IMG/VR virus record: IMGVR_UViG_3300018080_000098
Coordinates: 285,794 to 349,793 of that record
Strand: one strand, 5' to 3'
DNA length: 64,000 nucleotides
Both the position numbers and the translations under genes were made by a program. This document shows positions 1 to 64,000 of the stretch, piece after piece (position 1 is the first letter of the stretch; each line of letters begins with the position of its first letter). The notes beneath the pieces were generated by a model. The model was given only the letters and a program-made list of their open reading frames with translations, was not told where the DNA came from and did not search any database.

Positions 1-67
1 GTCTTGGGTTGTTCAATCAGTTTCTATCGGGGATTGATTCGACAGTCCAATTCAGGAGCTCCCAGTC

Positions 68-1195
68 ATGGCTCTGCACAAGAAAACACCGCTGAAAAAT
101 ATTACCTTCAAGGGCGCCAACTACAAGCTCGCAGACGGTGCAGATTTGCCTGTGCCAGAGTTCTCCCCCGAGCTGGCACCCTCCGAAGAAAACATCTACG
201 TCCGCATGTCCATGGACGACTACCAGCTACTGGCTTCCCTGCCTGAATCTACGTACGGTCCAGTCAAAAGACTTCTAAGCCGCTTCAATCGAAAGAAACT
301 CGAGTCTGGTCGTGCGGAAGTCATGGCAACAGAGACAGAAGTAGCCGATGTCATCGCGGCGTTAGAGGATTTCATCGACGAAGAGGAAGGGGCAGCAGCT
401 TCCACAGTGCACGCTCAGGACATGCTCGCCAAGTGGAAGCGCAACTACCTAATGCCTGATAAACCTCTTCCCAAACCGATGCCCAGCTACACCTCAGATC
501 TCCCCCGAAGCACCAACGTGCGTGTGTTCAACTACAAGGGTGCCAAATACGTTCTGGTAGAGGCGGACGATACTCCCCCCGATTACATGAAAAAGCGGGA
601 GTCGCCCACTTACGAGGAAGTAATCGATCAAGAAATCTTCAGCGACCTCGTCAAGAACATCAAGCCCTCTATCCGCGACAACATTCCCGTTTCGCAGCTG
701 AAGCGAAGTGTGGACGCTGTACAGCAAGCTGAAGGCTCTCTGCGGAAAGCGAGTGATGCGCTGAATAACGACCGACGTCCTGGTGTCCGCTGGCTCACTG
801 ATGCCTTTTTCTCTGGCAATCAAGGCATTCTCAACAAGCTCATGGAAGACCCGGAGCTCGTGCGCACTTCCATCAACCAATACATCGAGGACCTCCAGAC
901 TGCTCTTGCCGCCGCGCAGACCGCAGTAACTGTGATCACCGACATCTCCAACATGGTGGAAGAGAAAGACTGGGCTAGTAAGTGGACGATGAAGAAGCGA
1001 CGCAGTGAGCTCCGCAAAGAGATCCTCGAGAAAGCCTACGGCATGTCCGCCCAGGAAATCAAGGATTTCTTCAGCGAAGCGTACGCCATCAAACAGAAGC
1101 GCTCAGAGGAAAAGAAACCAGAGAAGCAAGCGACCGCTTCCACTGTACCACGCACCGTCAAATTCAAAGGCCACCCCTACGTTCTGGTTGCTTAG
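68..1195 (+). CDS. Probable virion/internal protein with 3 copies of the [IV]x[YFV]xGxxY motif
   Basis: 375-aa ORF; motifs ITFKGANY, FNYKGAKY, VKFKGHPY. Virion role is inference. Confidence 0.75.
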   Translation: MALHKKTPLKNITFKGANYKLADGADLPVPEFSPELAPSEENIYVRMSMDDYQLLASLPESTYGPVKRLLSRFNRKKLESGRAEVMATETEVADVIAALEDFIDEEEGAAASTVHAQDMLAKWKRNYLMPDKPLPKPMPSYTSDLPRSTNVRVFNYKGAKYVLVEADDTPPDYMKKRESPTYEEVIDQEIFSDLVKNIKPSIRDNIPVSQLKRSVDAVQQAEGSLRKASDALNNDRRPGVRWLTDAFFSGNQGILNKLMEDPELVRTSINQYIEDLQTALAAAQTAVTVITDISNMVEEKDWASKWTMKKRRSELRKEILEKAYGMSAQEIKDFFSEAYAIKQKRSEEKKPEKQATASTVPRTVKFKGHPYVLVA

Positions 1196-1197
1196 CG

Positions 1198-2175
1198 ATG
1201 CGGAAACGTGGATTCACCATCGAGGAAGCAGAACGGGTAGCTACAGAGCTTGGTCTTCTGTGGCCCGAAGTTCTATTCGGCGTCGAGCAATTCCGTAAAG
1301 GCATGGACGTCGAGCTCGAGCATGGCAAGCTGCACGCCGAGACAAACGTCACCAACGACGACCCGGTACTCACCGGAAAGATAGCGTGGGCCCACCTGAT
1401 GGAGCGCCCTGATTACTACGAGCTCTTGGAGCTGGTAGAGAGCGGTGCCATCAAGATGCAAGAGGGCCCCGAGATGACCACCAAGGAAATAGCGGACGCT
1501 GCGCAGGACTACGCACGCACCGTATCTTTTGCAGACTCCAACAACGGGGAGCGAGGAACCATGGAGCACCCGAATTTCATCAAGGTCGCAGGTCAACTGT
1601 ATCAGCTGGAGGAGACTCCTGAAGAGAAGCCGCTTCCCCAAGTCATCCGCGTAAACGGGTTCGAGTACGAACGCGCCGCAGAGGAGCCCGAATCCTCCCC
1701 TGAGTACATCCGTGTGAAGGGGATGCTGTTTAAGCGGGACGACGAGCTCACCCTTCACGAGGCTGCCAAGAAGAAGGGTAAAGGCAAAAAGGATGACGAA
1801 AAGGAGAAGGGGAAGAAGGGGAAGGGAAAGAAGAAGAAGGACGATAAAAAAGATACCAAGAAGGGTAAGGGCAGCAAGAAGAAAAAAGACGACAAGAAGG
1901 GGAAGGGAAAGTGGAGCACCCTTCCCAAAGGGTGGACCAAAAAGTCGGCTGAGTCGTTCTGGAATTCCATCGGTGGCTCTGTTACGAAGTGCAGAGAAAA
2001 GCTGAAGGATGCTAAAGAGATAGATGATACCGGGGCATTCTGCGCCTCATTAAAAGACTACGCCCAGGGGGAGGGTTGGCGTAAAGGCCCTCGTAAAAAG
2101 AAGACCAAGAAAAAGGCCTCCACTGCTCCACAATTCATCAATTACAAGGGCACTCGGTACGAGCTGGAGAGCTAA
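1198..2175 (+). CDS. DUF5661-like N-terminal domain + Lys-rich tract + 4 GxxY motifs
   Basis: N-terminus EQFRKGMDVELEHG...TNVTNDDPVLTGKIAWAHLMERPDYY recalls DUF5661; K/G/D low-complexity tract follows. Confidence 0.75.
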   Translation: MRKRGFTIEEAERVATELGLLWPEVLFGVEQFRKGMDVELEHGKLHAETNVTNDDPVLTGKIAWAHLMERPDYYELLELVESGAIKMQEGPEMTTKEIADAAQDYARTVSFADSNNGERGTMEHPNFIKVAGQLYQLEETPEEKPLPQVIRVNGFEYERAAEEPESSPEYIRVKGMLFKRDDELTLHEAAKKKGKGKKDDEKEKGKKGKGKKKKDDKKDTKKGKGSKKKKDDKKGKGKWSTLPKGWTKKSAESFWNSIGGSVTKCREKLKDAKEIDDTGAFCASLKDYAQGEGWRKGPRKKKTKKKASTAPQFINYKGTRYELES

Positions 2176-2176
2176 A

Positions 2177-2629
2177 ATGTCTGCACCGGACACCATCACC
2201 TACCAAGGCCGCGAGTACGTTCGAGTAGCTGGAGCGGGCACGCCTGAGGAGTTGCGGCAGCAGTCCATCGTTCTCCACGAGCTCGCACAGCAGCTTCGGC
2301 CCAGCATCGCGAGCTCGGATATCGCGGGCGAGCTCAGTTCCATACGGGAAGCGTTGACCAACATGGTACGCGCCAACAATTTCCTGCTGGGCGAATCTCA
2401 CTTGCTACCCAACAGTGTTCCTGGTAACAGCGAACGCATATTCGCTTTGGCTACAGCGGCTGCTGATGAGGTTACCAACCTGGGCGACCGGTTGCAGAAG
2501 TTGGCGGCTCGTTTGGGAACGTGGGCACTCAAAATCGATGAGCTCGTGAAGGAAAAGGCAGCTCGAGAAGACGTGCCCACGAAGGTGGTCAAGCAGCAAG
2601 AGTCGAAACAGTTTAGTCACCTTTGGTAG
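2177..2629 (+). CDS. Hypothetical protein with N-terminal GxxY motif
   Basis: TAAAATG coupling to upstream gene; PDTITYQGREY. Confidence 0.75.
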   Translation: MSAPDTITYQGREYVRVAGAGTPEELRQQSIVLHELAQQLRPSIASSDIAGELSSIREALTNMVRANNFLLGESHLLPNSVPGNSERIFALATAAADEVTNLGDRLQKLAARLGTWALKIDELVKEKAAREDVPTKVVKQQESKQFSHLW

Positions 2630-2639
2630 GAGTTGACCG

Positions 2640-3044
2640 ATGAGCCATCCTCAATACATAGAGTTGGACGGAAACATCTACCGCTTGGTGGAAGCTGCGG
2701 AGGAGCAGCGAGCTCCCGTTTCCTACGGGGACGCAATGCGCGCTCTCAAAGCGGTGTACTTTCGGTTCTTCGAGAAAGCCGACCCGGATCCGGCGCTCCA
2801 CGCCATCCTGGATGTGCTGAACTTCGCTCACGCAGCAGCGAAGGATGTGGAGAAGCAGCTGCCCGATGCCGCGCGTCCCAGTAAGTGGAGTGTGTCCGAC
2901 GAGTTTCGGGATACGTTCAATCAGCTTGAGAGAACGTACAAGAAGCTGGACCAGGCATTCCGTGCGGCGGACCGTCGGAAGGCTCTGCAGAAGTTCCTGA
3001 TGGCTCGTGGCATTCACGTTCCGGAAGCGGAGCGCATCGACTAA
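2640..3044 (+). CDS. Hypothetical protein with N-terminal GxxY motif
   Basis: GGAG RBS; PQYIELDGNIY. Confidence 0.75.
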   Translation: MSHPQYIELDGNIYRLVEAAEEQRAPVSYGDAMRALKAVYFRFFEKADPDPALHAILDVLNFAHAAAKDVEKQLPDAARPSKWSVSDEFRDTFNQLERTYKKLDQAFRAADRRKALQKFLMARGIHVPEAERID

Positions 3045-3045
3045 A

Positions 3046-4827
3046 ATGTCTTTCCGTCGGACAGCGATCCTCAAGAAGTGTCGTGACCAGGATAAAAAGC
3101 CTGGACGCAAGTATCCTGTGAGCGAGCAGGAGTATTGCTTGTGGGACACTGAGGAAAAGAAGATTTTGATGGCGGGTCCGAAAGCAGCGGTCAAGAAGCA
3201 AGAGAAAGCCGTTCAGTACTACAAGCGGCAAGGGGCTCCCGTCCCGGAGTGCACTGAAATGCAGCAAGCCAGCACTATTAGATACAAAGGCGCTTCTTAC
3301 GTAGCTCTGCGGGCAGGCCGTCGTTTGGTTACGGCGCAAGGTCCCTCAGAGCGTGTTAAGGAAGAGCTCCGGATTATGTCTCCCGAGCTTCGCGGTGACC
3401 TTGACGAGTTGGTCCGCGAGCTAGGTATCCCCGCGTGGCGTATTGTGATGGACGCGCAGGACCGTGGGATGTCGGTCTTCAAGGAGATTCAAGAGCTCCG
3501 TGGTGACCCCGAGAGCGCTTCGGAACTGAAGCAGTTGGTGGAGCTCGAGCAAGGCTACATTCAGGAGCACGGCGTAGAAAAAGAGTACGAAGGCGTGGAG
3601 TGGGAGCCGAAGGTTCCAAAGAAAACTGCCCCTCCTGTTCCTGCTATAGAGTTGGTATCTCCTGAGGAGCAACGAGAACTCGGCCCTGCGAAGGACGTCA
3701 TAAAAGAACGCATCGAAGAACGGGCTCGGAAAAGACGGCGCAGACAACCAGAAAAGCTTGCTCCTGCGAAGGACGTAATAAAACAACGCATCGAAGAGCG
3801 AAAAGAGCGGTCTCAGCAGAAGCAATTCCAGCGAAAAGAAAAGAAGCTGTCGCCGCAAAGGGAACTCGTCAAGACTGTTGAGGTCGTCGACCTTCCTTAC
3901 GAGGTCGAGGAACGGTTCTCCGAGAAGGCTCGTCGTGAGAAACTTCGTCGGGAGATCATGGCTCTCGAGTCCCGGCTCGACTTCAAAAATCTATTCCCAA
4001 AAGAGCTCACAGAAGACGACATTGAGTTCGCGTTGCCCTACTATCGGAAGCTCAAACAGAAGCACAACGAAGGGGGTAAACGGCGTGCGAATGTTGTAAA
4101 ATATAAGGGAGCCTACTACACCCCAGTAGAAGCGCTTAAACAAGAAGTCGACCCTTCCAAAAGGCTTCCTCAACAACAGGGCATCAACGAATTCGTTTCC
4201 ACACAAATTCACATGCACCGTTTGGATACAGCGCTTCAGAACGCGGAGAAAGTGTTCGATACTCTAGTAGCTTCTCCCGGGCTGGAGAAGTACGACGACA
4301 AGCGACAGCAGATAGACGCACAGCTGAGTGAGGTACGTCGGAACGTTGAGGTAGTAAAATCTCTGACCCAATGCATGGGTGACACTATCGAAGCCCAACA
4401 GGAAACTATTGGGCGTTTTCAAGATGCCTTACAGCAACTACAAGAACAACGCACGTCGAGTGCACAAGGAACTAGCGGAATGGCTACCCAAGAAGAAACT
4501 CCCCAGATGGTAAAGTACGCCGGTCACTTCTACGTGCTCGCGGAAGACGAGGACAAGGAGCCAGAAGAGGTAGAGGAGCTCGAGGAAGAGGTCGAGGAGC
4601 ACCTGGAGGAGGAAGCTGAAGAGATGGAGCTCCTGGATGCGCTGAAGTCGCACTGGCAGACCATCCTCGACAAGCTTCCGGACGACCTCGAGGTGGACGA
4701 CGAGTTCGAGGCTGCTCTCAACGGCATTGATGAAGTCATCTCCGTGATGGACAAAATCCACGCGGAGTACGCCGAGGAGCCTCCGGGTGAAGAGGAAGGT
4801 CTACCGGAAGAACCTGAAGCTGAGTGA
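3046..4827 (+). CDS. Coiled-coil, acidic-tailed probable virion protein with 3 GxxY motifs
   Basis: Start moved to ATG 3046 (TAAAATG); IRYKGASY, VKYKGAYY, VKYAGHFY; Glu-rich C-terminus. Confidence 0.75.
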   Translation: MSFRRTAILKKCRDQDKKPGRKYPVSEQEYCLWDTEEKKILMAGPKAAVKKQEKAVQYYKRQGAPVPECTEMQQASTIRYKGASYVALRAGRRLVTAQGPSERVKEELRIMSPELRGDLDELVRELGIPAWRIVMDAQDRGMSVFKEIQELRGDPESASELKQLVELEQGYIQEHGVEKEYEGVEWEPKVPKKTAPPVPAIELVSPEEQRELGPAKDVIKERIEERARKRRRRQPEKLAPAKDVIKQRIEERKERSQQKQFQRKEKKLSPQRELVKTVEVVDLPYEVEERFSEKARREKLRREIMALESRLDFKNLFPKELTEDDIEFALPYYRKLKQKHNEGGKRRANVVKYKGAYYTPVEALKQEVDPSKRLPQQQGINEFVSTQIHMHRLDTALQNAEKVFDTLVASPGLEKYDDKRQQIDAQLSEVRRNVEVVKSLTQCMGDTIEAQQETIGRFQDALQQLQEQRTSSAQGTSGMATQEETPQMVKYAGHFYVLAEDEDKEPEEVEELEEEVEEHLEEEAEEMELLDALKSHWQTILDKLPDDLEVDDEFEAALNGIDEVISVMDKIHAEYAEEPPGEEEGLPEEPEAE

Positions 4828-5176
4828 CCCTTTGCTTAAGGAAGCCAGGATAGCTACCGAGGACCAGAAGCTTCCGGAGCTACTGAAGGAGCTTCCTCGG
4901 CAACTGCGCAGCGATGCACGAGTGGAAGAGTTGCTCGTGCGCGCTATCGTCCTGGCCTTCATTCTTCCGTTGCAGGGTAAAGCTTTGCAATCGCGACCTG
5001 GGATGGCTCTTGTTTACCAGAAGCTTTTCGGGAACGCGTGGAGTGCTGCAGCAGCGATGGTACGTAGGATCCGTCCTGGGGTGCTGGCAGAAACCCGGAA
5101 GTTACTCCGAGTGGGCCCCGAAGCGTACACCAATACGGCGCTTCGTGAAATAAGCGAGCTTTTCAAGGCGAGCTAA
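4787..5176 (+). CDS. Hypothetical protein (start uncertain)
   Basis: Fills gap between neighbours; stop overlaps next ATG; true start probably near 4820-4835. Confidence 0.5.
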   Translation: MKRKVYRKNLKLSDPLLKEARIATEDQKLPELLKELPRQLRSDARVEELLVRAIVLAFILPLQGKALQSRPGMALVYQKLFGNAWSAAAAMVRRIRPGVLAETRKLLRVGPEAYTNTALREISELFKAS

Positions 5177-5478
5177 TGTCCAACAAGGCACCGAACTACA
5201 TCAGAGTCAACGGGCGCGTCTACAAACGGGCGAAGGTTTGGCAACTTTCTCCAGAAGACAAAACCGTATTCGAGCGCTTGATGTACGAGTGGTTGGATGG
5301 TGAGGGTTGGCGCAGCCTTTTCACTTACGATTTTGGCCATTGGCCTGCAGAGCGCCTTGGAGACCGAATGGCTGAAGAGTTTGGCGCCTACCTTGGTAGT
5401 CTAGCAGAAGAAGCTCTTCCGTGGAAAGAGTACGCGATGGAGCTCAAGCGTGCAAAGAATCAAAAGAAGGAACGATAA
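5176..5478 (+). CDS. Hypothetical protein with N-terminal GxxY motif
   Basis: TAATG overlap; PNYIRVNGRVY. Confidence 0.75.
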   Translation: MSNKAPNYIRVNGRVYKRAKVWQLSPEDKTVFERLMYEWLDGEGWRSLFTYDFGHWPAERLGDRMAEEFGAYLGSLAEEALPWKEYAMELKRAKNQKKER

Positions 5479-5479
5479 A

Positions 5480-5851
5480 ATGTCTGAACGCCATCCAGAG
5501 TTCATCATGGTCCGCGGGCGCAAGTACCGCTTGGCTGCCAAGAAAACGGTCACGCCTGAAGATGTCAAAGAAAGCATCTCCCAAGCGGCGGACAAAGCGG
5601 CCATCGAGAACATCATCAGCAACCTCGTGGTACACGCGGGCCACATCCAAGAAGCGGCACCCCGCATCCTCGAGATGCTGGAGGGTCCAAAATCCAAAGC
5701 GGACAAGGCGGTCGACCAACTGAAGGCACACTGTTCTGTCCTCCAAGAATTCTTGGGGCAACTCATGCCGACCTATAACCGGTACAGCCAGAAACATCCT
5801 CCTCGTAAGAAAAAGAACAAGGAAGAAGAAACTCCGGCTGCTGAGGAGTAG
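5480..5851 (+). CDS. Hypothetical protein with N-terminal GxxY motif
   Basis: Start moved to ATG 5480 (TAAAATG); PEFIMVRGRKY. Confidence 0.75.
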   Translation: MSERHPEFIMVRGRKYRLAAKKTVTPEDVKESISQAADKAAIENIISNLVVHAGHIQEAAPRILEMLEGPKSKADKAVDQLKAHCSVLQEFLGQLMPTYNRYSQKHPPRKKKNKEEETPAAEE

Positions 5852-5857
5852 AGTTTC

Positions 5858-7210
5858 GTGGATCGCGACGCAGACGGAAAAGTCGAAGTCTCCGACGATG
5901 AGACTTTCGACCTGCTCCAAATCGGGCAGCACGTTGAAACACCCCTCGGTCCTGGCGTGATCTCGCGCATTGGTCTGCAAGCTGCTCGTTACGGTGACCG
6001 CATCGAGCTCGAGCCTCCGGTGGTTACAGTGGAGCTGGATGACCCTGAACCTGGACAGCCAGACGAAGTTAATGTCTGTATGTGTAGGTTGGGGCTCGAG
6101 GACCCGAAACACGAAGCGATCATTAGTAAAGAATTCGCTCGACTGTGGCCCCCTATTGAAGAAGAAGTGCCGGAGGATGTGCACATGCTTATGGACGTAA
6201 AGAAAAACGAAGAGGACATGGAAAAAGTCCGGTCCCGCTTCGACCAGCAGACCATGACTGCGCACCGTGTGGCCTCTGTAGCCCTTCGGCACCGTCGCCA
6301 GCGCCGCATCTACCAAGACTTCGTTACGTTGGCTATGCACCTAGCAGAGCCCGCCATCGATGAGACCAGCATTCTCGAACCTGGAACGGTGGTTACGGGA
6401 GTGGAGGGTGTGGACCTGGGGGAAGCTGGTGTCGTCGTCAAGAAAATGAAACTAAAGGGGAGAGATGGAGAGGACGCTGGACAGGTCTATGTAGTTCTGT
6501 ATAACCCCGACTCTGACACCCTTCGCCAGCTGACTGTTCCGGAAGACTCCAAATTCATGGGCCACGATGGTGTAGGTGCCACAGATATGATGCCGACGGT
6601 GTACGATCCGCAGGCGTTGGACAGCCCAGAGCTCCACCCGATTCGGATTTTGCCCAACACGTACCTTCCACAGAACCCGAACTACCCGAGCTCTATTACG
6701 GATACCGTGTGGAGGCCGACGATTCGCCAGACGCCAATCCGCTACTACAAGGTCCGCGAGGCTGGAGGTTTCCAGCGGCGCCCCGATTACAAGGACCCAC
6801 AGGAGTGGCCACCCACCAGTACGGTGAACTACCCTACCCCGGACACTGTGAACCCTCCGGGTAAGCAGCGTACACGGAAGCGTGGGAAGGATGCGTACGA
6901 CCCTCACGATCAAACTCCGGACATGGATGAGAAGGTCAACCAGAAGATGGAGGACCTGGCCATGAAGTTCTGGGGTGATTATCAGCGGTATCGGGAGCAG
7001 AAGATCCCTGGCAAGGGAAGCACGCTCGACATTCACATCGAGGACTTTGCAGACGTGTTCCAGGGTCGCACTGAGATGAGCGACGATGACATGCTCAACC
7101 TGTTCAACTATCTGGTGCAGATTGGGATGATGGACGAATCGATGCTCCACAAGTACCTCATGCGCCAGGACGAGAAGTTCCGCCAGGTGAACCTCCGCAC
7201 TCACTACTAG
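5858..7210 (+). CDS. Hypothetical protein, possibly with SH3/KOW-like beta segments
   Basis: 450-aa ORF, GTG start; LQIGQHVETPLGPGVI and LEPGTVV...GVVVKK segments. Confidence 0.65.
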   Translation: MDRDADGKVEVSDDETFDLLQIGQHVETPLGPGVISRIGLQAARYGDRIELEPPVVTVELDDPEPGQPDEVNVCMCRLGLEDPKHEAIISKEFARLWPPIEEEVPEDVHMLMDVKKNEEDMEKVRSRFDQQTMTAHRVASVALRHRRQRRIYQDFVTLAMHLAEPAIDETSILEPGTVVTGVEGVDLGEAGVVVKKMKLKGRDGEDAGQVYVVLYNPDSDTLRQLTVPEDSKFMGHDGVGATDMMPTVYDPQALDSPELHPIRILPNTYLPQNPNYPSSITDTVWRPTIRQTPIRYYKVREAGGFQRRPDYKDPQEWPPTSTVNYPTPDTVNPPGKQRTRKRGKDAYDPHDQTPDMDEKVNQKMEDLAMKFWGDYQRYREQKIPGKGSTLDIHIEDFADVFQGRTEMSDDDMLNLFNYLVQIGMMDESMLHKYLMRQDEKFRQVNLRTHY

Positions 7211-7218
7211 GTGCGCCT

Positions 7219-8733
7219 ATGGTTAAACAGCCACCCAGCAAAACTCTGTTGTACAAAGGGGCTACCTACGATGCTGTAGAGCTGCCGAAGGCTCTTTTGT
7301 ACCGAGGGGCTGCGTACGAGTTGGTGACAGCTGCTGAGGATGATAAAGAAACCGGACGCGCGGTAAAAGATGTTCTGCAAACACTGAAAGAGAAAGCGCC
7401 ACAGCTTAACGATGCAGAAGAAACTTCGATGGAAGAACGTCTTGCGCCCATTACCGTAGAGGAGGAGAAGGTAGTTGAGGAGAAAGCTCCTCCAGAAAAG
7501 GAAGAAGTTCCTCTTCTGTTTGGAAAGGAGCTGCTTAATTCTTTGGAGCCCTTCGTTGCGGAATTACGTAAAGATGTACAAGGGTGGTTGTCCAAATATG
7601 GTATTGATGCCTCAGGAGAAATTGCAGTAGAGGCAGATGAAGCCGACGGTATCGATATGGGGGTGCCAATAGCTACTAAGAATTTCTCTGCACTTCCTAA
7701 TACGAGCCTCTCCTTTGACTACTACATCAGGCTACCCGAAGAGGATTTGGAGGCGTTGCGCGCACGTGGACTCACCGATATAGAAAAAGAAGGTTTTGCC
7801 GGGCGTATTCTTCGGAACATCAAAAACTTGGTAGGTAGCAACAACAAGTTGCAAGAGGTCGTGCTCCACTTCTGCAACCACGGTTTTGTAGGCACAGGGA
7901 ATACAGTCGGAGAGCTCCTGGATACTGTAGGATTTCTGCAAAAGAAAACACAAGTACGCCCCGGTGAGCTTTTGGAGGTACCTGAAGAGGAGGCTTCCGA
8001 AGAGAATATTAAAGAGTGGGTGTCTGAAGTCTTTAAGCAAATTATTGAAAACGAGATGCACCACCATGCAGGAGTAGACATCTTCCGCAAGTCACAGTGG
8101 GGCGACATCGGAAAAATGAAGGAAGTCCTCAAAGGATTGCAAGCTAAAAACATTCTTGGCGGTGACCAGGTAAGCGTGTTGATGAAATTTTTAGGGGGGT
8201 TGAAACCTACTGAGTACGCTTCCATGATCCGCGATATTCTTACACCTACAAGAGCCACAGAAAAATACAGTCTGCGCAAGGTGGTCGAAGCAAAGATTGC
8301 TGAGCTTACCAAGCACGAACAGTACAAAGGGGAAGTGAAATTCGGAATAGCCGATGATGGTAATATTGTAGCAGCTATTGATGCACCTTACCCATTTCAG
8401 TACATACTCAAACAGCGCACTGGAGGGAAGATAGAGCTTCTTCACGCAGACACAGAAATCTGTGACTTCAGTTTTATTGTGGATACGGAGCAGGCCGCGA
8501 AGGATTTGTTGACTGCAAGCTTGAATATGGCGGATGCGTACAAGCGTGCAGTGAACCCCTCTGTGAGCCAGAACAGAAAAGAGCGAGAAAAGGAGGAGCT
8601 CTTTTTGAAGATCCACGATCTTTCCAAGAAGCTTCATGAGCAAGAAGGGTTGGAAGTGGAACATCCTACAGAAGAGGAATCTGTGGGCGCCCAGCAAATG
8701 CCGGGGTACGAGTCCACACGTGTGCAGGAATAA
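7219..8733 (+). CDS. Acidic probable virion protein with 2 tandem GxxY motifs
   Basis: 504 aa; LLYKGATY and LLYRGAAY at N-terminus; last gene before a promoter-containing gap. Confidence 0.75.
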   Translation: MVKQPPSKTLLYKGATYDAVELPKALLYRGAAYELVTAAEDDKETGRAVKDVLQTLKEKAPQLNDAEETSMEERLAPITVEEEKVVEEKAPPEKEEVPLLFGKELLNSLEPFVAELRKDVQGWLSKYGIDASGEIAVEADEADGIDMGVPIATKNFSALPNTSLSFDYYIRLPEEDLEALRARGLTDIEKEGFAGRILRNIKNLVGSNNKLQEVVLHFCNHGFVGTGNTVGELLDTVGFLQKKTQVRPGELLEVPEEEASEENIKEWVSEVFKQIIENEMHHHAGVDIFRKSQWGDIGKMKEVLKGLQAKNILGGDQVSVLMKFLGGLKPTEYASMIRDILTPTRATEKYSLRKVVEAKIAELTKHEQYKGEVKFGIADDGNIVAAIDAPYPFQYILKQRTGGKIELLHADTEICDFSFIVDTEQAAKDLLTASLNMADAYKRAVNPSVSQNRKEREKEELFLKIHDLSKKLHEQEGLEVEHPTEEESVGAQQMPGYESTRVQE

Positions 8734-8861
8734 CGGCACCTGCATCGAGTGATCTCCCTCCCACCACTCCACCAACTTTTTCCGGTTGGCAAATCACAAC
8801 CCTCCCGCTAACATCCCAAAAACATTACTGTTCTTCCTGTAAGCTGCCTTCCACAAAAAAC

Positions 8862-8889
8862 TTGACTCCCTCGAACTCGCTGGTATACT
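8862..8889 (+). promoter_or_regulatory. sigma70-type promoter
   Basis: TTGACT-N16-TATACT with TGn extended -10, upstream of ATG 8920. Confidence 0.7.
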
Positions 8890-8919
8890 TGCTTCTTGTC
8901 CAAGGGAAGCAGGTACACA

Positions 8920-10278
8920 ATGCTGGGAACGATCCGAGTACGTCTCACCTCCGTGCTAGAGCGGGCACGTATCCTTTCAAAGATCCAAGATTTAGCAAGA
9001 GTTTTGGCACGTTACGTATGCCGACTCATAGGAGCGCGAATATTCAGGCACGAGATCCGGGGGATACTTTCAGAGTATGACAATGCTCAGAAAGAGGTCC
9101 TTGATCTGAAGGAAGACCTGGACAATTCGGTACGGAAGAACCGGTTGTTCAGGGCTATACACGAGCTAGCTGGAACGGTATTTTCCTCGCCTTCTGAAGT
9201 AGTTAGCACAGCAACTCGATATGGTGTAGATGGGGATGACGTGTGGTTTCTTTACGCAGCGTTATCAGAGGATGATGTTAGTGAGATAGCGTCGTTTGTT
9301 CTATCGGAGAGCGACTACTCGGACGAAGAAGTTCTACAAATATTGAAGGATACGTCGTACTTGGCGCGGCGTTTAGTACATCGGAAGTTGTGGTTTATTT
9401 TGGCTCACGATCCGATGTTTGAGAGTGCGGAGGATCTGGTTGGGGAGCTGCATGTAGCGGTGTTGCGAGTGATCCGGGAGTACGAGGTACAGTGCACAAC
9501 AAGTGCGCACATGACAGCTAGGGTAGCGAAGTCTGTGAAGAACGAAGCTATCAATCTGGTGGAAAAGCATGGACGGGAGAAACGTCGGGTGGTGGGGCGT
9601 GTACGGGAAAGTCGAGCTCAGCGGGTGTTGTACCATTTGGATGTGCAGAGTGGGGTGGTAACGGAGGTGGAGGTATTTGCGCATCGGGAGCTTCGGCAGG
9701 TACGGGGTGGAAACGTATTGGTAGCGGTGCGAAATTTGACAACGCGTGAGTGGATGGTGGTGCACCACAAGCGGCTGTACGAATCGATGGAGGAGGCGGA
9801 ACACGCGCGTTCTTTGCGGCTAGCTGGTAGGCGCAGCAAGCGGGCACGGTACGCAGACCTGGCTCCTCAGGACATTGACGACTTCCAGCTGAACGTGTTA
9901 TCTATCGATGTGATGGACGAACGTCAAGGAGCTCGTCCTTTCGCGGAGACGTGTGCAGCGGAGGAGCGTACGTGGAAGCTGGACGACGGGCAGCGGCGGG
10001 AAGACATTCTGAAGAGCATCAGTCCGCGCAGCCGTCCATTCGTGGAGCTCGTGTTCGAGTCTGCGGTGGACGAGCTTTTCGACGCGTGGTGTGAGGACCA
10101 CGGGTACAATACGGCTACCTTCGACCTGGCGAAAATGGGCCGCGTAGCATGTCGGTACTTACGTGTGACGAAGCAGCAGCTGCGGAAAGACCTAGCCGAT
10201 ACTCCGGCTGCACTGTGGAGCGATCAGCAGATTGACTTGATTCTAGACCACACTTCTGGTACAACGGTTGACAACTAA
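8920..10278 (+). CDS. Sigma-factor-like protein (region 2-like segment)
   Basis: AEDLVGELHVAVLRVIREYE...VAKSVKNEAINLVEKH resembles sigma region 2; C-terminal helical segment may be an HTH. Start moved to ATG 8920. Confidence 0.5.
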   Translation: MLGTIRVRLTSVLERARILSKIQDLARVLARYVCRLIGARIFRHEIRGILSEYDNAQKEVLDLKEDLDNSVRKNRLFRAIHELAGTVFSSPSEVVSTATRYGVDGDDVWFLYAALSEDDVSEIASFVLSESDYSDEEVLQILKDTSYLARRLVHRKLWFILAHDPMFESAEDLVGELHVAVLRVIREYEVQCTTSAHMTARVAKSVKNEAINLVEKHGREKRRVVGRVRESRAQRVLYHLDVQSGVVTEVEVFAHRELRQVRGGNVLVAVRNLTTREWMVVHHKRLYESMEEAEHARSLRLAGRRSKRARYADLAPQDIDDFQLNVLSIDVMDERQGARPFAETCAAEERTWKLDDGQRREDILKSISPRSRPFVELVFESAVDELFDAWCEDHGYNTATFDLAKMGRVACRYLRVTKQQLRKDLADTPAALWSDQQIDLILDHTSGTTVDN

Positions 10279-11179
10279 AGCACCGAGAATTCACCGACGC
10301 CTTTGCGAATGGTGTAACAGATTCTACAGCGGCCCTACGGGTACACGGTGCACCTGTGGAAGCATGGGACGGATTTTTACCCGCCCTTTCGGCTCAGCTA
10401 AACGGGACAGACTTATGGATCACATACCTTTCAACCACACCTTTTTCCACATCGCTACGGTGACTCCTAATTGGGAACCCTACGACCCGAACGACCCAGG
10501 TTTTCCTCACCCCGTGCACCATCAACCTATAGGTGCTAGCCTTCTTCGCTTGACCAAGGAGAAGGACGAAGATGGGGAAGCCCAAGTTGCGGTCACCATC
10601 ACCTCGAAGGTCATCAAGAACCTCGAGCAGGAGGAGCGAGGTCTGGTAGCTGCCTTCTTCGAGAAAGTACCAGGGGAAACCTCCTTCCTGGTGTCGTTCA
10701 ACGGGCGCTCCTTCGCCCTTCCTGTGATGGTCTACCGAGCTCTGAGGCACGGTGTGAACGCGTCCAAGTACCTCCAGGAACAGGAAGTGTTCACCGCGCG
10801 CTACTCGTCGCAACACGTCGACTTGGCGGACTTCCTCTCGGGCTACGGAACACTCGCCCAAGATGGGGCGTCTCTATCCCTCTACGCGCAGATGCTCGGG
10901 CTTGCCAAGCGCCCCTACCTCAAGGTAGAGGAAGCCTTCCAGAAGGGTCAAACAGACGCCATTAAGGAACGTTTGGAGGTGGACGTCCTGATTATGGCAG
11001 CCATCTTCTTCCGGCTCCTACTTTCACAAGGGCGCCTTACTCTGGATAGCTTTCGAGCTGTATCCAAACTCACTCTGCGTAAATATTTCGATCAGAACGA
11101 TCTGGCTGCCAAGTACCTCGAAGACTCAAACATTACTGAGTACTTCCGAGGTGGCGTACCAGCTGAGAAGAAAAAATGA
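10268..11179 (+). CDS. PolB-type 3'-5' exonuclease-like protein (DNA_pol_B_exo2-like), likely inactive, with N-terminal Cys cluster
   Basis: LVSFNGRSFALPVMVYRALRHGV and RYSSQHVDLADFLSGYG match the family as I recall it; acidic Exo I/II residues are replaced. Confidence 0.7.
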   Translation: MTTKAPRIHRRLCEWCNRFYSGPTGTRCTCGSMGRIFTRPFGSAKRDRLMDHIPFNHTFFHIATVTPNWEPYDPNDPGFPHPVHHQPIGASLLRLTKEKDEDGEAQVAVTITSKVIKNLEQEERGLVAAFFEKVPGETSFLVSFNGRSFALPVMVYRALRHGVNASKYLQEQEVFTARYSSQHVDLADFLSGYGTLAQDGASLSLYAQMLGLAKRPYLKVEEAFQKGQTDAIKERLEVDVLIMAAIFFRLLLSQGRLTLDSFRAVSKLTLRKYFDQNDLAAKYLEDSNITEYFRGGVPAEKKK

Positions 11180-11418
11180 CCCCAGACAACGCACCTGCTA
11201 CTGAACCACGAGCAGCCGCGAAATCCTCCACTCGGAAGAGGAAGTCTACTCGTAAGTCGCTCAAAATTTCGCACGACCCAGAAGAGTGCAGTCACACCAT
11301 CTTTCGCTACACACCCAAACGAGCTCGTCAAATCTGTGTATCCTGCAAGTCCGTGCGTCGTATTAGCATCAAAGCAGACAACACCGCCACCGTAGGTCCG
11401 TGGCGCCCACCTGCGTAG
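11176..11418 (+). CDS. Small basic protein, possible Zn ribbon
   Basis: ATGA overlap; CSH...CVSC. Confidence 0.55.
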   Translation: MTPDNAPATEPRAAAKSSTRKRKSTRKSLKISHDPEECSHTIFRYTPKRARQICVSCKSVRRISIKADNTATVGPWRPPA

Positions 11419-11445
11419 AATTGCTGTTGTAAGAAGGAGGGGGAT

Positions 11446-11961
11446 TTAGCGCAGGTCTGCGTTGGCGCAGCTCTGCTCGAACTCGCGGGCTGTCGTCCAG
11501 TGATCCAGACAGGCAGCGCACTGAACACTACCATCGGGCTGCTTGTCGAAGAGAGCTCCCGTTCTGCAGGTGGGGCACTCGAGGCAATCCTGGCAGATAG
11601 CGGGCTCGTCGGTGCCCAGTCTGCTCCAGGCGGTCCTGTGAGGATGGTACACGTCTTTACCGCACACCCGGCAAATGGGGGCAGCTTCCGCGTACGCTTT
11701 GTGGATAACCTCTCGGTCGAGCTCGAGGCGCGTGCGCCAACGAGCTTGACATTTCGTGCACCGTACCGCGGTCAGCTTCTGCTTCGTGGCCACACAGATG
11801 TAGGGTTCTGTCTGGAAGCACTCCTCAGCGGGGGTGCCACACTCAGGGCAGCTGTGGCAGCTGCGACAAACGGAGACGCTGTAGAAGCTGATACTGTGTA
11901 TCCGATGGCACACAGCGCATTCACCCTGGATTGATTCTTTGACTTGTCCGTAATCTTGCAT
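11446..11961 (-). CDS. Multi-CxxC zinc-finger protein
   Basis: At least 7 CxxC pairs in 171 aa. Confidence 0.7.
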   Translation of the reverse strand: MQDYGQVKESIQGECAVCHRIHSISFYSVSVCRSCHSCPECGTPAEECFQTEPYICVATKQKLTAVRCTKCQARWRTRLELDREVIHKAYAEAAPICRVCGKDVYHPHRTAWSRLGTDEPAICQDCLECPTCRTGALFDKQPDGSVQCAACLDHWTTAREFEQSCANADLR

Positions 11962-12019
11962 GAGTCACCTCCGCTACCGTCCCCTTCAATTTAACAACTC
12001 GGCTGTACTTTGTCAAGTA

Positions 12020-13414
12020 TTAGTTGAGATCTGACGAAGAGGGTGCGGAATTCCAGAGGGGTCTCCAGCCTGCCAGTTTTTGCTTCAGCATTTCTTCCTG
12101 AATATGATTCAGGCTCATTGTGAGTGCTTCGTGGAGCTCGGAGCGTCCTGTTGCGAAGGGCGCGGTGACGTCGTCCGTTTCCATGCTTTCCACCACTTCG
12201 AGGGACTCCTCGACGTAGCGTTTGGCGACTACCAGGTTGCCGTATCGATTCATGAGTACGGACATGTTGCTCAGCGCTGCCACGAGGCTGGATTTGTGTT
12301 GGTCGGATTGCTCTGCGAGTTTTCTGCTTCGTGTGATGGCACGTCGGAATGTTTCTTGCGCTTCTACAAGGTTGCCTTGCACGCCGTGTACGATACCCAG
12401 CTCGTTCATGTAATTGGTGTGTTGGTCCTGAAAGTAGGTGTTCAGAGGGACCTTATCCATTGCTACTGAGCACCACTTCATTGCGTAGTGGAAGTTTTCG
12501 CGGGCGTCGTCCCACGATTCCGCTACACTGTAAAGCTCTGCTTTCTTGTGGAAGGCTACGCTGGCAAGGAAGGCACCTTTGGCGGTGATTTTTCTTTTGG
12601 GGATGGTAGTGACCCGATGGATTGCTTCCTCCACCATTTGGATGCACTTTCTGTGTTTATCTCTCATCATGAGTACCTCGGCGTAACCGAGGAGCGCTGC
12701 TACGTGGTCAATTGAGTTAAGCTTGTGGCTTTTTACTAGTGTTGAATAGAGTTCGTCAGCCAGCCCAACAGCTGCTCCTACTCGTGGCTCATCTTCATCA
12801 TCGTGGAATATTCGTGCTAGTAGCCACGCACTAGGTGCAGCTCTTTTAGTGATTCGCAGTTCCACGTAATCAGGGTCGTCGGTTTCGTACGTCTTTTTGA
12901 ATGCTTCTACACCAGCGGCCACATCCAGGATGGAGATAAGGTTGTGTTGTGCAAACTTGTATTCCTTCATCGTGTTCAGTGCGAGAGCAATATGGAACAG
13001 GAAATCCAGGCCAGCCTCTACGTAATGGAAGGGTGCGTTATCTATGTCTGTATGTTTTTTCAATATTTGGAAGGCTCCTCCCAGCAGCGCGAGGGATGCC
13101 ATTGGGTCTTCATAGACCATCCCATAGCATTCCTTTTCTAGGAAGAGCTGTTTGATGAACAAAGAGTATTGTAGCTCATCCTCTTCACGAAGTCCTTCCG
13201 GCGGGTAGTTCGTGAATATGTAAAGGAGGTCGCTTGTTTGTTTGGACTGGCGCATCCCGGTTGAGATCTCTTCGAACTCGTTGAGTGTAGCTATCGCTAC
13301 TGAGACGTATTCCGCGTTGTAACCTTTGGGAAGGTTATCCCGCAGACCTACCAGGATAGAATGTACAAGGCGTGCGTTTGGCATTGGTGTTTGCATAACA
13401 GCAGTTATACTCAT
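12020..13414 (-). CDS. TPR-like alpha-helical repeat protein
   Basis: C-terminal helical repeats such as MNELGIVHGVQGNLVEAQETFRRA and LSNMSVLMNRYGNLVVAKRYVEESL. Confidence 0.7.
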   Translation of the reverse strand: MSITAVMQTPMPNARLVHSILVGLRDNLPKGYNAEYVSVAIATLNEFEEISTGMRQSKQTSDLLYIFTNYPPEGLREEDELQYSLFIKQLFLEKECYGMVYEDPMASLALLGGAFQILKKHTDIDNAPFHYVEAGLDFLFHIALALNTMKEYKFAQHNLISILDVAAGVEAFKKTYETDDPDYVELRITKRAAPSAWLLARIFHDDEDEPRVGAAVGLADELYSTLVKSHKLNSIDHVAALLGYAEVLMMRDKHRKCIQMVEEAIHRVTTIPKRKITAKGAFLASVAFHKKAELYSVAESWDDARENFHYAMKWCSVAMDKVPLNTYFQDQHTNYMNELGIVHGVQGNLVEAQETFRRAITRSRKLAEQSDQHKSSLVAALSNMSVLMNRYGNLVVAKRYVEESLEVVESMETDDVTAPFATGRSELHEALTMSLNHIQEEMLKQKLAGWRPLWNSAPSSSDLN

Positions 13415-13432
13415 AAGTAGCTAAGAAGTCAA

Positions 13433-14065
13433 CTACTTCGGCATCCATATCTTTTGTTTCCAGAGGATAGTGCTTTTCTTGTTTCGGTGCAGGACGTTCC
13501 AGAGCAGTGTACTATCTATGTCTAGTTGCAGTTTGTCTATAGGTATTTGGACGCCGCCTGTAAGTACCTGGACGCCACCTACAAGCTGTTTCTTATTCCA
13601 GTCTTCCTTGACGTTATTCAGCTGTATCCCATGACGGGTTGCGGCTGCTTTTACATTTTCCCACCCCTTCTTGGCGAGTGTAAGCGCTTCTTCTTTTGTG
13701 ACGTGTACCGCCAGTGACATGACCCCATTTTTACCTTGGAGCGCCCAAGATCCGTCTTCGATAGCGACGTATTCCTTCATCTGGATGATGACTGCTTCTC
13801 GTAGCAGGTTAACAGAATCTTGCGCGGTCTCTTTCGCGATGTCTTTGACGAGGCCCTGCTTGAGCGCTTTGTTCATGAGCGCTATCGTGGGAGGGGCCAT
13901 GTTGTCCACTGGTTTGAAGTTCGTTTCTATCCAGTACTGAGGATGGACAACAACTTCTACACCTGCATGTGAAGGATGTTCCTCTTCAAGGAGCGGAGAG
14001 GGGGATGCAGCATTCTGCTTTCCGCGCAATCGAGCTAATATATTTGAAAGTACTTTCCCAACCAT
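13433..14065 (-). CDS. Hypothetical protein
   Basis: 210-aa ORF in co-directional run. Confidence 0.65.
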   Translation of the reverse strand: MVGKVLSNILARLRGKQNAASPSPLLEEEHPSHAGVEVVVHPQYWIETNFKPVDNMAPPTIALMNKALKQGLVKDIAKETAQDSVNLLREAVIIQMKEYVAIEDGSWALQGKNGVMSLAVHVTKEEALTLAKKGWENVKAAATRHGIQLNNVKEDWNKKQLVGGVQVLTGGVQIPIDKLQLDIDSTLLWNVLHRNKKSTILWKQKIWMPK

Positions 14066-14068
14066 CAG

Positions 14069-14449
14069 CTACACACGATAACCTTTGCCAGTAGTCTTCT
14101 CTTCAATATTATTCAGAATGCTTTCGCACGTATCACTGATGAACACGTCGATGGCTTCCTTTAGCGACAGTGCTGGTCGCATACGTTCTGCGAGCACCTT
14201 CATCTTTTCTGGGCTAGCTTCCTGCTTTTTCATCACCTGAAGAGACATCATGATTGCGGTCGAGTGGTTCGCCAACTTCTCTGCAATCTCCAGGATGGGA
14301 GCGAGCTCCTGCAGGTCAGCTATCAACGCTTTGATGTTGTGGCACTTGGGGTCAATTTTCGTTTGCCACTTTGTTGTCTTCTCGGGAGGAGGCCCAAGGG
14401 GGTTGTCAACACTTCCAGGTTCAGCTGCACTTCGTTTGTCGTTTGCCAT
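14069..14449 (-). CDS. Hypothetical protein
   Basis: GAGG RBS before ATG; packed against next gene. Confidence 0.65.
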   Translation of the reverse strand: MANDKRSAAEPGSVDNPLGPPPEKTTKWQTKIDPKCHNIKALIADLQELAPILEIAEKLANHSTAIMMSLQVMKKQEASPEKMKVLAERMRPALSLKEAIDVFISDTCESILNNIEEKTTGKGYRV

Positions 14450-14506
14450 GATTTCACCTCTCTACGTATTTTACAAGATACGGATTGGGGGATACACGGG
14501 GGTAGA

Positions 14507-15178
14507 TTAGTCGGAACTTTCTATTGTTCTGGCATCGATTAGCTTCTCTAAACGGTCACATTCATTGAGTAATTTTATATCGTCGTCTTTGTGGCGGTCC
14601 AGATACGCTCGAGCTTCCTCCAGCATTTCTTTGAGGTTTTCGATAGTTCCAGTGTTCTGTTTGAGCGTCCACCCTACTAAGAAAATAAGTACGTTTGCTG
14701 CGTCACGATACTTCTCTATGACCTTGAATGCGTCGATAGCAGCTTGCATGTACCATCCAGCTTCCTGCACGTTCATTTCAGTGGAGTAGCTGTCGAGTGC
14801 GTTGATGTACTGTCTTCCTTCTCGGTACAACGTTAACGCGATTCCAGGCATTGCTTTCCGAATAGCTTCTTCTCGGAGCTCATCTACGCGCTGCTTCACT
14901 CGGGTCCGTGCTCGTGCGGAAGGAGACTCCTTTGGGGGAGCTCGCTTCTTCACCCTTTGGGCTACAGCGCGTCTGCGCTGTTTAGCCTTTTGAGCTCGGG
15001 GGCGTCTTGGAGGGCCCACTCGAGGCTTCACTGCTGGTACCAGGTCTTCCACTTCTTCCCCGTCGGAGTTTCCTTCTTCGATTAGAGAGGGCTCGTCTGA
15101 TGTGACAATACCACCGAGGAAGGCCAAACGGTTACCCCAAGCGGCTTCTTGGGGGTCTTTTTTACGCTTCTTCGTCAC
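14507..15178 (-). CDS. Hypothetical protein with basic N-terminal half
   Basis: 223-aa ORF, GTG start overlapping upstream stop. Confidence 0.6.
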   Translation of the reverse strand: MTKKRKKDPQEAAWGNRLAFLGGIVTSDEPSLIEEGNSDGEEVEDLVPAVKPRVGPPRRPRAQKAKQRRRAVAQRVKKRAPPKESPSARARTRVKQRVDELREEAIRKAMPGIALTLYREGRQYINALDSYSTEMNVQEAGWYMQAAIDAFKVIEKYRDAANVLIFLVGWTLKQNTGTIENLKEMLEEARAYLDRHKDDDIKLLNECDRLEKLIDARTIESSD

Positions 15179-15755
15179 TGTACGGAATGGTGCTAAGGAG
15201 GTGGAAGGGTTTCTTTACCTGGTGGTCGTACTGGGCTGCGGTTTCCAAAGCGGTAAGCATAGGTTCCGCTGGACTGGGGAGGTTAGGTGCAGTTCTAGCT
15301 TTCTCTAGGATGGTGAGCGCTCCTTGTGCTACCCAGCCGCCGGACCCGATGGCGACGACTTGCGGCTCCGCTACTTCGAGCCAGCAATCCTTGTCGACGA
15401 TGAGGTACATGCTTCCGTTCATCCCTACCAAGATAGCGCTTCCGTCGTCGGAGTGGCGGTTGAAACTTTTCCACAGACTAGCTTTTTCCAGGATACTGGT
15501 AAGGAGCGTTTTAACGTACGAGAATGTGACCGACTTCTCGAGTGTTTCTTCAGCCAGCTCATCGTGAAGTGTGCATAGTACTGCAGCGTCTCCGGTAACT
15601 CCGATGAGGACTTGCTCATCGTTGCCTTCGATAGGAACGGTGATGATTTTTCTGGGGGACTTGGCTTCCCAGACAGCTCCGTCGGACAGGGTGAAGGCAG
15701 AGTCACACCCCATGTAAACGACGCCATTGTTCTGCAATGCTACGATACAGCTCAA
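15162..15755 (-). CDS. HslV/proteasome-beta-like Ntn peptidase
   Basis: MSCIVAL...MGCDSA N-terminus, a K33-like Lys (PRKII) and AIGSGG motif; TTG start with GAGG RBS. Confidence 0.7.
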   Translation of the reverse strand: MSCIVALQNNGVVYMGCDSAFTLSDGAVWEAKSPRKIITVPIEGNDEQVLIGVTGDAAVLCTLHDELAEETLEKSVTFSYVKTLLTSILEKASLWKSFNRHSDDGSAILVGMNGSMYLIVDKDCWLEVAEPQVVAIGSGGWVAQGALTILEKARTAPNLPSPAEPMLTALETAAQYDHQVKKPFHLLSTIPYSDEEA

Positions 15756-16324
15756 TCGAGCACCTCCTCTTGTGTTTGCCGGGCCTCTCGAAGGCCACCA
15801 ATTTTGTCCATTACCACTTCTTCTACCATCTTGTGAACTCGCTGGTAGCTGTCATCTGCTACGCTTTTCCGCCATTCATTCACAATATGCGGAAGCATGT
15901 GTAGTAGCACGTATTTGTTGTGTACGTCAAGATCAGATGGTGAAGCCATTCTTGCAGTACTGAGTGGGGGCGACTCCTCCAAATGGATGTTTATTTGTGG
16001 CGCACCTTTGCTGTCGAAAGTAAATGACATACATTTAATCTCGTTGAAGAACCTGGATTGCCGATGAAGGTTTCGATGTAAAGATTGGTCGGCGGGCGCT
16101 GCGGCTAGTGCATCCAGTACTTCATCTGAATTCGTTGGGACGATCGCTCGAGCTTTCTTCCCTTCAGCTTGCATCTCTTCGTGCACCTCGTTGAGCGCTT
16201 CGTTCAGCTCTTTCGAGATGATTTGGGAGAGTGTAGGGGACGTATTCAGCGTTGTCACGAGGATAGTCGCTGAGAATTTCTTGATGAAGCGAGCTTCGAG
16301 GTCGACGTTTTTATTTTTGGCCAC
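15752..16324 (-). CDS. Hypothetical protein
   Basis: 190-aa ORF, coupled overlaps at both ends. Confidence 0.6.
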   Translation of the reverse strand: MAKNKNVDLEARFIKKFSATILVTTLNTSPTLSQIISKELNEALNEVHEEMQAEGKKARAIVPTNSDEVLDALAAAPADQSLHRNLHRQSRFFNEIKCMSFTFDSKGAPQINIHLEESPPLSTARMASPSDLDVHNKYVLLHMLPHIVNEWRKSVADDSYQRVHKMVEEVVMDKIGGLREARQTQEEVLD

Positions 16325-16670
16325 GATCGACGATCTCCTTGCATGATAGGTAGCCGATAGCTTCCATCATAGCGATTAGCCGCACAGCTTCTGAGGCGAT
16401 GCTTACCGCTACCTGGTTGTCTTCGTGGCTTTTGAGGATCTCGGCCACTTCGAGGAGGATATCTTTCCCGAGGAGGTCGTGGAGCGCTTGCCCCATGGTG
16501 ACCACTCCAAAGAGGAAAGAGTTGTCTTGTGCAGCGAGCAGTGTCTGCAGCTCCTTTGGAATAAGGGGAAGGAGTTGTTGGACACGTTCCAGGTTGGGTG
16601 CTTCCTTGACGACCTGTTGTGCGTACTCGAGGTCGAGGGGAGGAAGATTATCTTGGGGTGTAGAATCCAT
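16311..16670 (-). CDS. Hypothetical protein
   Basis: Start moved to ATG 16670 (MDSTPQ). Confidence 0.6.
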   Translation of the reverse strand: MDSTPQDNLPPLDLEYAQQVVKEAPNLERVQQLLPLIPKELQTLLAAQDNSFLFGVVTMGQALHDLLGKDILLEVAEILKSHEDNQVAVSIASEAVRLIAMMEAIGYLSCKEIVDRGQK

Positions 16671-16680
16671 GGTTGTCCTA

Positions 16681-16920
16681 CTAATTTTGCTTGTGGTGTT
16701 TGTTCCATAGGAGAATTGGTGGAGTGCCAAGCAGCGCAAAGGTTGTTACGAACGCTGCAAAGCTGGCCAACATTCCTACACTTGCTGCTACGGGTTCAAG
16801 GTAGTAGTCTCCTACTAGCTGTGCTTTGATGTACGACTTGAGCGGCAGTGTGAGGAAGAGGCTCAGAAAGAGTGCGGCAGCTCCTCCAACGGCGCCCATG
16901 ATGGAAGCCGTTCTACTCAT
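16681..16920 (-). CDS. Small two-TM membrane protein
   Basis: Two hydrophobic stretches. Confidence 0.55.
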   Translation of the reverse strand: MSRTASIMGAVGGAAALFLSLFLTLPLKSYIKAQLVGDYYLEPVAASVGMLASFAAFVTTFALLGTPPILLWNKHHKQN

Positions 16921-17377
16921 CAGAGCTTTCCTCTTTTTCTGCGTCCTCTCGGTCGGTCATGACGTTAGCCGCCATCCAACCTACACCTTCGACTACAGAG
17001 GAAACGGTGATGATGAGGCGGTCGGTGGGGTACTGTAGCTGTTCGCCGTTTATCTGGCTTCCGGGAGTGACCACACCTCTGGCTTGCTGTAGGGTAATGA
17101 GGCGTCTGCGGACATCGTCGAGTAGTGCTTTGAGACCGATGTCGTGGGCGCATTGAATGCCATTCAGAAAGCCCAGAACGAAGTCGTCGGGCTGCTCTTC
17201 CAGCATCTCTTTGATGCCTGTAGGCAGTTGGAGGATAATAGCTCGTGCTTGTGCTGTGTGATGCCATCCTTCAGCTACTTTACGGGCGAAGTCCATCCCG
17301 AGGGGCTGCATTTTTACCTTGGGTGGCTTTCCGTCTGCATCATCCGTCGCTGGTGCGGGTTTTTCATCTCCAGCCAT
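16913..17377 (-). CDS. Hypothetical protein
   Basis: Start moved to ATG 17377 (MAGDEKP), AAAGGA RBS. Confidence 0.6.
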   Translation of the reverse strand: MAGDEKPAPATDDADGKPPKVKMQPLGMDFARKVAEGWHHTAQARAIILQLPTGIKEMLEEQPDDFVLGFLNGIQCAHDIGLKALLDDVRRRLITLQQARGVVTPGSQINGEQLQYPTDRLIITVSSVVEGVGWMAANVMTDREDAEKEESSDE

Positions 17378-17402
17378 TGTGTTGTTCCTTTCACCTGTGA
17401 CT

Positions 17403-17750
17403 CTATCTTTTTTGCTTTCCAGTGTCAAGCTTGTTTGTCGACTTTTCTTTGCTAGCGTTAAGGAATCGTTTGAGTTTTTGCTTCAATTGCATCCATTTTA
17501 AAGGATTTCGTTTAGCTTGTGCTGCCCAGCGCCTGTAGTTTCGTGAAATATACGTGAGAATACCTATTCCGTTATCTTTTGGTAGTGTTTTTGTGTGCAT
17601 GATAGCTACTGCATCTTTTTGCTGTTGGGCAATGCGGTGAAGGTGATCTTTTTCACCCGCGTGCAGTTGCAGTAGACCGATTGCTGTGATAACAACCGTA
17701 ACCAGGATAAAGCTGCTCCTGAGAGCGAGCTCAAGCTTTCTTTTGGGCAT
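17403..17750 (-). CDS. Hypothetical protein with N-terminal TM helix
   Basis: SSFILVTVVITAIGLLQL segment. Confidence 0.55.
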   Translation of the reverse strand: MPKRKLELALRSSFILVTVVITAIGLLQLHAGEKDHLHRIAQQQKDAVAIMHTKTLPKDNGIGILTYISRNYRRWAAQAKRNPLKWMQLKQKLKRFLNASKEKSTNKLDTGKQKR

Positions 17751-17997
17751 CAGGAAGCAGCTGCGCGACTAGTTTAACGAAAACGGGAAGAGGAATCAGC
17801 CGACGGGAGCGCCCGGAGAGGCCACGAGATAGGTGGTCGATTTGGTCTTCTTCAATCTGCACCGAGACCAGGATTCTGGTTGGGTCTTCTTGGAATACTT
17901 CTTCTACTGTGACCACATTGCGCTCTATCAATGCGTCAAACGCGTCTGAGTGGACGACGATTAGCTCTGGAGAGGGTATTTTTGTGGAACCGGACAT
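17731..17997 (-). CDS. Hypothetical protein
   Basis: 88-aa ORF with RBS-like GAAGG. Confidence 0.55.
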   Translation of the reverse strand: MSGSTKIPSPELIVVHSDAFDALIERNVVTVEEVFQEDPTRILVSVQIEEDQIDHLSRGLSGRSRRLIPLPVFVKLVAQLLPDAQKKA

Positions 17998-18026
17998 GCG
18001 ACTACCTTCAAGCTGTTTGCGAAAAG

Positions 18027-18323
18027 CTAACTACTCTGCGAGTCTTCTTCTATTTTACAGTTTGACCTTCGGAAGTAGAGTTCGAGCACGGTGCCGACCG
18101 CGGCCACCGCGAGCACCGTAAAAAACCAACCTTCGGGGACAAACCAGGGATTGGTCGGGGTGAGCTTCGCGCACACCGCGAGAAACAGGAGGAACGCGAG
18201 GAGAACTCCGGCAGCGTACGCGGTAATGGCAACGCAAAGAAATCGAAGAACCGCTATCAAGGATAACAATCCATAGGGCAGATGGCGTAGACTTCCAGAC
18301 CGTCGCAGATACCGTTGCCGCAA
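18027..18323 (-). CDS. Small multi-TM membrane protein (start uncertain)
   Basis: Three hydrophobic segments; overlaps end of upstream gene. Confidence 0.45.
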   Translation of the reverse strand: MRQRYLRRSGSLRHLPYGLLSLIAVLRFLCVAITAYAAGVLLAFLLFLAVCAKLTPTNPWFVPEGWFFTVLAVAAVGTVLELYFRRSNCKIEEDSQSS

Positions 18324-19741
18324 GTAGAGAGGCAGTCAGGCGGACAATTGTTCATCGTTTCTCCCATATCGCACGAACCGTCACCGCAATTCTGAGCACA
18401 ATCGAGGCTACAGTTGCTATACGCTTCCCCATAACCAACTGCACAGATACCATCACCGCAGCTTCCGGGGCAATCCTGCTGGCAGGTCACCCAGGTTTCT
18501 GCGCCATCGCAAAGATTGTTTCCGCAGACACCAGCACCGCAATCAGCTGGGCAGCTACCCGCGTCCTCTCCATGAATAGCCAGGCACAATCCGTCACCGC
18601 AACTGGTGCCACAATCCATAGGACAGCTAATAGGGCCTTCGCTGCCTTCGCAAGTGCCGTTGCCGCAGACGTTGGGGGGACAGTCGAAGGAGCAGTTTAG
18701 AGAATTCTCCCCGAGAGAGATCTCGCAGGTACCGTTGCCACACAGCCCGGGTCCGCAATCCTGTGGGCAGCTTTGTACATCCTCAGTGGGTTCGCACAAG
18801 CTGTTACCGCAAACGTAGGTGGTTGGGCAGTCCTGCGGGCACGATATGGCGTTGTCGGCAAAGTTGGGATCGCAGACACCGTCACCGCAGATGGGCCACG
18901 TACAGTCTTCTCGGCACGCATCCGGTGTGGTGTCGCTATTGAAGACGCCGTTGTCGCACGCCTCGCCAGTTTCTTGAATGCCGTTACCGCAGACGGGGCT
19001 AGTGGGCTCGGTTTCGCAGACGGCGTTACAACCGTCCCCGTCGACGGTGTTTCCGTCGTCGCACTCTTCCCCAGTGTCCTGGACGCCGTCGCCACAGTAG
19101 GCCACCAAGCAATTCAGCCGACAAGCGTCGGGCTCGGTATCGGAGTTGTCGACTCCGTCGTCGCACTCTTCACCCGGTTCTTGAACTCCGTTACCGCAGA
19201 AGGGGTCGGTAGGTTCGGTTTCGCAGATGGAGCTACACCCGTCCCCGTCGACGGTGTTACCGTCGTCGCACTCTTCCCCGGTATCTTGGACACCGTCCCC
19301 GCAGAAGGGGACCTCGCAATCGAGGCGACATGCGTCGGGTTGCGAGTTGGAGTTGCTGGAGCCGTCGTCGCAGGCTTCCCCGACCTCTTGGATACCGTTG
19401 CCGCAGACGGGGTCCGCCTCCGTTTCGCAGGTACCGGAGCAACCGTCTCCGCTGGTGCTGTTGCCGTCGTCGCACTCTTCTCCGGTGTCCTGCACACCGT
19501 CTCCGCAGTAGAAGACGGTGCAGTCGAGGCGACACGCGTCCGGTTCCGTATCGGAGTTAGCCGCGCCGTCGTCGCACTCCTCGCCCCAGTTCTGAACTCC
19601 GTCCCCGCACTCTCCTGGGTTGTCGTTCTGGTTTATGTTGTTGGCGTTGGTGCCAGCGTCGTTACCGTTCGTGAAGGTGTCTCCACTCGTACCACAGGCA
19701 GCCAGCATCAGTACCATTAGCAGTGCAAAAATTCGTTCCAT
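18257..19741 (-). CDS. Myxobacterial-type cysteine-rich repeat lipoprotein (DUF4215/myxo_disulf_rpt-like)
   Basis: Start moved to ATG 19741 (GGAGG RBS); lipobox LAA/C; repeated CGDGVQDTGEECDDGN...DGC and CGNGxC...E...SCPxDC units. Confidence 0.85.
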   Translation of the reverse strand: MERIFALLMVLMLAACGTSGDTFTNGNDAGTNANNINQNDNPGECGDGVQNWGEECDDGAANSDTEPDACRLDCTVFYCGDGVQDTGEECDDGNSTSGDGCSGTCETEADPVCGNGIQEVGEACDDGSSNSNSQPDACRLDCEVPFCGDGVQDTGEECDDGNTVDGDGCSSICETEPTDPFCGNGVQEPGEECDDGVDNSDTEPDACRLNCLVAYCGDGVQDTGEECDDGNTVDGDGCNAVCETEPTSPVCGNGIQETGEACDNGVFNSDTTPDACREDCTWPICGDGVCDPNFADNAISCPQDCPTTYVCGNSLCEPTEDVQSCPQDCGPGLCGNGTCEISLGENSLNCSFDCPPNVCGNGTCEGSEGPISCPMDCGTSCGDGLCLAIHGEDAGSCPADCGAGVCGNNLCDGAETWVTCQQDCPGSCGDGICAVGYGEAYSNCSLDCAQNCGDGSCDMGETMNNCPPDCLSTCGNGICDGLEVYAICPMDCYP

Positions 19742-19797
19742 GGTAAAATCCTCCCAAAAAATCAATGTCCCCAGTATTGACGATGTCAAGAAAGATG

Positions 19798-20292
19798 TCA
19801 AGAAAATTGTGGTGAGGTTGCACGAGTAATGAGCCAAAGAAGCATATACACTTCCTCGCTTCTATCGAGTTCCACGGAGAATTGTTTCTTGTTGTCAGCG
19901 TACGCACCGAAAACGCGCTCATCCGGAAAACCCTCGAAGTATACACCATGAATGGATTCTTCCGCATATTTCCCGAAAAGATCGTGAAAATCCACGTCGA
20001 TTTCCACTGGTGAGTCAACCGACACTTTGTAGTCGTGAAAATTGTCGCGAATAGTGAAAACGACCCCTCCTGGGGTACGTAGTTCCACGACGGGTAGTCT
20101 AATAGACTTAGAAGTGTGGGTGCTGATTACTATAGGCTTCAGTGTCTTATACACCTTATAATCTGCGCCTGGGGGACAAACTGCCCACGTCAAACGGTGG
20201 AAGAAGTCGAATTGCACGTGTGCAGCTTTCTTCCACACCATTTCATCTGCAGGAACATTCTCCTTGCACCACTCTTCGAGCGTAATGGTCAT
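19798..20292 (-). CDS. Hypothetical phage protein
   Basis: Start moved to ATG 20292 (MTITLEEW); GGAGG RBS supplied by the pentamer tract. Confidence 0.7.
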   Translation of the reverse strand: MTITLEEWCKENVPADEMVWKKAAHVQFDFFHRLTWAVCPPGADYKVYKTLKPIVISTHTSKSIRLPVVELRTPGGVVFTIRDNFHDYKVSVDSPVEIDVDFHDLFGKYAEESIHGVYFEGFPDERVFGAYADNKKQFSVELDRSEEVYMLLWLITRATSPQFS

Positions 20293-20297
20293 CGTAA

Positions 20298-20377
20298 CCT
20301 CCTTGGATTGCCTTACCAGGCGTGGCCAAGCCAAGCCATACCGTGCTCCACGGTACCAAGCACCACGCAGCCACGCC
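20298..20377 (-). repeat. 5-nt periodic (N)GY-NN tract T1, candidate guide RNA directly 3' of the RAMP-like gene
   Basis: Minus strand: GGCgt GGCtg CGTgg TGCtt GGTac CGTgg AGCac GGTat GGCtt GGCtt GGCca CGCct GGTaa GGCaa TCCaa GGAgg; first 14 units all NGY. Confidence 0.9.
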
Positions 20378-20386
20378 CGGTAAAAT

Positions 20387-20974
20387 CTACGCCACCGCTT
20401 CAGCGTCGTCCTCGACCACCTCCCATCCAGTCACCTGGAACTTCCCGAAGGTTCCCTTCTTCGTAGGCCGGTAGTCGCCCAGCCCCACACGCTTCCCCGC
20501 AGCCTCCACGATGTCGTGAATGAGGTTTACATCGAACACATCCTCGTCCACCTCGAGCGTGAACTTCAGCTTCCACTTGTCCAGGCGTGCCCGGTGGCGC
20601 AGCACCGCACCCTTCGTGGAGGGATTCACCACCCGGCGGCTGTCCACCTCGAACTTCTTCGTGCCAAACGAGCACGTGAGCTCCTCTACCGTCACGCCTC
20701 CCGTGAGCAGCGTCCCACTCGTTGTGGTTACCTTGTTCTTTCCCAGCTTGAAGAACTTCCCGGCCTCGATGAGACACGCCAGGATGTTGGTCCCCGGGAA
20801 GTGGAGCATTCCCTTGTTGTCCATGTAGGCGCTCCGTTCCGCTTCCTCCCGTGGCGCGAGCTTCTTCTTGCGCGTCGGGCGGTGCCCCGCCGAGAGCTCC
20901 ATCTCCGCCGCGTCGGTGAACCGGTTCATGAGTAGGGGGGTTTTTCCTTCGATTTGCACTTTCACAATGGCCAT
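20387..20974 (-). CDS. Solitary Cas7/RAMP-like RNA-binding protein (Vipr-like)
   Basis: RAMP-like motifs: VQIEGKTPLLM, FPGTNILACL, and C-terminal G-rich loop GLGDYRPTKKGTFGKF; no other cas gene in window; pentamer tract immediately downstream. Confidence 0.75.
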   Translation of the reverse strand: MAIVKVQIEGKTPLLMNRFTDAAEMELSAGHRPTRKKKLAPREEAERSAYMDNKGMLHFPGTNILACLIEAGKFFKLGKNKVTTTSGTLLTGGVTVEELTCSFGTKKFEVDSRRVVNPSTKGAVLRHRARLDKWKLKFTLEVDEDVFDVNLIHDIVEAAGKRVGLGDYRPTKKGTFGKFQVTGWEVVEDDAEAVA

Positions 20975-21076
20975 GGCGTCTGTTCCTTTCTGTTCTGTGA
21001 TCTATTCCTCGCCTAACAATACCCCGTCCCAATGGCCACTAATCAAAGGGGACGGGCTTCGCGCAACATTGCGCGC

Positions 21077-21286
21077 CTAATCAATGCTTCTACTTCGCTG
21101 CCACGCGAAACAGCCCTCCGCGCCCACGCACCCCAGCCACAACACCCACACCCACCAGGGCAGCACAAACAATGCCAGGTAATCGTTGAACGCTACCGCT
21201 AACGCTACCAGGAAGAGCACCGGTCCCATTCCTAGCACGGCGACAGTAACGGTAAACACCCTAAATATTTTTATCAAGAAGGTCAC
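21077..21286 (-). CDS. Small membrane protein
   Basis: 69 aa, almost entirely hydrophobic. Confidence 0.55.
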   Translation of the reverse strand: MTFLIKIFRVFTVTVAVLGMGPVLFLVALAVAFNDYLALFVLPWWVWVLWLGCVGAEGCFAWQRSRSID

Positions 21287-22067
21287 CTGATGCCCAGAAA
21301 CCTGCGTCCTTCAAGATAGCTTCACACTCCTGCCGATAGCCCTTCTTGAGCTCGATTACGTTCACACCCGGGTGGCGCATCAACCACAAACCGAACACGG
21401 AATTGGTAGCCACAATAAACTGCACTTTCCCAGAGCACCCCTCACGCTGCACCCACTGCCACAACGGGAGTTTGGTAGGCCAGTCCAGAACAGCGTCAGG
21501 CTCGTCGAGAAGAACTGTTGGAGGCCCCTTTTCAATAACAGGCTCGAGCAGCTCTTGCGCCATCTTGATTCTGTGCGCCCATACGTCGTTCACGTTGTTC
21601 GGGGTAATTCTCCAATTGATGCTTTCTTCCTGCGAGCGCTGTACTAGACGCATAAAGCGTCCTGCAACCTGCTGCCCTGCAGATCCCTTGTCGGTTGCAT
21701 TTATGACACCCTCCATCCCAAAATCCCAATCGAATCCACCTCCCACTAGCCCCACTTGTACAGAAGGGTCAAAGTACATCACAGACTTTCCATCAGACTT
21801 GATGGACATGTTCTTCCTGGGGGTATTTCGGAAACCGAACCCAAAGAGCTCATCAATTGACTGCTGGGTAACTGTAGAAGTTCCTCCCTGTTCGCAGTGC
21901 GTGATCCGCGCCAGCGCTTTTATTACCGTGGACTTCCCCGACCCATTCGGGCCCCAGAGCACGTTGACACACGGCTCAAAGTTGAACGTACGCCGTTTAG
22001 GGAACGGTTTCGACCACCACGTAATGGGTGGCTTGTCTCGATTTATTACCTTCAGCTGCTCGATCAT
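21261..22067 (-). CDS. ABC/SMC-like ATPase (AAA_21-like)
   Basis: Walker A GPNGSGKS, degenerate signature SAGQQ, Walker B LLDEPD. Confidence 0.8.
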   Translation of the reverse strand: MIEQLKVINRDKPPITWWSKPFPKRRTFNFEPCVNVLWGPNGSGKSTVIKALARITHCEQGGTSTVTQQSIDELFGFGFRNTPRKNMSIKSDGKSVMYFDPSVQVGLVGGGFDWDFGMEGVINATDKGSAGQQVAGRFMRLVQRSQEESINWRITPNNVNDVWAHRIKMAQELLEPVIEKGPPTVLLDEPDAVLDWPTKLPLWQWVQREGCSGKVQFIVATNSVFGLWLMRHPGVNVIELKKGYRQECEAILKDAGFWASGDLLDKNI

Positions 22068-22876
22068 CAGTCCACCGCACAGTAGTATCCAGGCATCGGA
22101 CGCTGCAGGTTGCCCTTTTTAAGCTGACGCTGCAGGTACTTCGAGATGGCGTTGTTGGTGGGAATCGCTTTGCGGGGAACGCTCTTGTTTGCCTCCAAAA
22201 GCGCTCGCAAGTCCGTCACCGCGAGCATCTCGTACTCCGCTAGCAGCTTGTCCGCTGGGTCCATCCAAGCTGTCCGAGGCTTACCACCACGGACATTTTT
22301 CTTCCGCTTGGACGCGTTCTTACCGTTGCCCTTCTTCGCCCTAGCAACAGCTTTCTTCTCTACCTTTTTGTTCATGAACGGAGACTTGGCTCCATCCCGC
22401 CATCGGTAAGCGCCCTTCGCTACTTTGACAAGCTTCTTCTCCTTGGCAAGCTTGTCGATGTAGTACCACACCAACCCGTAAGTGATGTCATTGTACATGG
22501 GCGACAGCTCCATGGTCAGATAGGTGACAATGTCCACTACCGAGTGCGCTTTTTTGGTACTGAAGAACTTGCGCGCAATGGCTTTCTTCGCGTCCTTAAA
22601 AGAATGCTCAGGAGGAGATTGAGGACGTTTGACCGCTGCCTTCATCTTTTCTACCCGTTGCTTCCCCTCCTCGAGCTCCTCCATGTCTTTCAGCTTTTCC
22701 AGTGCTTGTGTTACTGCAGTGTACACGCCACCTGTTTTTACAAGCTCGCGCTGAGCCTGCTCAAGTATGCGCTTCTGCTCCACCATCAGTTTCTGGAGCT
22801 CCTCACTCTGCTTGATGAGGAGAGCCCTCGTGTGGACGATCGCTTCCGGTTCTGCTGCCTTCTTTTTTCGAGACAT
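22067..22876 (-). CDS. Coiled-coil protein with two winged-helix-like DNA-binding segments
   Basis: N-terminal coiled coil; LAKEKKLVKVAKGAYRW and LKKGNLQRPMPGYY resemble wHTH wings. Confidence 0.6.
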   Translation of the reverse strand: MSRKKKAAEPEAIVHTRALLIKQSEELQKLMVEQKRILEQAQRELVKTGGVYTAVTQALEKLKDMEELEEGKQRVEKMKAAVKRPQSPPEHSFKDAKKAIARKFFSTKKAHSVVDIVTYLTMELSPMYNDITYGLVWYYIDKLAKEKKLVKVAKGAYRWRDGAKSPFMNKKVEKKAVARAKKGNGKNASKRKKNVRGGKPRTAWMDPADKLLAEYEMLAVTDLRALLEANKSVPRKAIPTNNAISKYLQRQLKKGNLQRPMPGYYCAVD

Positions 22877-22905
22877 TAATAATCACCTCCGAGAATTGTT
22901 TCTCA

Positions 22906-22934
22906 GTGATACCAACCCCCACTTACGTTGTCAA
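22906..22934 (-). promoter_or_regulatory. sigma70-type promoter
   Basis: TTGACA-N17-TATCAC on minus strand upstream of 22876. Confidence 0.55.
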
Positions 22935-22953
22935 GAAAATAATAGGAGGGAAT

Positions 22954-23008
22954 AAGCCTTGCGTTGCACCGCCCAGGCTGACAGTGCTACGGTGCACCAT
23001 AGCGCACG
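22954..23008 (-). repeat. (N)GY-NN pentamer tract T2
   Basis: CGTgc GCTat GGTgc ACCgt AGCac TGTca GCCtg GGCgg TGCaa CGCaa GGCtt. Confidence 0.7.
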
Positions 23009-23011
23009 TGG

Positions 23012-24169
23012 CTACCGTTTCGCTACACGTTCCGTCTTTTCCCATACACGCCACCGAAGATGAACGCCGTCCACCATCTCCATCCGAGCCCAGTGTACCC
23101 GCTTTTTCGGACCTTCCTTCCAACCGGTGACCCACTCCTTCTCCGCTTTCTTGATCCACGTCGGCAGCGTCGGAGACATCGGACCCGTTTCTCCCTTCAG
23201 CCACACCAGGCACTGGTCTGCCGGGATGTGCTTCTGCACAGCCGTCGTCCAGAAGGAATACTCGGTGCAGCGAGTCAAGAAACGAAGCTGCTCGATGAAA
23301 CCGGTGAGACGGCTCTTCAACGACCGCGCAGCCTTGAAGTCCTCCTGCGTAGCCTCGTAAGGCGTGTACTCTCCCTCGAGCTCCACACCGTCCACTTTCG
23401 CCTCGAAGGCCCACACCTTGATAGCCTCGTCCTCACCTACCTTCTCACTCTTCGGCCACTCCGGCGGCTTAATGTCGAGCTCCTCCCGCAACCGCTTCAC
23501 CTCCGCGCGCAAAAATCGAAGCTCGTCCTCCAACCGCGAAATAGCAGCCTTCGCCACCAGATAGTACACCCCGTAGAAAGAAGGCCACCGCATCGGGTGT
23601 ACCAGGTACTGGAACCGCAACTCGTTCGCCGCACCGCTCAGCTTCTCGAACACGTCGTTCGGCAAGCCCGTCGGCATGATGTCCACCGATTCCCAACCCT
23701 TGTACCACTTCCCCGTCACGTCCTGCAGCAGCATCGCCCGGTAAGCTCCCACCTCAGCATCCGTCGTCCCGTCTTCCTTGGTTTTCGCTTGGATAACATT
23801 CATATCCTCAATACGAATACCGAATGAGAATGCTGCTTTGTTGGAGGTGAGCCCACTCAAACGACCGTGCCGGTTCTCCTTCGACGTGACCCACTCACCC
23901 TCACGTTTCGTGGACGCGCGGCGCGATTGGTACTTTGGCAGATTCACTACCACCCGGTTCTCTACCAGCGGCGTGAGAAAAGCTGCCAGGTCCAGGTCGG
24001 TTACCGGAACACCATCCGGGTCTACCCAGGCTACTCCGGGCTTCCGCTTGTCGAGGTTGTACCCCCACGCATCCAGTAGCCGTTTGCAGAGGACGCGCAT
24101 GTCCTCCTGTCTGTTCTTGACGATGTCCAGGTCCCGAGCGTCGATTGTTTTTCTTTCTGACGTTACCAT
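23012..24169 (-). CDS. Hypothetical phage protein
   Basis: Start moved to ATG 24169 (MVTSERK; AGGAG RBS); the ORF-track extension runs through pentamer tracts. Confidence 0.75.
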   Translation of the reverse strand: MVTSERKTIDARDLDIVKNRQEDMRVLCKRLLDAWGYNLDKRKPGVAWVDPDGVPVTDLDLAAFLTPLVENRVVVNLPKYQSRRASTKREGEWVTSKENRHGRLSGLTSNKAAFSFGIRIEDMNVIQAKTKEDGTTDAEVGAYRAMLLQDVTGKWYKGWESVDIMPTGLPNDVFEKLSGAANELRFQYLVHPMRWPSFYGVYYLVAKAAISRLEDELRFLRAEVKRLREELDIKPPEWPKSEKVGEDEAIKVWAFEAKVDGVELEGEYTPYEATQEDFKAARSLKSRLTGFIEQLRFLTRCTEYSFWTTAVQKHIPADQCLVWLKGETGPMSPTLPTWIKKAEKEWVTGWKEGPKKRVHWARMEMVDGVHLRWRVWEKTERVAKR

Positions 24170-24189
24170 GTTCTCTGTCTCCTGTTGAC

Positions 24190-24249
24190 TATCCTTGCAA
24201 TGCCTTAGTGGGCATAGGCTCGCTTTGCCACTCCCAGCCTGAGCACACT
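24190..24249 (-). repeat. (N)GY-NN pentamer tract T3
   Basis: AGTgt GCTca GGCtg GGAgt GGCaa AGCga GCCta TGCcc ACTaa GGCat TGCaa GGAta. Confidence 0.7.
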
Positions 24250-24272
24250 TCGTATTACTATCTTTACAAGAT

Positions 24273-24377
24273 GAACCTTGGACTACGATACGCTGCCACG
24301 CATTAGACGCCATCGCAATATATTGCGCTACGATGCCTTGCACTACTTGGCGTCACCACACTCTGCAACACTCAACC
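24273..24377 (-). repeat. (N)GY-NN pentamer tract T4 (21 units, possibly two fused tracts)
   Basis: GGTtg AGTgt TGCag AGTgt GGTga CGCca AGTag TGCaa GGCat CGTag CGCaa TATat TGCga TGGcg TCTaa TGCgt GGCag CGTat CGTag TCCaa GGTtc. Confidence 0.8.
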
Positions 24378-24383
24378 AAGAAA

Positions 24384-24770
24384 CTACTCTTCTTCAATGC
24401 GCTCCGGCAAAGCGTACGTGTGCTGCGCCCAGATGTAAGGCTTCAGCAAACTGGCTACTCGTATGTACTCAGGATTTTCCTGCGCCCACTTTTTAGCTCG
24501 TTTGGTTGCCTGCTCGAAAATGCTTTGCGCTTGCCTGTATGTAAAAGTGAGTAGGACTTCGTCGTCACCATCGTGATCGATTGCTTTTTGTGCTTCCTCC
24601 AGAACAATTAAGCAATCCAGGCAGATAGGTGAAACCAGATACGCACCACTGAACTTGGTGGTACTTTCGTTGAAACGTCTGTCACATTGGGAACAAGTCA
24701 GACCGTTCACTGAAGGGAACCGTTGCTCTCGTGGGACCTCTTCCTTCCGTTCGTAGCTCCATTTGTACAT
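24384..24770 (-). CDS. Hypothetical protein with Zn-finger-like CxxC pairs
   Basis: CSQC...CLDC; RBS supplied by tract T5. Confidence 0.65.
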   Translation of the reverse strand: MYKWSYERKEEVPREQRFPSVNGLTCSQCDRRFNESTTKFSGAYLVSPICLDCLIVLEEAQKAIDHDGDDEVLLTFTYRQAQSIFEQATKRAKKWAQENPEYIRVASLLKPYIWAQHTYALPERIEEE

Positions 24771-24775
24771 AACAA

Positions 24776-24855
24776 ACTCCTTGCAGCGCTTTACTCCACT
24801 TCACACTAGCTAGCCACACACCGCCGAGCTCCACAGTACTTCGCCGGGCGACGCC
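24776..24855 (-). repeat. (N)GY-NN pentamer tract T5
   Basis: GGCgt CGCcc GGCga AGTac TGTgg AGCtc GGCgg TGTgt GGCta GCTag TGTga AGTgg AGTaa AGCgc TGCaa GGAgt. Confidence 0.85.
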
Positions 24856-24858
24856 AGG

Positions 24859-25146
24859 TCAGTCTTTCGACAACTCCAACGGAACACACGTGTCCACACA
24901 CTGCTCAAAGCACTTCTTGTGCTTCTGCAGCACCTTTTCTTTGTAGCGATCTTTCAGTACGGATTCGGTAGGGAGGTCGAAATAGTAAAGCGCACTGATC
25001 ACGACAGCCGAGCACAGGATTTCGAGGAAAATAACACGCCAGCCTATCCCGCCCTTCTCGCTGAACCAGTTGTTCAGCAGAGCTGAAAGCACGATTACGC
25101 CCATGCAGATACTGACACCCATCACGATGATTTCGTTGTGCGTCAA
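24859..25146 (-). CDS. Small two-TM membrane protein
   Basis: TTG start after GGAG; two hydrophobic helices. Confidence 0.6.
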   Translation of the reverse strand: MTHNEIIVMGVSICMGVIVLSALLNNWFSEKGGIGWRVIFLEILCSAVVISALYYFDLPTESVLKDRYKEKVLQKHKKCFEQCVDTCVPLELSKD

Positions 25147-25152
25147 AACAGA

Positions 25153-25221
25153 CTCCTTGCCTCACCGGTCCACGCTCCACCGAAGCTTGCCCCACGCAGC
25201 CCCGCCACTCCGGGCGATGCC
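25153..25221 (-). repeat. (N)GY-NN pentamer tract T6
   Basis: GGCat CGCcc GGAgt GGCgg GGCtg CGTgg GGCaa GCTtc GGTgg AGCgt GGAcc GGTga GGCaa GGAg. Confidence 0.8.
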
Positions 25222-25232
25222 TGGTGCGTTTA

Positions 25233-25302
25233 TTTCCTTGCCAAACCATACGTGACCATACCATTCCGCGGGTTGCGGTTCCGAGACGAGCGGCGCCACT
25301 CC
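25233..25302 (-). repeat. (N)GY-NN pentamer tract T7
   Basis: GGAgt GGCgc CGCtc GTCtc GGAac CGCaa CCCgc GGAat GGTat GGTca CGTat GGTtt GGCaa GGAaa. Confidence 0.75.
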
Positions 25303-25306
25303 GGGC

Positions 25307-25864
25307 CTAGTGATTGCTGATCCGCTTGTGGGGAAGGTTCTGGAAAACGTTTCCGTGCTCGAGTGTTGTGGACACGTCACCATCGTTGTCACTGTACGCG
25401 AACCGAAGGATAACCTTTCCTTCATTCTCCTCCAAAAATTTTCGCGCAGCTTCTTCTTGATTTGCATAGATTTCTTTTTCTTCTTCCTCGCGCGCTTTGT
25501 CCCTTTCGGGACCTTTTTCTTTGTACTTCTCCCAATAGTGCTTTCTGTACTGCCTACTGGTGTAGCACCCTGGTATTCCGGGGATCTCCTTTTCGATGTA
25601 GAACATGTCCCAGTACACGAGGTTGTGCAGATCGTCCGCGATGGTCTCGAGAGAGTAGGGAAGCTTGTGCAGCTGCGCTTGTATGTCATTCCACACGACT
25701 TGCGCGAGTGTTTTCGTGGGGACTGGGTCACCGTAAACATCCAGCTCTTGTGTGTCTCCAAACAGAAGCTCCTGCAGGGCGTCAGCACTTTCAGGGATCT
25801 CGTCGAACGCCACAATGAAAGAGGAGCTCGAGCTGTTACTCACGAATCCGTTACGAATTTTCAT
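25307..25864 (-). CDS. MKIRxGFVSNSSSSSF-motif protein 1
   Basis: Start moved to ATG 25864 (AGGAGG RBS); begins MKIRNGFVSNSSSSSF. Confidence 0.8.
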   Translation of the reverse strand: MKIRNGFVSNSSSSSFIVAFDEIPESADALQELLFGDTQELDVYGDPVPTKTLAQVVWNDIQAQLHKLPYSLETIADDLHNLVYWDMFYIEKEIPGIPGCYTSRQYRKHYWEKYKEKGPERDKAREEEEKEIYANQEEAARKFLEENEGKVILRFAYSDNDGDVSTTLEHGNVFQNLPHKRISNH

Positions 25865-26216
25865 TTTGGTCCTCCTTCTTTTTCGGCACCCAAAAGATTC
25901 CCACCCGCTCATACTCCACCCCTTCAGCTTCCTCTTTCGCGCGTTTCTCTGCACGCTTCTGTGCTCGTTTCGCAGCTTCTGCTTTAAGCTTTGCCGTTGT
26001 CTCTTGCGTGGCTTCCATCATACGCGCTGTAGCGTCTGTGAGTTTCTCTTCGTCGAGCGACATGAGGATGATCTGAATAATCTCGTCACGGCCTAGAACC
26101 TCTTCATTCGCTAAAGGTTCACAGCACCTAGGGCATCCGTAGGCCGCACCTGCATCTTTCGCTCTCTTTTTGAGCTCCTCGTCAGCGAACGCTTCGATAA
26201 GCTCAGGCCGCGTCAT
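25851..26216 (-). CDS. Hypothetical protein with CxxC and coiled coil
   Basis: Start moved to ATG 26216 (MTRPEL). Confidence 0.6.
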   Translation of the reverse strand: MTRPELIEAFADEELKKRAKDAGAAYGCPRCCEPLANEEVLGRDEIIQIILMSLDEEKLTDATARMMEATQETTAKLKAEAAKRAQKRAEKRAKEEAEGVEYERVGIFWVPKKKEDQNENS

Positions 26217-26288
26217 CGCTGGCTGCTCCTTGTTAGAAAGGCAGCGTCCGCACAATTTCAGAGGGAAAAAGTCAAACATAGAAACCTC

Positions 26289-26684
26289 CTAACCCATCCT
26301 CGTTCCCACGAACAGCTTGATGGGAGCTTCCTCTTTCGACAAGCCCAATCTCTCCCGAGCTTCCCCGGCCGACGCCAGCAGTTCTACCACATCGAACTCA
26401 TACTGGTCTGGAGGACTCGTGTCACTCCAACCAGCTACCTCGACACCAACCAAGTCTTTGCCGGGAGGAGCTCCGTTCTCCTCGTGATCACATACTGTGT
26501 ACTTCCCGTTGTGCATCAAGTCGTGGAACTCGTCCTCCCCCTCTTCAATGGAGTTCCAGGTGTGCACGTCGTAGAGGTGCTGTAGGTAATACTGCCACGA
26601 GAACTTCTCACGGGGTACCGTGAAGCCCATGATGACGAAGCTGCTGGTAGAACTGTTGCTTACGAAACCTGTGCGGATTTTCAT
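26289..26684 (-). CDS. MKIRxGFVSNSS-motif protein 2
   Basis: Begins MKIRTGFVSNSSTSSF. Confidence 0.8.
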   Translation of the reverse strand: MKIRTGFVSNSSTSSFVIMGFTVPREKFSWQYYLQHLYDVHTWNSIEEGEDEFHDLMHNGKYTVCDHEENGAPPGKDLVGVEVAGWSDTSPPDQYEFDVVELLASAGEARERLGLSKEEAPIKLFVGTRMG

Positions 26685-26685
26685 C

Positions 26686-27234
26686 TTATGACTCCATGAC
26701 TACCACGAAGGGTAGGTGCTCGAGAAAATCGAAGTTGTTGAACATCTCCTGCTCCACGGGACCACATCCGGAACCGTAGCCCAGCAGGTAGACTTCTTTC
26801 GTGTCGTGGGGAGGGAAGCAGCGCATCGAGGCACCGTAGCTTCTAGCTTTCTCTACCATTAATTCGATGACCGCTTTGCCAAACGCTGCTGGATCCTGCT
26901 CCTCCAGATCGAACAGCTTCTCCTGTTCTTCCTTGGGAACGTTCATGGTTTGGAGTGCGTCCTCCACATCGCGGATATAGTACCGCTCTCGGCACATAAA
27001 CACAAGCCTACTAATAACGTCATCAATCTGACGCTGCTCCTGAATATCCTTCCATAGCTGCTCCGCTAACATGCGTGCAGTGATGGTGTCCTCTTCATCA
27101 TCCCAAGCTCGGGACTCGTAGCCTTCTGGGAAAAAGATTTCCTCCACATCCTCTACCGACTCCGGGCGCGATGGAAGAATGACCACGAAGCTCGAGGAAC
27201 TCGAATTGCTAACGAAACCGGTGCGGATTTTCAT
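26686..27234 (-). CDS. MKIRxGFVSNSS-motif protein 3
   Basis: Begins MKIRTGFVSNSSSSSF. Confidence 0.8.
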   Translation of the reverse strand: MKIRTGFVSNSSSSSFVVILPSRPESVEDVEEIFFPEGYESRAWDDEEDTITARMLAEQLWKDIQEQRQIDDVISRLVFMCRERYYIRDVEDALQTMNVPKEEQEKLFDLEEQDPAAFGKAVIELMVEKARSYGASMRCFPPHDTKEVYLLGYGSGCGPVEQEMFNNFDFLEHLPFVVVMES

Positions 27235-27551
27235 AGCTCACCCCACTCGTGCCAGGTGGCGTAGTTGTCGTCGACTTCCACGTGGTCCAGCGATACGCCG
27301 ATCGCTTCCAGGAAAGCTTCCATGTCGATGTTGTCCATGATGGTGCTACCCTCGACTGTAGTGTCCGTTTCGTGGATCGCCCACTCATCACTGTCCCGAG
27401 GTTTGTAGCGCTGCCCGTATTTCGCGGGGTCTTTTTTGATTTTGTGCAGGTGGCTCTTGATGAGCTTGATTTGGGCAGGGCTTATCCACTCCTTCTGAAT
27501 TACGAAGGATGAGCTCGAGCTATTGCTCACGAAGCCTACTCGGACTTTCAT
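27231..27551 (-). CDS. MKIRxGFVSNSS-motif protein 4
   Basis: Begins MKVRVGFVSNSSSSSF. Confidence 0.8.
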   Translation of the reverse strand: MKVRVGFVSNSSSSSFVIQKEWISPAQIKLIKSHLHKIKKDPAKYGQRYKPRDSDEWAIHETDTTVEGSTIMDNIDMEAFLEAIGVSLDHVEVDDNYATWHEWGEL

Positions 27552-27560
27552 CGTCTGCTC

Positions 27561-27914
27561 CTACCAATACATCTGTAACCCTGCCGCCTCGTCACCAGCG
27601 GCCAGTATTTTCTTTTTGACTTCTTCCCAAGCGTCGTAAATTTTGTCGTGCAAGTCGTCGTCGAATGCGCACTCGTCGGGGAAGTCTGCATGATCCATCG
27701 CCATCTCTACCCACGACATTCCACCATCACCGTAAGTGGCGAACGCCATGAAAGTACGCCCAAGAAGTTTGATGTTCCCCTGCTCAAAGAAGTCCGCGAT
27801 AGCATCCTCCAACGGAGTTAGCGTCGGCTTTACCTTCTCCCATGTTTCCGTTGTTGCAAGCAACAGGAAGCTTGCAGAGCTCGAGTTGCTAACGAAACCT
27901 GTGCGGATTTTCAT
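27561..27914 (-). CDS. MKIRxGFVSNSS-motif protein 5
   Basis: Start moved to ATG 27914; begins MKIRTGFVSNSSSASF. Confidence 0.8.
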   Translation of the reverse strand: MKIRTGFVSNSSSASFLLLATTETWEKVKPTLTPLEDAIADFFEQGNIKLLGRTFMAFATYGDGGMSWVEMAMDHADFPDECAFDDDLHDKIYDAWEEVKKKILAAGDEAAGLQMYW

Positions 27915-27928
27915 GCCCGTCTCCTTTA

Positions 27929-28279
27929 CTACCAATCGTCTCCGTTGGTAGTCACCAGGTCTGGATTCTCCATCAGCTTATGCGCCGTGTCCGACCACGC
28001 TCTGTGGACGTCCGTACCGAAACGTTCAGAAGGAGGGCCATCGTAGTTATGCGTATCCTCTTCCTCCATCCACGTGGACCAACTCGTAGAGTGGCTACTC
28101 CACGTAGAGAAGGACACGATGTCGATACCGCAGAAGTTGTCCTTTTGCATGATGGCTTCCGCTACCGCGATTTGAAAAGGTTCGAGCCCTCTTTTCACCT
28201 TCTCCCAGTTCTCCGCTGTCGTCGTGAGAACGAAAGAGGAAGAGCTCGAGTTGCTAACGAAACCAGTGCGAATTTTCAT
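27929..28279 (-). CDS. MKIRxGFVSNSS-motif protein 6
   Basis: Begins MKIRTGFVSNSSSSSF. Confidence 0.8.
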   Translation of the reverse strand: MKIRTGFVSNSSSSSFVLTTTAENWEKVKRGLEPFQIAVAEAIMQKDNFCGIDIVSFSTWSSHSTSWSTWMEEEDTHNYDGPPSERFGTDVHRAWSDTAHKLMENPDLVTTNGDDW

Positions 28280-28357
28280 AATACTTTCCTCCTACGTCCA
28301 TTCCCGGTGGGTGAGCACCGAACCATTCAGATACGTGAGCGATTGGTGTACGTTCTC

Positions 28358-29152
28358 CTAAAACTCAAAGGTGGCCCCTTTCCCTACGAAGCCCCAAAAG
28401 CCTGCTTCTACAGCTTTTTCTTGCCACTCTTCCCATTCTTTAATGATGTTGTCATGATAATGAACGAGCCTCATTTTTCCCTTCGTATCCGAATTGAGCT
28501 CACAGAGCTCCTCAAAGTGGGCGTGTACCCCCGATTTAAAGGGAAGTGTTTCTACATCATGAAAAATGATTGCTGCTTCGTTGTAGAAGTCGCGGATCTG
28601 GTTGGGCGCATGCTGGGTATCTGTCGTCAGAAAAACTTTTTCATCTGTGGAAGCTCTGAACATGAGTCCGAAAGATGGCTCAAATGTGAACGCATTCACA
28701 AAATGGATCATTTGTATGAGGCGGAAGTTTGGGCAGCTGGCTTCGGAGGGGATCACGAAAGATTGGTTGCGCTCGATAACATGGACATCGAAGTACGTAT
28801 CGAGCGTGGCGCGTTTCACTTGGAGGGAAGCGAGTCCAGCACTCAGACCGCGTTCCCATAGGGCGTCCACCATGAACTCAGAGATGAACATGTCGGGACG
28901 CCCTTTGTACCGGGGGTCGAAGTAGGAGGAAAACGCCAAGTATTCCAGGCCACCGATGTGGTCCGCATGCAGATGCGAAATGTACACTCCGTTGATGTCT
29001 AGGTAACTAAGTCCTTGAGCTGCGAGGGAGAAACGTATGTCACCACCGCAGTCGATGAGGAGCTTGTAGCCACGGTCGAATTCGATGAGTGCGTTCGTCT
29101 GGAAGTTTTCCAGAGTAAAAGCGTTGCCGGTTCCGAGCCAGGTAATTTTCAT
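28358..29152 (-). CDS. MBL-fold metallo-hydrolase, Apyc1-like cyclic-nucleotide phosphodiesterase
   Basis: GTGNAF, LLIDCG, HLHADHIGGLE (HxHxDH), TTDT, FHD...GVHA, HYHDN; start moved to ATG 29152. Confidence 0.8.
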   Translation of the reverse strand: MKITWLGTGNAFTLENFQTNALIEFDRGYKLLIDCGGDIRFSLAAQGLSYLDINGVYISHLHADHIGGLEYLAFSSYFDPRYKGRPDMFISEFMVDALWERGLSAGLASLQVKRATLDTYFDVHVIERNQSFVIPSEASCPNFRLIQMIHFVNAFTFEPSFGLMFRASTDEKVFLTTDTQHAPNQIRDFYNEAAIIFHDVETLPFKSGVHAHFEELCELNSDTKGKMRLVHYHDNIIKEWEEWQEKAVEAGFWGFVGKGATFEF

Positions 29153-29472
29153 GGTACACTCCATGTTCTTTTGGGTTCGTCTGTAGGAACCTCGAACGGT
29201 GAAAAACCGTACTCTTCTTCAAACACGTACCATACCATCCCGAAGGTCCAGGTACGAAAAATGCTGTCCCGCATACGCTTGCAAGACATACACGTCTTCG
29301 CTTCAAACCACGACCCATCGCAGCAACCCTTTACGTGCTCGTAGTGCTCACCGGGACAAATGAGCTCCCAACACTCTCCGCAGCGGTGCTTTTTGCGCGC
29401 CTTGCGGATGGTGATTGTACACGGGTCGACAGGTTCCGCGTCGTAACCACCGTCTATGCAGCTCTCGTACAC
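29149..29472 (-). CDS. Cys-rich phage protein
   Basis: RKARKKHRCGEC...CMSC. Confidence 0.65.
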   Translation of the reverse strand: MYESCIDGGYDAEPVDPCTITIRKARKKHRCGECWELICPGEHYEHVKGCCDGSWFEAKTCMSCKRMRDSIFRTWTFGMVWYVFEEEYGFSPFEVPTDEPKRTWSVP

Positions 29473-29484
29473 AGGAAGAATTCC

Positions 29485-30894
29485 TCAGAACTTGATTTGG
29501 ATAGTCCCAAATGGGTCCGTGTCGCTACCGAAGATGGTGCTAGTACCATCTCGGAAGAAGTCTTTCCTATGAAGGTAAGCGTACCCTCCGCTAACCCTCT
29601 CGATTTTCACCCATTTGCTGTTTGCAAACTCCAGTTTCAGCTTCGTTTTTCCATCGGGCGCGAGTACCCAGTAGCTCCCCTCACTCACCCGAGAGATGTC
29701 GAGGACGGTGATAAACATTTCGTGGTCGGTCGCGTGGGTGTAAAAACGGAACCGGTCCAGCGGACCGTTCACGAACCCCTTTCCGATGAACAATTGCAGC
29801 CTCTCTTTCAGAGTGTCTACAAAAGTGGTCAGCTCCTTCAAGGAGCCGTCGGGGTTAGGCTGCAAATGGTGCCACATCCATTCACGGAGCTGGGTACGCA
29901 CTTCATCGTCCCATTCCATTTTGGAAAGAGAGTGTGGGCTGGAGGTGATGTGACGCTGAGCGATACGTTTGATGCTACCAGGAACTGTTACTTCTTCCTC
30001 TTCCTTTTCAGAGTAGACTTCGTCCCACGTTTTTTGAAGGGTAGTGGGGAAGTCCGCCTTGGTTGGCGCCACGTTAGCAGGAGGGGATGCTGTGTCAAAT
30101 CCAGCTTCCTTTCTTCTTGAATATGGCCAGAGATGCTCCGGGATCCCGAAAGCTGTCAATTTCGCTTGTGTAAGCTCACCGTATTCATCTGCGTAGCTCC
30201 AAATCTTTGTTGGGGGCCCCGAAGTTGTTGTAGGTGTCCACAAGTGCCCACACGATGCGTTCTCAGCGTCGCAGATGGCACACGTACCCTTCTCCACAAG
30301 AGCTCCCATCGAGTGGCCTTTGCTGGGCGTTTTTTCTGGCTCCTGTCGCTCGTAGAAGAAACCTTGGTACTTCAGTGACTTCGGCGGCTTGAGCTCCTTG
30401 GGCTCGTTGGTACCCCTGATTGCCACCCTTTCCATCATGTGGGCGTGATCTTGTTCACCCGCTGCGATAAAGGTATTCTTGATCGTCTCCCACTTCATCT
30501 CCACAGGCTCGTCGAAAATAAACTTTATCTTCGGTCGCTCCAGCAAATCCACCACGAGCTGCGCGGGCAGCCGCATTTTCTCGAAGCCCTCTTCTTGACA
30601 AAGAGCAAACTCGCGCTGTACCTGCAAGAGGTCCCATGCTTTTTTGTTCCACCATCTCCCGCGCCTCAACACCTCCTCAACCAAGGATAAGGGAAGCACT
30701 ATACTTCCGTCTTTCGTAGTCCGGTCGTGACGGTACTTTTTCTGAACGTGCGTATGCCAAGTTACTACCTGCTTAGCCCGAACCAGTAGGTCCTGAAGCT
30801 CCTCCGTCAACTTTCCGGGCCAGACGGACTTGTCTCGCGCTTTGATGGAAAACTTGAAGCTGGGAAATTCGTCGTTGTTTTTGTTCGCTGGCAT
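29485..30894 (-). CDS. Hypothetical protein
   Basis: 469-aa ORF, GAGGAG RBS, internal CAIC...C..H. Confidence 0.7.
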   Translation of the reverse strand: MPANKNNDEFPSFKFSIKARDKSVWPGKLTEELQDLLVRAKQVVTWHTHVQKKYRHDRTTKDGSIVLPLSLVEEVLRRGRWWNKKAWDLLQVQREFALCQEEGFEKMRLPAQLVVDLLERPKIKFIFDEPVEMKWETIKNTFIAAGEQDHAHMMERVAIRGTNEPKELKPPKSLKYQGFFYERQEPEKTPSKGHSMGALVEKGTCAICDAENASCGHLWTPTTTSGPPTKIWSYADEYGELTQAKLTAFGIPEHLWPYSRRKEAGFDTASPPANVAPTKADFPTTLQKTWDEVYSEKEEEEVTVPGSIKRIAQRHITSSPHSLSKMEWDDEVRTQLREWMWHHLQPNPDGSLKELTTFVDTLKERLQLFIGKGFVNGPLDRFRFYTHATDHEMFITVLDISRVSEGSYWVLAPDGKTKLKLEFANSKWVKIERVSGGYAYLHRKDFFRDGTSTIFGSDTDPFGTIQIKF

Positions 30895-30904
30895 TAGCTT
30901 CTCC

Positions 30905-32026
30905 TCAATAAATGTCGAACTCCGGACACTGCCGACAACCCGACACCAAACACTTCTTACCCTTCGCCGTTGCCAGGAGCTCCTCGCGCCACTTCACCGT
31001 CCGCGGATGATACCACACGTCCCGCAGAAAGTCCTCTGCCTCGATCACGTCGATACCCTCGAAGCCGCTTTCTTCGAGGAAAGAACAGGGAAACATACGA
31101 CCTCTTACATCCACGTAAACCGAGAACAGCGTGGACTCGCAGGGCTCTGCCAACATCTCGTACTGTTCGTAGTTTTCCGAATCCTCCACCGACTTGAGAA
31201 ATAGGGGTGCGGAGCAGCTGTCGAAGCCGATGCCAACACCCTTGTCCATGGCTGTCTGCACGAGCTTCTGGTACTTAGCAGCGCTTCGGAGTGGTGTAAA
31301 GGACTTACCACGCCCAGCGGGTTTGAGGGCGAGGAAGACGATGGCCCTGAGCCCCTTCAGACGCGGGTCGTTCTTGGCGTCCTCGAGGAGCTCGAAGCAA
31401 GAGTCGTACGTTTCCTCGCAGAGCAGCTGGTGAATGTTGACCTGCTCGAGACCAGCTTTCGACAGTTGCTCTACGGCGTCGTAGCACACGTCCTTCGGGT
31501 CGTACCGGGACACCGCGACCGCGCCACACAGGTTCGCCAGCGCAGCGTACTTGTCGTCGTCCATCCGCGCGCCGTTGATGGTCACGTTTGGGATGACGCC
31601 GTTTTCTCGGCAGTGGCTGAAGATGGCCCACAGGTCGGGGTTGGCGTCGATGGAGCCGATGCCAAAGGCGATCTGAGTTAGTGGTTTTGGGAGTTTCTCG
31701 AAGACCTTTTTGAAGGTTTCGAGGGACATGTTTTCCCCAGTTGGGCGGTTGGACTTGTAGCAGAATTTGCACGGGGTCCCAGTGATGCCGTCACAGACAG
31801 TGGACAGCTCGATATCTGCGAGCTCGGGGCCCCAGGGTGCCATTTCCGGGTCATCCTTTTTGGTGGCCCCCCACCGAGCGAAGAAACCATCGTCCTTCCG
31901 AAAAATGTAGTTGTAGTTTTCGGACGCGAGGGCTTTCAGGTGTGAAGACTCTTGGATTCTACAAGTGGGAATGCTTTCTAGGAAGGCCAAGCGGTTTTCA
32001 AACGTGGGGTCTGATTTTGTGGTCAT
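30905..32026 (-). CDS. Radical SAM enzyme with SPASM/twitch-like C-terminus
   Basis: CX7CX2C motif (CDGITGTPCKFC), PNVTING, C-terminal CES...FPCSF...CLVSGCRQC. Confidence 0.85.
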   Translation of the reverse strand: MTTKSDPTFENRLAFLESIPTCRIQESSHLKALASENYNYIFRKDDGFFARWGATKKDDPEMAPWGPELADIELSTVCDGITGTPCKFCYKSNRPTGENMSLETFKKVFEKLPKPLTQIAFGIGSIDANPDLWAIFSHCRENGVIPNVTINGARMDDDKYAALANLCGAVAVSRYDPKDVCYDAVEQLSKAGLEQVNIHQLLCEETYDSCFELLEDAKNDPRLKGLRAIVFLALKPAGRGKSFTPLRSAAKYQKLVQTAMDKGVGIGFDSCSAPLFLKSVEDSENYEQYEMLAEPCESTLFSVYVDVRGRMFPCSFLEESGFEGIDVIEAEDFLRDVWYHPRTVKWREELLATAKGKKCLVSGCRQCPEFDIY

Positions 32027-32049
32027 AGTAATGTTGCTCCTCGTAATAA

Positions 32050-32114
32050 TTGCCTTGCATTACCAAACAGTGCCTAGCCCAACTCGACGTGAGCACGCCG
32101 TACTGAGCGCGGCA
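32050..32114 (-). repeat. (N)GY-NN pentamer tract T8
   Basis: TGCcg CGCtc AGTac GGCgt GCTca CGTcg AGTtg GGCta GGCac TGTtt GGTaa TGCaa GGCaa. Confidence 0.85.
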
Positions 32115-32122
32115 GAGTATTT

Positions 32123-32151
32123 AAGCTACCAGCTCTATTTTACTGCGTCAA
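32123..32151 (-). promoter_or_regulatory. sigma70-type promoter driving tract T8 and the radical SAM operon
   Basis: TTGACG-N17-TAGCTT; tract begins 8 nt downstream of the -10 box. Confidence 0.65.
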
Positions 32152-32159
32152 GAAAATAA

Positions 32160-32783
32160 TCAGCCATCCAGCTGCGGAATCAGGAAGCTCACGAAGCACA
32201 CGCCGACGAGAACAGTACCGAATTTGTCGTCCACGACGAGGTCTTTGATGTGGTACTGCTGGTTGGCCATGAAATAGTGCTTGTTGCCTACGATGTGGCT
32301 AGACTGACTAGCCGGTCCGTAGCGACGCTCGAACAGACCGTTCATCGACTGGGTGAGCATCTTCCGAGCCTTCTCCGTAGAGCCACACCCTTCGTACTCA
32401 CAGGCGAAGCCGCCCACAAGTTCGTCAGAACGCTCTTCAGCAGGAAATGTCTTGTACACATCAAACGTGGCCACCCCCGCACAGAGGTGCTGCCCTTCTT
32501 CGCCGTTCATCTGGGCCATAATGCACTCGAGCACCATCCCGTGGTGCATGAGGCCCTGCTCCTGTGCGTCCTGGAGGGTGATCTGCTCCGCTTCCTTCGG
32601 AATCACACTCGTGTATTTTACGATGTTGCAGTTCTCGATGCCACCCTCGAGCAACGCGATGTCGTAGTCGGTCGTCTCCCACGGATCCGACCCGGGGCCG
32701 AAGTTGCTCTGCCCGGCGCCCGCGACGACGATGTATTTCTCGGGAATGCAGCTGGCTGTTCGGATCAGCTTGTGCTCACTCAT
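32160..32783 (-). CDS. pdaD: Pyruvoyl-dependent arginine decarboxylase
   Basis: ALLEGGIENCNIVKYTSVIP with Thr-Ser self-cleavage site as in chlamydial AaxB; G..LECIMA and GFACEY motifs. Confidence 0.8.
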   Translation of the reverse strand: MSEHKLIRTASCIPEKYIVVAGAGQSNFGPGSDPWETTDYDIALLEGGIENCNIVKYTSVIPKEAEQITLQDAQEQGLMHHGMVLECIMAQMNGEEGQHLCAGVATFDVYKTFPAEERSDELVGGFACEYEGCGSTEKARKMLTQSMNGLFERRYGPASQSSHIVGNKHYFMANQQYHIKDLVVDDKFGTVLVGVCFVSFLIPQLDG

Positions 32784-33366
32784 TCTCGTCTCCTATAATT
32801 CTCGGATTCCCGACAGCGTAGCCATGCTTGTCGTACTCCGTGGGCCAACGTTGCAGCGCGAGTATCTGAACTCGCTTCTCATTGGTAATTTTGAGAGCGT
32901 GCTGCTCATCTCTGGCTAGCACACCATTCAATACCATGAACTCTGTGCTGTTTAAGCGCTCCTCTACTTCCTTGCTTTCACCGTTGGCCCAAAAGCGTTT
33001 GTGCGAGGACTTCCAACCTTTGGAGTCGGGGACGGGCGGACCGTAAAAGGAAACTTTATTTCTGGCTTTGAGAGCGTCTGCGAGTGATTTGCGACGGACC
33101 GCGGAAGTCTCACCATCCTTCGACATAAAGACATAGAAGCCGTACTTATCTTTTGGCACCTCCGGGAAGGCTGCGTCAACTTCCCAAGTTTCGACACGGT
33201 AATCCGGAGTGTACCGGTAGCTACCATCCTCGTTACAAACGTTTTCACCGTCTTCCTTTTCGGTGTTGTGGAGTTTGCAGAACTCGTGTGCTTTTTCTTT
33301 GGTGGAGAACATGGCGGCGATTCCGTAGTCAGAATACTCACCACATGTTACTACATATACTTCCAT
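32776..33366 (-). CDS. Hypothetical phage protein
   Basis: MEVYVVTCGEYSDYGIAAMFSTKEKA; follows tract T9. Confidence 0.7.
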   Translation of the reverse strand: MEVYVVTCGEYSDYGIAAMFSTKEKAHEFCKLHNTEKEDGENVCNEDGSYRYTPDYRVETWEVDAAFPEVPKDKYGFYVFMSKDGETSAVRRKSLADALKARNKVSFYGPPVPDSKGWKSSHKRFWANGESKEVEERLNSTEFMVLNGVLARDEQHALKITNEKRVQILALQRWPTEYDKHGYAVGNPRIIGDENE

Positions 33367-33369
33367 GGG

Positions 33370-33439
33370 TTACCTAACCTTGCATCACGTGGGCGTGCTG
33401 TGCGCAACCGCGCATGAGCTTGCAGCACTCGGCCGCTCC
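33370..33439 (-). repeat. (N)GY-NN pentamer tract T9
   Basis: GGAgc GGCcg AGTgc TGCaa GCTca TGCgc GGTtg CGCac AGCac GCCca CGTga TGCaa GGTta GGTaa. Confidence 0.8.
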
Positions 33440-33448
33440 TCGAGACGT

Positions 33449-33726
33449 TTATGGGCGTTTGTTGATTTTACGTACTTCGTCGATCGCTTCCAGCACAAAC
33501 TGCAAGCGCTTCTCGTCTTTAGCTACCAAGCGATTGCGCTCAGCAATCGCTACTTGACGATCACACACGGAGTTTGGGTAGTGCTTGATCCACCCTTCGT
33601 GTGTAGTCAGACGTCGAAGTGTGTTCTTGTTGTCACATTTGTACACTCGGTACTCTGTGACAAAAACACCAGCGTCTACTCCCTCAAAACTAAGATGCGC
33701 CCTGTATTTGAAAAAATGTTGTACAT
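33449..33726 (-). pseudogene. Hypothetical gene with apparent frameshift at a T6 run
   Basis: RBS-backed ATG 33726 frame stops after 16 codons; adding one T joins it to the open frame ending at 33449. Confidence 0.45.
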
Positions 33727-33731
33727 CGTAA

Positions 33732-33796
33732 TCTCCTTGCGTTGCCTTACTGCACAGCTCCCTACCTTTCCAGACCAGGCGTTGCTCCGCTCTGCA
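33732..33796 (-). repeat. (N)GY-NN pentamer tract T10
   Basis: TGCag AGCgg AGCaa CGCct GGTct GGAaa GGTag GGAgc TGTgc AGTaa GGCaa CGCaa GGAga. Confidence 0.8.
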
Positions 33797-33809
33797 GTAG
33801 AATACCTCG

Positions 33810-34001
33810 TTAAAGCTCGTCGGCTCTCATGCTCTTCTTCCAAACGACCGCTCCGTTCTCGTCGAGAATGCGGAGCTCCGCTTGGACAGCTTTGTCAACT
33901 CGAGGAATTTCGTCGTCGCTGGAAGCCCACGAAAAATGGGATGCCAGGGCCTCCGCTACTTGCCGTAGCCTGCTTACCAAGTGCCTACGTTCTTCTGACA
34001 T
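33810..34001 (-). CDS. Hypothetical protein
   Basis: Start moved to ATG 34001 (MSEERR) behind tract T11. Confidence 0.6.
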   Translation of the reverse strand: MSEERRHLVSRLRQVAEALASHFSWASSDDEIPRVDKAVQAELRILDENGAVVWKKSMRADEL

Positions 34002-34002
34002 C

Positions 34003-34057
34003 TCGCCTTTCCTTGCACCGCCCGGCCCGACTGTGCTACGCCAAGCCACCTATAGCC
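34003..34057 (-). repeat. (N)GY-NN pentamer tract T11
   Basis: GGCta TAGgt GGCtt GGCgt AGCac AGTcg GGCcg GGCgg TGCaa GGAaa GGCga. Confidence 0.75.
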
Positions 34058-34085
34058 TCTATTTTACAATACACCGCGAGTTACT

Positions 34086-34631
34086 TTAATGGGTCTGTGG
34101 TGAAACCCGTTTTGGTACCCACTTTAACTTGGTAGAAGGCACCCTCCAGACAATATCCGCGCGAACACCATCTACCCGGTAGGATAGTCTACCATTGGGA
34201 TCATCGAGTAGATCTTGGACCCGAAGGACGCAGGCGTTCGCTTTCGCGTGCCATAGTTGGCGGTACGCAGGCGCATACTTGCTGATAGGTCTCCCTGTGA
34301 TGTAGGAACAGTTGTACGGAACGACCCCGTCGCCAGGAAAGCCGCCACGTATGGCAACGTTCCAATCGTTGTCTGTTCCCATTGGATGACAGTCGCTCAT
34401 CGCAAGCTCGTACTTCCTGCAGTAACACTTTTCACAAACGTTGTCTTGCTTCTCCTCGAAGTGCTTAACCCTTTCCGAAAGCTTGCGAATCAGCTTGCGC
34501 TGCGTAGCCTTCTGCATCTGCAGACGTGCTACCTGCTGCTTGAGCGCACACGCTTGGCCGCAGGGCTGCATTTCTGTAGCACCGCCAGTGCAGCTACTTA
34601 GCAAAAACAACCATACAATGATGTACCTCAT
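34086..34631 (-). CDS. Probable secreted lipoprotein
   Basis: Start moved to ATG 34631; MRYIIVWLFLLSS/C lipobox-like N-terminus. Confidence 0.65.
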   Translation of the reverse strand: MRYIIVWLFLLSSCTGGATEMQPCGQACALKQQVARLQMQKATQRKLIRKLSERVKHFEEKQDNVCEKCYCRKYELAMSDCHPMGTDNDWNVAIRGGFPGDGVVPYNCSYITGRPISKYAPAYRQLWHAKANACVLRVQDLLDDPNGRLSYRVDGVRADIVWRVPSTKLKWVPKRVSPQTH

Positions 34632-34640
34632 ACTATACGA

Positions 34641-34670
34641 ACTCCTTGCATTGCCGGGCCTTGACATGCC
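34641..34670 (-). repeat. Degenerate (N)GY-NN tract T12
   Basis: GGCat GTCaa GGCcc GGCaa TGCaa GGAgt; phase is disrupted further upstream. Confidence 0.5.
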
Positions 34671-34740
34671 CACGCAAACCCACCCAGTGCTTCTATGGCA
34701 GACCAGTACTCGAGCTCAGTCGTCGGATGTTTTTTCAGCA

Positions 34741-35205
34741 TTAGCGTAATCCCTTCAGTAATGCCTCCACGCGATCGGGGGCTAGTTGCTGCAGCCGTTG
34801 CTCCGCTCGTTCATAAAAAGCGGGCGGACGTCCTGCTGCAGTAATAGTTAGTACCGCAAGTAGAAGGCTGATGGACAGCCGTTCCAGGTCAACGAGACAA
34901 AGAAGCTCATCTACGCACACAAACCTCCCAGCCAACAGCTGATTATCTACCCTGCGGAACAGCATATCGATAGCTGAATCGGTTTCCTCTGCACAACGGT
35001 ACCAGTCAAGCAGCCAAAGACTGTTCGTGAACTCTCCGTGCTCCACCCAGTAGGCGTACTCTCCCCACGTCATCCCCAGGAAGTCGTGGAGCTCTTTTCC
35101 GGACCCTCCCTTGTGCCACTCGTCGATGTAGGCGTCGATTTCTTCGGCGCGCACGAGCCCCTTCAAATATTTGGCTGTGAAACTCTTTGGAGGTCTTACC
35201 TGCAT
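34741..35205 (-). CDS. Hypothetical protein
   Basis: Start moved to ATG 35205 (MQVRPP; GGAG RBS). Confidence 0.6.
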   Translation of the reverse strand: MQVRPPKSFTAKYLKGLVRAEEIDAYIDEWHKGGSGKELHDFLGMTWGEYAYWVEHGEFTNSLWLLDWYRCAEETDSAIDMLFRRVDNQLLAGRFVCVDELLCLVDLERLSISLLLAVLTITAAGRPPAFYERAEQRLQQLAPDRVEALLKGLR

Positions 35206-35231
35206 TGGCGCTCCACGTAAGACGCTAGGAG

Positions 35232-35546
35232 CTACCCATTGGGGCGCTTGAAAATACACTCGTAGCCCCAAGTGTTCTTCTCGTTGCGCGCTCGACGGCA
35301 GTGGACAAGCTCCCACCCCTTTTCGCCCAGGTCGTTGAACTTGTCGGTCAGCTTGCTGTCGGTGGCGAAATCACCGCCGTACTCCCACTTCTGGGTCTGG
35401 GCTTTCGTGGGAACCCCTCCCAGCAGAGTCACCGCGAAGTTGGCCGTGAATACGATAGCGATGATCATCAGCCAGACCCACGTCCAACTCTTTTTGGGAG
35501 GGGGCGGGGGTGGCTGCATAGCGTTGTTTTGAGGCATTCCTTGCAT
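35232..35546 (-). CDS. Membrane-anchored DUF4177-like protein
   Basis: TM helix then QKWEY...FNDLGEKGWELV. Confidence 0.7.
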   Translation of the reverse strand: MQGMPQNNAMQPPPPPPKKSWTWVWLMIIAIVFTANFAVTLLGGVPTKAQTQKWEYGGDFATDSKLTDKFNDLGEKGWELVHCRRARNEKNTWGYECIFKRPNG

Positions 35547-35623
35547 GTTGTCTCTCCTTTATGAAGTTCTATACCCAAACAACGTACAGAACGTAATTTA
35601 CGATGTCAAGAAAATAATCAGTA

Positions 35624-35678
35624 GTACCGCGCATTACATCTCCTGGCCGTACCCGGCATAAGATGACGCTGCCTTGCT
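35624..35678 (-). repeat. (N)GY-NN pentamer tract T13
   Basis: AGCaa GGCag CGTca TCTta TGCcg GGTac GGCca GGAga TGTaa TGCgc GGTac; lacks the usual GCAAGG end. Confidence 0.6.
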
Positions 35679-35919
35679 ACCACTCCCTGTTCGGGAAAGC
35701 CTTCTGCAAAACTTCGCGGAACACTTCCCGTACGAGGATCAATTTTCTGATGTCGTCCCGGTCCAGCTTATTGTTGGCCAGCGCAACGTCGATAGCAGTA
35801 CAGTTCGCGTGGATGTGCGCCACGGCGAACCTCGCGGTTAGAGTCTCGAGGTCCTCCTGGCTCATTTCCTCGAGCTCTGCTGCCGACAGTTTCTCGAAGT
35901 CTTTAATCACTCCATTCAT
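35677..35919 (-). CDS. Hypothetical protein
   Basis: Start moved to ATG 35919 (AAGGAG RBS). Confidence 0.6.
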   Translation of the reverse strand: MNGVIKDFEKLSAAELEEMSQEDLETLTARFAVAHIHANCTAIDVALANNKLDRDDIRKLILVREVFREVLQKAFPNREW

Positions 35920-36109
35920 CGTGATACACTCCTTCTCCCCCACATTTCACAGTCTTGGGATCCCCTCTAACGAAAATACCGCTCTGTGTGGGCTCCCCAC
36001 AGAAGCAGCACGGGAACGGCTTGAGTCGGACGGTGTAGCGCACAGGCTGCCTATCGCTACGTATCCGCCACCAACAATTCTCGCAGATAATGTGCGTCCA
36101 TCTGGACAT
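35903..36109 (-). CDS. Small Zn-finger-like protein
   Basis: CENC...CCFC; RBS from tract T14. Confidence 0.65.
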   Translation of the reverse strand: MSRWTHIICENCWWRIRSDRQPVRYTVRLKPFPCCFCGEPTQSGIFVRGDPKTVKCGGEGVYHDEWSD

Positions 36110-36115
36110 GCTATA

Positions 36116-36170
36116 TTTCCTTGCGTTGCGTTTCCTTAGTCAGCCACGCACTAACACGGGTGGCCCCACA
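36116..36170 (-). repeat. (N)GY-NN pentamer tract T14
   Basis: TGTgg GGCca CCCgt GTTag TGCgt GGCtg ACTaa GGAaa CGCaa CGCaa GGAaa. Confidence 0.6.
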
Positions 36171-36285
36171 ATAAGAGTAGTATCAACGTAAACACACCGC
36201 TCAGCACAATACCGAGCGCTGCCGACTCAAGTAAGAGATAGGCGTACGCAACAAGCAGCATCCCTGTGGGCGGCGCTCCTCGCAT
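36151..36285 (-). CDS. Possible 44-aa membrane peptide (below ORF-track cutoff)
   Basis: MRGAPPTGMLLVAYAYLLLESAALGIVLSGVFTLILLLLWGHPC; fills the gap. Confidence 0.4.
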   Translation of the reverse strand: MRGAPPTGMLLVAYAYLLLESAALGIVLSGVFTLILLLLWGHPC

Positions 36286-36288
36286 GGA

Positions 36289-36930
36289 TTACTTGTGCTC
36301 CTGATGCCACACAATGAGCACCTTGGTTGCGTCATCTATGTCGATCCCCAGGTTCAATATCCTGTCCGCTATCTCGAGGTACCGTTTACGTATAGCACAC
36401 GGACGCTCCCAGCTGCTGGTGTGCCAGCTACAGCACTCGTCGTCGCACAGCCTAGTGTGTAGCTGTTCCGCGCACTGCTGCAGGTACGCAGTCGTAGGCC
36501 GTAGCTCGTTCCTTCTTGTTATGAAATATTTGTCAGCTGCTTCTACGATAGGCCCACCATCTGGTTCGAACTCCACTCCCCTACGCACAGCGTTTATCAC
36601 GTCAGTGAGAATGTTACGTAGATCGGGGTCCTTTACCTTATGCAGCCGTTTAGCAGCTTTGCGTAGAAGGTCCCACGCTGAGTCTGGCCGCTCCATCTCA
36701 ACCGCTGTGTGATTATCCGCTTCGGTGTGGAGCCCACACTCCATCCCACAGTGACACACGCACTCTTCGTGCTCCTCCAGATGCACGAGGGGAATAGCTA
36801 CGTACTTCCGACCGGGGCTCGAGGCGTACACTGTAGGCAGCCAGTCCTCCTTCGGTGGACTCAGCGCGTTCAGTAAAATCGCGAGAGTGTTCCTGTAAAT
36901 CCAGACTTCTTTGAGAGGCTTGTCTGCCAT
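36289..36930 (-). CDS. Hypothetical protein with Cys/His clusters
   Basis: Start moved to ATG 36930 (MADKPL) behind tract T15. Confidence 0.65.
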   Translation of the reverse strand: MADKPLKEVWIYRNTLAILLNALSPPKEDWLPTVYASSPGRKYVAIPLVHLEEHEECVCHCGMECGLHTEADNHTAVEMERPDSAWDLLRKAAKRLHKVKDPDLRNILTDVINAVRRGVEFEPDGGPIVEAADKYFITRRNELRPTTAYLQQCAEQLHTRLCDDECCSWHTSSWERPCAIRKRYLEIADRILNLGIDIDDATKVLIVWHQEHK

Positions 36931-36934
36931 AAAA

Positions 36935-36999
36935 TCTCCTTGCATTACCGTTCCAGACACCGCCATGGCGCACATTGCGCCTCCAAGGCCAGCCGCACG
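36935..36999 (-). repeat. (N)GY-NN pentamer tract T15
   Basis: CGTgc GGCtg GCCtt GGAgg CGCaa TGTgc GCCat GGCgg TGTct GGAac GGTaa TGCaa GGAga. Confidence 0.75.
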
Positions 37000-37284
37000 T
37001 CAACTATCCTCGTCATCGTTTATTTCTACTACGTCGTCGGGATTCGTCACGTAATCCTCTAACGACGACAACACGATCGCCATCGTTTGTGTCAAAGTGG
37101 TACGTGTAGCGAGGTTAGCTCCCTTGTCCTGAAACTGCTTGAGCATCTTATTCATCCAATGGAGCTCTTTGAGCAGCAGTCCCTCGGTCTCGTCCGTGAT
37201 GTCACCCGACCGTTTCGTTTTAACATTGTGAGGCAACAGTGATGACATTACTACTTTCTTTTTATAGGTCCTCGGGTGACTCAC
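37000..37284 (-). CDS. Hypothetical protein
   Basis: Start moved to GTG 37284 behind tract T16. Confidence 0.55.
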   Translation of the reverse strand: MSHPRTYKKKVVMSSLLPHNVKTKRSGDITDETEGLLLKELHWMNKMLKQFQDKGANLATRTTLTQTMAIVLSSLEDYVTNPDDVVEINDDEDS

Positions 37285-37288
37285 AATA

Positions 37289-37348
37289 TTTCCTTGCGTT
37301 GCCCTACCGGGCCTTACTTCGCCCCGCTGGGCTTTGCCTGGCAGTGGA
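37289..37348 (-). repeat. (N)GY-NN pentamer tract T16 (overlaps 3' end of upstream CDS)
   Basis: TCCac TGCca GGCaa AGCcc AGCgg GGCga AGTaa GGCcc GGTag GGCaa CGCaa GGAaa. Confidence 0.8.
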
Positions 37349-37718
37349 CTGTATCCCAAGTTCGTTTTCTAAGTTGCTGCAAAGCGTTTTTATAGTCTTC
37401 CGGCGAATCGAGAGTCCAATCGTGGGTGGAAAGCTCGAAGAGCTCTAGGTCCCGGTTGAACGCTACGTCTAGAATTCGAACGGGCTCGCAAAAAGCGCGT
37501 TTACTGTGCAGAAGGATGTCTTTTGTGGGAACGAAGGGAAGGGTGAAGTATCTGTCCATCACTGTCTCCTCTTCGTAGGGCAAGCTCATCCACTTGTTGC
37601 GCTTAATGATTTCCACAGACATAAGGAAAGAGGAAGCGTCGGGAGGGGCTTTCCACTCGTCGGGCATGGGGTGCTTCCAGCCAACTTTTATACGGAGGCG
37701 ACAGTTGTACTCGGGCAT
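37314..37718 (-). CDS. Hypothetical protein
   Basis: ATG behind tract T17. Confidence 0.65.
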   Translation of the reverse strand: MPEYNCRLRIKVGWKHPMPDEWKAPPDASSFLMSVEIIKRNKWMSLPYEEETVMDRYFTLPFVPTKDILLHSKRAFCEPVRILDVAFNRDLELFELSTHDWTLDSPEDYKNALQQLRKRTWDTVHCQAKPSGAK

Positions 37719-37726
37719 CGTTCGTT

Positions 37727-37786
37727 ATTCCTTGCGTCACGTTGCCGCGCCCTACCCCGGTTTGCCAGTGCTAGCCGGGCGCGACC
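37727..37786 (-). repeat. (N)GY-NN pentamer tract T17
   Basis: GGTcg CGCcc GGCta GCAct GGCaa ACCgg GGTag GGCgc GGCaa CGTga CGCaa GGAat. Confidence 0.8.
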
Positions 37787-37901
37787 GGGTTTCGTTACTT
37801 GTTATCTTCCAAGCGTTCCCACAATTGTTTTACCATTTCAAGTAGCGCTAAATCAAAAGCGCGCCGATGTTGCTCCTCGTACGTCATCGAGATAGCTTTC
37901 T

Positions 37902-38144
37902 TTATTCTTTTGCTACCGACCACCCGCGCCGCCCGCGCTGGACACCTTCCAAGAAGGCAGCCAACTCGGGCAAGCCATTCGACTGGAAAAGGATATCCGA
38001 TTGGAGAAGAACGTCCCCTTCGGGAGGAACGTGCTCCTCAGCTATAACAGTGGCCCACGTTTCGCCCCACATAACCGCCAATCCGAGCTCTCGAGCAAGT
38101 GCACTGCATCGCACTGCCTCACCGTATTTCTCCATCTGTTTCAT
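37902..38144 (-). CDS. Hypothetical protein
   Basis: TAAATG coupling to upstream gene. Confidence 0.55.
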   Translation of the reverse strand: MKQMEKYGEAVRCSALARELGLAVMWGETWATVIAEEHVPPEGDVLLQSDILFQSNGLPELAAFLEGVQRGRRGWSVAKE

Positions 38145-38339
38145 TTACTTCTCCTCCAGTTTTGCCCAACGGCAATCCGGGCAAAGGTCTTCTCCGCCAG
38201 GGCGACCAACGCTCCACCCGAGTTTCCGAAGGTCATTACGCAATTGATGCACAGGTCTGCGTGTCGGTCCCCGGCTCCAACCGAATCGGGAGTGCACCTG
38301 GTTGCACCCGTCACAAATAATTCGTAGTTCAATGCTCAT
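38145..38339 (-). CDS. Small Zn-finger-like phage protein
   Basis: Start moved to ATG 38339; CDGC...GW...DLCPDC. Confidence 0.65.
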   Translation of the reverse strand: MSIELRIICDGCNQVHSRFGWSRGPTRRPVHQLRNDLRKLGWSVGRPGGEDLCPDCRWAKLEEK

Positions 38340-38343
38340 TAAA

Positions 38344-38388
38344 GCTCCTCGCGTTGCCGCACCCAGCGTTGCATAACCGTTCAACGCC
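38344..38388 (-). repeat. (N)GY-NN pentamer tract T18
   Basis: GGCgt TGAac GGTta TGCaa CGCtg GGTgc GGCaa CGCga GGAgc. Confidence 0.7.
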
Positions 38389-38391
38389 TAG

Positions 38392-38640
38392 CTAAGCATG
38401 TCGCCAATCAGGCTGCAACTCCTCGAACGCTTTACACTCCCAGGGACCATCCCGCCTCGGCACGTCCTTTAGGTATTTTACAGGGCCCTCTCGCCGCTCT
38501 CGAAACAATCGAGCTCGAGGTTCACCTTCTTCCCGACCGAACCACGCTTGCTGCTCTTGCAGATGACAATACTCGAAGGTCTTGTCACCGCGAGGACCAC
38601 CCCAGTGAACACAGCGTCGACACAAGCTATTCGCCATCAT
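38392..38640 (-). CDS. Small Cys-containing protein
   Basis: AAGGAGG RBS; CRRCVHW...C...C. Confidence 0.6.
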   Translation of the reverse strand: MMANSLCRRCVHWGGPRGDKTFEYCHLQEQQAWFGREEGEPRARLFRERREGPVKYLKDVPRRDGPWECKAFEELQPDWRHA

Positions 38641-38831
38641 CTTCCTCCTTCACGTAGCGTCCTCGGTCGCGGCCACCGTAGCCTCCATCAAGAAACTACG
38701 CGTAACGCCATGTTATCCCCTCGTGCTCAATAAGAGTAGGCACTAAACGGCTATCATTGCCCAAGTCCAACACGAGCTCGTCCTTCTCAACAGACAAAAC
38801 ACGGAAAAGTAATCTCGCGTAGGCTTTCGTT

Positions 38832-39041
38832 TTACTCGCCATCATCTTCCTCCCGGGCACGTCTAGCGAGCGCCCGCTTCAACATCCGCTCACCGCACTT
38901 TCTAGCTGCACCTCTACTCCTGTGGGCGTGTCGACACGTGGCCACCACTTTCCCGTCATCGTCGAGGACAACAGGATAACAGTACTTGGGCATCTCGTGT
39001 ACTTTAATCTTCATCACCACAACCCCGATCGCGCGCAACAA
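38832..39041 (-). CDS. Hypothetical protein
   Basis: CRHAH motif; overlaps upstream stop. Confidence 0.5.
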   Translation of the reverse strand: MLRAIGVVVMKIKVHEMPKYCYPVVLDDDGKVVATCRHAHRSRGAARKCGERMLKRALARRAREEDDGE

Positions 39042-40680
39042 GCTCAGCGAGCTCCTTCTTCAAGGCATCCCGCTCAGCCTCCACGCCCTTACGGTACTCG
39101 ATAGCCATTTCCATGCTCTCGTACAGAATAGCCTGGAACTCCTCGCGCGCCTCATCCAGCCTGGCGGCGTACTCTCCCTGCAGACGCGCAGCCACCGCCC
39201 CAGCAGCACAGGATGGACAGGGGTGCCGTACCTCGTTCCCCGAAAACCCGGTGCCCTGGCATTCCATGCAGCAACCCGTTTGCTCAGGAACACCGCGGAC
39301 GGGGAAACGATACCACTCCATCCCGCTTCGCCCATCCATCTCTGCCTGGTGGTGATCTGGTGGAGCGAAAGCTACGGCTCCAAGGGCTGGGGTTTTTCCG
39401 TTGGCTCGCGTTGGCAGCCTAACCCAAACCTCCCCCTGGTCTGCGATCGGCTTTTCCAGCTCTTTGTCCCGGGCTTTCCGCTCCTCCATTTCTGCCTTCA
39501 GCGCGTCCCTCGTGCTGCGAAGCTCGTTGACGCGAGCCAGAAGTGCCTCGCTCATCGGCAGGGACAACCGACACATGGCTGAGCTTAATTCCCCCTGTCC
39601 GCTCTCAAGGCGCTTTCGCATCAGTCCTACCGTTTCAATTATGTCTGCGATGTTAAATGTACTCATGTCTTCACATTCCTCCACCCCCTCCCTCTGCGGC
39701 GGGGCAGACCGGACTGCACAATGAATAAACCAGTCCATCCTGGGGATATCCCAATTAACGCACCCACACGGCGGGGGACCCGCTCCACACAGAGTTGGCC
39801 AACAGCCCCCGCACACGGGACAGAGCGGCGTTTTTTCGGGTAGGCGAATCGGTGCCTTTTCCCACGACTCCATTTCCAGGAGGCGGGTGTGTAGCGCATT
39901 CCGCTGCGCTTTCCAGTTCTGCTCCACCTTTTTGGCGTGGGCTTCAGCGGCTTCGGCGCGGGCTAGGGTTATCTGGAGTTGGTTACAAACCTCCACAATG
40001 TCATAGCCCAGATCGGCAGCCTGTTTGCATCCCTCACACTCCTGCGGTTTCTCGGCGCCGGTTACCTTAATCGGCCCCCACAGGTTGACAGTATTCAGGT
40101 CTTCTTTTGTTGTTCCGGCAACGAATGGGCCATTCTTGGTATCTCTGCCAATCCAAACAGTGGGTGGGGCCTGCTCACGTTCCCTTTCTCCTTGAAGTAG
40201 GGCTCCGTGAATAGGCACGCGGTAGAGATATAATCCGCAGTGGTCACCGTTGGGGTACTCGCTCCACACGCGCATGTTGTCGCAGTGATCGTGCTCTCCG
40301 TCGTCGCCATCTGGCAGGATGTGCTCGTTGCACTCTGGCGGCAACCCCACCCATACCTCCCCAACCCCCTGCGCCTCGGGTTCGCTAACACGCGGGGCTC
40401 CGTGAACGGGGACGCGTTTGTATTTCTGGACAGGTTCTGCCCACACGTCCAGCCAAACCGGGACAGTCTCCCCGTGGTGCTTGATGGTAAACAGCGTCCC
40501 GTTCCCTCGCTCTGATTCGTCACCGAACACGTGCACCCAAACATCCGAGGCGGTCTCCGTCTCCAATTCCTCTATCCTGTCCAGCGCGGCGCGGGTTATG
40601 GAAAGGAGCTCTATGTAGCACTCGCGGATATCCATCTTGGCCAACTTGTCCATCCGCTCTCTCAATTTCTTAGTGTCCAT
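39004..40680 (-). CDS. Mosaic hypothetical protein with internal repeats and coiled coils
   Basis: 558 aa; GEVWVGLP/GEVWVRLP and three RVPxHG-like segments; CxxC pairs. Confidence 0.7.
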   Translation of the reverse strand: MDTKKLRERMDKLAKMDIRECYIELLSITRAALDRIEELETETASDVWVHVFGDESERGNGTLFTIKHHGETVPVWLDVWAEPVQKYKRVPVHGAPRVSEPEAQGVGEVWVGLPPECNEHILPDGDDGEHDHCDNMRVWSEYPNGDHCGLYLYRVPIHGALLQGEREREQAPPTVWIGRDTKNGPFVAGTTKEDLNTVNLWGPIKVTGAEKPQECEGCKQAADLGYDIVEVCNQLQITLARAEAAEAHAKKVEQNWKAQRNALHTRLLEMESWEKAPIRLPEKTPLCPVCGGCWPTLCGAGPPPCGCVNWDIPRMDWFIHCAVRSAPPQREGVEECEDMSTFNIADIIETVGLMRKRLESGQGELSSAMCRLSLPMSEALLARVNELRSTRDALKAEMEERKARDKELEKPIADQGEVWVRLPTRANGKTPALGAVAFAPPDHHQAEMDGRSGMEWYRFPVRGVPEQTGCCMECQGTGFSGNEVRHPCPSCAAGAVAARLQGEYAARLDEAREEFQAILYESMEMAIEYRKGVEAERDALKKELAELVARDRGCGDED

Positions 40681-40694
40681 CGTCTTCTCCTTTA

Positions 40695-40904
40695 CTACTC
40701 GCTCCTCAACAAAGCTACCACTCCCCGCTTCCGTACCTCCCGACGCCGAAAATAAAACTCCCAGGACCCCGCCACCCTACGAAAGAAAGTCACCCACCGC
40801 CGCGCCACTACCAAATCCCCCACCCGCGTCTTCAACCACACCCCCTCCAGCTTCAGCCCACGACAAGAGTCGCAAACGTACAAACGAGCACTAGAGCAGC
40901 TCAT
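40695..40904 (-). CDS. Hypothetical protein
   Basis: Start moved to ATG 40904; region has strong strand compositional bias. Confidence 0.4.
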   Translation of the reverse strand: MSCSSARLYVCDSCRGLKLEGVWLKTRVGDLVVARRWVTFFRRVAGSWEFYFRRREVRKRGVVALLRSE

Positions 40905-40968
40905 ACTAAACAAGTTCCCCTGCTCCCAGGCTACCCGAGGCTCCTGCGACAACTCTCTCCACCTGTGT

Positions 40969-41181
40969 CTACACCGTTTCACTGTCGCCCTCCTTCGCAC
41001 ACCCCTCGCTCCGCCGATGACGCGCCCCACACCGAAAACACAACCGCACACCATCGAAGCGCCGCTTCACTTCTCCCGTAGCCCACGACGCACACCCCAA
41101 CACCCGAGCTCGAGCATTACAGGGACTGCCGTCGTTGTAGTACAAAGGTTTATCTACTGTGTCCCAGTAGGAACTACTCAT
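40969..41181 (-). CDS. Hypothetical protein
   Basis: Start moved to ATG 41181 (MSSSYW; GGAG RBS). Confidence 0.45.
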   Translation of the reverse strand: MSSSYWDTVDKPLYYNDGSPCNARARVLGCASWATGEVKRRFDGVRLCFRCGARHRRSEGCAKEGDSETV

Positions 41182-41365
41182 CGCTTCTCCTTCCACACTC
41201 ACAAGAAGGACCGTCCTCAGACCACCCCACGTGCGCCTCTCCTAGCAGGCGCCGCATGCACGTGGCTGTGCTGTCGCGCACCTCCACCAAGCCCCACGCT
41301 TCCGTGAACGCTCTCTCGCTAAAGAAACCCTGGTCAGCGAAAGCTAGTACCTCGTCGCGCGTCAT
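41174..41365 (-). CDS. Hypothetical protein
   Basis: ATGA-coupled to upstream gene. Confidence 0.5.
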   Translation of the reverse strand: MTRDEVLAFADQGFFSERAFTEAWGLVEVRDSTATCMRRLLGEAHVGWSEDGPSCECGRRSDE

Positions 41366-42117
41366 TTGTCACCCTCATCATCCCACAGAGTCAACTTCAC
41401 AGGAATTCTTTTATCCATCAAGTACTCCAAACGGCCACTCACCTCCATAGCTACCATGTCATCGGCAGGCAAACGGACAGACAAATCCACGCCAGCACTC
41501 TCGCCACCCCACGAAGGAAACTCCAGCCGCACAACCAACCCTTCCAATCCCTTCACACTCTCCGCGAAGTACACCAGAGGATACTTGCGTACACCCTTCC
41601 CGGGCAAAGGAGGCTCCGGTGGACCCGGCAACCCCAGAGACCCCTCGGCGCGCGAAAACTCCCCCTCTCCCTCTCCCTCCCCCACAACACTAGCACCCCC
41701 AATACACAGTCCATCAGCATCCTCGAAAGCAGGAAGACCCAGACACTCACGAATAGCAGCAACAGGGATACCCACGAGCTCCCCTCTAGAGTTGATACCC
41801 TGCTCACTGAACCCCTTACGCTGGTACTCCAGGATAGTGTAAGCACACAGGGCTACGACCTTCTTTATCTTCTCGAGAGCTTCGTTCCTCTCACACACGA
41901 GAGACTCTACCATGGCATCCTGCTTACGGGTAGTGTCGTCACCCCTCCTCCATTTACCCTCGTGCTCCTCCAACCACTCCTCGAACTCCCTACAGCTGGC
42001 TACACCGTGGCGTACCCTACGTTGGCACTCCTCCACAGATACAAGAGCATACTCAGAGTTGTGGTAGCACTCGTCACACGGGATAGGGGAACCCTTCTTC
42101 TCAATCTCACCGCTCAT
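41362..42117 (-). CDS. Hypothetical protein
   Basis: 251 aa; TAAATG coupling. Confidence 0.6.
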   Translation of the reverse strand: MSGEIEKKGSPIPCDECYHNSEYALVSVEECQRRVRHGVASCREFEEWLEEHEGKWRRGDDTTRKQDAMVESLVCERNEALEKIKKVVALCAYTILEYQRKGFSEQGINSRGELVGIPVAAIRECLGLPAFEDADGLCIGGASVVGEGEGEGEFSRAEGSLGLPGPPEPPLPGKGVRKYPLVYFAESVKGLEGLVVRLEFPSWGGESAGVDLSVRLPADDMVAMEVSGRLEYLMDKRIPVKLTLWDDEGDK

Positions 42118-42309
42118 TTATTCGTCTCCCAGCACTTCAGGTGCCACCGCAGCCTCACAACCACCACTTCTTCGCTCATGGTAACGCATAGCCTGCATGC
42201 GAGGCAATACTACACGACACCAACAGGAGGAACACACGTACTGAATAGTAGTAGCTCCACCAGAGTGAACAGAGACAGGTATTCCACAGTACGGACAGAT
42301 GCCTAGCAT
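42118..42309 (-). CDS. Small Zn-ribbon-like protein
   Basis: CPYC...CSSC; RBS from tract T19. Confidence 0.6.
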   Translation of the reverse strand: MLGICPYCGIPVSVHSGGATTIQYVCSSCWCRVVLPRMQAMRYHERRSGGCEAAVAPEVLGDE

Positions 42310-42315
42310 TTAAAC

Positions 42316-42400
42316 ACTCCTCGCTTTACCTTGCAGTGCAGTACACCGTCATGCCTCACCACACCCAGCGCCACGTCACCTTACGCCACCTCGCTTCGCA
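42316..42400 (-). repeat. (N)GY-NN pentamer tract T19
   Basis: TGCga AGCga GGTgg CGTaa GGTga CGTgg CGCtg GGTgt GGTga GGCat GACgg TGTac TGCac TGCaa GGTaa AGCga GGAgt. Confidence 0.85.
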
Positions 42401-42810
42401 ACGTTGGTGTAATAGATTTTGTCTTTTGCTGGAGCTTCGGGCGTTGCCCTCCGAGCCCGAAGCGGTTGGTTAAGAAGGCTCCGTAATACTCGAGTACCTG
42501 GAATTCCTGGCCCCATGGTAAAGAGTCCCAGGAACTACCAGCGTACCCCGGGTGGCCAGCGACCACCGATTAAATGGTGACCACTTTTTCATGCAACCGA
42601 GTGTAGGAGAGTTGCCAGCTAACTGTCAAGTTTTTTCTGGAGCTCCTGGGAGATTGTTTAGCAGTGACCTCTGGGATGAAGCGGAACCGAGGAATATTTT
42701 TTGTTGTGTGCTCTGAGAAAAGAAATAAATTTGGTGGAGAGACAGCTGTGAAGTAGAAACGTTTTTCTTCAAAAAGTGACAGAGGAGATGTGCAGAGGAA
42801 GTGAATAAAG

Positions 42811-43030
42811 TGGAACACAGGGACAGTGGAACATCGGGAACACCGTGGAACAGTATTGGAACATCCTGGAGCAGAGAAAGGAACAACCAGTACCAGCATG
42901 GAACATTTCAAGATGACAAATGTGGAACAATCAGTATCCAACTGGAACATCCTGGACCAACAAAAGGAACATCATGGTACACCAGGAATATACTGGAACA
43001 TGATGGAACAACCGCTAACCAGTTGGAACA
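42811..43030 (+). repeat. GGAACA direct-repeat cluster (iteron-like; candidate origin)
   Basis: 13 GGAACA copies (mostly TGGAACA) in about 220 bp, all on one strand, next to an AT-rich non-coding stretch (43200-43560). Confidence 0.7.
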
Positions 43031-43659
43031 TAGACCCAGAACAATACAACCCAAATGTAAAAACCCCAAACATAACCAGAATATACAAGAGAACACAAAC
43101 AGCGAAAATAACACCAAAAGAACAAGTGGGATACAGTGGGACAAAGTGGGGAGAAGAGGGGAACATTGGGTTCCAGCCCCCTATACCCCTATATACCTCC
43201 TAAAAACCGTGTATTTCCGTGTATTTAGCCTATATAGGGCCCTATATACCCCATATTACAGGCCTTTTTGGCGATCAGATCCCCTGTTTTCCGTGTCTAC
43301 AGACCCTATTAGTCCACTATTACCCGCTCCCAACCCCTACAGATCCCCTATTACGGGTAGACTTAGTCCTATTTCTGCACCCAGATCCCCAACAAAAAAC
43401 ATGCCAATAAAAAGTAATAAATGTTTTCCTTGGCACTTGACATTGTATTGTTTGATCTGTTTTGTGCTTGGGGATCTATTATTTCCATTAAATCATGGTA
43501 ACTTTACATTGTCAAGTAAAAAATAAATTCTTTTTTCTGCGTAAGTGTGTTGACAACGTAAAGATCGTTGTTACGCGTACCCTGGTCTAATGGTTTAACC
43601 GAATACCGTAGGGGAAGGGGCTCCGGGAATTCCCGGAGCCCTGGGGGAGGGGACGCGGG

Positions 43660-43965
43660 CTAGTTGAACTGGCGGACGGGCGGACCGGCGTTGACGCAGA
43701 TGTATCGGTCCTCCTCCGGGACCTTCACTCCGCGCTCTTCGAGCCAAACCGCCAGGGCGTGCACAATGAACTTGAACGTTTCCGTCATCACGTGCAGATC
43801 GTTGTGGGGGCCTTCGGGAATCTGCCGACGCTTGATGATCAGCTTGATGGCCCTTTCCGTGGCCTTCTGCATGCCCGGCCGCTTGAGAGCATCCCTGATC
43901 TCCTGATCCCCGGCGTGCGCCGCGACCATCTTCCGGATCTTCCGGCAACGTTGCTTCAGAGTCAT
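43660..43965 (-). CDS. Hypothetical early-cassette protein
   Basis: AAAGGA RBS; own promoter/leader upstream. Confidence 0.65.
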   Translation of the reverse strand: MTLKQRCRKIRKMVAAHAGDQEIRDALKRPGMQKATERAIKLIIKRRQIPEGPHNDLHVMTETFKFIVHALAVWLEERGVKVPEEDRYICVNAGPPVRQFN

Positions 43966-44548
43966 TCACGTTCCTTTCGTTGACTGCGGTTTCCGTCGAC
44001 ACACCAAATATAATAACGCACAGCTGCATCGGCAACCCATTAAATGAAATATTTTTGACACACCACCCCAGGGGACCTTAGACTAGAACTAATGGTTTAA
44101 CCGAATACCCAGGATATAAAAAATCCCCGGGTGGCGAGAGTAGACCACCCGAGGAGAGGTCAACGGGGTGAACTGGGGTCCTTTCTTTTCCTGCGAACCC
44201 GGGCCCACCTGAATCGCAATCCGCGAAGCACCACCAGTCTCCGTTGGCTACCGGTCCGACGCGGTAACCCTGGCAGCGTTTCGCGAGCAACAGAACCAGA
44301 CAGGGAACGCGGCCACCAAAGGCCAATTGATCGTCGTGTTTCCTCTCTGCTCCTGTTCCGTCCGACCACTCAAAGATAAGTCGCCACCCGAAAAACGCAA
44401 GAGGGAAAAATGAGATATTTTTGACGCGCCGAAACGCGCCATTCGATTTAATTGAACGCGCGCCCGCGCACACGCGAGATTAGGAGTATTGGTTAAACCA
44501 ACTAGACAAGGTGACAGCCCAGAGCTCGAGCCCTGGGTGCCCCTTTGT

Positions 44549-44722
44549 CTACTCCTCTTCCAGCTTGACGCAGATGGAGATGAGGGTATCCCGATGGGTC
44601 ACGAGGTACTCGACCCCGTTTCTCTCGGGCAGCGGGATGATCGCGCCGAGCAGGTAATCGTCGCGCTTCTCTTTGAAAAGGGTACGGACGCTTTCGATAA
44701 CGTCCTTCAGTGCTTGGTCCAT
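44549..44722 (-). CDS. 57-aa hypothetical protein (not in ORF track)
   Basis: AAAGGAGG RBS; MDQALKDVIESVRTLFKEKRDDYLLG...KLEEE. Confidence 0.65.
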   Translation of the reverse strand: MDQALKDVIESVRTLFKEKRDDYLLGAIIPLPERNGVEYLVTHRDTLISICVKLEEE

Positions 44723-44736
44723 GGGACCTCCTTTGT

Positions 44737-45132
44737 TTAGCAGTAGACCTGACGCTTCAGGGCGTGCCAGTAGTTACGGTGGGCGTCCGCGGGGCGCTGG
44801 TAGCCCTTGCCGTGGCAACGGAAGCAGATACCACCGGGCCCCTTGGGTTGGCCGTTCTCGACCATGGTGACAAACTGCCCCGTACCCGCGCACCGTTTGC
44901 AGTGCCAGGACACCCGACGCGCGTACTTCACCCAGTCCTGGGGAGTGGGCTCAGTGACCCCGGCCTTTTCCATGAGCTTGCGCACTGCGGCGTCGAATTT
45001 CTCATTGGTGGGGTACTCGGCGGAGCCGGAGTAGGACACCTTGACGGTGTACTTACGCGCGGCGCGGTACGCCTTACGGCAGCCTTCATCCGTGGTGAGA
45101 TCGTATCCCTCGAATTTCGGCATTCTCGACAT
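44737..45132 (-). CDS. DnaJ-type Zn-finger-like protein
   Basis: CKRCAGTG and CFRCHGKG (CxxCxGxG) motifs. Confidence 0.7.
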   Translation of the reverse strand: MSRMPKFEGYDLTTDEGCRKAYRAARKYTVKVSYSGSAEYPTNEKFDAAVRKLMEKAGVTEPTPQDWVKYARRVSWHCKRCAGTGQFVTMVENGQPKGPGGICFRCHGKGYQRPADAHRNYWHALKRQVYC

Positions 45133-45141
45133 GGGGTACTC

Positions 45142-45357
45142 CTACCGGCACAGCCGGTGCGGGTCGTCGTTCGCCCGGCAGTTGATCCAGTTGCGCGGGT
45201 CCTCGGGCCGCGAGCGCACGTTGAGGTCCTCGTCCAGCTGGGGGATCAGGTCGCGCAGGACGTCGTTGGTCCGCTCGCGGTGCCTGAGCCACACCAGGAC
45301 GACCAGCTCCCGCTTGGCCTCACGCTTCTCCTCGTCCGTCATGTTGGGGTAGTGCAT
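45142..45357 (-). CDS. Hypothetical early-cassette protein
   Basis: Start moved to ATG 45357 (GGAG RBS). Confidence 0.65.
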   Translation of the reverse strand: MHYPNMTDEEKREAKRELVVLVWLRHRERTNDVLRDLIPQLDEDLNVRSRPEDPRNWINCRANDDPHRLCR

Positions 45358-45448
45358 GTGTGTTTCTCCGCTGCTAGGTGTTTCCGTCCGACTGCACACA
45401 AGGTAAGCACGCGCATTACATTGTCAAGAAACTTTTTTCAAAAATATT

Positions 45449-45649
45449 TCACGCGCCATGGTTAGCACCCTCCAACCATTCCTCTATTATCAAACGGGAA
45501 TACCATTTTCTTTCCCGGTCTTGTCGGCACTCCCACATAAAAGCGATCTGTTCCTCTATACTCCTACGCTCTAACCAATGAGGGCACACCTCGCAAGCGA
45601 TATGGTTCTCACCTAGGGGAAGGTTGTACGGGCAGGTGTTACAGGTCAT
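45449..45649 (-). CDS. Small Cys-rich protein
   Basis: CNTC...CEVC; ATGA-coupled. Confidence 0.55.
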   Translation of the reverse strand: MTCNTCPYNLPLGENHIACEVCPHWLERRSIEEQIAFMWECRQDRERKWYSRLIIEEWLEGANHGA

Positions 45650-45813
45650 TCGACTTCACCCGTAAGCAGAGCTCTCAGGTCTGCTTGTAGTTCACTAGCT
45701 ATAACTAGGTGTCTCTCGGTGGCCTGGGTATCCCCTTTGATGCACGCTGCTAGCGCGCGGTCTAGCTGAATCCGAACATTATCACTGTACCAGCGAATCA
45801 GATTGTTCCACAT
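45646..45813 (-). CDS. 55-aa hypothetical protein (not in ORF track)
   Basis: AAGGAGG RBS; MWNNLIRWYSDNVRIQ...LLTGEVE. Confidence 0.6.
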   Translation of the reverse strand: MWNNLIRWYSDNVRIQLDRALAACIKGDTQATERHLVIASELQADLRALLTGEVE

Positions 45814-45916
45814 GTTGCGCCTCCTTCATAAGAAGAACGCGCGTATGCGAAAAACCTGACAAGAAAAATGCGTGCCGGGGAGGGCTACTGGTTAAACCGA
45901 ATGGTAAGGGGAAGGG

Positions 45917-46090
45917 CTAGGCTGGGTCCTGCTGGACCTTACCCCGGCAGGCTTTTTTGCGCTGGGCGTTGCGCTTGTTGGGGTGGCGACCCGCGCCACT
46001 GCGCCACGAGGCGATCAGCGCGTAGGGGTTACGCTTAGCCTTCGTGGCCTTGCGCACGCGCCGCTGTTTTTTCTTTCGCCTACGTGCCAT
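45917..46090 (-). CDS. Small very basic protein
   Basis: Start moved to ATG 46090 (MARRRKKK); RNPYA motif. Confidence 0.55.
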   Translation of the reverse strand: MARRRKKKQRRVRKATKAKRNPYALIASWRSGAGRHPNKRNAQRKKACRGKVQQDPA

Positions 46091-46234
46091 GCGTACAATG
46101 TAGCAACGATGCTTTACTGCGTCAAGCGGCAACTAAAATATTTTGCACAGGATGTTAGGTTAAACCAATAAACACAGACAAAGAAAACCCGGAGCCGTGG
46201 CCCCGGGTATTAGGGAGGATAGGTTGCTAGTAGG

Positions 46235-46678
46235 TTACTGCGCCGTCTGGAGCGCCAACGAGGGGTCGATGACGGCGGCGACGACGAGGTATTTCCCTTT
46301 GACGGTCCCGAAGGACAGCAGGCCCAGCTTGGGGCGGTAGCCCAGAATACTGGTCACAGCCTGCATGGCGTGGTCCCCGGCGATTTTGCCGCGCTTTTCC
46401 TGATTGAGTACAACGATGGAGACGGAGGTTGTACTCCGCGACATGCAGCCCCGCGTGACCACGACGTAGGCGTGGCTGGTCTTGGCTTTCCCGAGCACCT
46501 TGCAGCGGGAGCTGAGCTTGCTCGGCTGGGCGGTCTGCGTTTTCTTGGGCTTGTGCGCCGTGGGGTTGTGCGTCTGCGCCGCGCAACCCGTTCCGAAAAG
46601 CAGGGAAACGAGAACGGCGAACAGCGCGCCCGCCGCCATCAGGGAAACCACTTGGCCTGCCTCTTTCAAATTGTCCAT
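46235..46678 (-). CDS. Membrane-anchored/lipoprotein-like early protein
   Basis: GGAGG RBS; hydrophobic helix ending GTGC. Confidence 0.65.
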   Translation of the reverse strand: MDNLKEAGQVVSLMAAGALFAVLVSLLFGTGCAAQTHNPTAHKPKKTQTAQPSKLSSRCKVLGKAKTSHAYVVVTRGCMSRSTTSVSIVVLNQEKRGKIAGDHAMQAVTSILGYRPKLGLLSFGTVKGKYLVVAAVIDPSLALQTAQ

Positions 46679-46836
46679 TGTTGCCTCCGCTCGCTAGTTG
46701 TTTCCGTCCGACTGCGAAAAAGATAATCACGCAACTTGACGCGGTCAAGTGACAAAATGAAATATTTTTTACGTGCATCCCCAGGGGCAGGGCTATCGGT
46801 TTAACCGAGTAGAGTACGGGGGCGCACCCCGTGCAG

Positions 46837-47022
46837 CTAAAGCCTCCTCTCCCAACTCGCATTGGGGGTGAACCAGATGCTTTCGTTGCCGCACGCGTTT
46901 CGGCGTGCCTCGGCTTCCGTCGAATATTCGGCAGCCTGTTGACGGTCGCTTGTGTAGGACCGCTCAGAGCCGGGACGCGCTACGTACTTTCCGTCACTTG
47001 TCCGCTTGATTACGTAGACCAT
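46837..47022 (-). CDS. Hypothetical early-cassette protein
   Basis: Start moved to ATG 47022 (MVYVIKRTSDGKY). Confidence 0.6.
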   Translation of the reverse strand: MVYVIKRTSDGKYVARPGSERSYTSDRQQAAEYSTEAEARRNACGNESIWFTPNASWERRL

Positions 47023-47023
47023 C

Positions 47024-47413
47024 CTAGTAGCACTCCGTCCAGTGCTCACCCGTCTCCTCGCCCCACTGGGAACGGGGCGCCAGAGCCTGCCCGGACATGT
47101 TGTAGTCCGTCTCGCACTCGTAGCAGGTGTTCGTGAACCGGGACAGTTCCACCTCTTCCCCACAGCTACACCGACCCACGCGGGGATGGCGGTAGGTCCA
47201 CTCCCGCTTGATGACCCCGCGGCAAACTACGTCAACCTCGCCGCATAAACACTTGCCAAAATTCTCGCGCGCCGCTGGGTGCATGGCGTCGATGTCCACG
47301 TTCCCGTCTTCGTCACAGTCGAACGTGAAACCCCAACCCCGATGCCCTCGGTAATCGAAGTCCAGCGTGTAGTCCACACCCGTCTCTTCGTAAGACTCCC
47401 TGATGATCTTCAT
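47024..47413 (-). CDS. Hypothetical protein with Cys pairs
   Basis: 129 aa; coupled to neighbours. Confidence 0.7.
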   Translation of the reverse strand: MKIIRESYEETGVDYTLDFDYRGHRGWGFTFDCDEDGNVDIDAMHPAARENFGKCLCGEVDVVCRGVIKREWTYRHPRVGRCSCGEEVELSRFTNTCYECETDYNMSGQALAPRSQWGEETGEHWTECY

Positions 47414-47414
47414 C

Positions 47415-47795
47415 TTAATACCCCATCACGTCGTTGTACCCGTCGCACCCGAAGGCCATCCCCGCCTGCATGGCCATCTCGTTATCCCAATCGGAATAAT
47501 CGACGGGCTGCGGGCTGAAAGATTTGATTCGGATTTCCCGATGCACGTCGGGACCGTCGAGCACCACGTACTCCGTGTCCTTGTTGGAACAGTAACCACC
47601 CTGCACCCGCTTCCCCGACTCGAGCTCCTCGACCACCTCCTTGAGATACGCCTCCGCCTCCTCCCGCGTGGCGAAAGCCGCACCCGCCCAACAGTCGTCA
47701 TCGGTGAAGGGCTCACTGCCCCACAGGTCCACCGTGTAGTCGGTGGGCTGAACGGGCTTGTTGACGGCGTTACGATCTTCGCGATAGGTATTCAT
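47415..47795 (-). CDS. Hypothetical early-cassette protein
   Basis: First gene behind promoter/leader at ~47817. Confidence 0.7.
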   Translation of the reverse strand: MNTYREDRNAVNKPVQPTDYTVDLWGSEPFTDDDCWAGAAFATREEAEAYLKEVVEELESGKRVQGGYCSNKDTEYVVLDGPDVHREIRIKSFSPQPVDYSDWDNEMAMQAGMAFGCDGYNDVMGY

Positions 47796-47922
47796 GTGTG
47801 TGACTCCGTGTGCGTTGTCCGTCCGACAAAAACAAGATAACCATGCAGCTTGACGGCGTCAAGTTTTTCCGCAAAATATTTTTGCGCGCCTGGTAGGGTT
47901 GTCGGTTTAACCAATAGACCAG

Positions 47923-47995
47923 GGTGCATGACGGAACTCGAATCCGCAACCTCCGGGACCACAACCCGGCGCTCTACCGATTGAGCTACATGCAC
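47923..47995 (-). tRNA. trnH: tRNA-His (GTG)
   Basis: Cloverleaf: acceptor GTGCATG/CATGCAC, anticodon arm CCGGG-TTGTGGT-CCCGG, T loop TTCGAGT; discriminator C; CCA and G-1 not encoded. Confidence 0.85.
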
Positions 47996-47996
47996 A

Positions 47997-48084
47997 TGGC
48001 AGGGGTAGGATTCGAACCTACGGTGGTACTCGTGGAGTGACTAGATTTACAGTCTAGCGCCTTCAACCTCTCGGCCACCCTGCC
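47997..48084 (-). tRNA. trnY: tRNA-Tyr (GTA)
   Basis: GGCAGGG acceptor, CTAGA-CTGTAAA-TCTAG anticodon arm, long variable arm, GGTTCGAATCC; CCA not encoded. Confidence 0.9.
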
Positions 48085-48090
48085 GAAAGT

Positions 48091-48170
48091 GCTTCGGGTA
48101 GGACTGAGCCCTTTTGTTGTCCTGTGGGAAGCTATCTCCACAGCCCTGTCAATTCAGAGCTACCCGAAGC
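48091..48170 (-). ncRNA. Structured RNA with 11-bp closing stem and internal hairpins, upstream of the tRNAs
   Basis: GCTTCGGGTAG/CTACCCGAAGC closing stem; internal TGTGG/CCACA and GGAC/GTCC stems. Confidence 0.45.
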
Positions 48171-48335
48171 TGTAGGGTTAAGGGAAGCGCTTCATAGGTT
48201 TCCCTCCACGCGGCCCTCTGAGTGCCCTACGTCACTGCCTCGTTAGGTCGTGGCCACTCCCTGTTTTTTGCTGGGACCATCCAGCTTCTTCGTGGGGTGG
48301 CGTCCCCACTAGCCTGTGGTTAGCAGGCACGTTCG

Positions 48336-48509
48336 TTACATCGGGATGACCAGCACCCCGCGCTTCTCTTCGTCCTGGGGAACGTCCTCGCGCTGCCCTT
48401 CGAGGTACTCCAGATACCTCGGATCGTAGACCTCCACTCGGGGCTGCGGGCGCTCACGTTCCGCGATCTCCTGAACCAGCTTCTCACTACGTCGCCAATC
48501 GATCAACAT
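48336..48509 (-). CDS. 57-aa hypothetical protein (not in ORF track)
   Basis: GGAG RBS behind leader; MLIDWRRSEKLVQEIAE...VIPM. Confidence 0.6.
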   Translation of the reverse strand: MLIDWRRSEKLVQEIAERERPQPRVEVYDPRYLEYLEGQREDVPQDEEKRGVLVIPM

Positions 48510-48596
48510 GATTCATCTCCGTGTGCTGTTTCCGTCCGACGTGAAAAATATAACAACGCGTCTTTACGTTGTCAAGAAACTTTTTCGCGCCCGGCG

Positions 48597-48809
48597 TCAA
48601 TGCACCTCTCGGTGAGGCCTCGACAGATGAGCGATGAGCGTGGCACAGCATAGCATGTTGATATGAACCTCGTCCAGCTGCTTGGCCAGCACCTTACGGG
48701 TAGCATCCGACATAGTCTCGGTCTTCAGCTTAGTGGCCAGATGCTCCACCCAACGGGAAGCCTGCTTCCCTTCCTTCATCAACAGTTCGATTGCTTCTTT
48801 GTGCGACAT
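48597..48809 (-). CDS. Hypothetical early-cassette protein
   Basis: Start moved to ATG 48809 (MSHKEA). Confidence 0.65.
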   Translation of the reverse strand: MSHKEAIELLMKEGKQASRWVEHLATKLKTETMSDATRKVLAKQLDEVHINMLCCATLIAHLSRPHREVH

Positions 48810-48933
48810 GAAATTTCTCCGTTTCCGTCCGACGCACACAAGGTAAGCACGGCACTTTACGCGGTCAAGTATTTTTCTGCAAAATATTTCGCGCGCTATC
48901 CTACGTATCGGTTAAACCGAGTAGCTGAATAGC

Positions 48934-48968
48934 GAAGGGGATCCGTCCACACAAAACGGATCCCCTTC
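48934..48968 (-). terminator. Intrinsic terminator-like hairpin
   Basis: GAAGGGGATCCGT/ACGGATCCCCTTC stem. Confidence 0.65.
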
Positions 48969-49038
48969 TAGTAGTCTTGCCCACGGGAGTTACTTACTCT
49001 CCCTGCCTGATGTGGGCGCGTGTCGGCCAGGCGACGGA
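48969..49038 (-). ncRNA. Pseudoknot RNA candidate, copy 1
   Basis: GCCTG/CAGGC stem; loop GCCCAC pairs with downstream GTGGGC; nested GGGAG/CTCCC hairpin; homologous to 50345-50413. Confidence 0.5.
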
Positions 49039-49046
49039 GTCCTTAG

Positions 49047-49135
49047 TGCCCCATCCCGGATTTGAACCGGGAACCTCTTGGCCCGACTTTTTCACAGGTG
49101 CGGACCTGTTACTTCCTGTCGGAAGGGAACGGGGG
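49047..49135 (-). ncRNA. tRNA-like RNA with canonical T arm but non-canonical D/anticodon region
   Basis: CCCGG-TTCAAAT-CCGGG T arm; CCCCGT/ATGGGG acceptor-like stem; CTTCC/GGAAG and ACAGGT/ACCTGT hairpins; no 7-nt anticodon loop. Confidence 0.55.
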
Positions 49136-49506
49136 TATCGCCCTAGGCAATCTGTACCGCAATAAGATCACTTCATCTTTACAGACCTCCTAGGCGCTAG
49201 CCTTTCCATTCGACGGCTACCTTTCCGTCGTTGGGGCTTACGGGCGTTTCCGCCAGTGGATCTAACATAATCACGTTGCTTGACGGCGTCAAGTGAGAAA
49301 ATCGAACGCGCGTTTTCTTTTAATGAACGCGCGCACGCGCACGCGAGGTATACCATTCGGTTTAACCAGTAGACGTAGGCAAAAAGAAACGGCGTGCTTA
49401 CATCTCACACGCCGCTTCACTCAACCGTATTTAGTTTTTCTCGCTAGTCTGCTGTGTTCGGCCCCGGCCACCCACTGCTGAAGTGCCCTTTCGCAGATGG
49501 CCGGGG

Positions 49507-49707
49507 CTAGAGTAAACGAAGTCTCGGGTCTTTAGGATAGATGAGCTTGACTTTATTCCCAACACTGAAGGGCATCGGTACCACCCACCTGTCCACTGGC
49601 ATACCCCGTTGCTCGGCCGCACGCAGGGTTACCACCAGACTGCGCAGCCGCACACAACGCACCGTTGTCAATGCGACCAGCAGGATATGGAGGATACCGT
49701 TCAGCAT
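49507..49707 (-). CDS. Hypothetical protein
   Basis: 66 aa; followed by 10-bp GC hairpin. Confidence 0.5.
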   Translation of the reverse strand: MLNGILHILLVALTTVRCVRLRSLVVTLRAAEQRGMPVDRWVVPMPFSVGNKVKLIYPKDPRLRLL

Positions 49708-49714
49708 TCTAAAC

Positions 49715-49930
49715 CTAGTGGACCACGTCCCGAGGACGCATCAGGTGCCCCACCAGCAGAGCGCACACCATGACGTTTCGCCCCAGCTCCTCGATCTGAG
49801 CCCGGACCACCGCGGCCCCCGCCGACGACATGGGCTCGTTTTCCAGCACTTCCGCCAGATACTGCGCGTGCCGCAGCGATACCGCACCGTCTTCCCGAAG
49901 GGCCTCGACACTCTCGTAGACCATCGTCAT
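49715..49930 (-). CDS. Hypothetical early-cassette protein
   Basis: AAGG RBS; resembles 48597-48809 at the C-terminus (CALLVGHL vs CATLIAHL). Confidence 0.65.
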   Translation of the reverse strand: MTMVYESVEALREDGAVSLRHAQYLAEVLENEPMSSAGAAVVRAQIEELGRNVMVCALLVGHLMRPRDVVH

Positions 49931-49945
49931 CGCCTTACCCCTTTC

Positions 49946-50146
49946 CTAGCAGACCACCGCCCGCACCAGAGTCGAGTCGCTCCGGTACTCCGCGTACCGA
50001 TTGGTCGAAGCGAACCCCTCCACCGGAGCGTCCGGCATCAGGTATTGACGAATGGCCCAGAACGCCGACTTGGCCCGAAGGACCGTACTGTAGACCTTCG
50101 TCCGCTGCCCGTCCTTCTCCTCGAAATGATTGACCTGGAATCGCAT
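49946..50146 (-). CDS. Hypothetical early-cassette protein
   Basis: Start moved to ATG 50146 (MRFQVNH). Confidence 0.65.
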   Translation of the reverse strand: MRFQVNHFEEKDGQRTKVYSTVLRAKSAFWAIRQYLMPDAPVEGFASTNRYAEYRSDSTLVRAVVC

Positions 50147-50315
50147 TTTTCTCTCCGTGCGTTGTTTCCGTCCGACGAAACAAACATAAATCGCCGCAAG
50201 AAAAACGCAACCGAAAAAACGACACACGCACAAATTTTTTAATGGTCCACAGGAAAGACTCGAGCCCTACCCCTACCCTACACCTAATGGTTTAACCGAG
50301 TACCCCAATAGCGAA

Positions 50316-50341
50316 ACGGAGCCCCCACCCAAGGGCTCCGT
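50316..50341 (-). terminator. Intrinsic terminator-like hairpin
   Basis: ACGGAGCCC/GGGCTCCGT stem followed by TTCGCTATT on the minus strand, as for the hairpin at 48934. Confidence 0.6.
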
Positions 50342-50344
50342 CTC

Positions 50345-50413
50345 TAGTAGTTTCGCCCGCGGGAGTTACCTAGTCTCCCTGGCCAGCTACGGGCTTACTG
50401 GCCTGGCAACGGA
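50345..50413 (-). ncRNA. Pseudoknot RNA candidate, copy 2
   Basis: GGCCAG/CTGGCC stem; loop GCCCG pairs with CGGGC; nested GGGAG/CTCCC hairpin; ends ACTACTA as copy 1. Confidence 0.5.
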
Positions 50414-50452
50414 CATCGCCACCGTTTAGTCTAGTCGATAACAGCTACCGCG

Positions 50453-51016
50453 TCAATCGCTTTCCGCCTCGACCGCCTGGACGAGCGCCAGCATTTCCCG
50501 ACACTCCCCAGCTTTGCTCTCAGCCCACCGCGCCGCACACTCGGCCGACTCCAGACAGGCTTGGAGAATACCCTTGGACCTTGGGTGGCGCTTCCACCCC
50601 GACATCCGAGGCAGCCGACAGAAATGGACCGGGGGCAGGTAACCCAGGGCGACGAAAGCCCCGCAGATCTTCCACGTCAAATCCACCCCGCCACCCGTCA
50701 AGGCAAGCCCCGTTAACCCGTTCGAGAACTCCACGATACACAACGGGAAATCCGCGATTTTCTCCGCCGCACCCTCGCAGTCCTGAATGTCCACGGGATA
50801 CCAGTAGCTCATCATCGGACCCGTGTCGCCCTCGTACTCCGTGCCACACTCGGGGCAACAGGGGAATACCCCTACCCCCACGTACTCGTGACCACACTCG
50901 GGGCACTCCACCGCCTCGTAGACGACGTACCCTTCCAGATCCTCGCCCAGAGCCTTCCCCCAGTCGATGTCCTGGGGTGTGCTGTCCACCGCGTTACAGC
51001 TCAGCTTGTTACGCAT
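50453..51016 (-). CDS. Hypothetical phage protein with double Zn ribbon
   Basis: CPECG x2; GLALTGGGVDLTWKIC. Confidence 0.7.
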   Translation of the reverse strand: MRNKLSCNAVDSTPQDIDWGKALGEDLEGYVVYEAVECPECGHEYVGVGVFPCCPECGTEYEGDTGPMMSYWYPVDIQDCEGAAEKIADFPLCIVEFSNGLTGLALTGGGVDLTWKICGAFVALGYLPPVHFCRLPRMSGWKRHPRSKGILQACLESAECAARWAESKAGECREMLALVQAVEAESD

Positions 51017-51194
51017 GGGCCACCTCCCACCGCTCGAACGCCACCCGCGCCGACTCCTCCGCGTCCTTGTCCTTCGCCGTACCGAAGTCCGAACGAATGG
51101 ACATGAGCTCGTTGAACCCCTGCTCGTCCCCCTCCTCCGCCACCCGTTCCAGGTGACTCCACAGCTTGTCGTACCAGTGTTCTCCGAATTTCAT
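51009..51194 (-). CDS. Hypothetical early-cassette protein
   Basis: Start moved to ATG 51194 (AAGGAG RBS). Confidence 0.6.
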   Translation of the reverse strand: MKFGEHWYDKLWSHLERVAEEGDEQGFNELMSIRSDFGTAKDKDAEESARVAFERWEVAHA

Positions 51195-51385
51195 TTTGCA
51201 CTCCTTCGCAGTTTCCTTCCGACACACACAAGTTAAATCGCCGTGCGAAAAAAGCAACTGAAAAAATGAAATATTTTTGAGCGCCGCGGCGCAAGCTTAC
51301 CCTGGGGAGGCAGGGGCTATTGGTTTAACCGAATATCCTGGGGAGCCTTTCGGCTCGAGTCCCCCTATTCGGTTATGTCACTGGG

Positions 51386-51532
51386 CTAGGCGCCGACGAC
51401 GTCGATGGTCCAGCCCCGGCCGAAGGCCATGCGGTACTCCATGGCGAGGATCTCCGCCTCCTGCTTGGACTCGGCCTCGTCCACGACCTCGCTGTTGCCC
51501 TCGTAGTAACCGATAATCAGATACTTGCGCAT
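51386..51532 (-). CDS. 48-aa hypothetical protein (not in ORF track)
   Basis: AAAGGAG RBS; MRKYLIIGYYEGNSEVVDEAESKQEAE. Confidence 0.6.
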   Translation of the reverse strand: MRKYLIIGYYEGNSEVVDEAESKQEAEILAMEYRMAFGRGWTIDVVGA

Positions 51533-51545
51533 AGGGAATCTCCTT

Positions 51546-51986
51546 TCAACACCAGTAGAAACCGCACCCCTTCTCCTGGCAGTGCTCCACCAGTTCCATC
51601 AGGTCATCCAGACGACGGGTGACGTAATCGTCGTCCCGACCACAGTAGACCACCCGACACTGGCCAGTCCCCGGACCACCCGACTCGTAGGGCTCCGCCG
51701 TGGCGCCCGTGCGCACGCTGGCCACGTTGCGCGCTTTGATGATCGCGCGCCGGGTACGGGGAAGGTCCTCGACCTCGACGTGCCCGGAGTAGTCCAGGGA
51801 GCACCCCAGCAGTTCCATCATGGCGTAGGCATTGGCGTTGGCCATGTTGATCGTGGGGCAGTCGGGATCTTCCCGATAACCCGTGCAGAACGGATCGTCG
51901 TTGGTATCCGCATCACACACCTTGCAATAGGTGCAGGGACGCTTGACCATCTTATACTCGTAATCGGGATAGAAGGTGATCGACAT
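51546..51986 (-). CDS. Hypothetical early-cassette protein
   Basis: Start moved to ATG 51986; INMANANA motif. Confidence 0.7.
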   Translation of the reverse strand: MSITFYPDYEYKMVKRPCTYCKVCDADTNDDPFCTGYREDPDCPTINMANANAYAMMELLGCSLDYSGHVEVEDLPRTRRAIIKARNVASVRTGATAEPYESGGPGTGQCRVVYCGRDDDYVTRRLDDLMELVEHCQEKGCGFYWC

Positions 51987-52169
51987 GTTGTGTGCTCCAC
52001 TGTTTCCGTCCGACCAATCAAATATAAGTCGCCTCAATTTTCGCGCAACCCCACAAAAAATTATTTTTGCACGTCGCCTCCCCTCACCTACCGGTTTAAC
52101 CATTAACCCCAAACAAAGAAACGGGGAGAACCCGTAGGCCCTCCCCGCTCCCCTAACTCGTGTGCTCCC

Positions 52170-52409
52170 CTAGTCCGCGATCTCCTCCAGCGCCAGCAGA
52201 TCCCGAAGCAGCGCCCGCTCCGCCGCGCCGCCGGATCCGAAAGCACAGATCGTCACCCAACCACCCGCACCCTTCCGCAGCCAACACCCGTTCACACTCA
52301 CCGGAACCGAGCCCCCGCAGTGCTTGTCCTGCTCCCGCTCGATCGTCGCCAGCACTTCCCCCTTCACCTGCACCCGCGCCGCCGTGTCACTGATCATCTT
52401 GACTTTCAT
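52170..52409 (-). CDS. Hypothetical early-cassette protein
   Basis: Start moved to ATG 52409 (GAGGAG RBS). Confidence 0.6.
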   Translation of the reverse strand: MKVKMISDTAARVQVKGEVLATIEREQDKHCGGSVPVSVNGCWLRKGAGGWVTICAFGSGGAAERALLRDLLALEEIAD

Positions 52410-52586
52410 TTTTGATCTCCTCGCAAACTGTTTTTCCATCCGACCAATCAAATATAAATCGCCGCACAAAAAACACAAGTGACAAAATGAAATATTTTTG
52501 CGCGCAGTGCCCACGACCAGGACAACTCGGTTTAACCAAATATCGTAGGGAAGGGGGACAGGGCGCACCCTGTCCCGTGGGGTATG

Positions 52587-53159
52587 CTACTCGGCGGAGT
52601 GAATGAGGCGAGTCAACTCGTTGGACAACCGCAAAGCGTGCTCCATACCCAGGAACGTCTTGAGCAGGAACACGTTGGTCACCTTGAGCTCTCGGTCGTA
52701 GGGGTCATCCTTATGGTAGATGTCCACGTGAACGTAGTGGCCTTCGCTTCCTCCCTCGACGGCGAACACGGCGATGCGATGGACATTGTCGGGCCAGTGG
52801 GTCCACTCGCGAGTGTACCGCGCACCCGGCCCCACGTCGAAATATTCGTCGACGATCAGACCGGCGTCCTCCAGACGGCTCGACAATTTCTTGAGAATCT
52901 CCGACAGCGGGCGCCCGGACGCGCGCCGGATGTACCCCGTCTCCTCCCCCGTGGATTTCTCCACGACGGGAGCCCAGTCTTCGAGGACTAGCTCGTAGGG
53001 CTTTGTCTCGTTGGGCTCGCCCAGCACGTAGAGCTCTGCCAACTCGTCTTTGCTCAAGTTATACTTGAGGACGTGGTGACGCGCCCACGCATTTTCCGCA
53101 GCAGCGTAGGCACGCTGATCTGCCTCGTTCAATTTGTCCAAGTATTTCTTGGGGATCAT
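52587..53159 (-). CDS. Hypothetical early-cassette protein
   Basis: Start moved to ATG 53159 (AGGAG RBS). Confidence 0.7.
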   Translation of the reverse strand: MIPKKYLDKLNEADQRAYAAAENAWARHHVLKYNLSKDELAELYVLGEPNETKPYELVLEDWAPVVEKSTGEETGYIRRASGRPLSEILKKLSSRLEDAGLIVDEYFDVGPGARYTREWTHWPDNVHRIAVFAVEGGSEGHYVHVDIYHKDDPYDRELKVTNVFLLKTFLGMEHALRLSNELTRLIHSAE

Positions 53160-53374
53160 GTGTGCTCCTGTGTGTTTCCGTCCGATGCACAACAAGTTAA
53201 GGCGGCCCCACAAAAAGTCAACCAGATATTTTACAAACACCCAATTTTATTTCGATAAAATTCGACGGCGCGAAATGAATAATACCCTACGCCCTAACCC
53301 CTTCCCCCTCACCTACTGGTTTAACCATTAAACAGTGCCCCAGGACGGGGCAAGGAATGTGCTGGGCGTAGAGC

Positions 53375-53764
53375 CTAGGCGGGGTAAGGTAGGTCGTCCA
53401 CGTCTACCGAATACATCAGAGCATAATCGCCGCTGTACTCCATGTAGCCGAAGTAGACGGAACCCGGCAGATCAGCAGGCAATTTCGCATTGATCTGCTC
53501 GGCCAGTTTCTCTGTCCCTTCTTCGACGGCTTCGTTGCCGTCGTCATACTTGATGTCTTCGTCCGTGAGTACGATGTCCAGGACCTCCGCGACGTGGCGC
53601 GGGATGTAGATCCCCCGGCAGCAATCCGCGAGGATCTGCAAAGCGACCTCGCATCGATCGTCGTCGCAGTAATCCGCGAAATCGTCCGGGGTTTTCCACC
53701 CGTCCAACCAGCTACGGATCTCCGCCTCGATCCCTTCGACCATCGTTTCCGTGACCTCGATCAT
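53375..53764 (-). CDS. Acidic hypothetical early-cassette protein
   Basis: Start moved to ATG 53764 (AAGGAG RBS). Confidence 0.7.
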   Translation of the reverse strand: MIEVTETMVEGIEAEIRSWLDGWKTPDDFADYCDDDRCEVALQILADCCRGIYIPRHVAEVLDIVLTDEDIKYDDGNEAVEEGTEKLAEQINAKLPADLPGSVYFGYMEYSGDYALMYSVDVDDLPYPA

Positions 53765-53935
53765 TCTGTGTGCTCCTTTTCCGTCCGACGTGCAAAATAT
53801 AATGCGCCGCAATTCGCCGCGCAAGTGCAAAAACGACACGCACTGAATTTTTTTAATGGGCGTCCCCATACCCTATGCCCAGGGCGAGCTCGAGTAGGTT
53901 AAACCAAATAGCAAAGGGGAGAAGCTCCCCCTGGG

Positions 53936-54295
53936 CTAACAGCCCATCATCCTTTCCATCCGACACTCCTGCTCGTAGCACGCCTCGTACTCCAGGTATT
54001 GCTGGTACGCCTTACACGCTTCCGGGTTCTGCTCCTCGAACGTCTCCCAGTCCACCTCCAGCACCTTGCCCGTCGAGCGGCAAGCGGCGCACGGGCGGTC
54101 GTAACCACCCGACATGTAGTGCGCGAAGTCGTCGTGGTCCCAGTCCCGGTCCCGGTCTTCCTGCGTGATGGCTCCGAGGTAGGCCGACTCTTTACCCTCC
54201 CCGTTGCAGACGTAGCAGATCTGCCACTCCATAGGGATCTCCACACAGACTTCGTCGCCGTCGTCGTTCTCGTACTCGAAAAGTTTGCTCGGCAT
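53936..54295 (-). CDS. Acidic protein with CxxCxGxG zinc-finger motifs
   Basis: Start moved to ATG 54295; CYVCNGEG and CAACRSTG. Confidence 0.7.
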   Translation of the reverse strand: MPSKLFEYENDDGDEVCVEIPMEWQICYVCNGEGKESAYLGAITQEDRDRDWDHDDFAHYMSGGYDRPCAACRSTGKVLEVDWETFEEQNPEACKAYQQYLEYEACYEQECRMERMMGC

Positions 54296-54499
54296 CTTGC
54301 GCTCCTGATTCGGTTGTCCGTCCGACACACAAAAAGTAAACCGGCCACACAAAAAGTCAATCGAATATTTTGCAACGCACGGATTTTGTTGCAATAAAAC
54401 TTGACGACGTAAAGACGTGTACCCTAGGGGTATAGCAGCGGTGTTCGGTTAAACCAAAAGGTGAACGCCCCGGGAAGGGGCATCCCGTAGCCGAGGGGT

Positions 54500-54850
54500 C
54501 TACTCGTACCGGACACCCGGGCCGAAGCGCATCCCTGCCTCCGCTCGGCGCTCGGCTTCCTCCTCCGCCCTACACTCCCGGGCGTAGGCCAACTGCTGCT
54601 CCGTCTCCGGGTCCAGGATAGCAGCATCGCTCCAGTAGGGGCTGACCGTGAAGTGCTCGGCGCCCATCCCGCGATACTGGATCGCCCGGTTGACGTTCAC
54701 ACACAGCCGACCGAGACGCGCGGGGACACCCGGCTTGTCGGTCCATTCCGTGTGCTCGTGATACCAGCACCGATTGCTGACATGGTCCTTCACCACCAGC
54801 AAGCAAAGGGTTGCTTCTTCCAGCGGCCAAAGCTCAACGTGTGCGCGCAT
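54500..54850 (-). CDS. Hypothetical early-cassette protein
   Basis: Start moved to ATG 54850 (GGAG RBS). Confidence 0.65.
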   Translation of the reverse strand: MRAHVELWPLEEATLCLLVVKDHVSNRCWYHEHTEWTDKPGVPARLGRLCVNVNRAIQYRGMGAEHFTVSPYWSDAAILDPETEQQLAYARECRAEEEAERRAEAGMRFGPGVRYE

Positions 54851-55081
54851 TGTGTGTCTCCGTGTGCTGTTTCCGTCCGACGCACACAAGATAAATCTGG
54901 CAACCGGAAAGTCAACCAGATATTTCACAACGTCCGAATTTAATTGCGAAAAAACTTTACAACGTCAAGTGTCGTGCGCCCACCCTATCCCCAGGGGTAG
55001 GGCGTTAGGTTTAACCGAGTAATGGAAAAGAAAAAGCGCGCCCCCGAAGGGGCACGCCTTATCCGTGGCGTAGCCCACGGG

Positions 55082-55432
55082 CTACTTCTTCGCCGCCTTC
55101 TTGTCGGGCAGGATGTCGGCGTTCTCCTCGATGAACGCCTCCACCCGCTCCTTGTTCTCGAACAGACGCTTCCACTGGCTCTTGTAGAGGGACACGGGGA
55201 AGCGCATCAGACCGTACACGCAGACGCAGCCCTTCTGGCTGGCCTTGATCGTCAGCTCACCCTGAGCCCGGGTCTTCTTGGCCTGGAGGTTGGCGACCTC
55301 CCGCTTCATGGCCTCCAGCTCCGCGCGGAGGGCGTCGGCTTCGCTCTGCTCGTCGGTCTGGGCCTGAGCCTCGGGGGCGTCCTTGGTAGCGGCTTTTTTC
55401 GTGGGCTTACCGTTGATCGGGTTCTTTTTCAT
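55082..55432 (-). CDS. K[VA]SxKGxVxVYG..RFP-family small protein, copy 1
   Basis: Start moved to ATG 55432; paralogue of 55899-56240. Confidence 0.75.
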   Translation of the reverse strand: MKKNPINGKPTKKAATKDAPEAQAQTDEQSEADALRAELEAMKREVANLQAKKTRAQGELTIKASQKGCVCVYGLMRFPVSLYKSQWKRLFENKERVEAFIEENADILPDKKAAKK

Positions 55433-55725
55433 GCTGTCATCTCCGTGGGCATTGTGCCCGGCTGTTGATTGCGGCGGCTGCTGAATTGCTCCGTCCGACG
55501 CTGCAAAGATAGCAACGCGCGCCGCCCCGCACAAGTGCCAAATTGAATTTAATTTGCAAGGTGCGAATTTTTCAAACGAAAAACTTTACGCTGTCAAGTG
55601 CGGCGCCCCTTGTGCGCGGATAGCCTATCGCGCCACACCCCTAGGGGTACAGGGTATCCCCTGGGCCTCCCCGGAGGCGTTAGGTTTAACCGAATATCCA
55701 CCCCGTCCCCTTGTCATCGGTGTTA

Positions 55726-55840
55726 GGTTTAACCGGGACGGCTGCGGCGCCGCACCCTTTATAGACTATCCAGATCCCCCAGGGGTTATTCACTGACCAC
55801 CCTACCCAACTGGACCACCCACATTTTGTATAGAGAGAAC
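55726..55840. repeat. Long conserved intergenic element C, copy 1
   Basis: GGTTTAACC...GCTGCG...CCTTTATAGACTATCCAGATCCCC...TTTTGTATAGAGAGAAC. Confidence 0.75.
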
Positions 55841-55844
55841 ACCC

Positions 55845-55877
55845 CTTCCCCGGGTAGCACTACGCTACCCGGGGAAG
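55845..55877 (-). terminator. Intrinsic terminator-like hairpin
   Basis: CTTCCCCGGGTAGC/GCTACCCGGGGAAG stem just after stop at 55899. Confidence 0.65.
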
Positions 55878-55898
55878 CGCGGCTGCGTAGCAGCGTAG

Positions 55899-56240
55899 CT
55901 ACTTGGCAGCCTTGTCCTTCTTGTCCGGGAGCAGGTCCTCGTGCTCCTCGATGAACGCCTCGATGTCATCCTTCATGGCGAACAGCCTACGCCACTGCGA
56001 CTTGTAGAACGAGATGGGGAAGCGGCCCATACCGTACACGGACACGCAGCCCTTCTTGCTCACCTTGATGGTGTTCTTCGCCTTGCCCTGCGCGGCGGCA
56101 AGCTGCTGCTTGGCCTGCGCCAACTCCAGCTTGAGAGCGGCAAGCTCCGCCTCGTCTGCGCTCGGCTCGGGGGCCACCTCGGGCTTGCTGGGCTTGCGGG
56201 TTTTCTTTCCGGTGATCAGGTTCTTCTTCGCCATAGTCAT
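55899..56240 (-). CDS. K[VA]SxKGxVxVYG..RFP-family small protein, copy 2
   Basis: KVSKKGCVSVYGMGRFPISFYKSQW; paralogue of 55082-55432. Confidence 0.75.
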   Translation of the reverse strand: MTMAKKNLITGKKTRKPSKPEVAPEPSADEAELAALKLELAQAKQQLAAAQGKAKNTIKVSKKGCVSVYGMGRFPISFYKSQWRRLFAMKDDIEAFIEEHEDLLPDKKDKAAK

Positions 56241-56509
56241 CTCCGTTTGGCCTGTGGGCTGTGCGCCCTGGTTTGTTTGTGTCGGGTGCGTCCGACAGAA
56301 CCCACAGTATCAAAGCAGCATTACGTCGTCAAGTATTTAATCGAATATTTTACAAGCCCGTAAATTGATTTGGATTATGCAGCACCGCACAACACGCTGC
56401 ATCCCTTAGCGCGTACAGCCCATACTCCATCGGGTACAGGGTAGGGCCAGGACGTTCGGTTAAACCAAATGTCCAACGCGCATAGGGTAGGACGTATCCC
56501 ACGCCGTTA

Positions 56510-56634
56510 GGTTTAACCCGTACCCTGCTGCGCCGCGCTGCGTCGTGCAGCCTTTATAGTCTATCCAGATCCCCAGGCCCTCCCAGAATATACCAGAGTA
56601 ATATTTACCACCCCTCATTTTGTATAGAGAGAAC
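56510..56634. repeat. Long conserved intergenic element C, copy 2
   Basis: GGTTTAACC...GCTGCGCCGCGCTGCGTCG...CAGCCTTTATAGTCTATCCAGATCCCC...TTTTGTATAGAGAGAAC. Confidence 0.8.
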
Positions 56635-56641
56635 TACCCCC

Positions 56642-56836
56642 CTACCACCCCTGCCAACGCTTGGGCTTGCGCCACCCCACGCACTGCTCGTAGTGCTCCA
56701 ACGCACCAGACTGCCGCGGGTTGCAACAGTGACACACGTACATAATGATAGGCTTGCCGTCCGCATCATTACCTACCAACTGCGCCTCCATGTTCTGCGC
56801 GCACCGCGGGCAAATACTTTCCTCGGGTCTGCTCAT
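56642..56836 (-). CDS. Small Zn-finger-like protein
   Basis: Start moved to ATG 56836; CPRC...CHCC. Confidence 0.55.
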   Translation of the reverse strand: MSRPEESICPRCAQNMEAQLVGNDADGKPIIMYVCHCCNPRQSGALEHYEQCVGWRKPKRWQGW

Positions 56837-57045
56837 GATGCTTTCCCCTCCCGCCACTTCCGCATGGCCTGGTTATATCCCGAGTCCGGGTTGCACAGGA
56901 TACAGTCCCCGTGCCCGCAGTCCCGCACCCCGTTCGACTGCGCGGCATCCTGGCGCCGCTCCACCGCACCCACGCCCACCCGCTCCCGGTACTGCGTACA
57001 CACTACACAGGCGCAGTGTACCGCGTTGTGTCCTTTGGGCAGCAT
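56833..57045 (-). CDS. Small Cys-rich protein
   Basis: HCACVVC...CGHGDCILC. Confidence 0.55.
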   Translation of the reverse strand: MLPKGHNAVHCACVVCTQYRERVGVGAVERRQDAAQSNGVRDCGHGDCILCNPDSGYNQAMRKWREGKAS

Positions 57046-57047
57046 GA

Positions 57048-57218
57048 CTACTCCTCGTGCTCCAGCTTCACGAACTCCACTATCCTCGGAACCCCGTCCG
57101 TGCTGTACTCACTGTACCCATCGAACGTGTAGCCCCGCTCCGCAGCTTCCGCGAAACTCGCTTCACAGTTGGGCCGTACCAGATATTTCACGGCCTTGAG
57201 TTTCTTTTCTTTGTCCAT
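57048..57218 (-). CDS. Hypothetical protein
   Basis: Start moved to ATG 57218. Confidence 0.5.
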   Translation of the reverse strand: MDKEKKLKAVKYLVRPNCEASFAEAAERGYTFDGYSEYSTDGVPRIVEFVKLEHEE

Positions 57219-57228
57219 TGGAACCACC

Positions 57229-58119
57229 CTAGAACGCACTCGCCTTCAGCGGGCTACCGCAGATGGGGCAGTGGGGTACGCCGTCCTCGTCCACGTAGAT
57301 GTACCCGGCGCCCGGCTCGGGGTCCGACCCGTCCTCCATCTCCGCATCGTACTTGACGATCTCGCAGTCCTTCAGCGCCACGACGTCATTACCGTTCGGG
57401 TCACAGGCGTACTCCTCGTACCCGTTGCACAGCTCCCAGTGTGCGCCGCACGGACCACCGTCCGACCCACCATCCATCCGAAGCTGCTCGGGACGGTTCG
57501 CCGTGTCCTCACAGTAGATCGTCGCCCGCCCGTCGTCGAACATCGCGAGCTCACTGTTGCCGCTCACGTCGAAGGCCACCGCCCGGGTGTACCCACCGCG
57601 CACGTCCGCGCCGCCGTGAATTTGGAGCAGCACGTGACCACCGTCCTCGTCCTCCCAGTAACAATACTGGATGACCTGCGACAGCAGCGACTCGTGGTTG
57701 TAGGTGTTCACCGTCACCGGCGAACCCTCACCGTAGATGCCGCCGAACTCCGTGCCGTACTCCTCGGCCTCCATCTCCAGCAGCTTCATGAACTCCTCGA
57801 CACAGGCGAACCAGGACTCGTCCTCCATCTCGCCCGTCGTCGCGAAAGTGTGGAACCGCTTGTCCAACTCCTCGTTGTACTCCAGCCGGTCCTTCAGCCA
57901 GTGGTACAGGTTGAGCGTGATGTCCAGGTAGTCCCAGCTACCGTCCAGCACAGCCTCGGGCTCGTTCTCGAAAGCCCGACCCTGGTTACGTTGCCAGTGA
58001 CGACCACACGCCCCGCCACTGTCCATCATATGAATACCCGTCCGCTCGGTCAACATGTCGTGAATGACCTGAGCCGTCACGTCCTGAATGTCCTGGTCGT
58101 TGTCCTTGATGGCGTTCAT
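57229..58119 (-). CDS. Conserved-looking phage hypothetical protein
   Basis: Start moved to ATG 58119; TGIHMMDSGGACGRHWQRN, VNTYN, LLQIHGGADVRGGYT motifs. Confidence 0.75.
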   Translation of the reverse strand: MNAIKDNDQDIQDVTAQVIHDMLTERTGIHMMDSGGACGRHWQRNQGRAFENEPEAVLDGSWDYLDITLNLYHWLKDRLEYNEELDKRFHTFATTGEMEDESWFACVEEFMKLLEMEAEEYGTEFGGIYGEGSPVTVNTYNHESLLSQVIQYCYWEDEDGGHVLLQIHGGADVRGGYTRAVAFDVSGNSELAMFDDGRATIYCEDTANRPEQLRMDGGSDGGPCGAHWELCNGYEEYACDPNGNDVVALKDCEIVKYDAEMEDGSDPEPGAGYIYVDEDGVPHCPICGSPLKASAF

Positions 58120-58341
58120 TTCGCTTGCCTCCGATGCGGTTTGTTTTTTCCGTCCGACGAAACAAATATAAATTCGGCGCACAAAAAAGTCAATCAAATA
58201 TTTTTGACGCGCCGATTTTTTCGCGGGTATGCCTCCCTTCCCGCACGCACTCTATAATAGGTATACCCTACACTCTACCCCTCGAGCTCCCCGTTCGGTT
58301 TAACCATACGCCCTACCCCATACCCCTTGTCCACGTTGTTC

Positions 58342-58467
58342 GGTTTAACCAACAGACCTGCCGCGCCGCGCTGCGTCGAGCAGCCTTTATAGTCTATCCA
58401 GACCCGCCAGGAATATTTCGCACGCTGCCAAACGAATAGACTAAAGGGAATTTTGTATAGAGAGAAC
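58342..58467. repeat. Long conserved intergenic element C, copy 3
   Basis: Same blocks plus GGAATATTT.CACGCTGCC...GACTAAAGGGAA shared with copy 4. Confidence 0.8.
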
Positions 58468-58695
58468 CTACCCCTCCGGGTTGCTCCTATTACATCGACC
58501 GTTCATCGTCGAAGCCTCCCACCCCACCTCTTTGCGCTCGCGCCATTCTGCTACCGCTTTATCCACTTCGGCTTGTCGCTCCGGTGGAGGATCGGCATAG
58601 CGTTCCCTCGGTAGGATACAGTGGCACGTTGGCCCACAGCACCAACTGAATTTACACTGCTCGCAGTCATAGCGATAACGTGGTACGCGGTCCAT
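58468..58695 (-). CDS. Small Cys-rich protein
   Basis: CEQC...CCGPTCHC. Confidence 0.55.
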   Translation of the reverse strand: MDRVPRYRYDCEQCKFSWCCGPTCHCILPRERYADPPPERQAEVDKAVAEWRERKEVGWEASTMNGRCNRSNPEG

Positions 58696-58696
58696 T

Positions 58697-59179
58697 CTAC
58701 CACTCCCCCAGCCTACTTAGCTCCGTAGGATACACCCTGTCCTCCGGCAACGGGTAGTCCTCGTCCGACACGAACACGTAGCCCACCAGGCTAGTGTAGG
58801 GTGGGTTCCTGTCGTGGCTCCCGTCGTCCACCCACACTTCGTACAGTAGTACCTGCGGGTAGTCTTTCAACGGGCGCCGGGTCCTCGGCAGCACCACGTC
58901 GCCGCGTTCACTCTTGGGCTTGTCTAGTGGTCTGCTGTCCAACTCTAAGTCCAGGTCCCGAATGGTCCAGCCCTTGCCGTCGAACGCTCGCAGGTCCGTG
59001 GAAAATACACGAGCCACCCGGGGCGCCACGAGCGTAGGCTTTGTCACCGTGACCCGAGTAGGCAAGTACAGGTCCACAGGTAGCCGCATGAAAAACTGCG
59101 ACACCTTGGGGCACTGGAATTCCTCCAAGGGAATAAACTCTCCCAGCGTCACCGTGGGTTTGGGGTTGGGCTTCGGCAC
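58697..59179 (-). CDS. Hypothetical protein
   Basis: AAGGAG RBS; GTG start. Confidence 0.6.
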   Translation of the reverse strand: MPKPNPKPTVTLGEFIPLEEFQCPKVSQFFMRLPVDLYLPTRVTVTKPTLVAPRVARVFSTDLRAFDGKGWTIRDLDLELDSRPLDKPKSERGDVVLPRTRRPLKDYPQVLLYEVWVDDGSHDRNPPYTSLVGYVFVSDEDYPLPEDRVYPTELSRLGEW

Positions 59180-59189
59180 CGGCTACTCC

Positions 59190-59591
59190 TTATTTCAGTT
59201 CCGCCGTGGCACCCACGTTCTTGAGCGCCTTGACCAGCGCCAGCTTGCGACCACCCGAGAGCTTCTGGGTTCCCCGGAATTTGTTGTCCAGCTTTACCGG
59301 GGTACGTTCGGACAACTCCTTCGCCTCCTTCAGCCCAATCTCCAGGTGCTCACGCAGCGCCTTGATTACCTGGATTTTCTGTTGTCCGTGGTTTACCAGG
59401 ACAAGGCTTCCCATGATGGCGTTCTCTGCACCCTCCGGGTCCTTCACTGCTTCCGTGAACAGATGCAATACACAACGGCTCACCGTGATACCGTACATGT
59501 GATTCAGCGTACCTACCACCGCCATCGCTTCGCGCGGGGTTAGCGTGCTCAGTCCCTCGGCCAGCAGAGAAATCTTTTCCTTGTTTCGCAT
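59190..59591 (-). CDS. rplL: Ribosomal protein bL12 (L7/L12) homologue, copy 1
   Basis: NTD-like LSTLTPREAMAVV...YGITV; CTD QKIQVIKALREHLEIGLKEAKELSE; ends ALKNVGATAELK. Confidence 0.8.
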   Translation of the reverse strand: MRNKEKISLLAEGLSTLTPREAMAVVGTLNHMYGITVSRCVLHLFTEAVKDPEGAENAIMGSLVLVNHGQQKIQVIKALREHLEIGLKEAKELSERTPVKLDNKFRGTQKLSGGRKLALVKALKNVGATAELK

Positions 59592-59692
59592 TGTCTTTAG
59601 CTCCTGTGCGTTTTTCCGTCCGACGCAATCAAAAATATCAAACGCTCATTACGTTGTCAAGAAAAAAAAATCGGCGCGCGGCTTCGCCTTCA

Positions 59693-59715
59693 CTAGCTAG
59701 TTATTATCTAGCATC
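59693..59715 (+). promoter_or_regulatory. Conserved upstream motif of + strand gene (candidate phage-specific promoter), copy 1
   Basis: CTAGCTAGTTATTATCTAGCATC, near-identical to 63100-63122; both precede CAGGAG RBS and an MPAK start. Confidence 0.55.
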
Positions 59716-59739
59716 ACACCCACACAGGAGAACTCCCTT

Positions 59740-59989
59740 ATGCCTGCAAAAACGAATTAAAGTCAACGGGCAGACCTACATAGCTGCGGACGCCTACAGC
59801 CAGCAACTACTAGGAAACATCAAACAGACTATCAAGGAAGCACTCGACGCCTTCACTCTCTACAACGGGTATGCCTACGGGGCTCGAGCAGAGGAGCTAG
59901 ACGCAGGCCTTCGACAAGACCTGGAAGAAACCGAAAGCAACCTGCGCAATAAGCTAGACGCCCTCAAGAATCTCGCGGCTAGACTGTAG
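59740..59989 (+). pseudogene. GxxY-motif small gene interrupted by one extra A in an A5 run
   Basis: ATG CCT GCA AAA ACG AAT TAA; removing one A gives MPAKRIKVNGQTYIAAD..., parallel to 63146 MPAKHIQVNGHKY. Confidence 0.65.
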
Positions 59990-60013
59990 CCCTACCCCTT
60001 CCCCACGTTGTTC

Positions 60014-60137
60014 GGTTTAACCGTTCGTCCGGCTGCGCCGCGCTGCGTCGGGCAGCCTTTAGACTATCCAAACCCACAGGGAATATTTTTCACGCTGCCC
60101 AGCAGACAGACTAAAGGGAATTTTGTATAGAGAGAAG
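60014..60137. repeat. Long conserved intergenic element C, copy 4
   Basis: Near-identical to copy 3; lies where + and - genes converge. Confidence 0.8.
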
Positions 60138-60347
60138 CTGGTCTACCAACCTCTTCCAGTTCTCTATCCATTCTTTTTGTTCTTGCAGACATTCCTGACA
60201 GCGGTCCGTTTGGTCTATTTTCCCTCGACACAAAGGCTCACCGCACCTTGTTCCTCCGAGCAACTCAGGCAAAAATACCAGACGCCCAGCCTCGGGGACA
60301 AAGTCTTCGTACTTGAACCGCAGGTCCCTACCCCTTCTCCAGCCCAT
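60111..60347 (-). CDS. Hypothetical protein
   Basis: Start moved to ATG 60347; 3' end runs into element C. Confidence 0.45.
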   Translation of the reverse strand: MGWRRGRDLRFKYEDFVPEAGRLVFLPELLGGTRCGEPLCRGKIDQTDRCQECLQEQKEWIENWKRLVDQLLSIQNSL

Positions 60348-60597
60348 CGAGCAGCTTGTCCAGCACCACGTCGTGCATGAGCTTGCGGCGGATAGTGTAC
60401 CCCGAATCAAAACGAGTGTCCGCAAACTCTACCATGTTCACCATGCCCATGAACAACACCACGAAATCCTCGGTGGACATGCGCCGCAATACCCGGTCCA
60501 CGTACCAGTCCAGCCCGTAGTGGGAACTCTTCCCGTAACGCTCCTCGTCCTGAGCTTTGTCCTTCCGAGCCTGCTCTATGACTTCGCGGATAGTCAT
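60328..60597 (-). CDS. Hypothetical protein
   Basis: AGGA RBS; 89 aa. Confidence 0.6.
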   Translation of the reverse strand: MTIREVIEQARKDKAQDEERYGKSSHYGLDWYVDRVLRRMSTEDFVVLFMGMVNMVEFADTRFDSGYTIRRKLMHDVVLDKLLDGLEKG

Positions 60598-60609
60598 GGT
60601 TCCTACCTG

Positions 60610-60828
60610 CTACTCCTGCACGTGAAGACTACCCGCGAGCATCCCCCACAATTCGTCCAGCGTGACACCGGACTCCAAGATGTACTCCACTTGTTCGGTA
60701 AGCCCACCGTTGTTGATGGCGCTCGCTTCACCGGCTTTCAGGTCGTGGACAATCTCGTCCAGGTCCACAGACTCGCACCCGTCTGCCTCCAGCAGCTTGA
60801 CCACCCGGTCCAACTCTTTCGCGTCCAT
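60610..60828 (-). CDS. Hypothetical phage protein
   Basis: LDEIVHDLKAGEASAINNGGLTEQVEYI motif. Confidence 0.65.
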   Translation of the reverse strand: MDAKELDRVVKLLEADGCESVDLDEIVHDLKAGEASAINNGGLTEQVEYILESGVTLDELWGMLAGSLHVQE

Positions 60829-60831
60829 GAC

Positions 60832-60996
60832 TTACTCCTGCTCCTTTTTCTTTTGGAGCCCCACCCCTCCACACTTCGTGCAGCGGTCCACACCCTCCGG
60901 GTCTTTCAGACTCGAACCGTACCCGTCGCAGTGATCACAGAATTCGTACCCGTGAGCCTCGGGGTTCATCATTACGTCGAAGTCCAGAACTTTCAT
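60832..60996 (-). CDS. Small DnaJ-type Zn-finger-like protein
   Basis: Start moved to ATG 60996; CDHCDGYG and CTKCGGVG. Confidence 0.6.
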   Translation of the reverse strand: MKVLDFDVMMNPEAHGYEFCDHCDGYGSSLKDPEGVDRCTKCGGVGLQKKKEQE

Positions 60997-61077
60997 TTCC
61001 GTCTCTCCGTTTCGCAATTCGTGCGATCGAAAATATCAAACGCGCTTTACGCCGTCAAGAAAAAATTTCGCAAGCAG

Positions 61078-61518
61078 CTAAAAGTCGTGAACGTCCCCAC
61101 ACTCCGGACACGCCGCGCAAACCTCCGCACACACTATCCCGGTGTCCGGGTCGCAGTAGGGCAGCACTGTGTGCGCCGCTCCGCAACACTCGAACTCTCG
61201 ATACAACTCCGGTCCAGGTTCCGGGACCTCCCCGTAGCTGAACACAAACTGAGGGTTCACCACCGCGTACTCCCGACTGCCCCCGTCCTTCACCGAAGCG
61301 TGGGAACGGAAAGACTTGAGCGGACTCACCACCAACCGGCGTACCGTCCGGTTATACTCCCCCTCCTCGATCAGTGCCACGCGAGGTAAACTCGTCTCAC
61401 GCTCGTACCCCAGAACACACTCCCGACTGTACCCGTGAATAGTCGCGTGCCCATCCTCCCCCACCGTGAACGCTACCGTCCACACCGAATCAATCAGCCT
61501 CTTCGTTGCGTACCGCAT
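61078..61518 (-). CDS. Hypothetical protein
   Basis: AAGGAG RBS; C-terminal Cys cluster. Confidence 0.65.
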   Translation of the reverse strand: MRYATKRLIDSVWTVAFTVGEDGHATIHGYSRECVLGYERETSLPRVALIEEGEYNRTVRRLVVSPLKSFRSHASVKDGGSREYAVVNPQFVFSYGEVPEPGPELYREFECCGAAHTVLPYCDPDTGIVCAEVCAACPECGDVHDF

Positions 61519-61528
61519 CCGTCTCTCC

Positions 61529-61930
61529 TTACCTGAACTCCACCACCGCTCCTACACCCCGAAGCGCCTGCGCCAAAGCCAGCTTCCGCCGACCCGTCAA
61601 CTTCTCCCGATTCCGGTACTTGTTCCCCAGTACCACAGGGACCGCCTCCGACAAGTCCTTGGCTTCCTTCAGCCCGATCTCCAGATGCTCCCGCAGCACC
61701 TTGATCACCTGGATCTTCCGCTCCCCATACCCCACCAGCATCAGCTTCCCCACTACCGCCTCCGCTGACCCCTCCGGATCCTGCGCAGCCTCCCCCAGCA
61801 GATGCACCACACAACGACTCACCGTGAGCCCATACGTGTGGTTCATCGTTCCCACCACAGCCATCGCCTCGCGAGGCGTCAACGTGCTCAACGCCTCCGC
61901 CAACAAAGAAATCTTTTCGTGGTTACGCAT
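61529..61930 (-). CDS. rplL: Ribosomal protein bL12 (L7/L12) homologue, copy 2
   Basis: Paralogue of 59190-59591; RKIQVIKVLREHLEIGLKEAKDLSE; ends ALRGVGAVVEFR. Confidence 0.8.
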   Translation of the reverse strand: MRNHEKISLLAEALSTLTPREAMAVVGTMNHTYGLTVSRCVVHLLGEAAQDPEGSAEAVVGKLMLVGYGERKIQVIKVLREHLEIGLKEAKDLSEAVPVVLGNKYRNREKLTGRRKLALAQALRGVGAVVEFR

Positions 61931-62011
61931 CGCTCTAGCTCCTGTTGTTTCCGTCCGACGCGATCAAAAATATCAAATCAACTTGACGCTGTCAAGAAAA
62001 AATTTCGGCGG

Positions 62012-62533
62012 CTACTTCTCTTCTTTCCTTAACCGCAACACACCTTCTCCACCCGGGTCTACGCCCGCAGTGACACTCACCACAGACTCCACCCCTACCG
62101 TGTCCCCGTCCCAATACTCACAGTTGTCCGCGTGAGCTACCAGCGTAGCCCGAGTATCCTTGTCGAGAATATCCTGCACGCTATCAGCTTCCACGTAGAA
62201 CTCGACTTCCTCGACCACCGTCCGCTGCATCTTGACCAAGTAGACCTTGCGCTTGTCGTACTCCGTCCCGTCCGCGCAGACTACTTTCTCCAGAGTCTTC
62301 GACGTGCCTGCCCCTATCAGCTGCACCCCAACCTCCGGATTGTCCGCGTGTACCGAAATAGCAGACCCCTCCCGACCCGCTATCCTCTGTGCCAAACTGC
62401 GCGCAGTCTCCAGAGCTTCCACATGGGTAGGGATACTATCCTCGTACAGTTGCCACTCAGGCTTGTACGCTCGGTAAATACCCACCACCCAAAAAGACCC
62501 TCGGTGTTTTACGTGAACTTCCACAGCAGCCAT
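62012..62533 (-). CDS. Hypothetical protein
   Basis: AGGAG RBS; 173 aa. Confidence 0.65.
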   Translation of the reverse strand: MAAVEVHVKHRGSFWVVGIYRAYKPEWQLYEDSIPTHVEALETARSLAQRIAGREGSAISVHADNPEVGVQLIGAGTSKTLEKVVCADGTEYDKRKVYLVKMQRTVVEEVEFYVEADSVQDILDKDTRATLVAHADNCEYWDGDTVGVESVVSVTAGVDPGGEGVLRLRKEEK

Positions 62534-62542
62534 TGGCTTCTC

Positions 62543-62995
62543 CTACGCCCAAAGACTCTTGAGCTTCGTCTTCCGCGCCCGCAGGTACACCCCCCGCCCC
62601 ATGGCGAACCCGGAATAAATATCTCCCTCGAACTCGAAGCGAAGGTAGGTCCGCTCGCCCCCGAAGTTGTCGCGGCACTCGTTCAGAATGTTCACCCTGG
62701 CCGACAGTACCCCACCGGGCCAGTTGGTCACACTCTTCCCGTCACTCGACAGGTAAGCGAACACCCTACCCGTCTCCTGAATGTGAGCCTTCTCTCTTTC
62801 CGTTGCACACTCGTAGCAGAACGTCTCCCCCGTCTCCGGGTTCTCCCCGTACCCCGTGGTCATCGGCATACCGTGGGGATGCAGATGTCTCGGTGCGCTC
62901 GGCTTGTGTCCGCAGTCCAGCTTCCGCGCGTAGTACGCATCGGCAAAGTTCTGCGCGAACAGGCTACGTCTCTCTTCTTCACTCGTGTTGTGCAT
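62543..62995 (-). CDS. Hypothetical phage protein
   Basis: Start moved to ATG 62995; FCYECA, AYLSSDGKSVTNWPG motifs. Confidence 0.7.
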   Translation of the reverse strand: MHNTSEEERRSLFAQNFADAYYARKLDCGHKPSAPRHLHPHGMPMTTGYGENPETGETFCYECATEREKAHIQETGRVFAYLSSDGKSVTNWPGGVLSARVNILNECRDNFGGERTYLRFEFEGDIYSGFAMGRGVYLRARKTKLKSLWA

Positions 62996-63099
62996 TTTCT
63001 CGCTCCACTGTTTCCGTCCAACAAATCGAATATAAATCGCCGCGCCGCGTTTGTCAATCAAATATTTTTCACGCACCGATTTTTTGCGGCTCACCTTCC

Positions 63100-63122
63100 C
63101 TAGATAGTTATTCTCTAGCATC
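63100..63122 (+). promoter_or_regulatory. Conserved upstream motif of + strand gene, copy 2
   Basis: CTAGATAGTTATTCTCTAGCATC. Confidence 0.55.
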
Positions 63123-63145
63123 GTACACCAACAGGAGCATTTATC

Positions 63146-63409
63146 ATGCCTGCGAAACATATTCAGGTCAACGGCCACAAGTATCAACTCGTTACCGCAG
63201 ACCAGGACGAGCTAAACGCACTGCGCCAGCAATTAGAGCGCCACAAAAAACAGGCGAAAGAAATGTTCTTCGCCCTCGGCTACATCATATCGTGGATAGT
63301 AAAAGACGAGGTCGCCCCCAAGGTAGGAGAAGAAGTAGCGAAGGATATAAGGAGTAGGCTGGAGAGTATCAGAAACAACCTACGTTCATTAGGGTGGCCG
63401 TCCGGATAA
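63146..63409 (+). CDS. Small GxxY-motif protein on the + strand within the early region
   Basis: CAGGAG RBS; MPAKHIQVNGHKYQLVTA. Confidence 0.7.
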   Translation: MPAKHIQVNGHKYQLVTADQDELNALRQQLERHKKQAKEMFFALGYIISWIVKDEVAPKVGEEVAKDIRSRLESIRNNLRSLGWPSG

Positions 63410-63462
63410 CCCCTCAAGCTCCATCCCTACCCCCTGAGCGTACACCCACCTCCCCGTCGTTC

Positions 63463-63596
63463 GGTTTAACCATTCGTCCCGCTGCGCCGCGGCGCATCGA
63501 AGCAGCTCACCAACCCTTTAGACTATCCAGATGCGACAACAATATTTTTGAAGGTGCGAAGCGGTTAGACTATCCACAATTTTGTATAGAGAGAAC
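63463..63596. repeat. Long conserved intergenic element C, copy 5
   Basis: GGTTTAACC...GCTGCGCCGC...CCTTTAGACTATCCAGAT...TAGACTATCCA...TTTTGTATAGAGAGAAC. Confidence 0.75.
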
Positions 63597-63601
63597 CTAC
63601 C

Positions 63602-64000
63602 CTACCCACACTCAGGACACTCATCACCGTGCGTCAGAAGCGCCCCGCACTCAGCGCAAGCCGGAACTTCGATTACGTGATCCTTCAGCCACTGAGCCGC
63701 TAGGTCGATAAAGGCTTTGTACTCCTTCAGCTCCTCTTCAGAGTAGCCGTGAGACTCCCCGATCTCCCGGTAGTTCTTCAGCCAATACTCCACCGTATGT
63801 ACCTCACACCCCACGGCAATCTTGTCCGCGGCGGCTGTAGTCAGGAAATACCGAGAGCCCTGGATTTGCAGCGGCGAAATTTCCCAAGCACTCCCGTACA
63901 CCCGAGCATCCCCGTACACCCGAGCATCCCCGTACACCCGAGCATCCCCGTACACCCGAGCATCCCCGTACACCCGAGCATCCCCGTACACCCGAGCATC
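63602..64000 (-). CDS. Hexapeptide (VYGDAR) repeat protein, 5' end outside window
   Basis: 18-bp tandem repeat CCCGTACACCCGAGCATC (x6) at ~63893-64000 encodes VYGDAR; left-handed beta-helix-like; C-terminal CAEC...CPEC. Confidence 0.75.
   Translation of the reverse strand, partial: DARVYGDARVYGDARVYGDARVYGDARVYGDARVYGSAWEISPLQIQGSRYFLTTAAADKIAVGCEVHTVEYWLKNYREIGESHGYSEEELKEYKAFIDLAAQWLKDHVIEVPACAECGALLTHGDECPECG

What the first reader, a model, noticed from the sequence alone, without database searches (positions are those of the whole stretch)
25307..28279. Six proteins sharing an MK[IV]RxGFVSNSSSSSF leader in an operon with a radical SAM enzyme
Seen: six genes start with a near-identical 16-aa Ser-rich N-terminus (also conserved at DNA level) and then diverge completely; five are consecutive. 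They sit downstream, in the same direction, of a SPASM-like radical SAM enzyme, with an MBL hydrolase in between; a pyruvoyl decarboxylase lies just upstream of the radical SAM gene. Established: RiPP-type systems use a conserved leader to recruit radical SAM maturases. Inference: a phage post-translational modification system with multiple substrates, or a shared assembly strand for a hetero-oligomer. The conserved DNA leader could also promote domain shuffling.
Basis: partly seen in the sequence, partly recalled or inferred. Interest (0 to 1): 0.65.

Follow-up and report, generated by a model that had tools for sequence, protein, structure and literature searches.

The report
Phage radical SAM enzyme with tagged proteins
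A jumbo phage carries six different small proteins that all begin with the same 16-residue serine-rich tag, and across hundreds of phages such tagged genes sit beside one particular radical SAM enzyme, which points to an undescribed protein-modification system with many substrates.

Summary
Six minus-strand genes (25307-28279) start at residue 1 with MK[IV]RxGFVSNSS[ST][SA]SF. These are the only six copies in the complete 349.8-kb phage genome.

The tag is conserved as protein, not as DNA. About half of the codon pairs that encode the same residue are synonymous variants, and Ser switches between the AGY and TCN codon boxes.

Starting from tagged genes, the radical SAM (rSAM) family of 30905-32026 (phrog_7293) is the only conserved neighbour. 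Starting from the rSAM, 72 of 80 viral loci hold 1-13 tagged genes within 10 kb, all on the rSAM strand. Most apparent exceptions have the partner elsewhere on the contig; the rest, bar one weak match, are fragments. No third gene is conserved. The MBL (an Apyc1 homologue), the arginine decarboxylase and the other window genes are local additions.

After the tag, the protein bodies fall into many families that are unrelated at profile level and match no Pfam family. A tag profile finds 25,570 protein clusters in 1.84 billion representatives.

The rSAM model is closest to the peptide- and protein-modifying enzymes SuiB, SkfB, CteB and anSME.

Best reading: one rSAM enzyme binds and modifies a shared N-terminal tag on a variable set of phage proteins. 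The chemistry and the biological role are untested. RB43-like coliphages carry a minimal version. I found no description in the searchable literature.

The parts
30905..32026 (-). Radical SAM enzyme (373 aa) with a twitch/SPASM-like C-terminal domain. It is the conserved partner of the tagged genes. The cluster motif here is CX7CX2C; most relatives have CX3CX2C. It is followed by the invariant YKxN. Further conserved Cys residues are C271, C296, C314 and C367, and C296-x12-G309-x4-C314 fits the SPASM/twitch half-motif.
   Evidence: PF04055 31.5 bits (cut-off 29.5); SPASM 17.6 bits, below its cut-off of 21.5. phrog_7293 E 6e-100. Alignment A3. AF2 model pLDDT 92.4. Foldseek top hits are SuiB, SkfB, TigE, CteB and anSME.
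27929..28279 (-). Tagged protein L1 (116 aa); the tag is encoded at 28232-28279.
   Evidence: GGAG lies upstream. Only viral hypothetical clusters resemble it.
27561..27914 (-). Tagged protein L2 (117 aa counted from the ATG at 27914); 39% identical to L1; the tag is encoded at 27867-27914.
27231..27551 (-). Tagged protein L3 (106 aa); the tag is encoded at 27504-27551. Its body family recurs in 33 of 111 dereplicated locus groups.
26686..27234 (-). Tagged protein L4 (182 aa); the tag is encoded at 27187-27234. It is a divergent relative of the L6 body that lacks the L6 family's conserved C-terminal D/E-H/H residues.
26289..26684 (-). Tagged protein L5 (131 aa); the tag is encoded at 26637-26684.
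25307..25864 (-). Tagged protein L6 (185 aa counted from the ATG at 25864); the tag is encoded at 25817-25864. It is a full-length member of phrog_7397. The body has a confidently predicted fold with no solved relative.
   Evidence: phrog_7397 E 2.5e-19. 156 unnamed homologues. AF2 pLDDT 94.2, with residues 1-10 averaging 51. No PDB match.
25851..26279 (-). Untagged 142-aa gene lying between L5 and L6. It is not conserved in other loci and is probably an insertion into the array.
28358..29164 (-). MBL-fold hydrolase of the Apyc1 (anti-Pycsar) family. It sits in the same gene string but is not a conserved partner of the system.
   Evidence: PF23023 80.6 bits, cut-off 50. Absent from the co-occurring clusters.
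29149..30894 (-). Two window-specific genes between the rSAM and the MBL: a 469-aa protein (29485-30894) and a 107-aa Cys-rich protein (29149-29472). Neither matches any family, and neither is conserved beside the system elsewhere.

Best explanation
This is a two-component phage system. One component is a radical SAM enzyme with a twitch/SPASM-type auxiliary cluster domain. The other is a variable set of small proteins, six here and 1-15 elsewhere, that share only an invariant N-terminal tag, M-K-[IVT]-R-x-G-F-V-S-N-S-S-S-S-S-F, followed by two hydrophobic residues.

Proposed mechanism, all of it inferred:
1. The free N-terminal tail of each newly made tagged protein is captured by the enzyme. 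This probably happens by strand addition to the enzyme's conserved beta-rich N-terminal domain.
2. The Ser-rich stretch is threaded into the rSAM barrel.
3. The 5'-deoxyadenosyl radical abstracts a hydrogen atom from a residue inside the tag.

Because the only sequence shared by all substrates is the tag, the tag is most likely both the recognition element and the site of modification, as in sulfatase maturation. It is less likely to be a RiPP-style leader that guides chemistry on a downstream core.

My rough ranking of candidate chemistries, none tested: an intramolecular C-C or ether crosslink within the tag (Phe7 or Phe16 with Ser or Asn); oxidation of a Ser; epimerisation.

The diverse bodies would then be phage effector proteins, encoded in early or accessory regions, that all need the same chemical handle or cap.

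What is shown: the tag, its protein-level conservation, the near-obligate genomic pairing with this one enzyme family, and the enzyme's structural kinship with peptide and protein modifiers. What is not shown: binding, any modification, and the function of the bodies.
For: (1) The tag is at residue 1 in 328 of 329 distinct tagged proteins from 77 loci. K2 and R4, which were not part of the search pattern, are conserved in more than 99%. Conservation stops after residue 18.
(2) Selection acts on the protein. 52% of same-residue codon pairs among the six window copies are synonymous variants, and Ser alternates between AGY and TCN codons.
(3) After removal of residues 1-18, 13 body families show no profile-profile similarity (all hhalign probabilities below 25%). 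None matches Pfam above its cut-off; the only hits are three weak sub-threshold ones.
(4) Co-occurrence. From the tag side, the rSAM lies within 10 kb on the same strand in 41 of 59 dereplicated groups. From the rSAM side, 72 of 80 loci carry tagged genes, all on the rSAM strand. In the union, the rSAM is present in 95 of 111 groups and tags in 104. The next most frequent neighbour, IMPDH/GMP reductase, appears in only 11.
(5) Of ten tag loci with no rSAM nearby, six have it elsewhere on the contig and the other four are 3-21% complete fragments. Five rSAM loci without a nearby tag were searched over the whole record: two have clear tag genes elsewhere, one gives only a weak 10-residue match, and two (27% and 2% complete) have none.
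(6) In RB43-like and Slopekvirus coliphages the rSAM and two tagged genes are about 20 kb apart on one strand.
(7) The rSAM model's best PDB matches are SuiB with its bound precursor (E 9e-12, TMq 0.69), SkfB, TigE, CteB, anSME, PqqE, EpeE and ChlB.
(8) In the L6 model the first 10 residues are of low confidence and residues 1-12 are unstructured, while the rest is above 90 pLDDT. That fits a free tail available to an enzyme.
Against: - No direct evidence exists of binding or modification. The single complex prediction (rSAM + 4Fe-4S + SAM + L6) scored 0.52, 0.28 and 0.13, which the tool itself calls no verdict.
- The second half of the tag (residues 13-20) is predicted to be the first core beta-strand of the L6 fold, so part of the conservation could be structural.
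- Full invariance of sixteen residues is more than known rSAM substrates need.
- No protease or other accessory gene is conserved, so nothing indicates what happens after a modification.
- Gene neighbourhood shows functional linkage, not an enzyme-substrate relation.
Confidence: 0.6

Rival explanations
1. Adaptor model. The tag is a docking peptide that attaches each body to the rSAM enzyme. The bodies bind different host molecules and present them to the enzyme, so the enzyme modifies the targets and not the tag. This would resemble F-box or other substrate-receptor families.
For: It explains the same co-occurrence data. The variable, fast-turning-over repertoire of bodies (182 BLAST clusters among 669 tagged proteins) looks like a set of target binders.
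Against: A docking peptide would not need five or six individually invariant serines maintained across both Ser codon boxes. No solved SPASM/twitch relative that I know of uses exchangeable receptor subunits. The closest structures bind their peptide substrate directly.
Confidence: 0.15
2. Assembly-strand model. The tag is a polar, aromatic-flanked beta segment through which tagged proteins pair or stack with one another, forming hetero-oligomers or zipper-like assemblies. The rSAM is functionally linked but does not touch the tag.
For: Residues 13-20 are a beta-strand in the L6 model and residues 1-12 are unstructured in the monomer. Several tagged proteins are always encoded together.
Against: It gives no reason for the near-obligate pairing with one rSAM family, or for that enzyme's kinship with peptide modifiers. 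RB43-like phages keep only two tagged proteins yet retain the rSAM. The number and kinds of bodies vary freely, which is unexpected for a defined complex.
Confidence: 0.1
3. Sorting-signal model. The tag directs proteins to a place or a fate, such as packaging into the capsid (as with the T4 capsid-targeting sequence of internal proteins), export, or timed proteolysis. Its adjacency to the rSAM merely reflects a shared accessory region.
For: A strictly N-terminal shared sequence on otherwise unrelated proteins, in a hyperplastic early region of T4-like phages, recalls the T4 internal-protein locus. That parallel comes from my own knowledge.
Against: Co-occurrence with the rSAM holds across very different phages, and also when the genes are 20 kb apart. 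The tag has no hydrophobic signal-peptide core and no Leu/Ile-x-Glu prohead-protease site (read directly). No packaging or protease gene is conserved beside it.
Confidence: 0.05
4. DNA-level model. The conserved 48 nt act as a recombination or gene-conversion cassette that shuffles bodies, and protein-level conservation is secondary.
For: Arrays are tandem and co-directional. The free tag positions 3 and 5 are more alike within a locus than between loci (0.47 against 0.35, and 0.28 against 0.15).
Against: Synonymous sites are half-saturated, and nucleotide identity is only 56-88% between the window copies. Position 19, outside the tag, also shows a small within-locus excess, so amino-acid composition may explain the concerted signal.
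Confidence: 0.03

Closest known systems
rSAM-SPASM/twitch RiPP maturases (SuiB/StrB, SkfB, CteB, PqqE)
   Same: Best structural matches of the enzyme model. Shared features are the rSAM barrel with a C-terminal auxiliary-cluster domain, and an enzyme gene placed next to genes whose products share a conserved N-terminal sequence.
   Different: The substrates here are 72-279-aa proteins with unrelated bodies that match no known family (only the L6 body has been modelled), not short peptides. The conserved element is at residue 1 and is probably itself the modified site. No conserved protease, transporter or PqqD-type recognition domain is detected. Sequence similarity to any characterised maturase is marginal.
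Anaerobic sulfatase-maturing enzymes (AtsB/anSME) acting on sulfatases
   Same: An rSAM with a SPASM-type domain that modifies whole proteins at a short motif near the N-terminus. AtsB abstracts the C-beta hydrogen of a serine (PMC10114670). anSME is among the structural matches.
   Different: The tag lacks the (C/S)-x-(P/A)-x-R sulfatase motif. Only one auxiliary cluster site is conserved here, against two in anSME. There is one enzyme for many unrelated substrates, and the system is phage-encoded.
One-enzyme, many-precursor RiPP systems such as the prochlorosins (ProcM with about 30 ProcA peptides); cited from my own knowledge
   Same: A single modifying enzyme serves a large set of gene products that combine a highly conserved N-terminal part with hypervariable remainders.
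   Different: Different enzyme class (a lanthionine synthetase). In those systems the leader is removed and the chemistry is on the variable core, and the products are peptides.
T4 internal proteins with a capsid-targeting sequence in a hyperplastic locus; cited from my own knowledge
   Same: Unrelated phage proteins encoded in tandem share a short N-terminal sequence. The locus is highly variable between related phages.
   Different: That sequence is a packaging signal cleaved by the prohead protease. No rSAM is involved, and the tag here has no such cleavage motif.
Glycyl-radical enzymes and their rSAM activases
   Same: An rSAM acts on a short motif centred on an invariant Gly followed by an aromatic residue. 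Compare R-x-G-F in the tag with the fingerprint R-V-x-G-[FYW].
   Different: The spacing differs by one residue. The motif is N-terminal rather than inside a C-terminal glycyl-radical domain. No Gly_radical Pfam match was found. Activases are not of the SPASM/twitch type, and the small, diverse bodies could not shield a radical.

Membership tests
Radical SAM superfamily (PF04055) | Cys triad CX3CX2C that binds the SAM-cleaving 4Fe-4S cluster | tested here: met
   Most of the 35 aligned homologues have CX3CX2C. The window copy has an insertion that gives CX7CX2C, and other members have still longer inserts. The last two Cys and the following YKxN are invariant or nearly so.
Radical SAM superfamily (PF04055) | Profile match above the curated cut-off, and a partial TIM-barrel fold | tested here: met
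   31.5 bits against a cut-off of 29.5. 27 of 35 homologues match. The AF2 model aligns to many solved rSAM enzymes at Foldseek probability 1.00.
SPASM/twitch subfamily | C-terminal CX9-15GX4C hairpin motif that ligates an auxiliary cluster | tested here: met
   C296-x12-G309-x4-C314 in the window protein. C296 and C314 are invariant and G309 nearly so.
SPASM/twitch subfamily | Full seven-Cys SPASM signature (second half CX2CX5CX3C plus a distal Cys) for two auxiliary clusters | tested here: not met
   Beyond the hairpin, only C271 and C367 are invariant, with a CxxC in about half of the members. Pfam SPASM scores 17.6 bits, below its cut-off of 21.5, for the window copy; 22 of 35 members match at E <= 0.01. 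This fits a one-cluster, twitch-like domain better.
RiPP biosynthetic system | Short precursor peptide with a leader that is removed and a core that is modified | tested here: not met
   Tagged products are 72-279 aa, median 145. No protease is conserved in the neighbourhood. Whether the tag is removed cannot be told from sequence.
RiPP biosynthetic system | Modifying enzyme encoded beside its precursor genes and dependent on a conserved N-terminal sequence | tested here: inconclusive
   Adjacency and co-occurrence are met. Dependence on the tag is untested. No PqqD/RRE Pfam match was found, but a conserved beta-rich N-terminal domain exists.
anSME-sulfatase pair | Substrate motif (C/S)-x-(P/A)-x-R | tested here: not met
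   The motif is absent from the tag consensus and from the six window proteins' first 30 residues.
Glycyl-radical enzyme and activase | R-V-x-G-[FYW] fingerprint within a C-terminal glycyl-radical domain (PF01228) | tested here: not met
   The tag has R-x-G-F at residues 4-7, which is the wrong spacing and position. No Pfam match for any tagged protein.
PHROG families 7293 (enzyme) and 7397 (L6 body) | Full-length profile match | tested here: met
   phrog_7293 E 5.8e-100 over residues 19-371. phrog_7397 E 2.5e-19 over residues 1-185 of L6. The other five match only the first 18-36 positions. Both families are annotated 'unknown function'.
Apyc1 anti-Pycsar phosphodiesterases (MBL gene 28358-29164) | Pfam PF23023 match above the gathering score | tested here: met
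   80.6 bits against a cut-off of 50, covering residues 5-240. Cyclic-nucleotide hydrolysis itself was not tested.
T4-type capsid-targeting sequence | N-terminal sequence ending in a prohead-protease site (Leu/Ile-x-Glu) | tested here: not met
   No such site in or just after the tag consensus. The definition comes from my own knowledge.

The most novel reading that the evidence does not exclude
Phages possess a general, previously unnoticed protein-tagging chemistry. A dedicated radical SAM enzyme converts an invariant 16-residue N-terminal tag into a common modified structure, such as a crosslinked cap or a reactive group. It does so on tens of thousands of otherwise unrelated small effector protein families, and this modification is required for their action in host takeover or counter-defence. 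That would be a protein-scale counterpart of RiPP biosynthesis, with a minimal version in E. coli phage RB43.
Probability: 0.45. Interest if true: 0.9.

Novelty: new variant of a known kind. Interest (0 to 1): 0.8.

Why it matters
If the rSAM does modify the tag, four things follow.
- It would give a first functional handle on a very large block of phage 'dark matter': 25,570 clusters at 50% identity carry the tag, and none has a Pfam family or a name.
- It would add a new substrate class, whole proteins recognised by an N-terminal tag, and possibly new chemistry on a Ser-rich sequence, to the SPASM/twitch radical SAM enzymes.
- It would offer a portable 16-residue tag and enzyme pair of possible use in protein engineering.
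- The variable arrays sit in accessory or early regions, here next to an Apyc1 homologue. They may therefore be a reservoir of host-takeover or anti-defence proteins.

The system is directly testable, because RB43, RB16, Lw1, KP15 and Matisse-type phages of E. coli and Klebsiella carry one enzyme and two tagged proteins.

Tried and rejected
- **Complex prediction**: rSAM + 4Fe-4S + SAM + L6 gave ipSAE 0.52, 0.28 and 0.13. The median is under the mark and the controls were not run. The tool's verdict is 'no answer', so this counts neither for nor against binding.
- **Fold searches with the L6 model**: PDB by Foldseek (best E 1.2), VIA-align wide (best Z 4.9, helical fragments only), BFVD (one unnamed 170-aa viral protein at E 8e-3) and ESM Atlas (only viral 'hypothetical protein' clusters, TM 0.73-0.77). 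No functional lead.
- **PDB sequence profiles**: the L6 family gave nothing. The rSAM profile gave spurious hits to designed PPR repeats, then weak SkfB and BtrN hits.
- **Family scans**: Pfam, NCBIfam and PADLOC scans of tagged proteins, of representatives of ten body families, and of ten longer (246-278 aa) homologues found no family above threshold. A language-model search for L1 found only viral hypotheticals.
- **A third conserved gene**: none found. Apparent extra clusters were antisense shadow ORFs of the rSAM. The others (IMPDH/GMP reductase, TnpB, homing-endonuclease-like, DNA ligase, CCA-adding enzyme, AAA/VWA) occur in 11 or fewer of 111 groups.
- **Concerted evolution of tag positions 3 and 5 within a locus**: significant against shuffles, but position 19, outside the tag, is also raised. 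I treat this as inconclusive.
- **Promoter and terminator scan of 24000-33500**: one weak promoter-like site and no convincing minus-strand terminator between the rSAM and the array. This is compatible with co-transcription but does not prove it.
- **Literature**: no paper holds the motif strings or the PHROG numbers searched. [quoted passage not shown] A review supplied the background on AtsB/anSME, twitch domains and cyclophane synthases (PMC10114670).
- **Sequencing runs**: three DNA holders (two sediment, one seawater metagenome), only one with the full stretch.
- **First profile scan with the 35-sequence rSAM alignment**: It was repeated with a 12-sequence alignment.
- **Rejected readings**: signal peptide (no hydrophobic core), sulfatase motif, glycyl-radical motif and capsid-targeting sequence. 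See the membership tests.


Full report
**Setting.**
The window is the last 64 kb of a single 349,793-bp record. The collection lists it as a virus genome with direct terminal repeats and a CheckV completeness of 100. Both ends carry a tandem 18-mer. Its DNA is found in full in one sediment metagenome run. The region of interest is a tightly packed string of minus-strand genes.

**The observation.**
- Six minus-strand genes begin at residue 1 with MK[IV]RxGFVSNSS[ST][SA]SF: L1 27929-28279, L2 27561-27914, L3 27231-27551, L4 26686-27234, L5 26289-26684 and L6 25307-25864.
- For L2 and L6 the longest ORF starts further upstream. The ATG that opens the tag is preceded by GGAG at the usual distance, as in the other four.
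- A six-frame scan of the whole genome finds these six and no others.
- L1 to L5 are consecutive. A 142-aa untagged gene lies between L5 and L6.
- Upstream on the same strand lie an MBL-fold gene (28358-29164), a 107-aa Cys-rich ORF, a 469-aa gene with no family, and the radical SAM gene (30905-32026). Above that lies a pyruvoyl-dependent arginine decarboxylase (32160-32783).

**Protein conservation or DNA conservation?**
- Among the six copies, 105 of 201 codon pairs that encode the same residue use different codons.
- Serine positions alternate between the AGY and TCN boxes, which needs two base changes.
- Mean nucleotide identity over the 48 nt is 70%, with a range of 56-88%.
- The tag is therefore held by selection on the peptide. 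It is not kept alike by recent gene conversion or by an RNA or DNA element.

**How far the tag reaches.**
- L6 is a full-length member of phrog_7397 ('unknown function'). The other five match only the first 18-36 positions of that model.
- A word search with L6 found 156 unnamed relatives.
- A scan of IMG/VR with the L6 family alignment returned 77 loci. 69 of them carry two or more tagged genes, up to 15, nearly always in tandem on one strand.
- Over 328 distinct tagged proteins the logo is M K [IVT] R x G F V S N S S S S S F [IV] [VI], followed by no conservation at all.
- The pattern used to find them fixed residues 6-16, so their conservation is partly built in. M1, K2 and R4 were not in the pattern, and K2 and R4 are more than 99% conserved. 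The tag starts at residue 1 in 328 of 329 cases.
- A 32-column profile of tags, searched against 1.84 billion representative proteins, found 25,570 clusters at E <= 0.001. In almost all of the 150 listed, the match is at residues 1-30.
- A few of those sequences contain two tagged modules in one reading frame, the second again beginning with Met-Lys.

**The bodies.**
- With residues 1-18 removed, 13 body families of five or more members show no profile-profile similarity to each other. All 78 hhalign probabilities are below 25%.
- Representatives match no Pfam family above its cut-off (three weak sub-threshold hits only), and the tagged proteins tested matched no NCBIfam or PADLOC family.
- In 158 loci, the 669 tagged proteins fall into 182 BLAST clusters, 110 of them singletons. 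In loci ascertained through the enzyme, no body family is present in more than 19 of 67 groups.
- The L6 body folds with high confidence (pLDDT 94.2) into an alpha/beta structure with no relative in the PDB. Only viral hypothetical clusters resemble it elsewhere.
- In that model, residues 1-10 have a mean pLDDT of 51 and residues 1-12 are unstructured. Residues 13-20 form the first beta-strand. The first dozen residues therefore look like a free tail, and the last part of the tag belongs to the fold.

**The partner.**
I clustered all ORFs of the loci, with the tag masked, and counted clusters by dereplicated locus group.
- Only one untagged family stands out: the radical SAM enzyme of 30905-32026 (phrog_7293, E 6e-100). 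It lies within 10 kb on the same strand in 41 of 59 groups. Many of the misses sit at contig ends.
- In the reverse direction, a scan with the enzyme returned 80 loci. 72 of them carry one to 13 tagged genes within 10 kb, every one on the enzyme's strand.
- In the union of 111 groups, the enzyme is present in 95 and tags in 104. The next most frequent real neighbour, an IMPDH/GMP reductase, appears in 11.
- Among 92 groups with a full-length enzyme, a tagged gene starts within 300 nt of its stop in 29. The median gap to the first downstream tagged gene is 528 nt.
- Of ten tag loci with no enzyme nearby, six have it elsewhere on the contig, including both records that are at least 90% complete. 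The other four are fragments of 3-21% completeness.
- I searched five enzyme loci with no tag nearby over their whole records. Two have clear tagged genes elsewhere, one gives only a weak 10-residue match, and two (27% and 2% complete) have none.
- In 185,579 prokaryote species genomes the enzyme pattern was confirmed at only six places. Most are contigs of metagenome bins, and five of the six have tagged genes beside the enzyme.
- Among 50,697 cultured-phage records, both the enzyme (174 records) and the L6-type protein (113 records) occur in the same narrow set of T4-like phages of Escherichia, Klebsiella, Enterobacter, Cronobacter and Citrobacter.
- In RB43 and in Klebsiella phage Matisse there are two tagged genes and one enzyme gene, about 20 kb apart on one strand, in the early-gene region.
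- The window's MBL, decarboxylase, 469-aa, 107-aa and 142-aa genes do not recur beside the system.

**The enzyme.**
- The alignment of 35 homologues shows the CX3CX2C cluster motif, with insertions of variable length before the second Cys. In the window copy this gives CX7CX2C.
- The motif is followed by an invariant YKxN. There is a conserved N-terminal segment of about 45 residues.
- Four further conserved Cys residues (C271, C296, C314, C367) are present. C296-x12-G-x4-C314 fits the first half of the SPASM/twitch signature, and the second half is absent.
- Pfam Radical_SAM is above its cut-off. SPASM is below its cut-off in the window copy but matches 22 of 35 homologues at E <= 0.01.
- NCBIfam gives only weak hits to peptide-maturase models.
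- The AF2 model (pLDDT 92.4) has a helix and four strands ahead of the barrel.
- Its best PDB matches are SuiB with bound precursor (E 9e-12, TMq 0.69), SkfB, TigE, CteB, GDGT-MAS, anSME, PqqE, EpeE and ChlB. Apart from GDGT-MAS, which acts on lipid, these belong to the peptide- and protein-modifying branch of the superfamily, whose members and chemistries are reviewed in PMC10114670.

**Interpretation.**
Four facts are shown:
- a strictly N-terminal peptide, invariant at nearly every position and kept by protein-level selection;
- bodies that share nothing else;
- one and only one conserved partner gene;
- that partner is a relative of enzymes that act on peptides and proteins.

The simplest account is that the enzyme recognises the tag and acts on it. 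Since nothing else is common to the substrates, I think the tag is both the handle and the site of chemistry, as in sulfatase maturation. I think it less likely to be a leader that guides work on a downstream core.

Which reaction occurs is open. From what this enzyme branch is known to do (PMC10114670), a crosslink within the tag, oxidation of a serine, or epimerisation are the candidates. The F-V-S and S-S-F triplets would fit three-residue cyclophane formation, but that rests on my memory of that literature and was not tested.

The role of the bodies is unknown. Three things suggest accessory host-takeover or counter-defence proteins, but only by inference: their turnover, their position in early or hyperplastic regions of T4-like phages, and the Apyc1 homologue within this window's gene string.

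**Alternatives.**
- An adaptor model, in which the tag docks target-binding bodies onto the enzyme, fits the genomics equally well. It does not explain why each serine is invariant.
- An assembly-strand model fits the predicted strand at residues 13-20 but does not explain the enzyme.
- A sorting signal and a recombination cassette fit the data poorly.

**Known or new?**
- Text searches for the motif strings and the PHROG numbers found no paper that holds them. Broader keyword searches found none that describes the tag or links it to the enzyme.
- Within the searchable library, the link between this enzyme and a tag-defined protein superfamily is therefore undescribed.
- I class it as a new variant of a known kind: an rSAM maturase with co-encoded substrates that share an N-terminal sequence. 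The substrates are whole, diverse proteins, the setting is phage genomes, and the scale is very large.

**Limits.**
- All evidence is genomic and structural prediction.
- The complex prediction gave no verdict.
- Contigs are often fragments, so absence counts are soft.
- The loci were found through the tag or the enzyme, so the co-occurrence figures are conditional on one partner being present. They are not a census.
- The count of 25,570 clusters comes from a short profile whose best possible score is about 60 bits, so some matches near the threshold may be false.

Noticed in passing
window 28358-29164 (-): The MBL-fold protein inside the rSAM-to-array gene string is a member of the Apyc1 anti-Pycsar family (PF23023, 80.6 bits against a cut-off of 50). 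That suggests a cyclic-nucleotide-degrading counter-defence gene. It is not conserved beside the system in other phages.
   Followed up: partly
window 32160-32783 (-): Pyruvoyl-dependent arginine decarboxylase (PF01862, E 4e-24) encoded by the phage directly upstream of the rSAM gene. It has no PHROG match and is not a conserved neighbour of the system.
   Followed up: partly
window 18257-19837 (-): A 526-aa protein with a lipoprotein-like N-terminus, made almost wholly of repeats rich in Cys, Asp and Gly (recurring CGDGVQDTGEECDDGN-type units). Seen in the ORF translation only.
   Followed up: no
G000 contig ends (window end about 63900-64000, and genome start): Both ends of the 349,793-bp genome consist of tandem copies of the 18-mer CCCGAGCATCCCCGTACA. 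This matches the 'direct terminal repeats' label of the record.
   Followed up: partly
window 30905-32026 (-), residues 78-89: The window's rSAM has a four-residue insertion inside the canonical cluster motif (CX7CX2C instead of CX3CX2C). Homologues carry inserts of up to about 17 residues at the same spot, so this loop is a tolerated variable site next to the 4Fe-4S ligands.
   Followed up: partly
P0121-P0129 (metagenomic proteins): Some predicted proteins hold two complete tagged modules in one frame, the second again starting with Met-Lys-x-Arg. These could be fused neighbours after loss of a stop, gene calls under another genetic code, or true tandem fusions.
   Followed up: no
P0132, P0146, P0179; L011:8966: Very short tagged ORFs (20-47 aa) exist among representatives and in loci. 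They may be contig-end fragments, decayed copies, or real peptide-sized substrates.
   Followed up: no
L162 / G014 contig 10 (Flagellimonas marina isolate assembly, 178,077-bp contig): An isolate genome assembly carries the rSAM and two tagged genes about 20 kb apart on a 178-kb contig. The layout resembles that of RB43-like phages. It may be a co-assembled phage or a prophage.
   Followed up: no
window 21261-22067 (-) and 22067-22876 (-): A 268-aa P-loop ATPase, whose Walker A region matches many defence-system ATPase models only locally, and a 269-aa Lys-rich protein with weak AbiEi-like hits lie downstream of the array on the same strand.
   Followed up: no
window 1-13500 and 39004-40680: Eight large ORFs of the window (375-606 aa) have no PHROG match at E <= 0.001. 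Pfam terminase (PF03237) and HK97 capsid (PF05065) models find nothing in the whole genome. This jumbo phage is very distant from described ones.
   Followed up: partly

What the first reader, a model, noticed from the sequence alone, without database searches (positions are those of the whole stretch)
28358..29152. Apyc1-like anti-defence phosphodiesterase
Seen: full MBL metal-binding set (HLHADH, H, D, H) and family-like motifs GTGNAF, GYKLLIDCG, HADHIGGLE, LWERGL..GL, FHD...GVHA...EL, HY.DN. Established: Apyc1 proteins are phage MBL-fold enzymes that degrade the cCMP/cUMP signals of Pycsar defence. Inference: this phage carries anti-Pycsar or broader anti-cyclic-nucleotide activity.
Basis: partly seen in the sequence, partly recalled or inferred. 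Interest (0 to 1): 0.6.

Follow-up and report, generated by a model that had tools for sequence, protein, structure and literature searches.

The report
Apyc1-family cyclic-nucleotide phosphodiesterase in jumbo phage

Summary

The host genome is a complete 349.8-kb jumbo phage. The protein is only 31-35% identical to the tested Bacillus-phage enzymes and belongs to a large sister clade (61 viral contigs, at least 348 bacterial species). Broad cNMP hydrolysis is therefore likely. A specific anti-Pycsar role in this unknown host is inferred and not shown. Verdict: new member of a known kind, modest interest.

The parts
28358..29152 (-). Apyc1-family MBL-fold phosphodiesterase gene (264 aa plus stop)
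   Evidence: ORF. PF23023 79.8 bits against cutoff 50. Top PDB matches are Apyc1 7u2r, 7t28 and 7u2s. AF2 model pLDDT 96.1.
29159..29162 (-). GGAG Shine-Dalgarno-like element 6 nt upstream of the ATG at 29152
   Evidence: Read directly from the sequence.
28958..28975 (-). HxHxDH metal-binding motif (H60, H62, D64, H65)
   Evidence: Invariant in 141 of 141 aligned homologs and outgroups and in A1. This is the di-zinc site of Apyc1 (Hobbs 2022, PMC9117128).
28943..28945 (-). E70, equivalent of SBSphiJ Apyc1 E74 (catalytic residue supplied in trans)
   Evidence: Aligned with E74 and invariant. In the dimer model E70 touches residue 63 of the other protomer.
28790..28858 (-). W99-F121 segment holding the Apyc1-specific trans loop
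28703..28705 (-). H150 (MBL motif III metal ligand)
   Evidence: Invariant in A1. H in 138 of 141 rows.
28619..28621 (-). D178 (MBL motif IV bridging ligand)
   Evidence: Invariant in 141 of 141 rows.
28523..28525 (-). H210 in GVHAH (conserved active-site histidine)
   Evidence: Invariant in 141 of 141 rows.
28460..28462 (-). H231 in HYHDN (MBL motif V metal ligand)
   Evidence: Invariant in A1 and A2.
29149..29472 (-). Upstream Cys-rich 107-aa ORF, translationally coupled (ATGA overlap) to the phosphodiesterase gene
   Evidence: PHROG 7314, unknown function. Conserved only in the closest relatives L004 and L005.

Best explanation
The gene encodes a homodimeric, two-metal, MBL-fold class II phosphodiesterase of the Apyc1 family. 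By analogy with assayed members, it hydrolyses 3',5'-cyclic mononucleotides (cCMP, cUMP, cAMP, cGMP) to 5'-NMPs with relaxed base specificity. Each active site is built from the HxHxDH/H/D/H metal centre of one protomer and completed by E70 and the 100-113 loop of the other. Expressed by a 349.8-kb jumbo phage, it would remove host cyclic-mononucleotide signals during infection. Pycsar cCMP/cUMP signals are the known defence target, so downstream abortive-infection effectors would stay inactive. Shown here: family membership, an intact catalytic apparatus, a fold near-identical to Apyc1, a predicted dimer with trans contacts, a phage origin, and distinctness from RNase Z. Inferred: actual substrate range, and the in vivo counter-defence role in an unknown host.
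Against: Identity to any assayed Apyc1 is only 27-35%. SBSphiJ Y112, reported as a second trans catalytic residue, has no equivalent here and falls at a gap or S109. However, it is also absent from the two Paenibacillus Apyc1 crystal-structure proteins (Q and N at that position; alignments). No member of this exact clade is individually reported as active in the text I could read. Some family members are weak or inactive (Tesson 2024). More than 80% of Apyc1 genes are in non-mobile bacterial DNA, so family membership alone does not imply counter-defence. The host, and whether it has Pycsar, are unknown. The neighbours give no functional support: nearly all are proteins of unknown function.
Confidence: 0.7

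Rival explanations
1. It is a purine-preferring or general housekeeping-type cNMP phosphodiesterase. The phage would use it to reprogram host cAMP/cGMP signalling (for example catabolite control, motility or development) rather than to evade a defence system.
For: The same clade is widespread as a single-copy chromosomal gene in Legionella, Chlamydiae, cyanobacteria, Planctomycetes and others: at least 348 species, with one copy per genome in 5 of 5 tested. Tesson 2024 argues that the ancestral role is regulation of cNMP signalling. Pycsar is rare. The phage has no cyclase of its own.
Against: Sequence and fold are much closer to the relaxed-specificity Apyc1 enzymes than to the purine-preferring YhfI. 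The Apyc1-specific loop that distinguishes Apyc1 from YhfI is present at normal length. Bacterial Apyc1 homologs with intact loops cleaved all four cNMPs. This rival changes the biological purpose, not the chemistry, and both roles could hold.
Confidence: 0.2
2. It is an RNase Z-type tRNA 3'-processing endonuclease serving the phage's own tRNA genes.
For: The phage encodes about 16 tRNAs, none with an encoded 3' CCA, and no CCA-adding enzyme. This is the only MBL gene in the genome. Homologs are often auto-annotated 'ribonuclease Z/BN'.
Confidence: 0.04
3. It is a weakly active or inactive family member, like Staphylococcus phage Madawaska or the C. bescii homolog, or it acts on some other phosphodiester as part of a module with the nearby radical-SAM/SPASM and pyruvoyl arginine decarboxylase genes.
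For: Some PF23023-like proteins showed weak or no cNMP cleavage. A radical-SAM gene lies upstream in the window, in L004/L005 and in the distant L102.
Against: The inactive homologs have aberrant loops. The Machias proxy also has extra insertions (39 and 32 residues against 31 and 20 in two segments) and lacks the W/GG loop signature. The window protein has canonical spacing and strong purifying conservation of the loop (W99, L103, G105/G106, S109, F121). Neighbour conservation is limited to close relatives plus L102, out of about 60 viral loci.
Confidence: 0.06

Closest known systems
Apyc1 of Bacillus phages SBSphiJ and Bsp38, and of Paenibacillus sp. J14 and P. xerothermodurans (PDB 7T28, 7U2R, 7U2S; Hobbs et al. 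2022)
   Same: MBL fold with near-identical architecture (rmsd 1.6-2.1 A). HxHxDH plus H/D/H metal ligands. The trans glutamate (E74/E70). A trans loop of similar length. A predicted homodimer. Size (264 aa against 245-257 aa). [quoted passage not shown]
   Different: Only 27-35% identity. It lies in a separate sister clade in the tree. SBSphiJ Y112 is not conserved. There is a C-terminal extension of about 7 residues. The host is not a Bacillus-type Firmicute as far as can be judged: GC is about 54% and there is no similarity to cultured phages. No biochemical data exist.
Bacterial chromosomal Apyc1 homologs (Tesson et al. 2024: Legionella, Synechocystis, Thalassospira, Cohnella and others)
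   Same: The same PF23023 family. The window protein is 40-52% identical to Legionella, cyanobacterial, Chlamydiae and Planctomycete genes, with identical loop length (21 residues between anchors).
   Different: Those are single-copy genes in non-mobile DNA, thought to regulate housekeeping cNMPs. This one is phage-borne and sits in a phage-only subclade.
B. subtilis YhfI / B. anthracis BA1088 (class II PDE, cAMP/cGMP-preferring)
   Same: The same MBL class II phosphodiesterase fold, dimer and metal site.
RNase Z / ELAC1 / RNase BN
   Same: MBL fold, the HxHxDH motif and a homodimer. It is a frequent automatic annotation for this family.
   Different: RNase Z has a flexible tRNA-binding arm of about 45 residues and lacks the trans loop. 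The window protein fails all the RNase Z equivalog models.

Membership tests
Apyc1 (Pfam PF23023, anti-Pycsar cNMP phosphodiesterase) | Scores above the curated family model cutoff | tested here: met
   79.8 bits against a cutoff of 50, E 2.9e-22; 80.1 bits in the six-frame genome search. 0 of 14 control genomes exceed the cutoff.
Apyc1 (Pfam PF23023, anti-Pycsar cNMP phosphodiesterase) | MBL fold closest to solved Apyc1 structures | tested here: met
Apyc1 (Pfam PF23023, anti-Pycsar cNMP phosphodiesterase) | HxHxDH motif and the remaining ligands for two metal ions | tested here: met
   H60, H62, D64, H65, H150, D178 and H231 are present and invariant.
Apyc1 (Pfam PF23023, anti-Pycsar cNMP phosphodiesterase) | Catalytic glutamate supplied by the opposing protomer (SBSphiJ E74) | tested here: met
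   E70 aligns with E74 and is invariant. It contacts residue 63 of the partner in the dimer model.
Apyc1 (Pfam PF23023, anti-Pycsar cNMP phosphodiesterase) | Tyrosine supplied by the opposing protomer (SBSphiJ Y112) | tested here: not met
   It aligns to a gap or S109. It is also absent from the Paenibacillus Apyc1 structures 7u2r (Q) and 7u2s (N), so it is specific to the SBSphiJ lineage and does not define the family.
Apyc1 (Pfam PF23023, anti-Pycsar cNMP phosphodiesterase) | Intact Apyc1-specific nucleotide-binding loop of normal length (shortened or lengthened loops go with weak or no activity, Tesson 2024) | tested here: met
Apyc1 (Pfam PF23023, anti-Pycsar cNMP phosphodiesterase) | Homodimer | tested here: met
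   The model supports binding: ipSAE 0.77 against 0.00 for the best of 3 controls. In calibration the mark was reached by 20 of 30 solved homodimers and 1 of 23 monomers. This is a prediction only, and the pass may reflect similarity to solved Apyc1 dimers.
Apyc1 (Pfam PF23023, anti-Pycsar cNMP phosphodiesterase) | Hydrolysis of cCMP/cUMP as well as cAMP/cGMP (relaxed base specificity) | not testable with these tools
   Needs an enzyme assay.
Apyc1 (Pfam PF23023, anti-Pycsar cNMP phosphodiesterase) | Protects a phage from Pycsar defence in vivo | not testable with these tools
   Needs a plaque assay with a Pycsar operon. The host of this phage is unknown.
RNase Z (TIGR02651 / NF000801) | Scores above the equivalog model cutoff over the full length | tested here: not met
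   46.6 bits against 292.95 and 49.8 against 252, with only residues 1-75 matched.
RNase Z (TIGR02651 / NF000801) | Flexible arm (exosite) for tRNA binding between motifs III and IV | tested here: not met
YhfI-type cAMP/cGMP-preferring class II PDE (NF041851) | Scores above the family model cutoff | tested here: not met
   NF041851 scores 14.9 bits against a cutoff of 400. phmmer to 6kns gives E 5.9e-4.

The most novel reading that the evidence does not exclude
The gene marks a counter-defence island of a previously undescribed type in jumbo phages. In this reading, an Apyc1-clade phosphodiesterase is recurrently followed by tandem arrays (2-10 copies) of proteins that share an invariant 16-residue N-terminus (MKIRTGFVSNSSSSSF) fused to unrelated C-terminal domains. 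The constant head would act as a shared targeting, packaging or docking tag for a diversifying set of anti-defence effectors. Separately, the basal position of phage lineages in the 130-member clade leaves open that this branch of the family diversified in phages and passed to bacteria rather than the reverse.
Probability: 0.12. Interest if true: 0.6.

Novelty: new member of a known kind. Interest (0 to 1): 0.3.

Why it matters
If confirmed biochemically, this gene would extend assayed Apyc1 activity from Bacillus-type myoviruses to a large, mostly uncultured clade of jumbo phages. It would also support the view that degrading cyclic mononucleotide signals is a general phage strategy. As it stands, the gene would be flagged by existing tools (the Pfam PF23023 model; AntiDefenseFinder probably). 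Similar calls have already been published for phage G and other environmental phages. The result is therefore a solid annotation and not a discovery. The practical lesson is that the 'ribonuclease Z/BN' labels on many homologs are wrong.

Tried and rejected
**RNase Z identity.** Rejected on model scores, the missing exosite arm, co-occurrence with genuine RNase Z, the tree and fold Z.

**Functional linkage to neighbours.** tblastn of 11 neighbouring proteins against about 150 related loci found them only in the closest relatives L004 and L005. The one exception is a radical-SAM homolog, plus two paralog-family genes, in L102. No general operon partner emerges.

**Phage-encoded cNMP signalling.** There is no class III cyclase in the genome.

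**Phage tRNA maturation kit.** There is no CCA-adding enzyme and no second MBL gene.

**Environment and expression.** I did not pursue this by other means, and read laying was not used.

**Linking the clade to the Legionella sp. MW5194 and Synechocystis homologs assayed by Tesson et al.** The paper's text does not give their individual results, and no supplements are held. Their activity is inferred only by elimination.

**Function of the MKIRTGFVSNSSSSSF family.** Pfam gives nothing. PHROG 7397 is of unknown function. The Atlas returns only viral hypothetical clusters. The AF2 model (pLDDT 76) has no PDB match at E <= 0.001.

**Host identification.** Not achieved. The large structural ORFs have no PHROG hit, and the phage collection holds no relative closer than 35% for this protein.

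Full report
**1. Observation**

The window holds an ORF at 28358-29164 on the minus strand (268 aa). That start is the better one for three reasons:
- Its ATG overlaps the TGA of the upstream ORF 29149-29472 in an ATGA arrangement.
- A GGAG lies 6 nt upstream.
- All homologs begin MK(I/L)T.LGTG.

**2. Genome context**

The window is bases 285794-349793 of a 349,793-bp virus record with direct terminal repeats, estimated 100% complete. It is a jumbo phage.
- Its large structural-size ORFs have no PHROG match.
- No cultured phage carries a relative of this protein above 35% identity.
- The gene lies in a long minus-strand block, with no promoter-like or terminator-like signal setting it apart.
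- Upstream are a small Cys-rich ORF (PHROG 7314), a 469-aa unknown, a radical-SAM/SPASM protein (PHROG 7293), a pyruvoyl-dependent arginine decarboxylase (PF01862) and a DUF7336 protein.
- Downstream are six tandem paralogs of unknown function (see section 8).

**3. Family assignment**

- *Family models.* Pfam's curated Apyc1 model PF23023 matches residues 2-236 at 79.8 bits (cutoff 50, E 2.9e-22); the general MBL models score lower. PHROG 392 says 'metal-dependent hydrolase'. NCBIfam RNase Z equivalogs reach only 46-50 bits against cutoffs of 250-293 and align only the first 75 residues or so. The YhfI-type model NF041851 reaches 14.9 bits against 400.
- *Solved structures by sequence.* The three Apyc1 entries lead: 7u2r 1.3e-26, 7t28 7.7e-26, 7u2s 2.2e-21. 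BA1088, YhfI and ELAC follow at E 3e-5 to 1e-3.
- *Specificity of the model.* PF23023 exceeds its cutoff in none of 14 control genomes, including B. subtilis with its YhfI and RNase Z.

**4. Structure**

An AlphaFold2 model built from a 50-sequence alignment has mean pLDDT 96.1 and pTM 0.92.
- *Foldseek.* The Apyc1 chains rank first (E 6.7e-24 to 4.7e-21, TM 0.84-0.92, rmsd 2.0-3.5 A). The next tier (a Brucella nucleotide-bound MBL, MBLBt2, BA1088, YhfI, RNase Z, PhnP, PqqB) starts at E about 1e-14 with 13-20% identity.

**5. Defining residues**

Hobbs et al. 2022 (PMC9117128) describe Apyc1 as follows:
- a homodimeric class II phosphodiesterase with an HxHxDH di-zinc site;
- an Apyc1-specific extended loop that enters the nucleotide pocket;
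- two further catalytic residues, E74 and Y112 (SBSphiJ numbering), supplied by the opposing protomer.

Tesson et al. 2024 (PMC11724313) add that homologs with shortened or lengthened loops cleave cNMPs weakly or not at all.

What I found here:
- *Metal site and active-site residues.* H60, H62, D64, H65, H150, D178 and H231 are all present, as are D199 and H210. All are invariant in the subfamily.
- *E74.* It aligns with the invariant E70.
- *Y112.* It has no equivalent here (gap or S109). It is also Q or N in the two Paenibacillus Apyc1 crystal-structure proteins, so it is not a family-wide feature.
- *Loop length.* The W99-F121 segment, which contains the Y112 position, has 21 residues between anchors. 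SBSphiJ has 23, Bsp38 22, P. J14 20 and P. xerothermodurans 21. Of the 141 aligned homologs, 120 share this length. Genuine RNase Z has 5.
- *Loop conservation.* The loop is under clear constraint in the clade: W99, L103, G105/G106, S109 and F121.
- *Dimer.* A homodimer prediction supports binding. The ipSAE is 0.77 against 0.00 for the best of 3 controls. In the tool's calibration the mark was reached by 20 of 30 proteins solved as homodimers and 1 of 23 solved as monomers. Runs agree in at least 90% of contacts and pLDDT is 90. The interface comprises residues 61-63, 66-71, 97-113, 151-153 and 207-209. It includes contacts of residue 63 with E70' and of 61-62 with 105'-106'. This is the trans-completed active site described for Apyc1. 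Solved Apyc1 dimers exist, so this pass shows likeness and not proof.

**6. The RNase Z rival**

The rival has surface appeal. The phage encodes about 16 tRNAs, none with an encoded CCA. It has no CCA-adding enzyme. This is its only MBL gene. Many homologs carry automatic 'ribonuclease Z/BN' labels.

It fails on every direct test:
- The equivalog models are not met.
- The tRNA-binding flexible arm of about 45 residues is absent. The motif III to motif IV spacing is 27 residues here and 23 in SBSphiJ, against 69-73 in genuine RNase Z.
- Of five bacterial genomes carrying a close homolog, each has exactly one PF23023 gene. Two of them (Oscillatoria and a Parachlamydiaceae MAG) also have a genuine RNase Z at 376 and 297 bits.

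**7. Distribution and phylogeny**

The word-indexed protein search found 2143 relatives at E < 1e-5. All of the listed ones carry PF23023, and the nearest is 78% identical.
- *Bacteria.* Relatives at 40-52% identity occur in at least 348 species genomes. These include Legionella, Coxiellaceae, Parachlamydiaceae, many cyanobacteria, Phycisphaerae, Desulfovibrio and Patescibacteria.
- *Viruses.* Relatives occur on 61 IMG/VR contigs, many of 200-466 kb.
- *Tree.* The assayed Bacillus-phage clade (SBSphiJ, Bsp38, Mater) is a starred clade (99). It is sister to a 130-row clade (support 94) that contains the window protein. The window protein forms a phage-only subclade with L005 and L088 (98). Phage lineages dominate the poorly resolved base of the large clade, and the bacterial sequences are nested deeper. 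The search was 'quick', many forks are unsupported, and the root rests on three long outgroup branches. I therefore draw no conclusion about the direction of transfer.
- *Link to assayed homologs.* Tesson et al. assayed a Legionella and a Synechocystis homolog. Each Legionella and cyanobacterial genome I tested has only one PF23023 gene, so those proteins probably belong to this clade. By elimination they were among the active ones. The paper's text does not state this individually and no supplements were available, so I count it as inference.

**8. Neighbourhood**

The window's neighbours are conserved only in its closest relatives, L004 and L005 (75% identical enzyme).

One association recurs. 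A family of small proteins shares an invariant N-terminus, MKIRTGFVSNSSSSSF, and has unrelated C-terminal parts.
- It stands in tandem just downstream of the enzyme gene: six copies here, and nowhere else in the 349.8-kb genome.
- There are ten copies in L004.
- There are two copies about 600 bp downstream of the enzyme gene in L102, a 359.6-kb contig whose enzyme is only 46% identical. L102 also has a radical-SAM homolog upstream.
- The family has no Pfam match and only PHROG 7397 (unknown function). It has few relatives, a moderate AF2 model whose conserved head is of low confidence, and no PDB fold match.

Hobbs et al. noted that SBSphiJ apyc1 also sits beside a run of small unknown genes. 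This is suggestive of a variable counter-defence locus but is untested.

**9. Conclusion**

The protein is an intact Apyc1-family class II phosphodiesterase in a jumbo phage. It most likely hydrolyses cyclic mononucleotides with relaxed specificity, through a trans-completed di-metal site.

An anti-Pycsar role, as opposed to manipulation of host cAMP/cGMP, cannot be decided without an assay and a host. Pycsar is rare, and Apyc1-bearing phages can infect hosts that lack it. Comparable annotations already exist for phage G (gp388, also among my hits; PMC12484599) and for other environmental phages. The finding is a new member of a known kind and of modest interest.

Noticed in passing
window 25307-28279, minus strand (27929-28279, 27561-27935, 27231-27551, 26686-27234, 26289-26684, 25307-25864); also L004 8802-12905 and L102 about 9370-10300: A tandem array of six paralogs sharing an invariant N-terminus MKIRTGFVSNSSSSSF, with unrelated C-terminal parts. 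The array is found nowhere else in the 349.8-kb genome. There are ten copies in relative L004 and two just downstream of the MBL gene in the distant jumbo contig L102. No known family, fold or function. The conserved head is modelled with low confidence.
   Followed up: partly
window 30905-32026 (-) and 32160-32783 (-), 32776-33366 (-): A radical-SAM/SPASM protein (PHROG 7293, E 6e-100), a pyruvoyl-dependent arginine decarboxylase (PF01862, E 4e-24) and a DUF7336 protein lie upstream of the phosphodiesterase gene. The arrangement is conserved in L004 and L005. In those relatives the decarboxylase domain is part of a 460-aa protein with a weak helicase-C hit. This may be a polyamine or modification module.
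   Followed up: no
window 29149-29472 (-): A 107-aa Cys-rich ORF (CGEC...C..C...C..C; PHROGs 7314 and 28814, unknown function), translationally coupled by an ATGA overlap to the phosphodiesterase gene. It is conserved in L004 and L005 only.
   Followed up: partly
whole genome G000 (C1:183381-259226 and window 47922-48084): About 16 credible tRNA genes (four Leu isoacceptors and two Met among them) plus two odd ARAGORN calls. None encodes a 3' CCA, and the phage has no CCA-adding enzyme (PF01743).
   Followed up: partly
window 68-11179 (+), 12020-13414 (-), 18257-19837 (-), 39004-40680 (-): Ten large ORFs (375-606 aa), probably structural or replication genes, have no PHROG match at E <= 0.001. 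The phage lineage is very distant from cultured phages.
   Followed up: no
L006 (Candidatus Moduliflexus flocculans DF820460.1, 259894-274688): A bacterial homolog (52% identity) sits among Macro-domain, Cupin_5 and ThiS genes, a HigB/HTH toxin-antitoxin pair and a transposase. This looks like a variable region rather than a housekeeping operon.
   Followed up: no
phage records, 47 and homologs: Many homologs are auto-annotated as 'ribonuclease Z' or 'ribonuclease BN' (for example phages 000TH008, Goe20/24/25 and PBS1, and numerous JGI entries). For the PF23023 members these labels are very probably wrong.
   Followed up: partly
window 21261-22067 (-): A 268-aa protein with an N-terminal SMC/AAA_23/ABC-type P-loop (E about 1e-7), followed by a 269-aa unknown. 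Possibly a phage SbcC/Rad50-like or OLD-family ATPase fragment.
   Followed up: no
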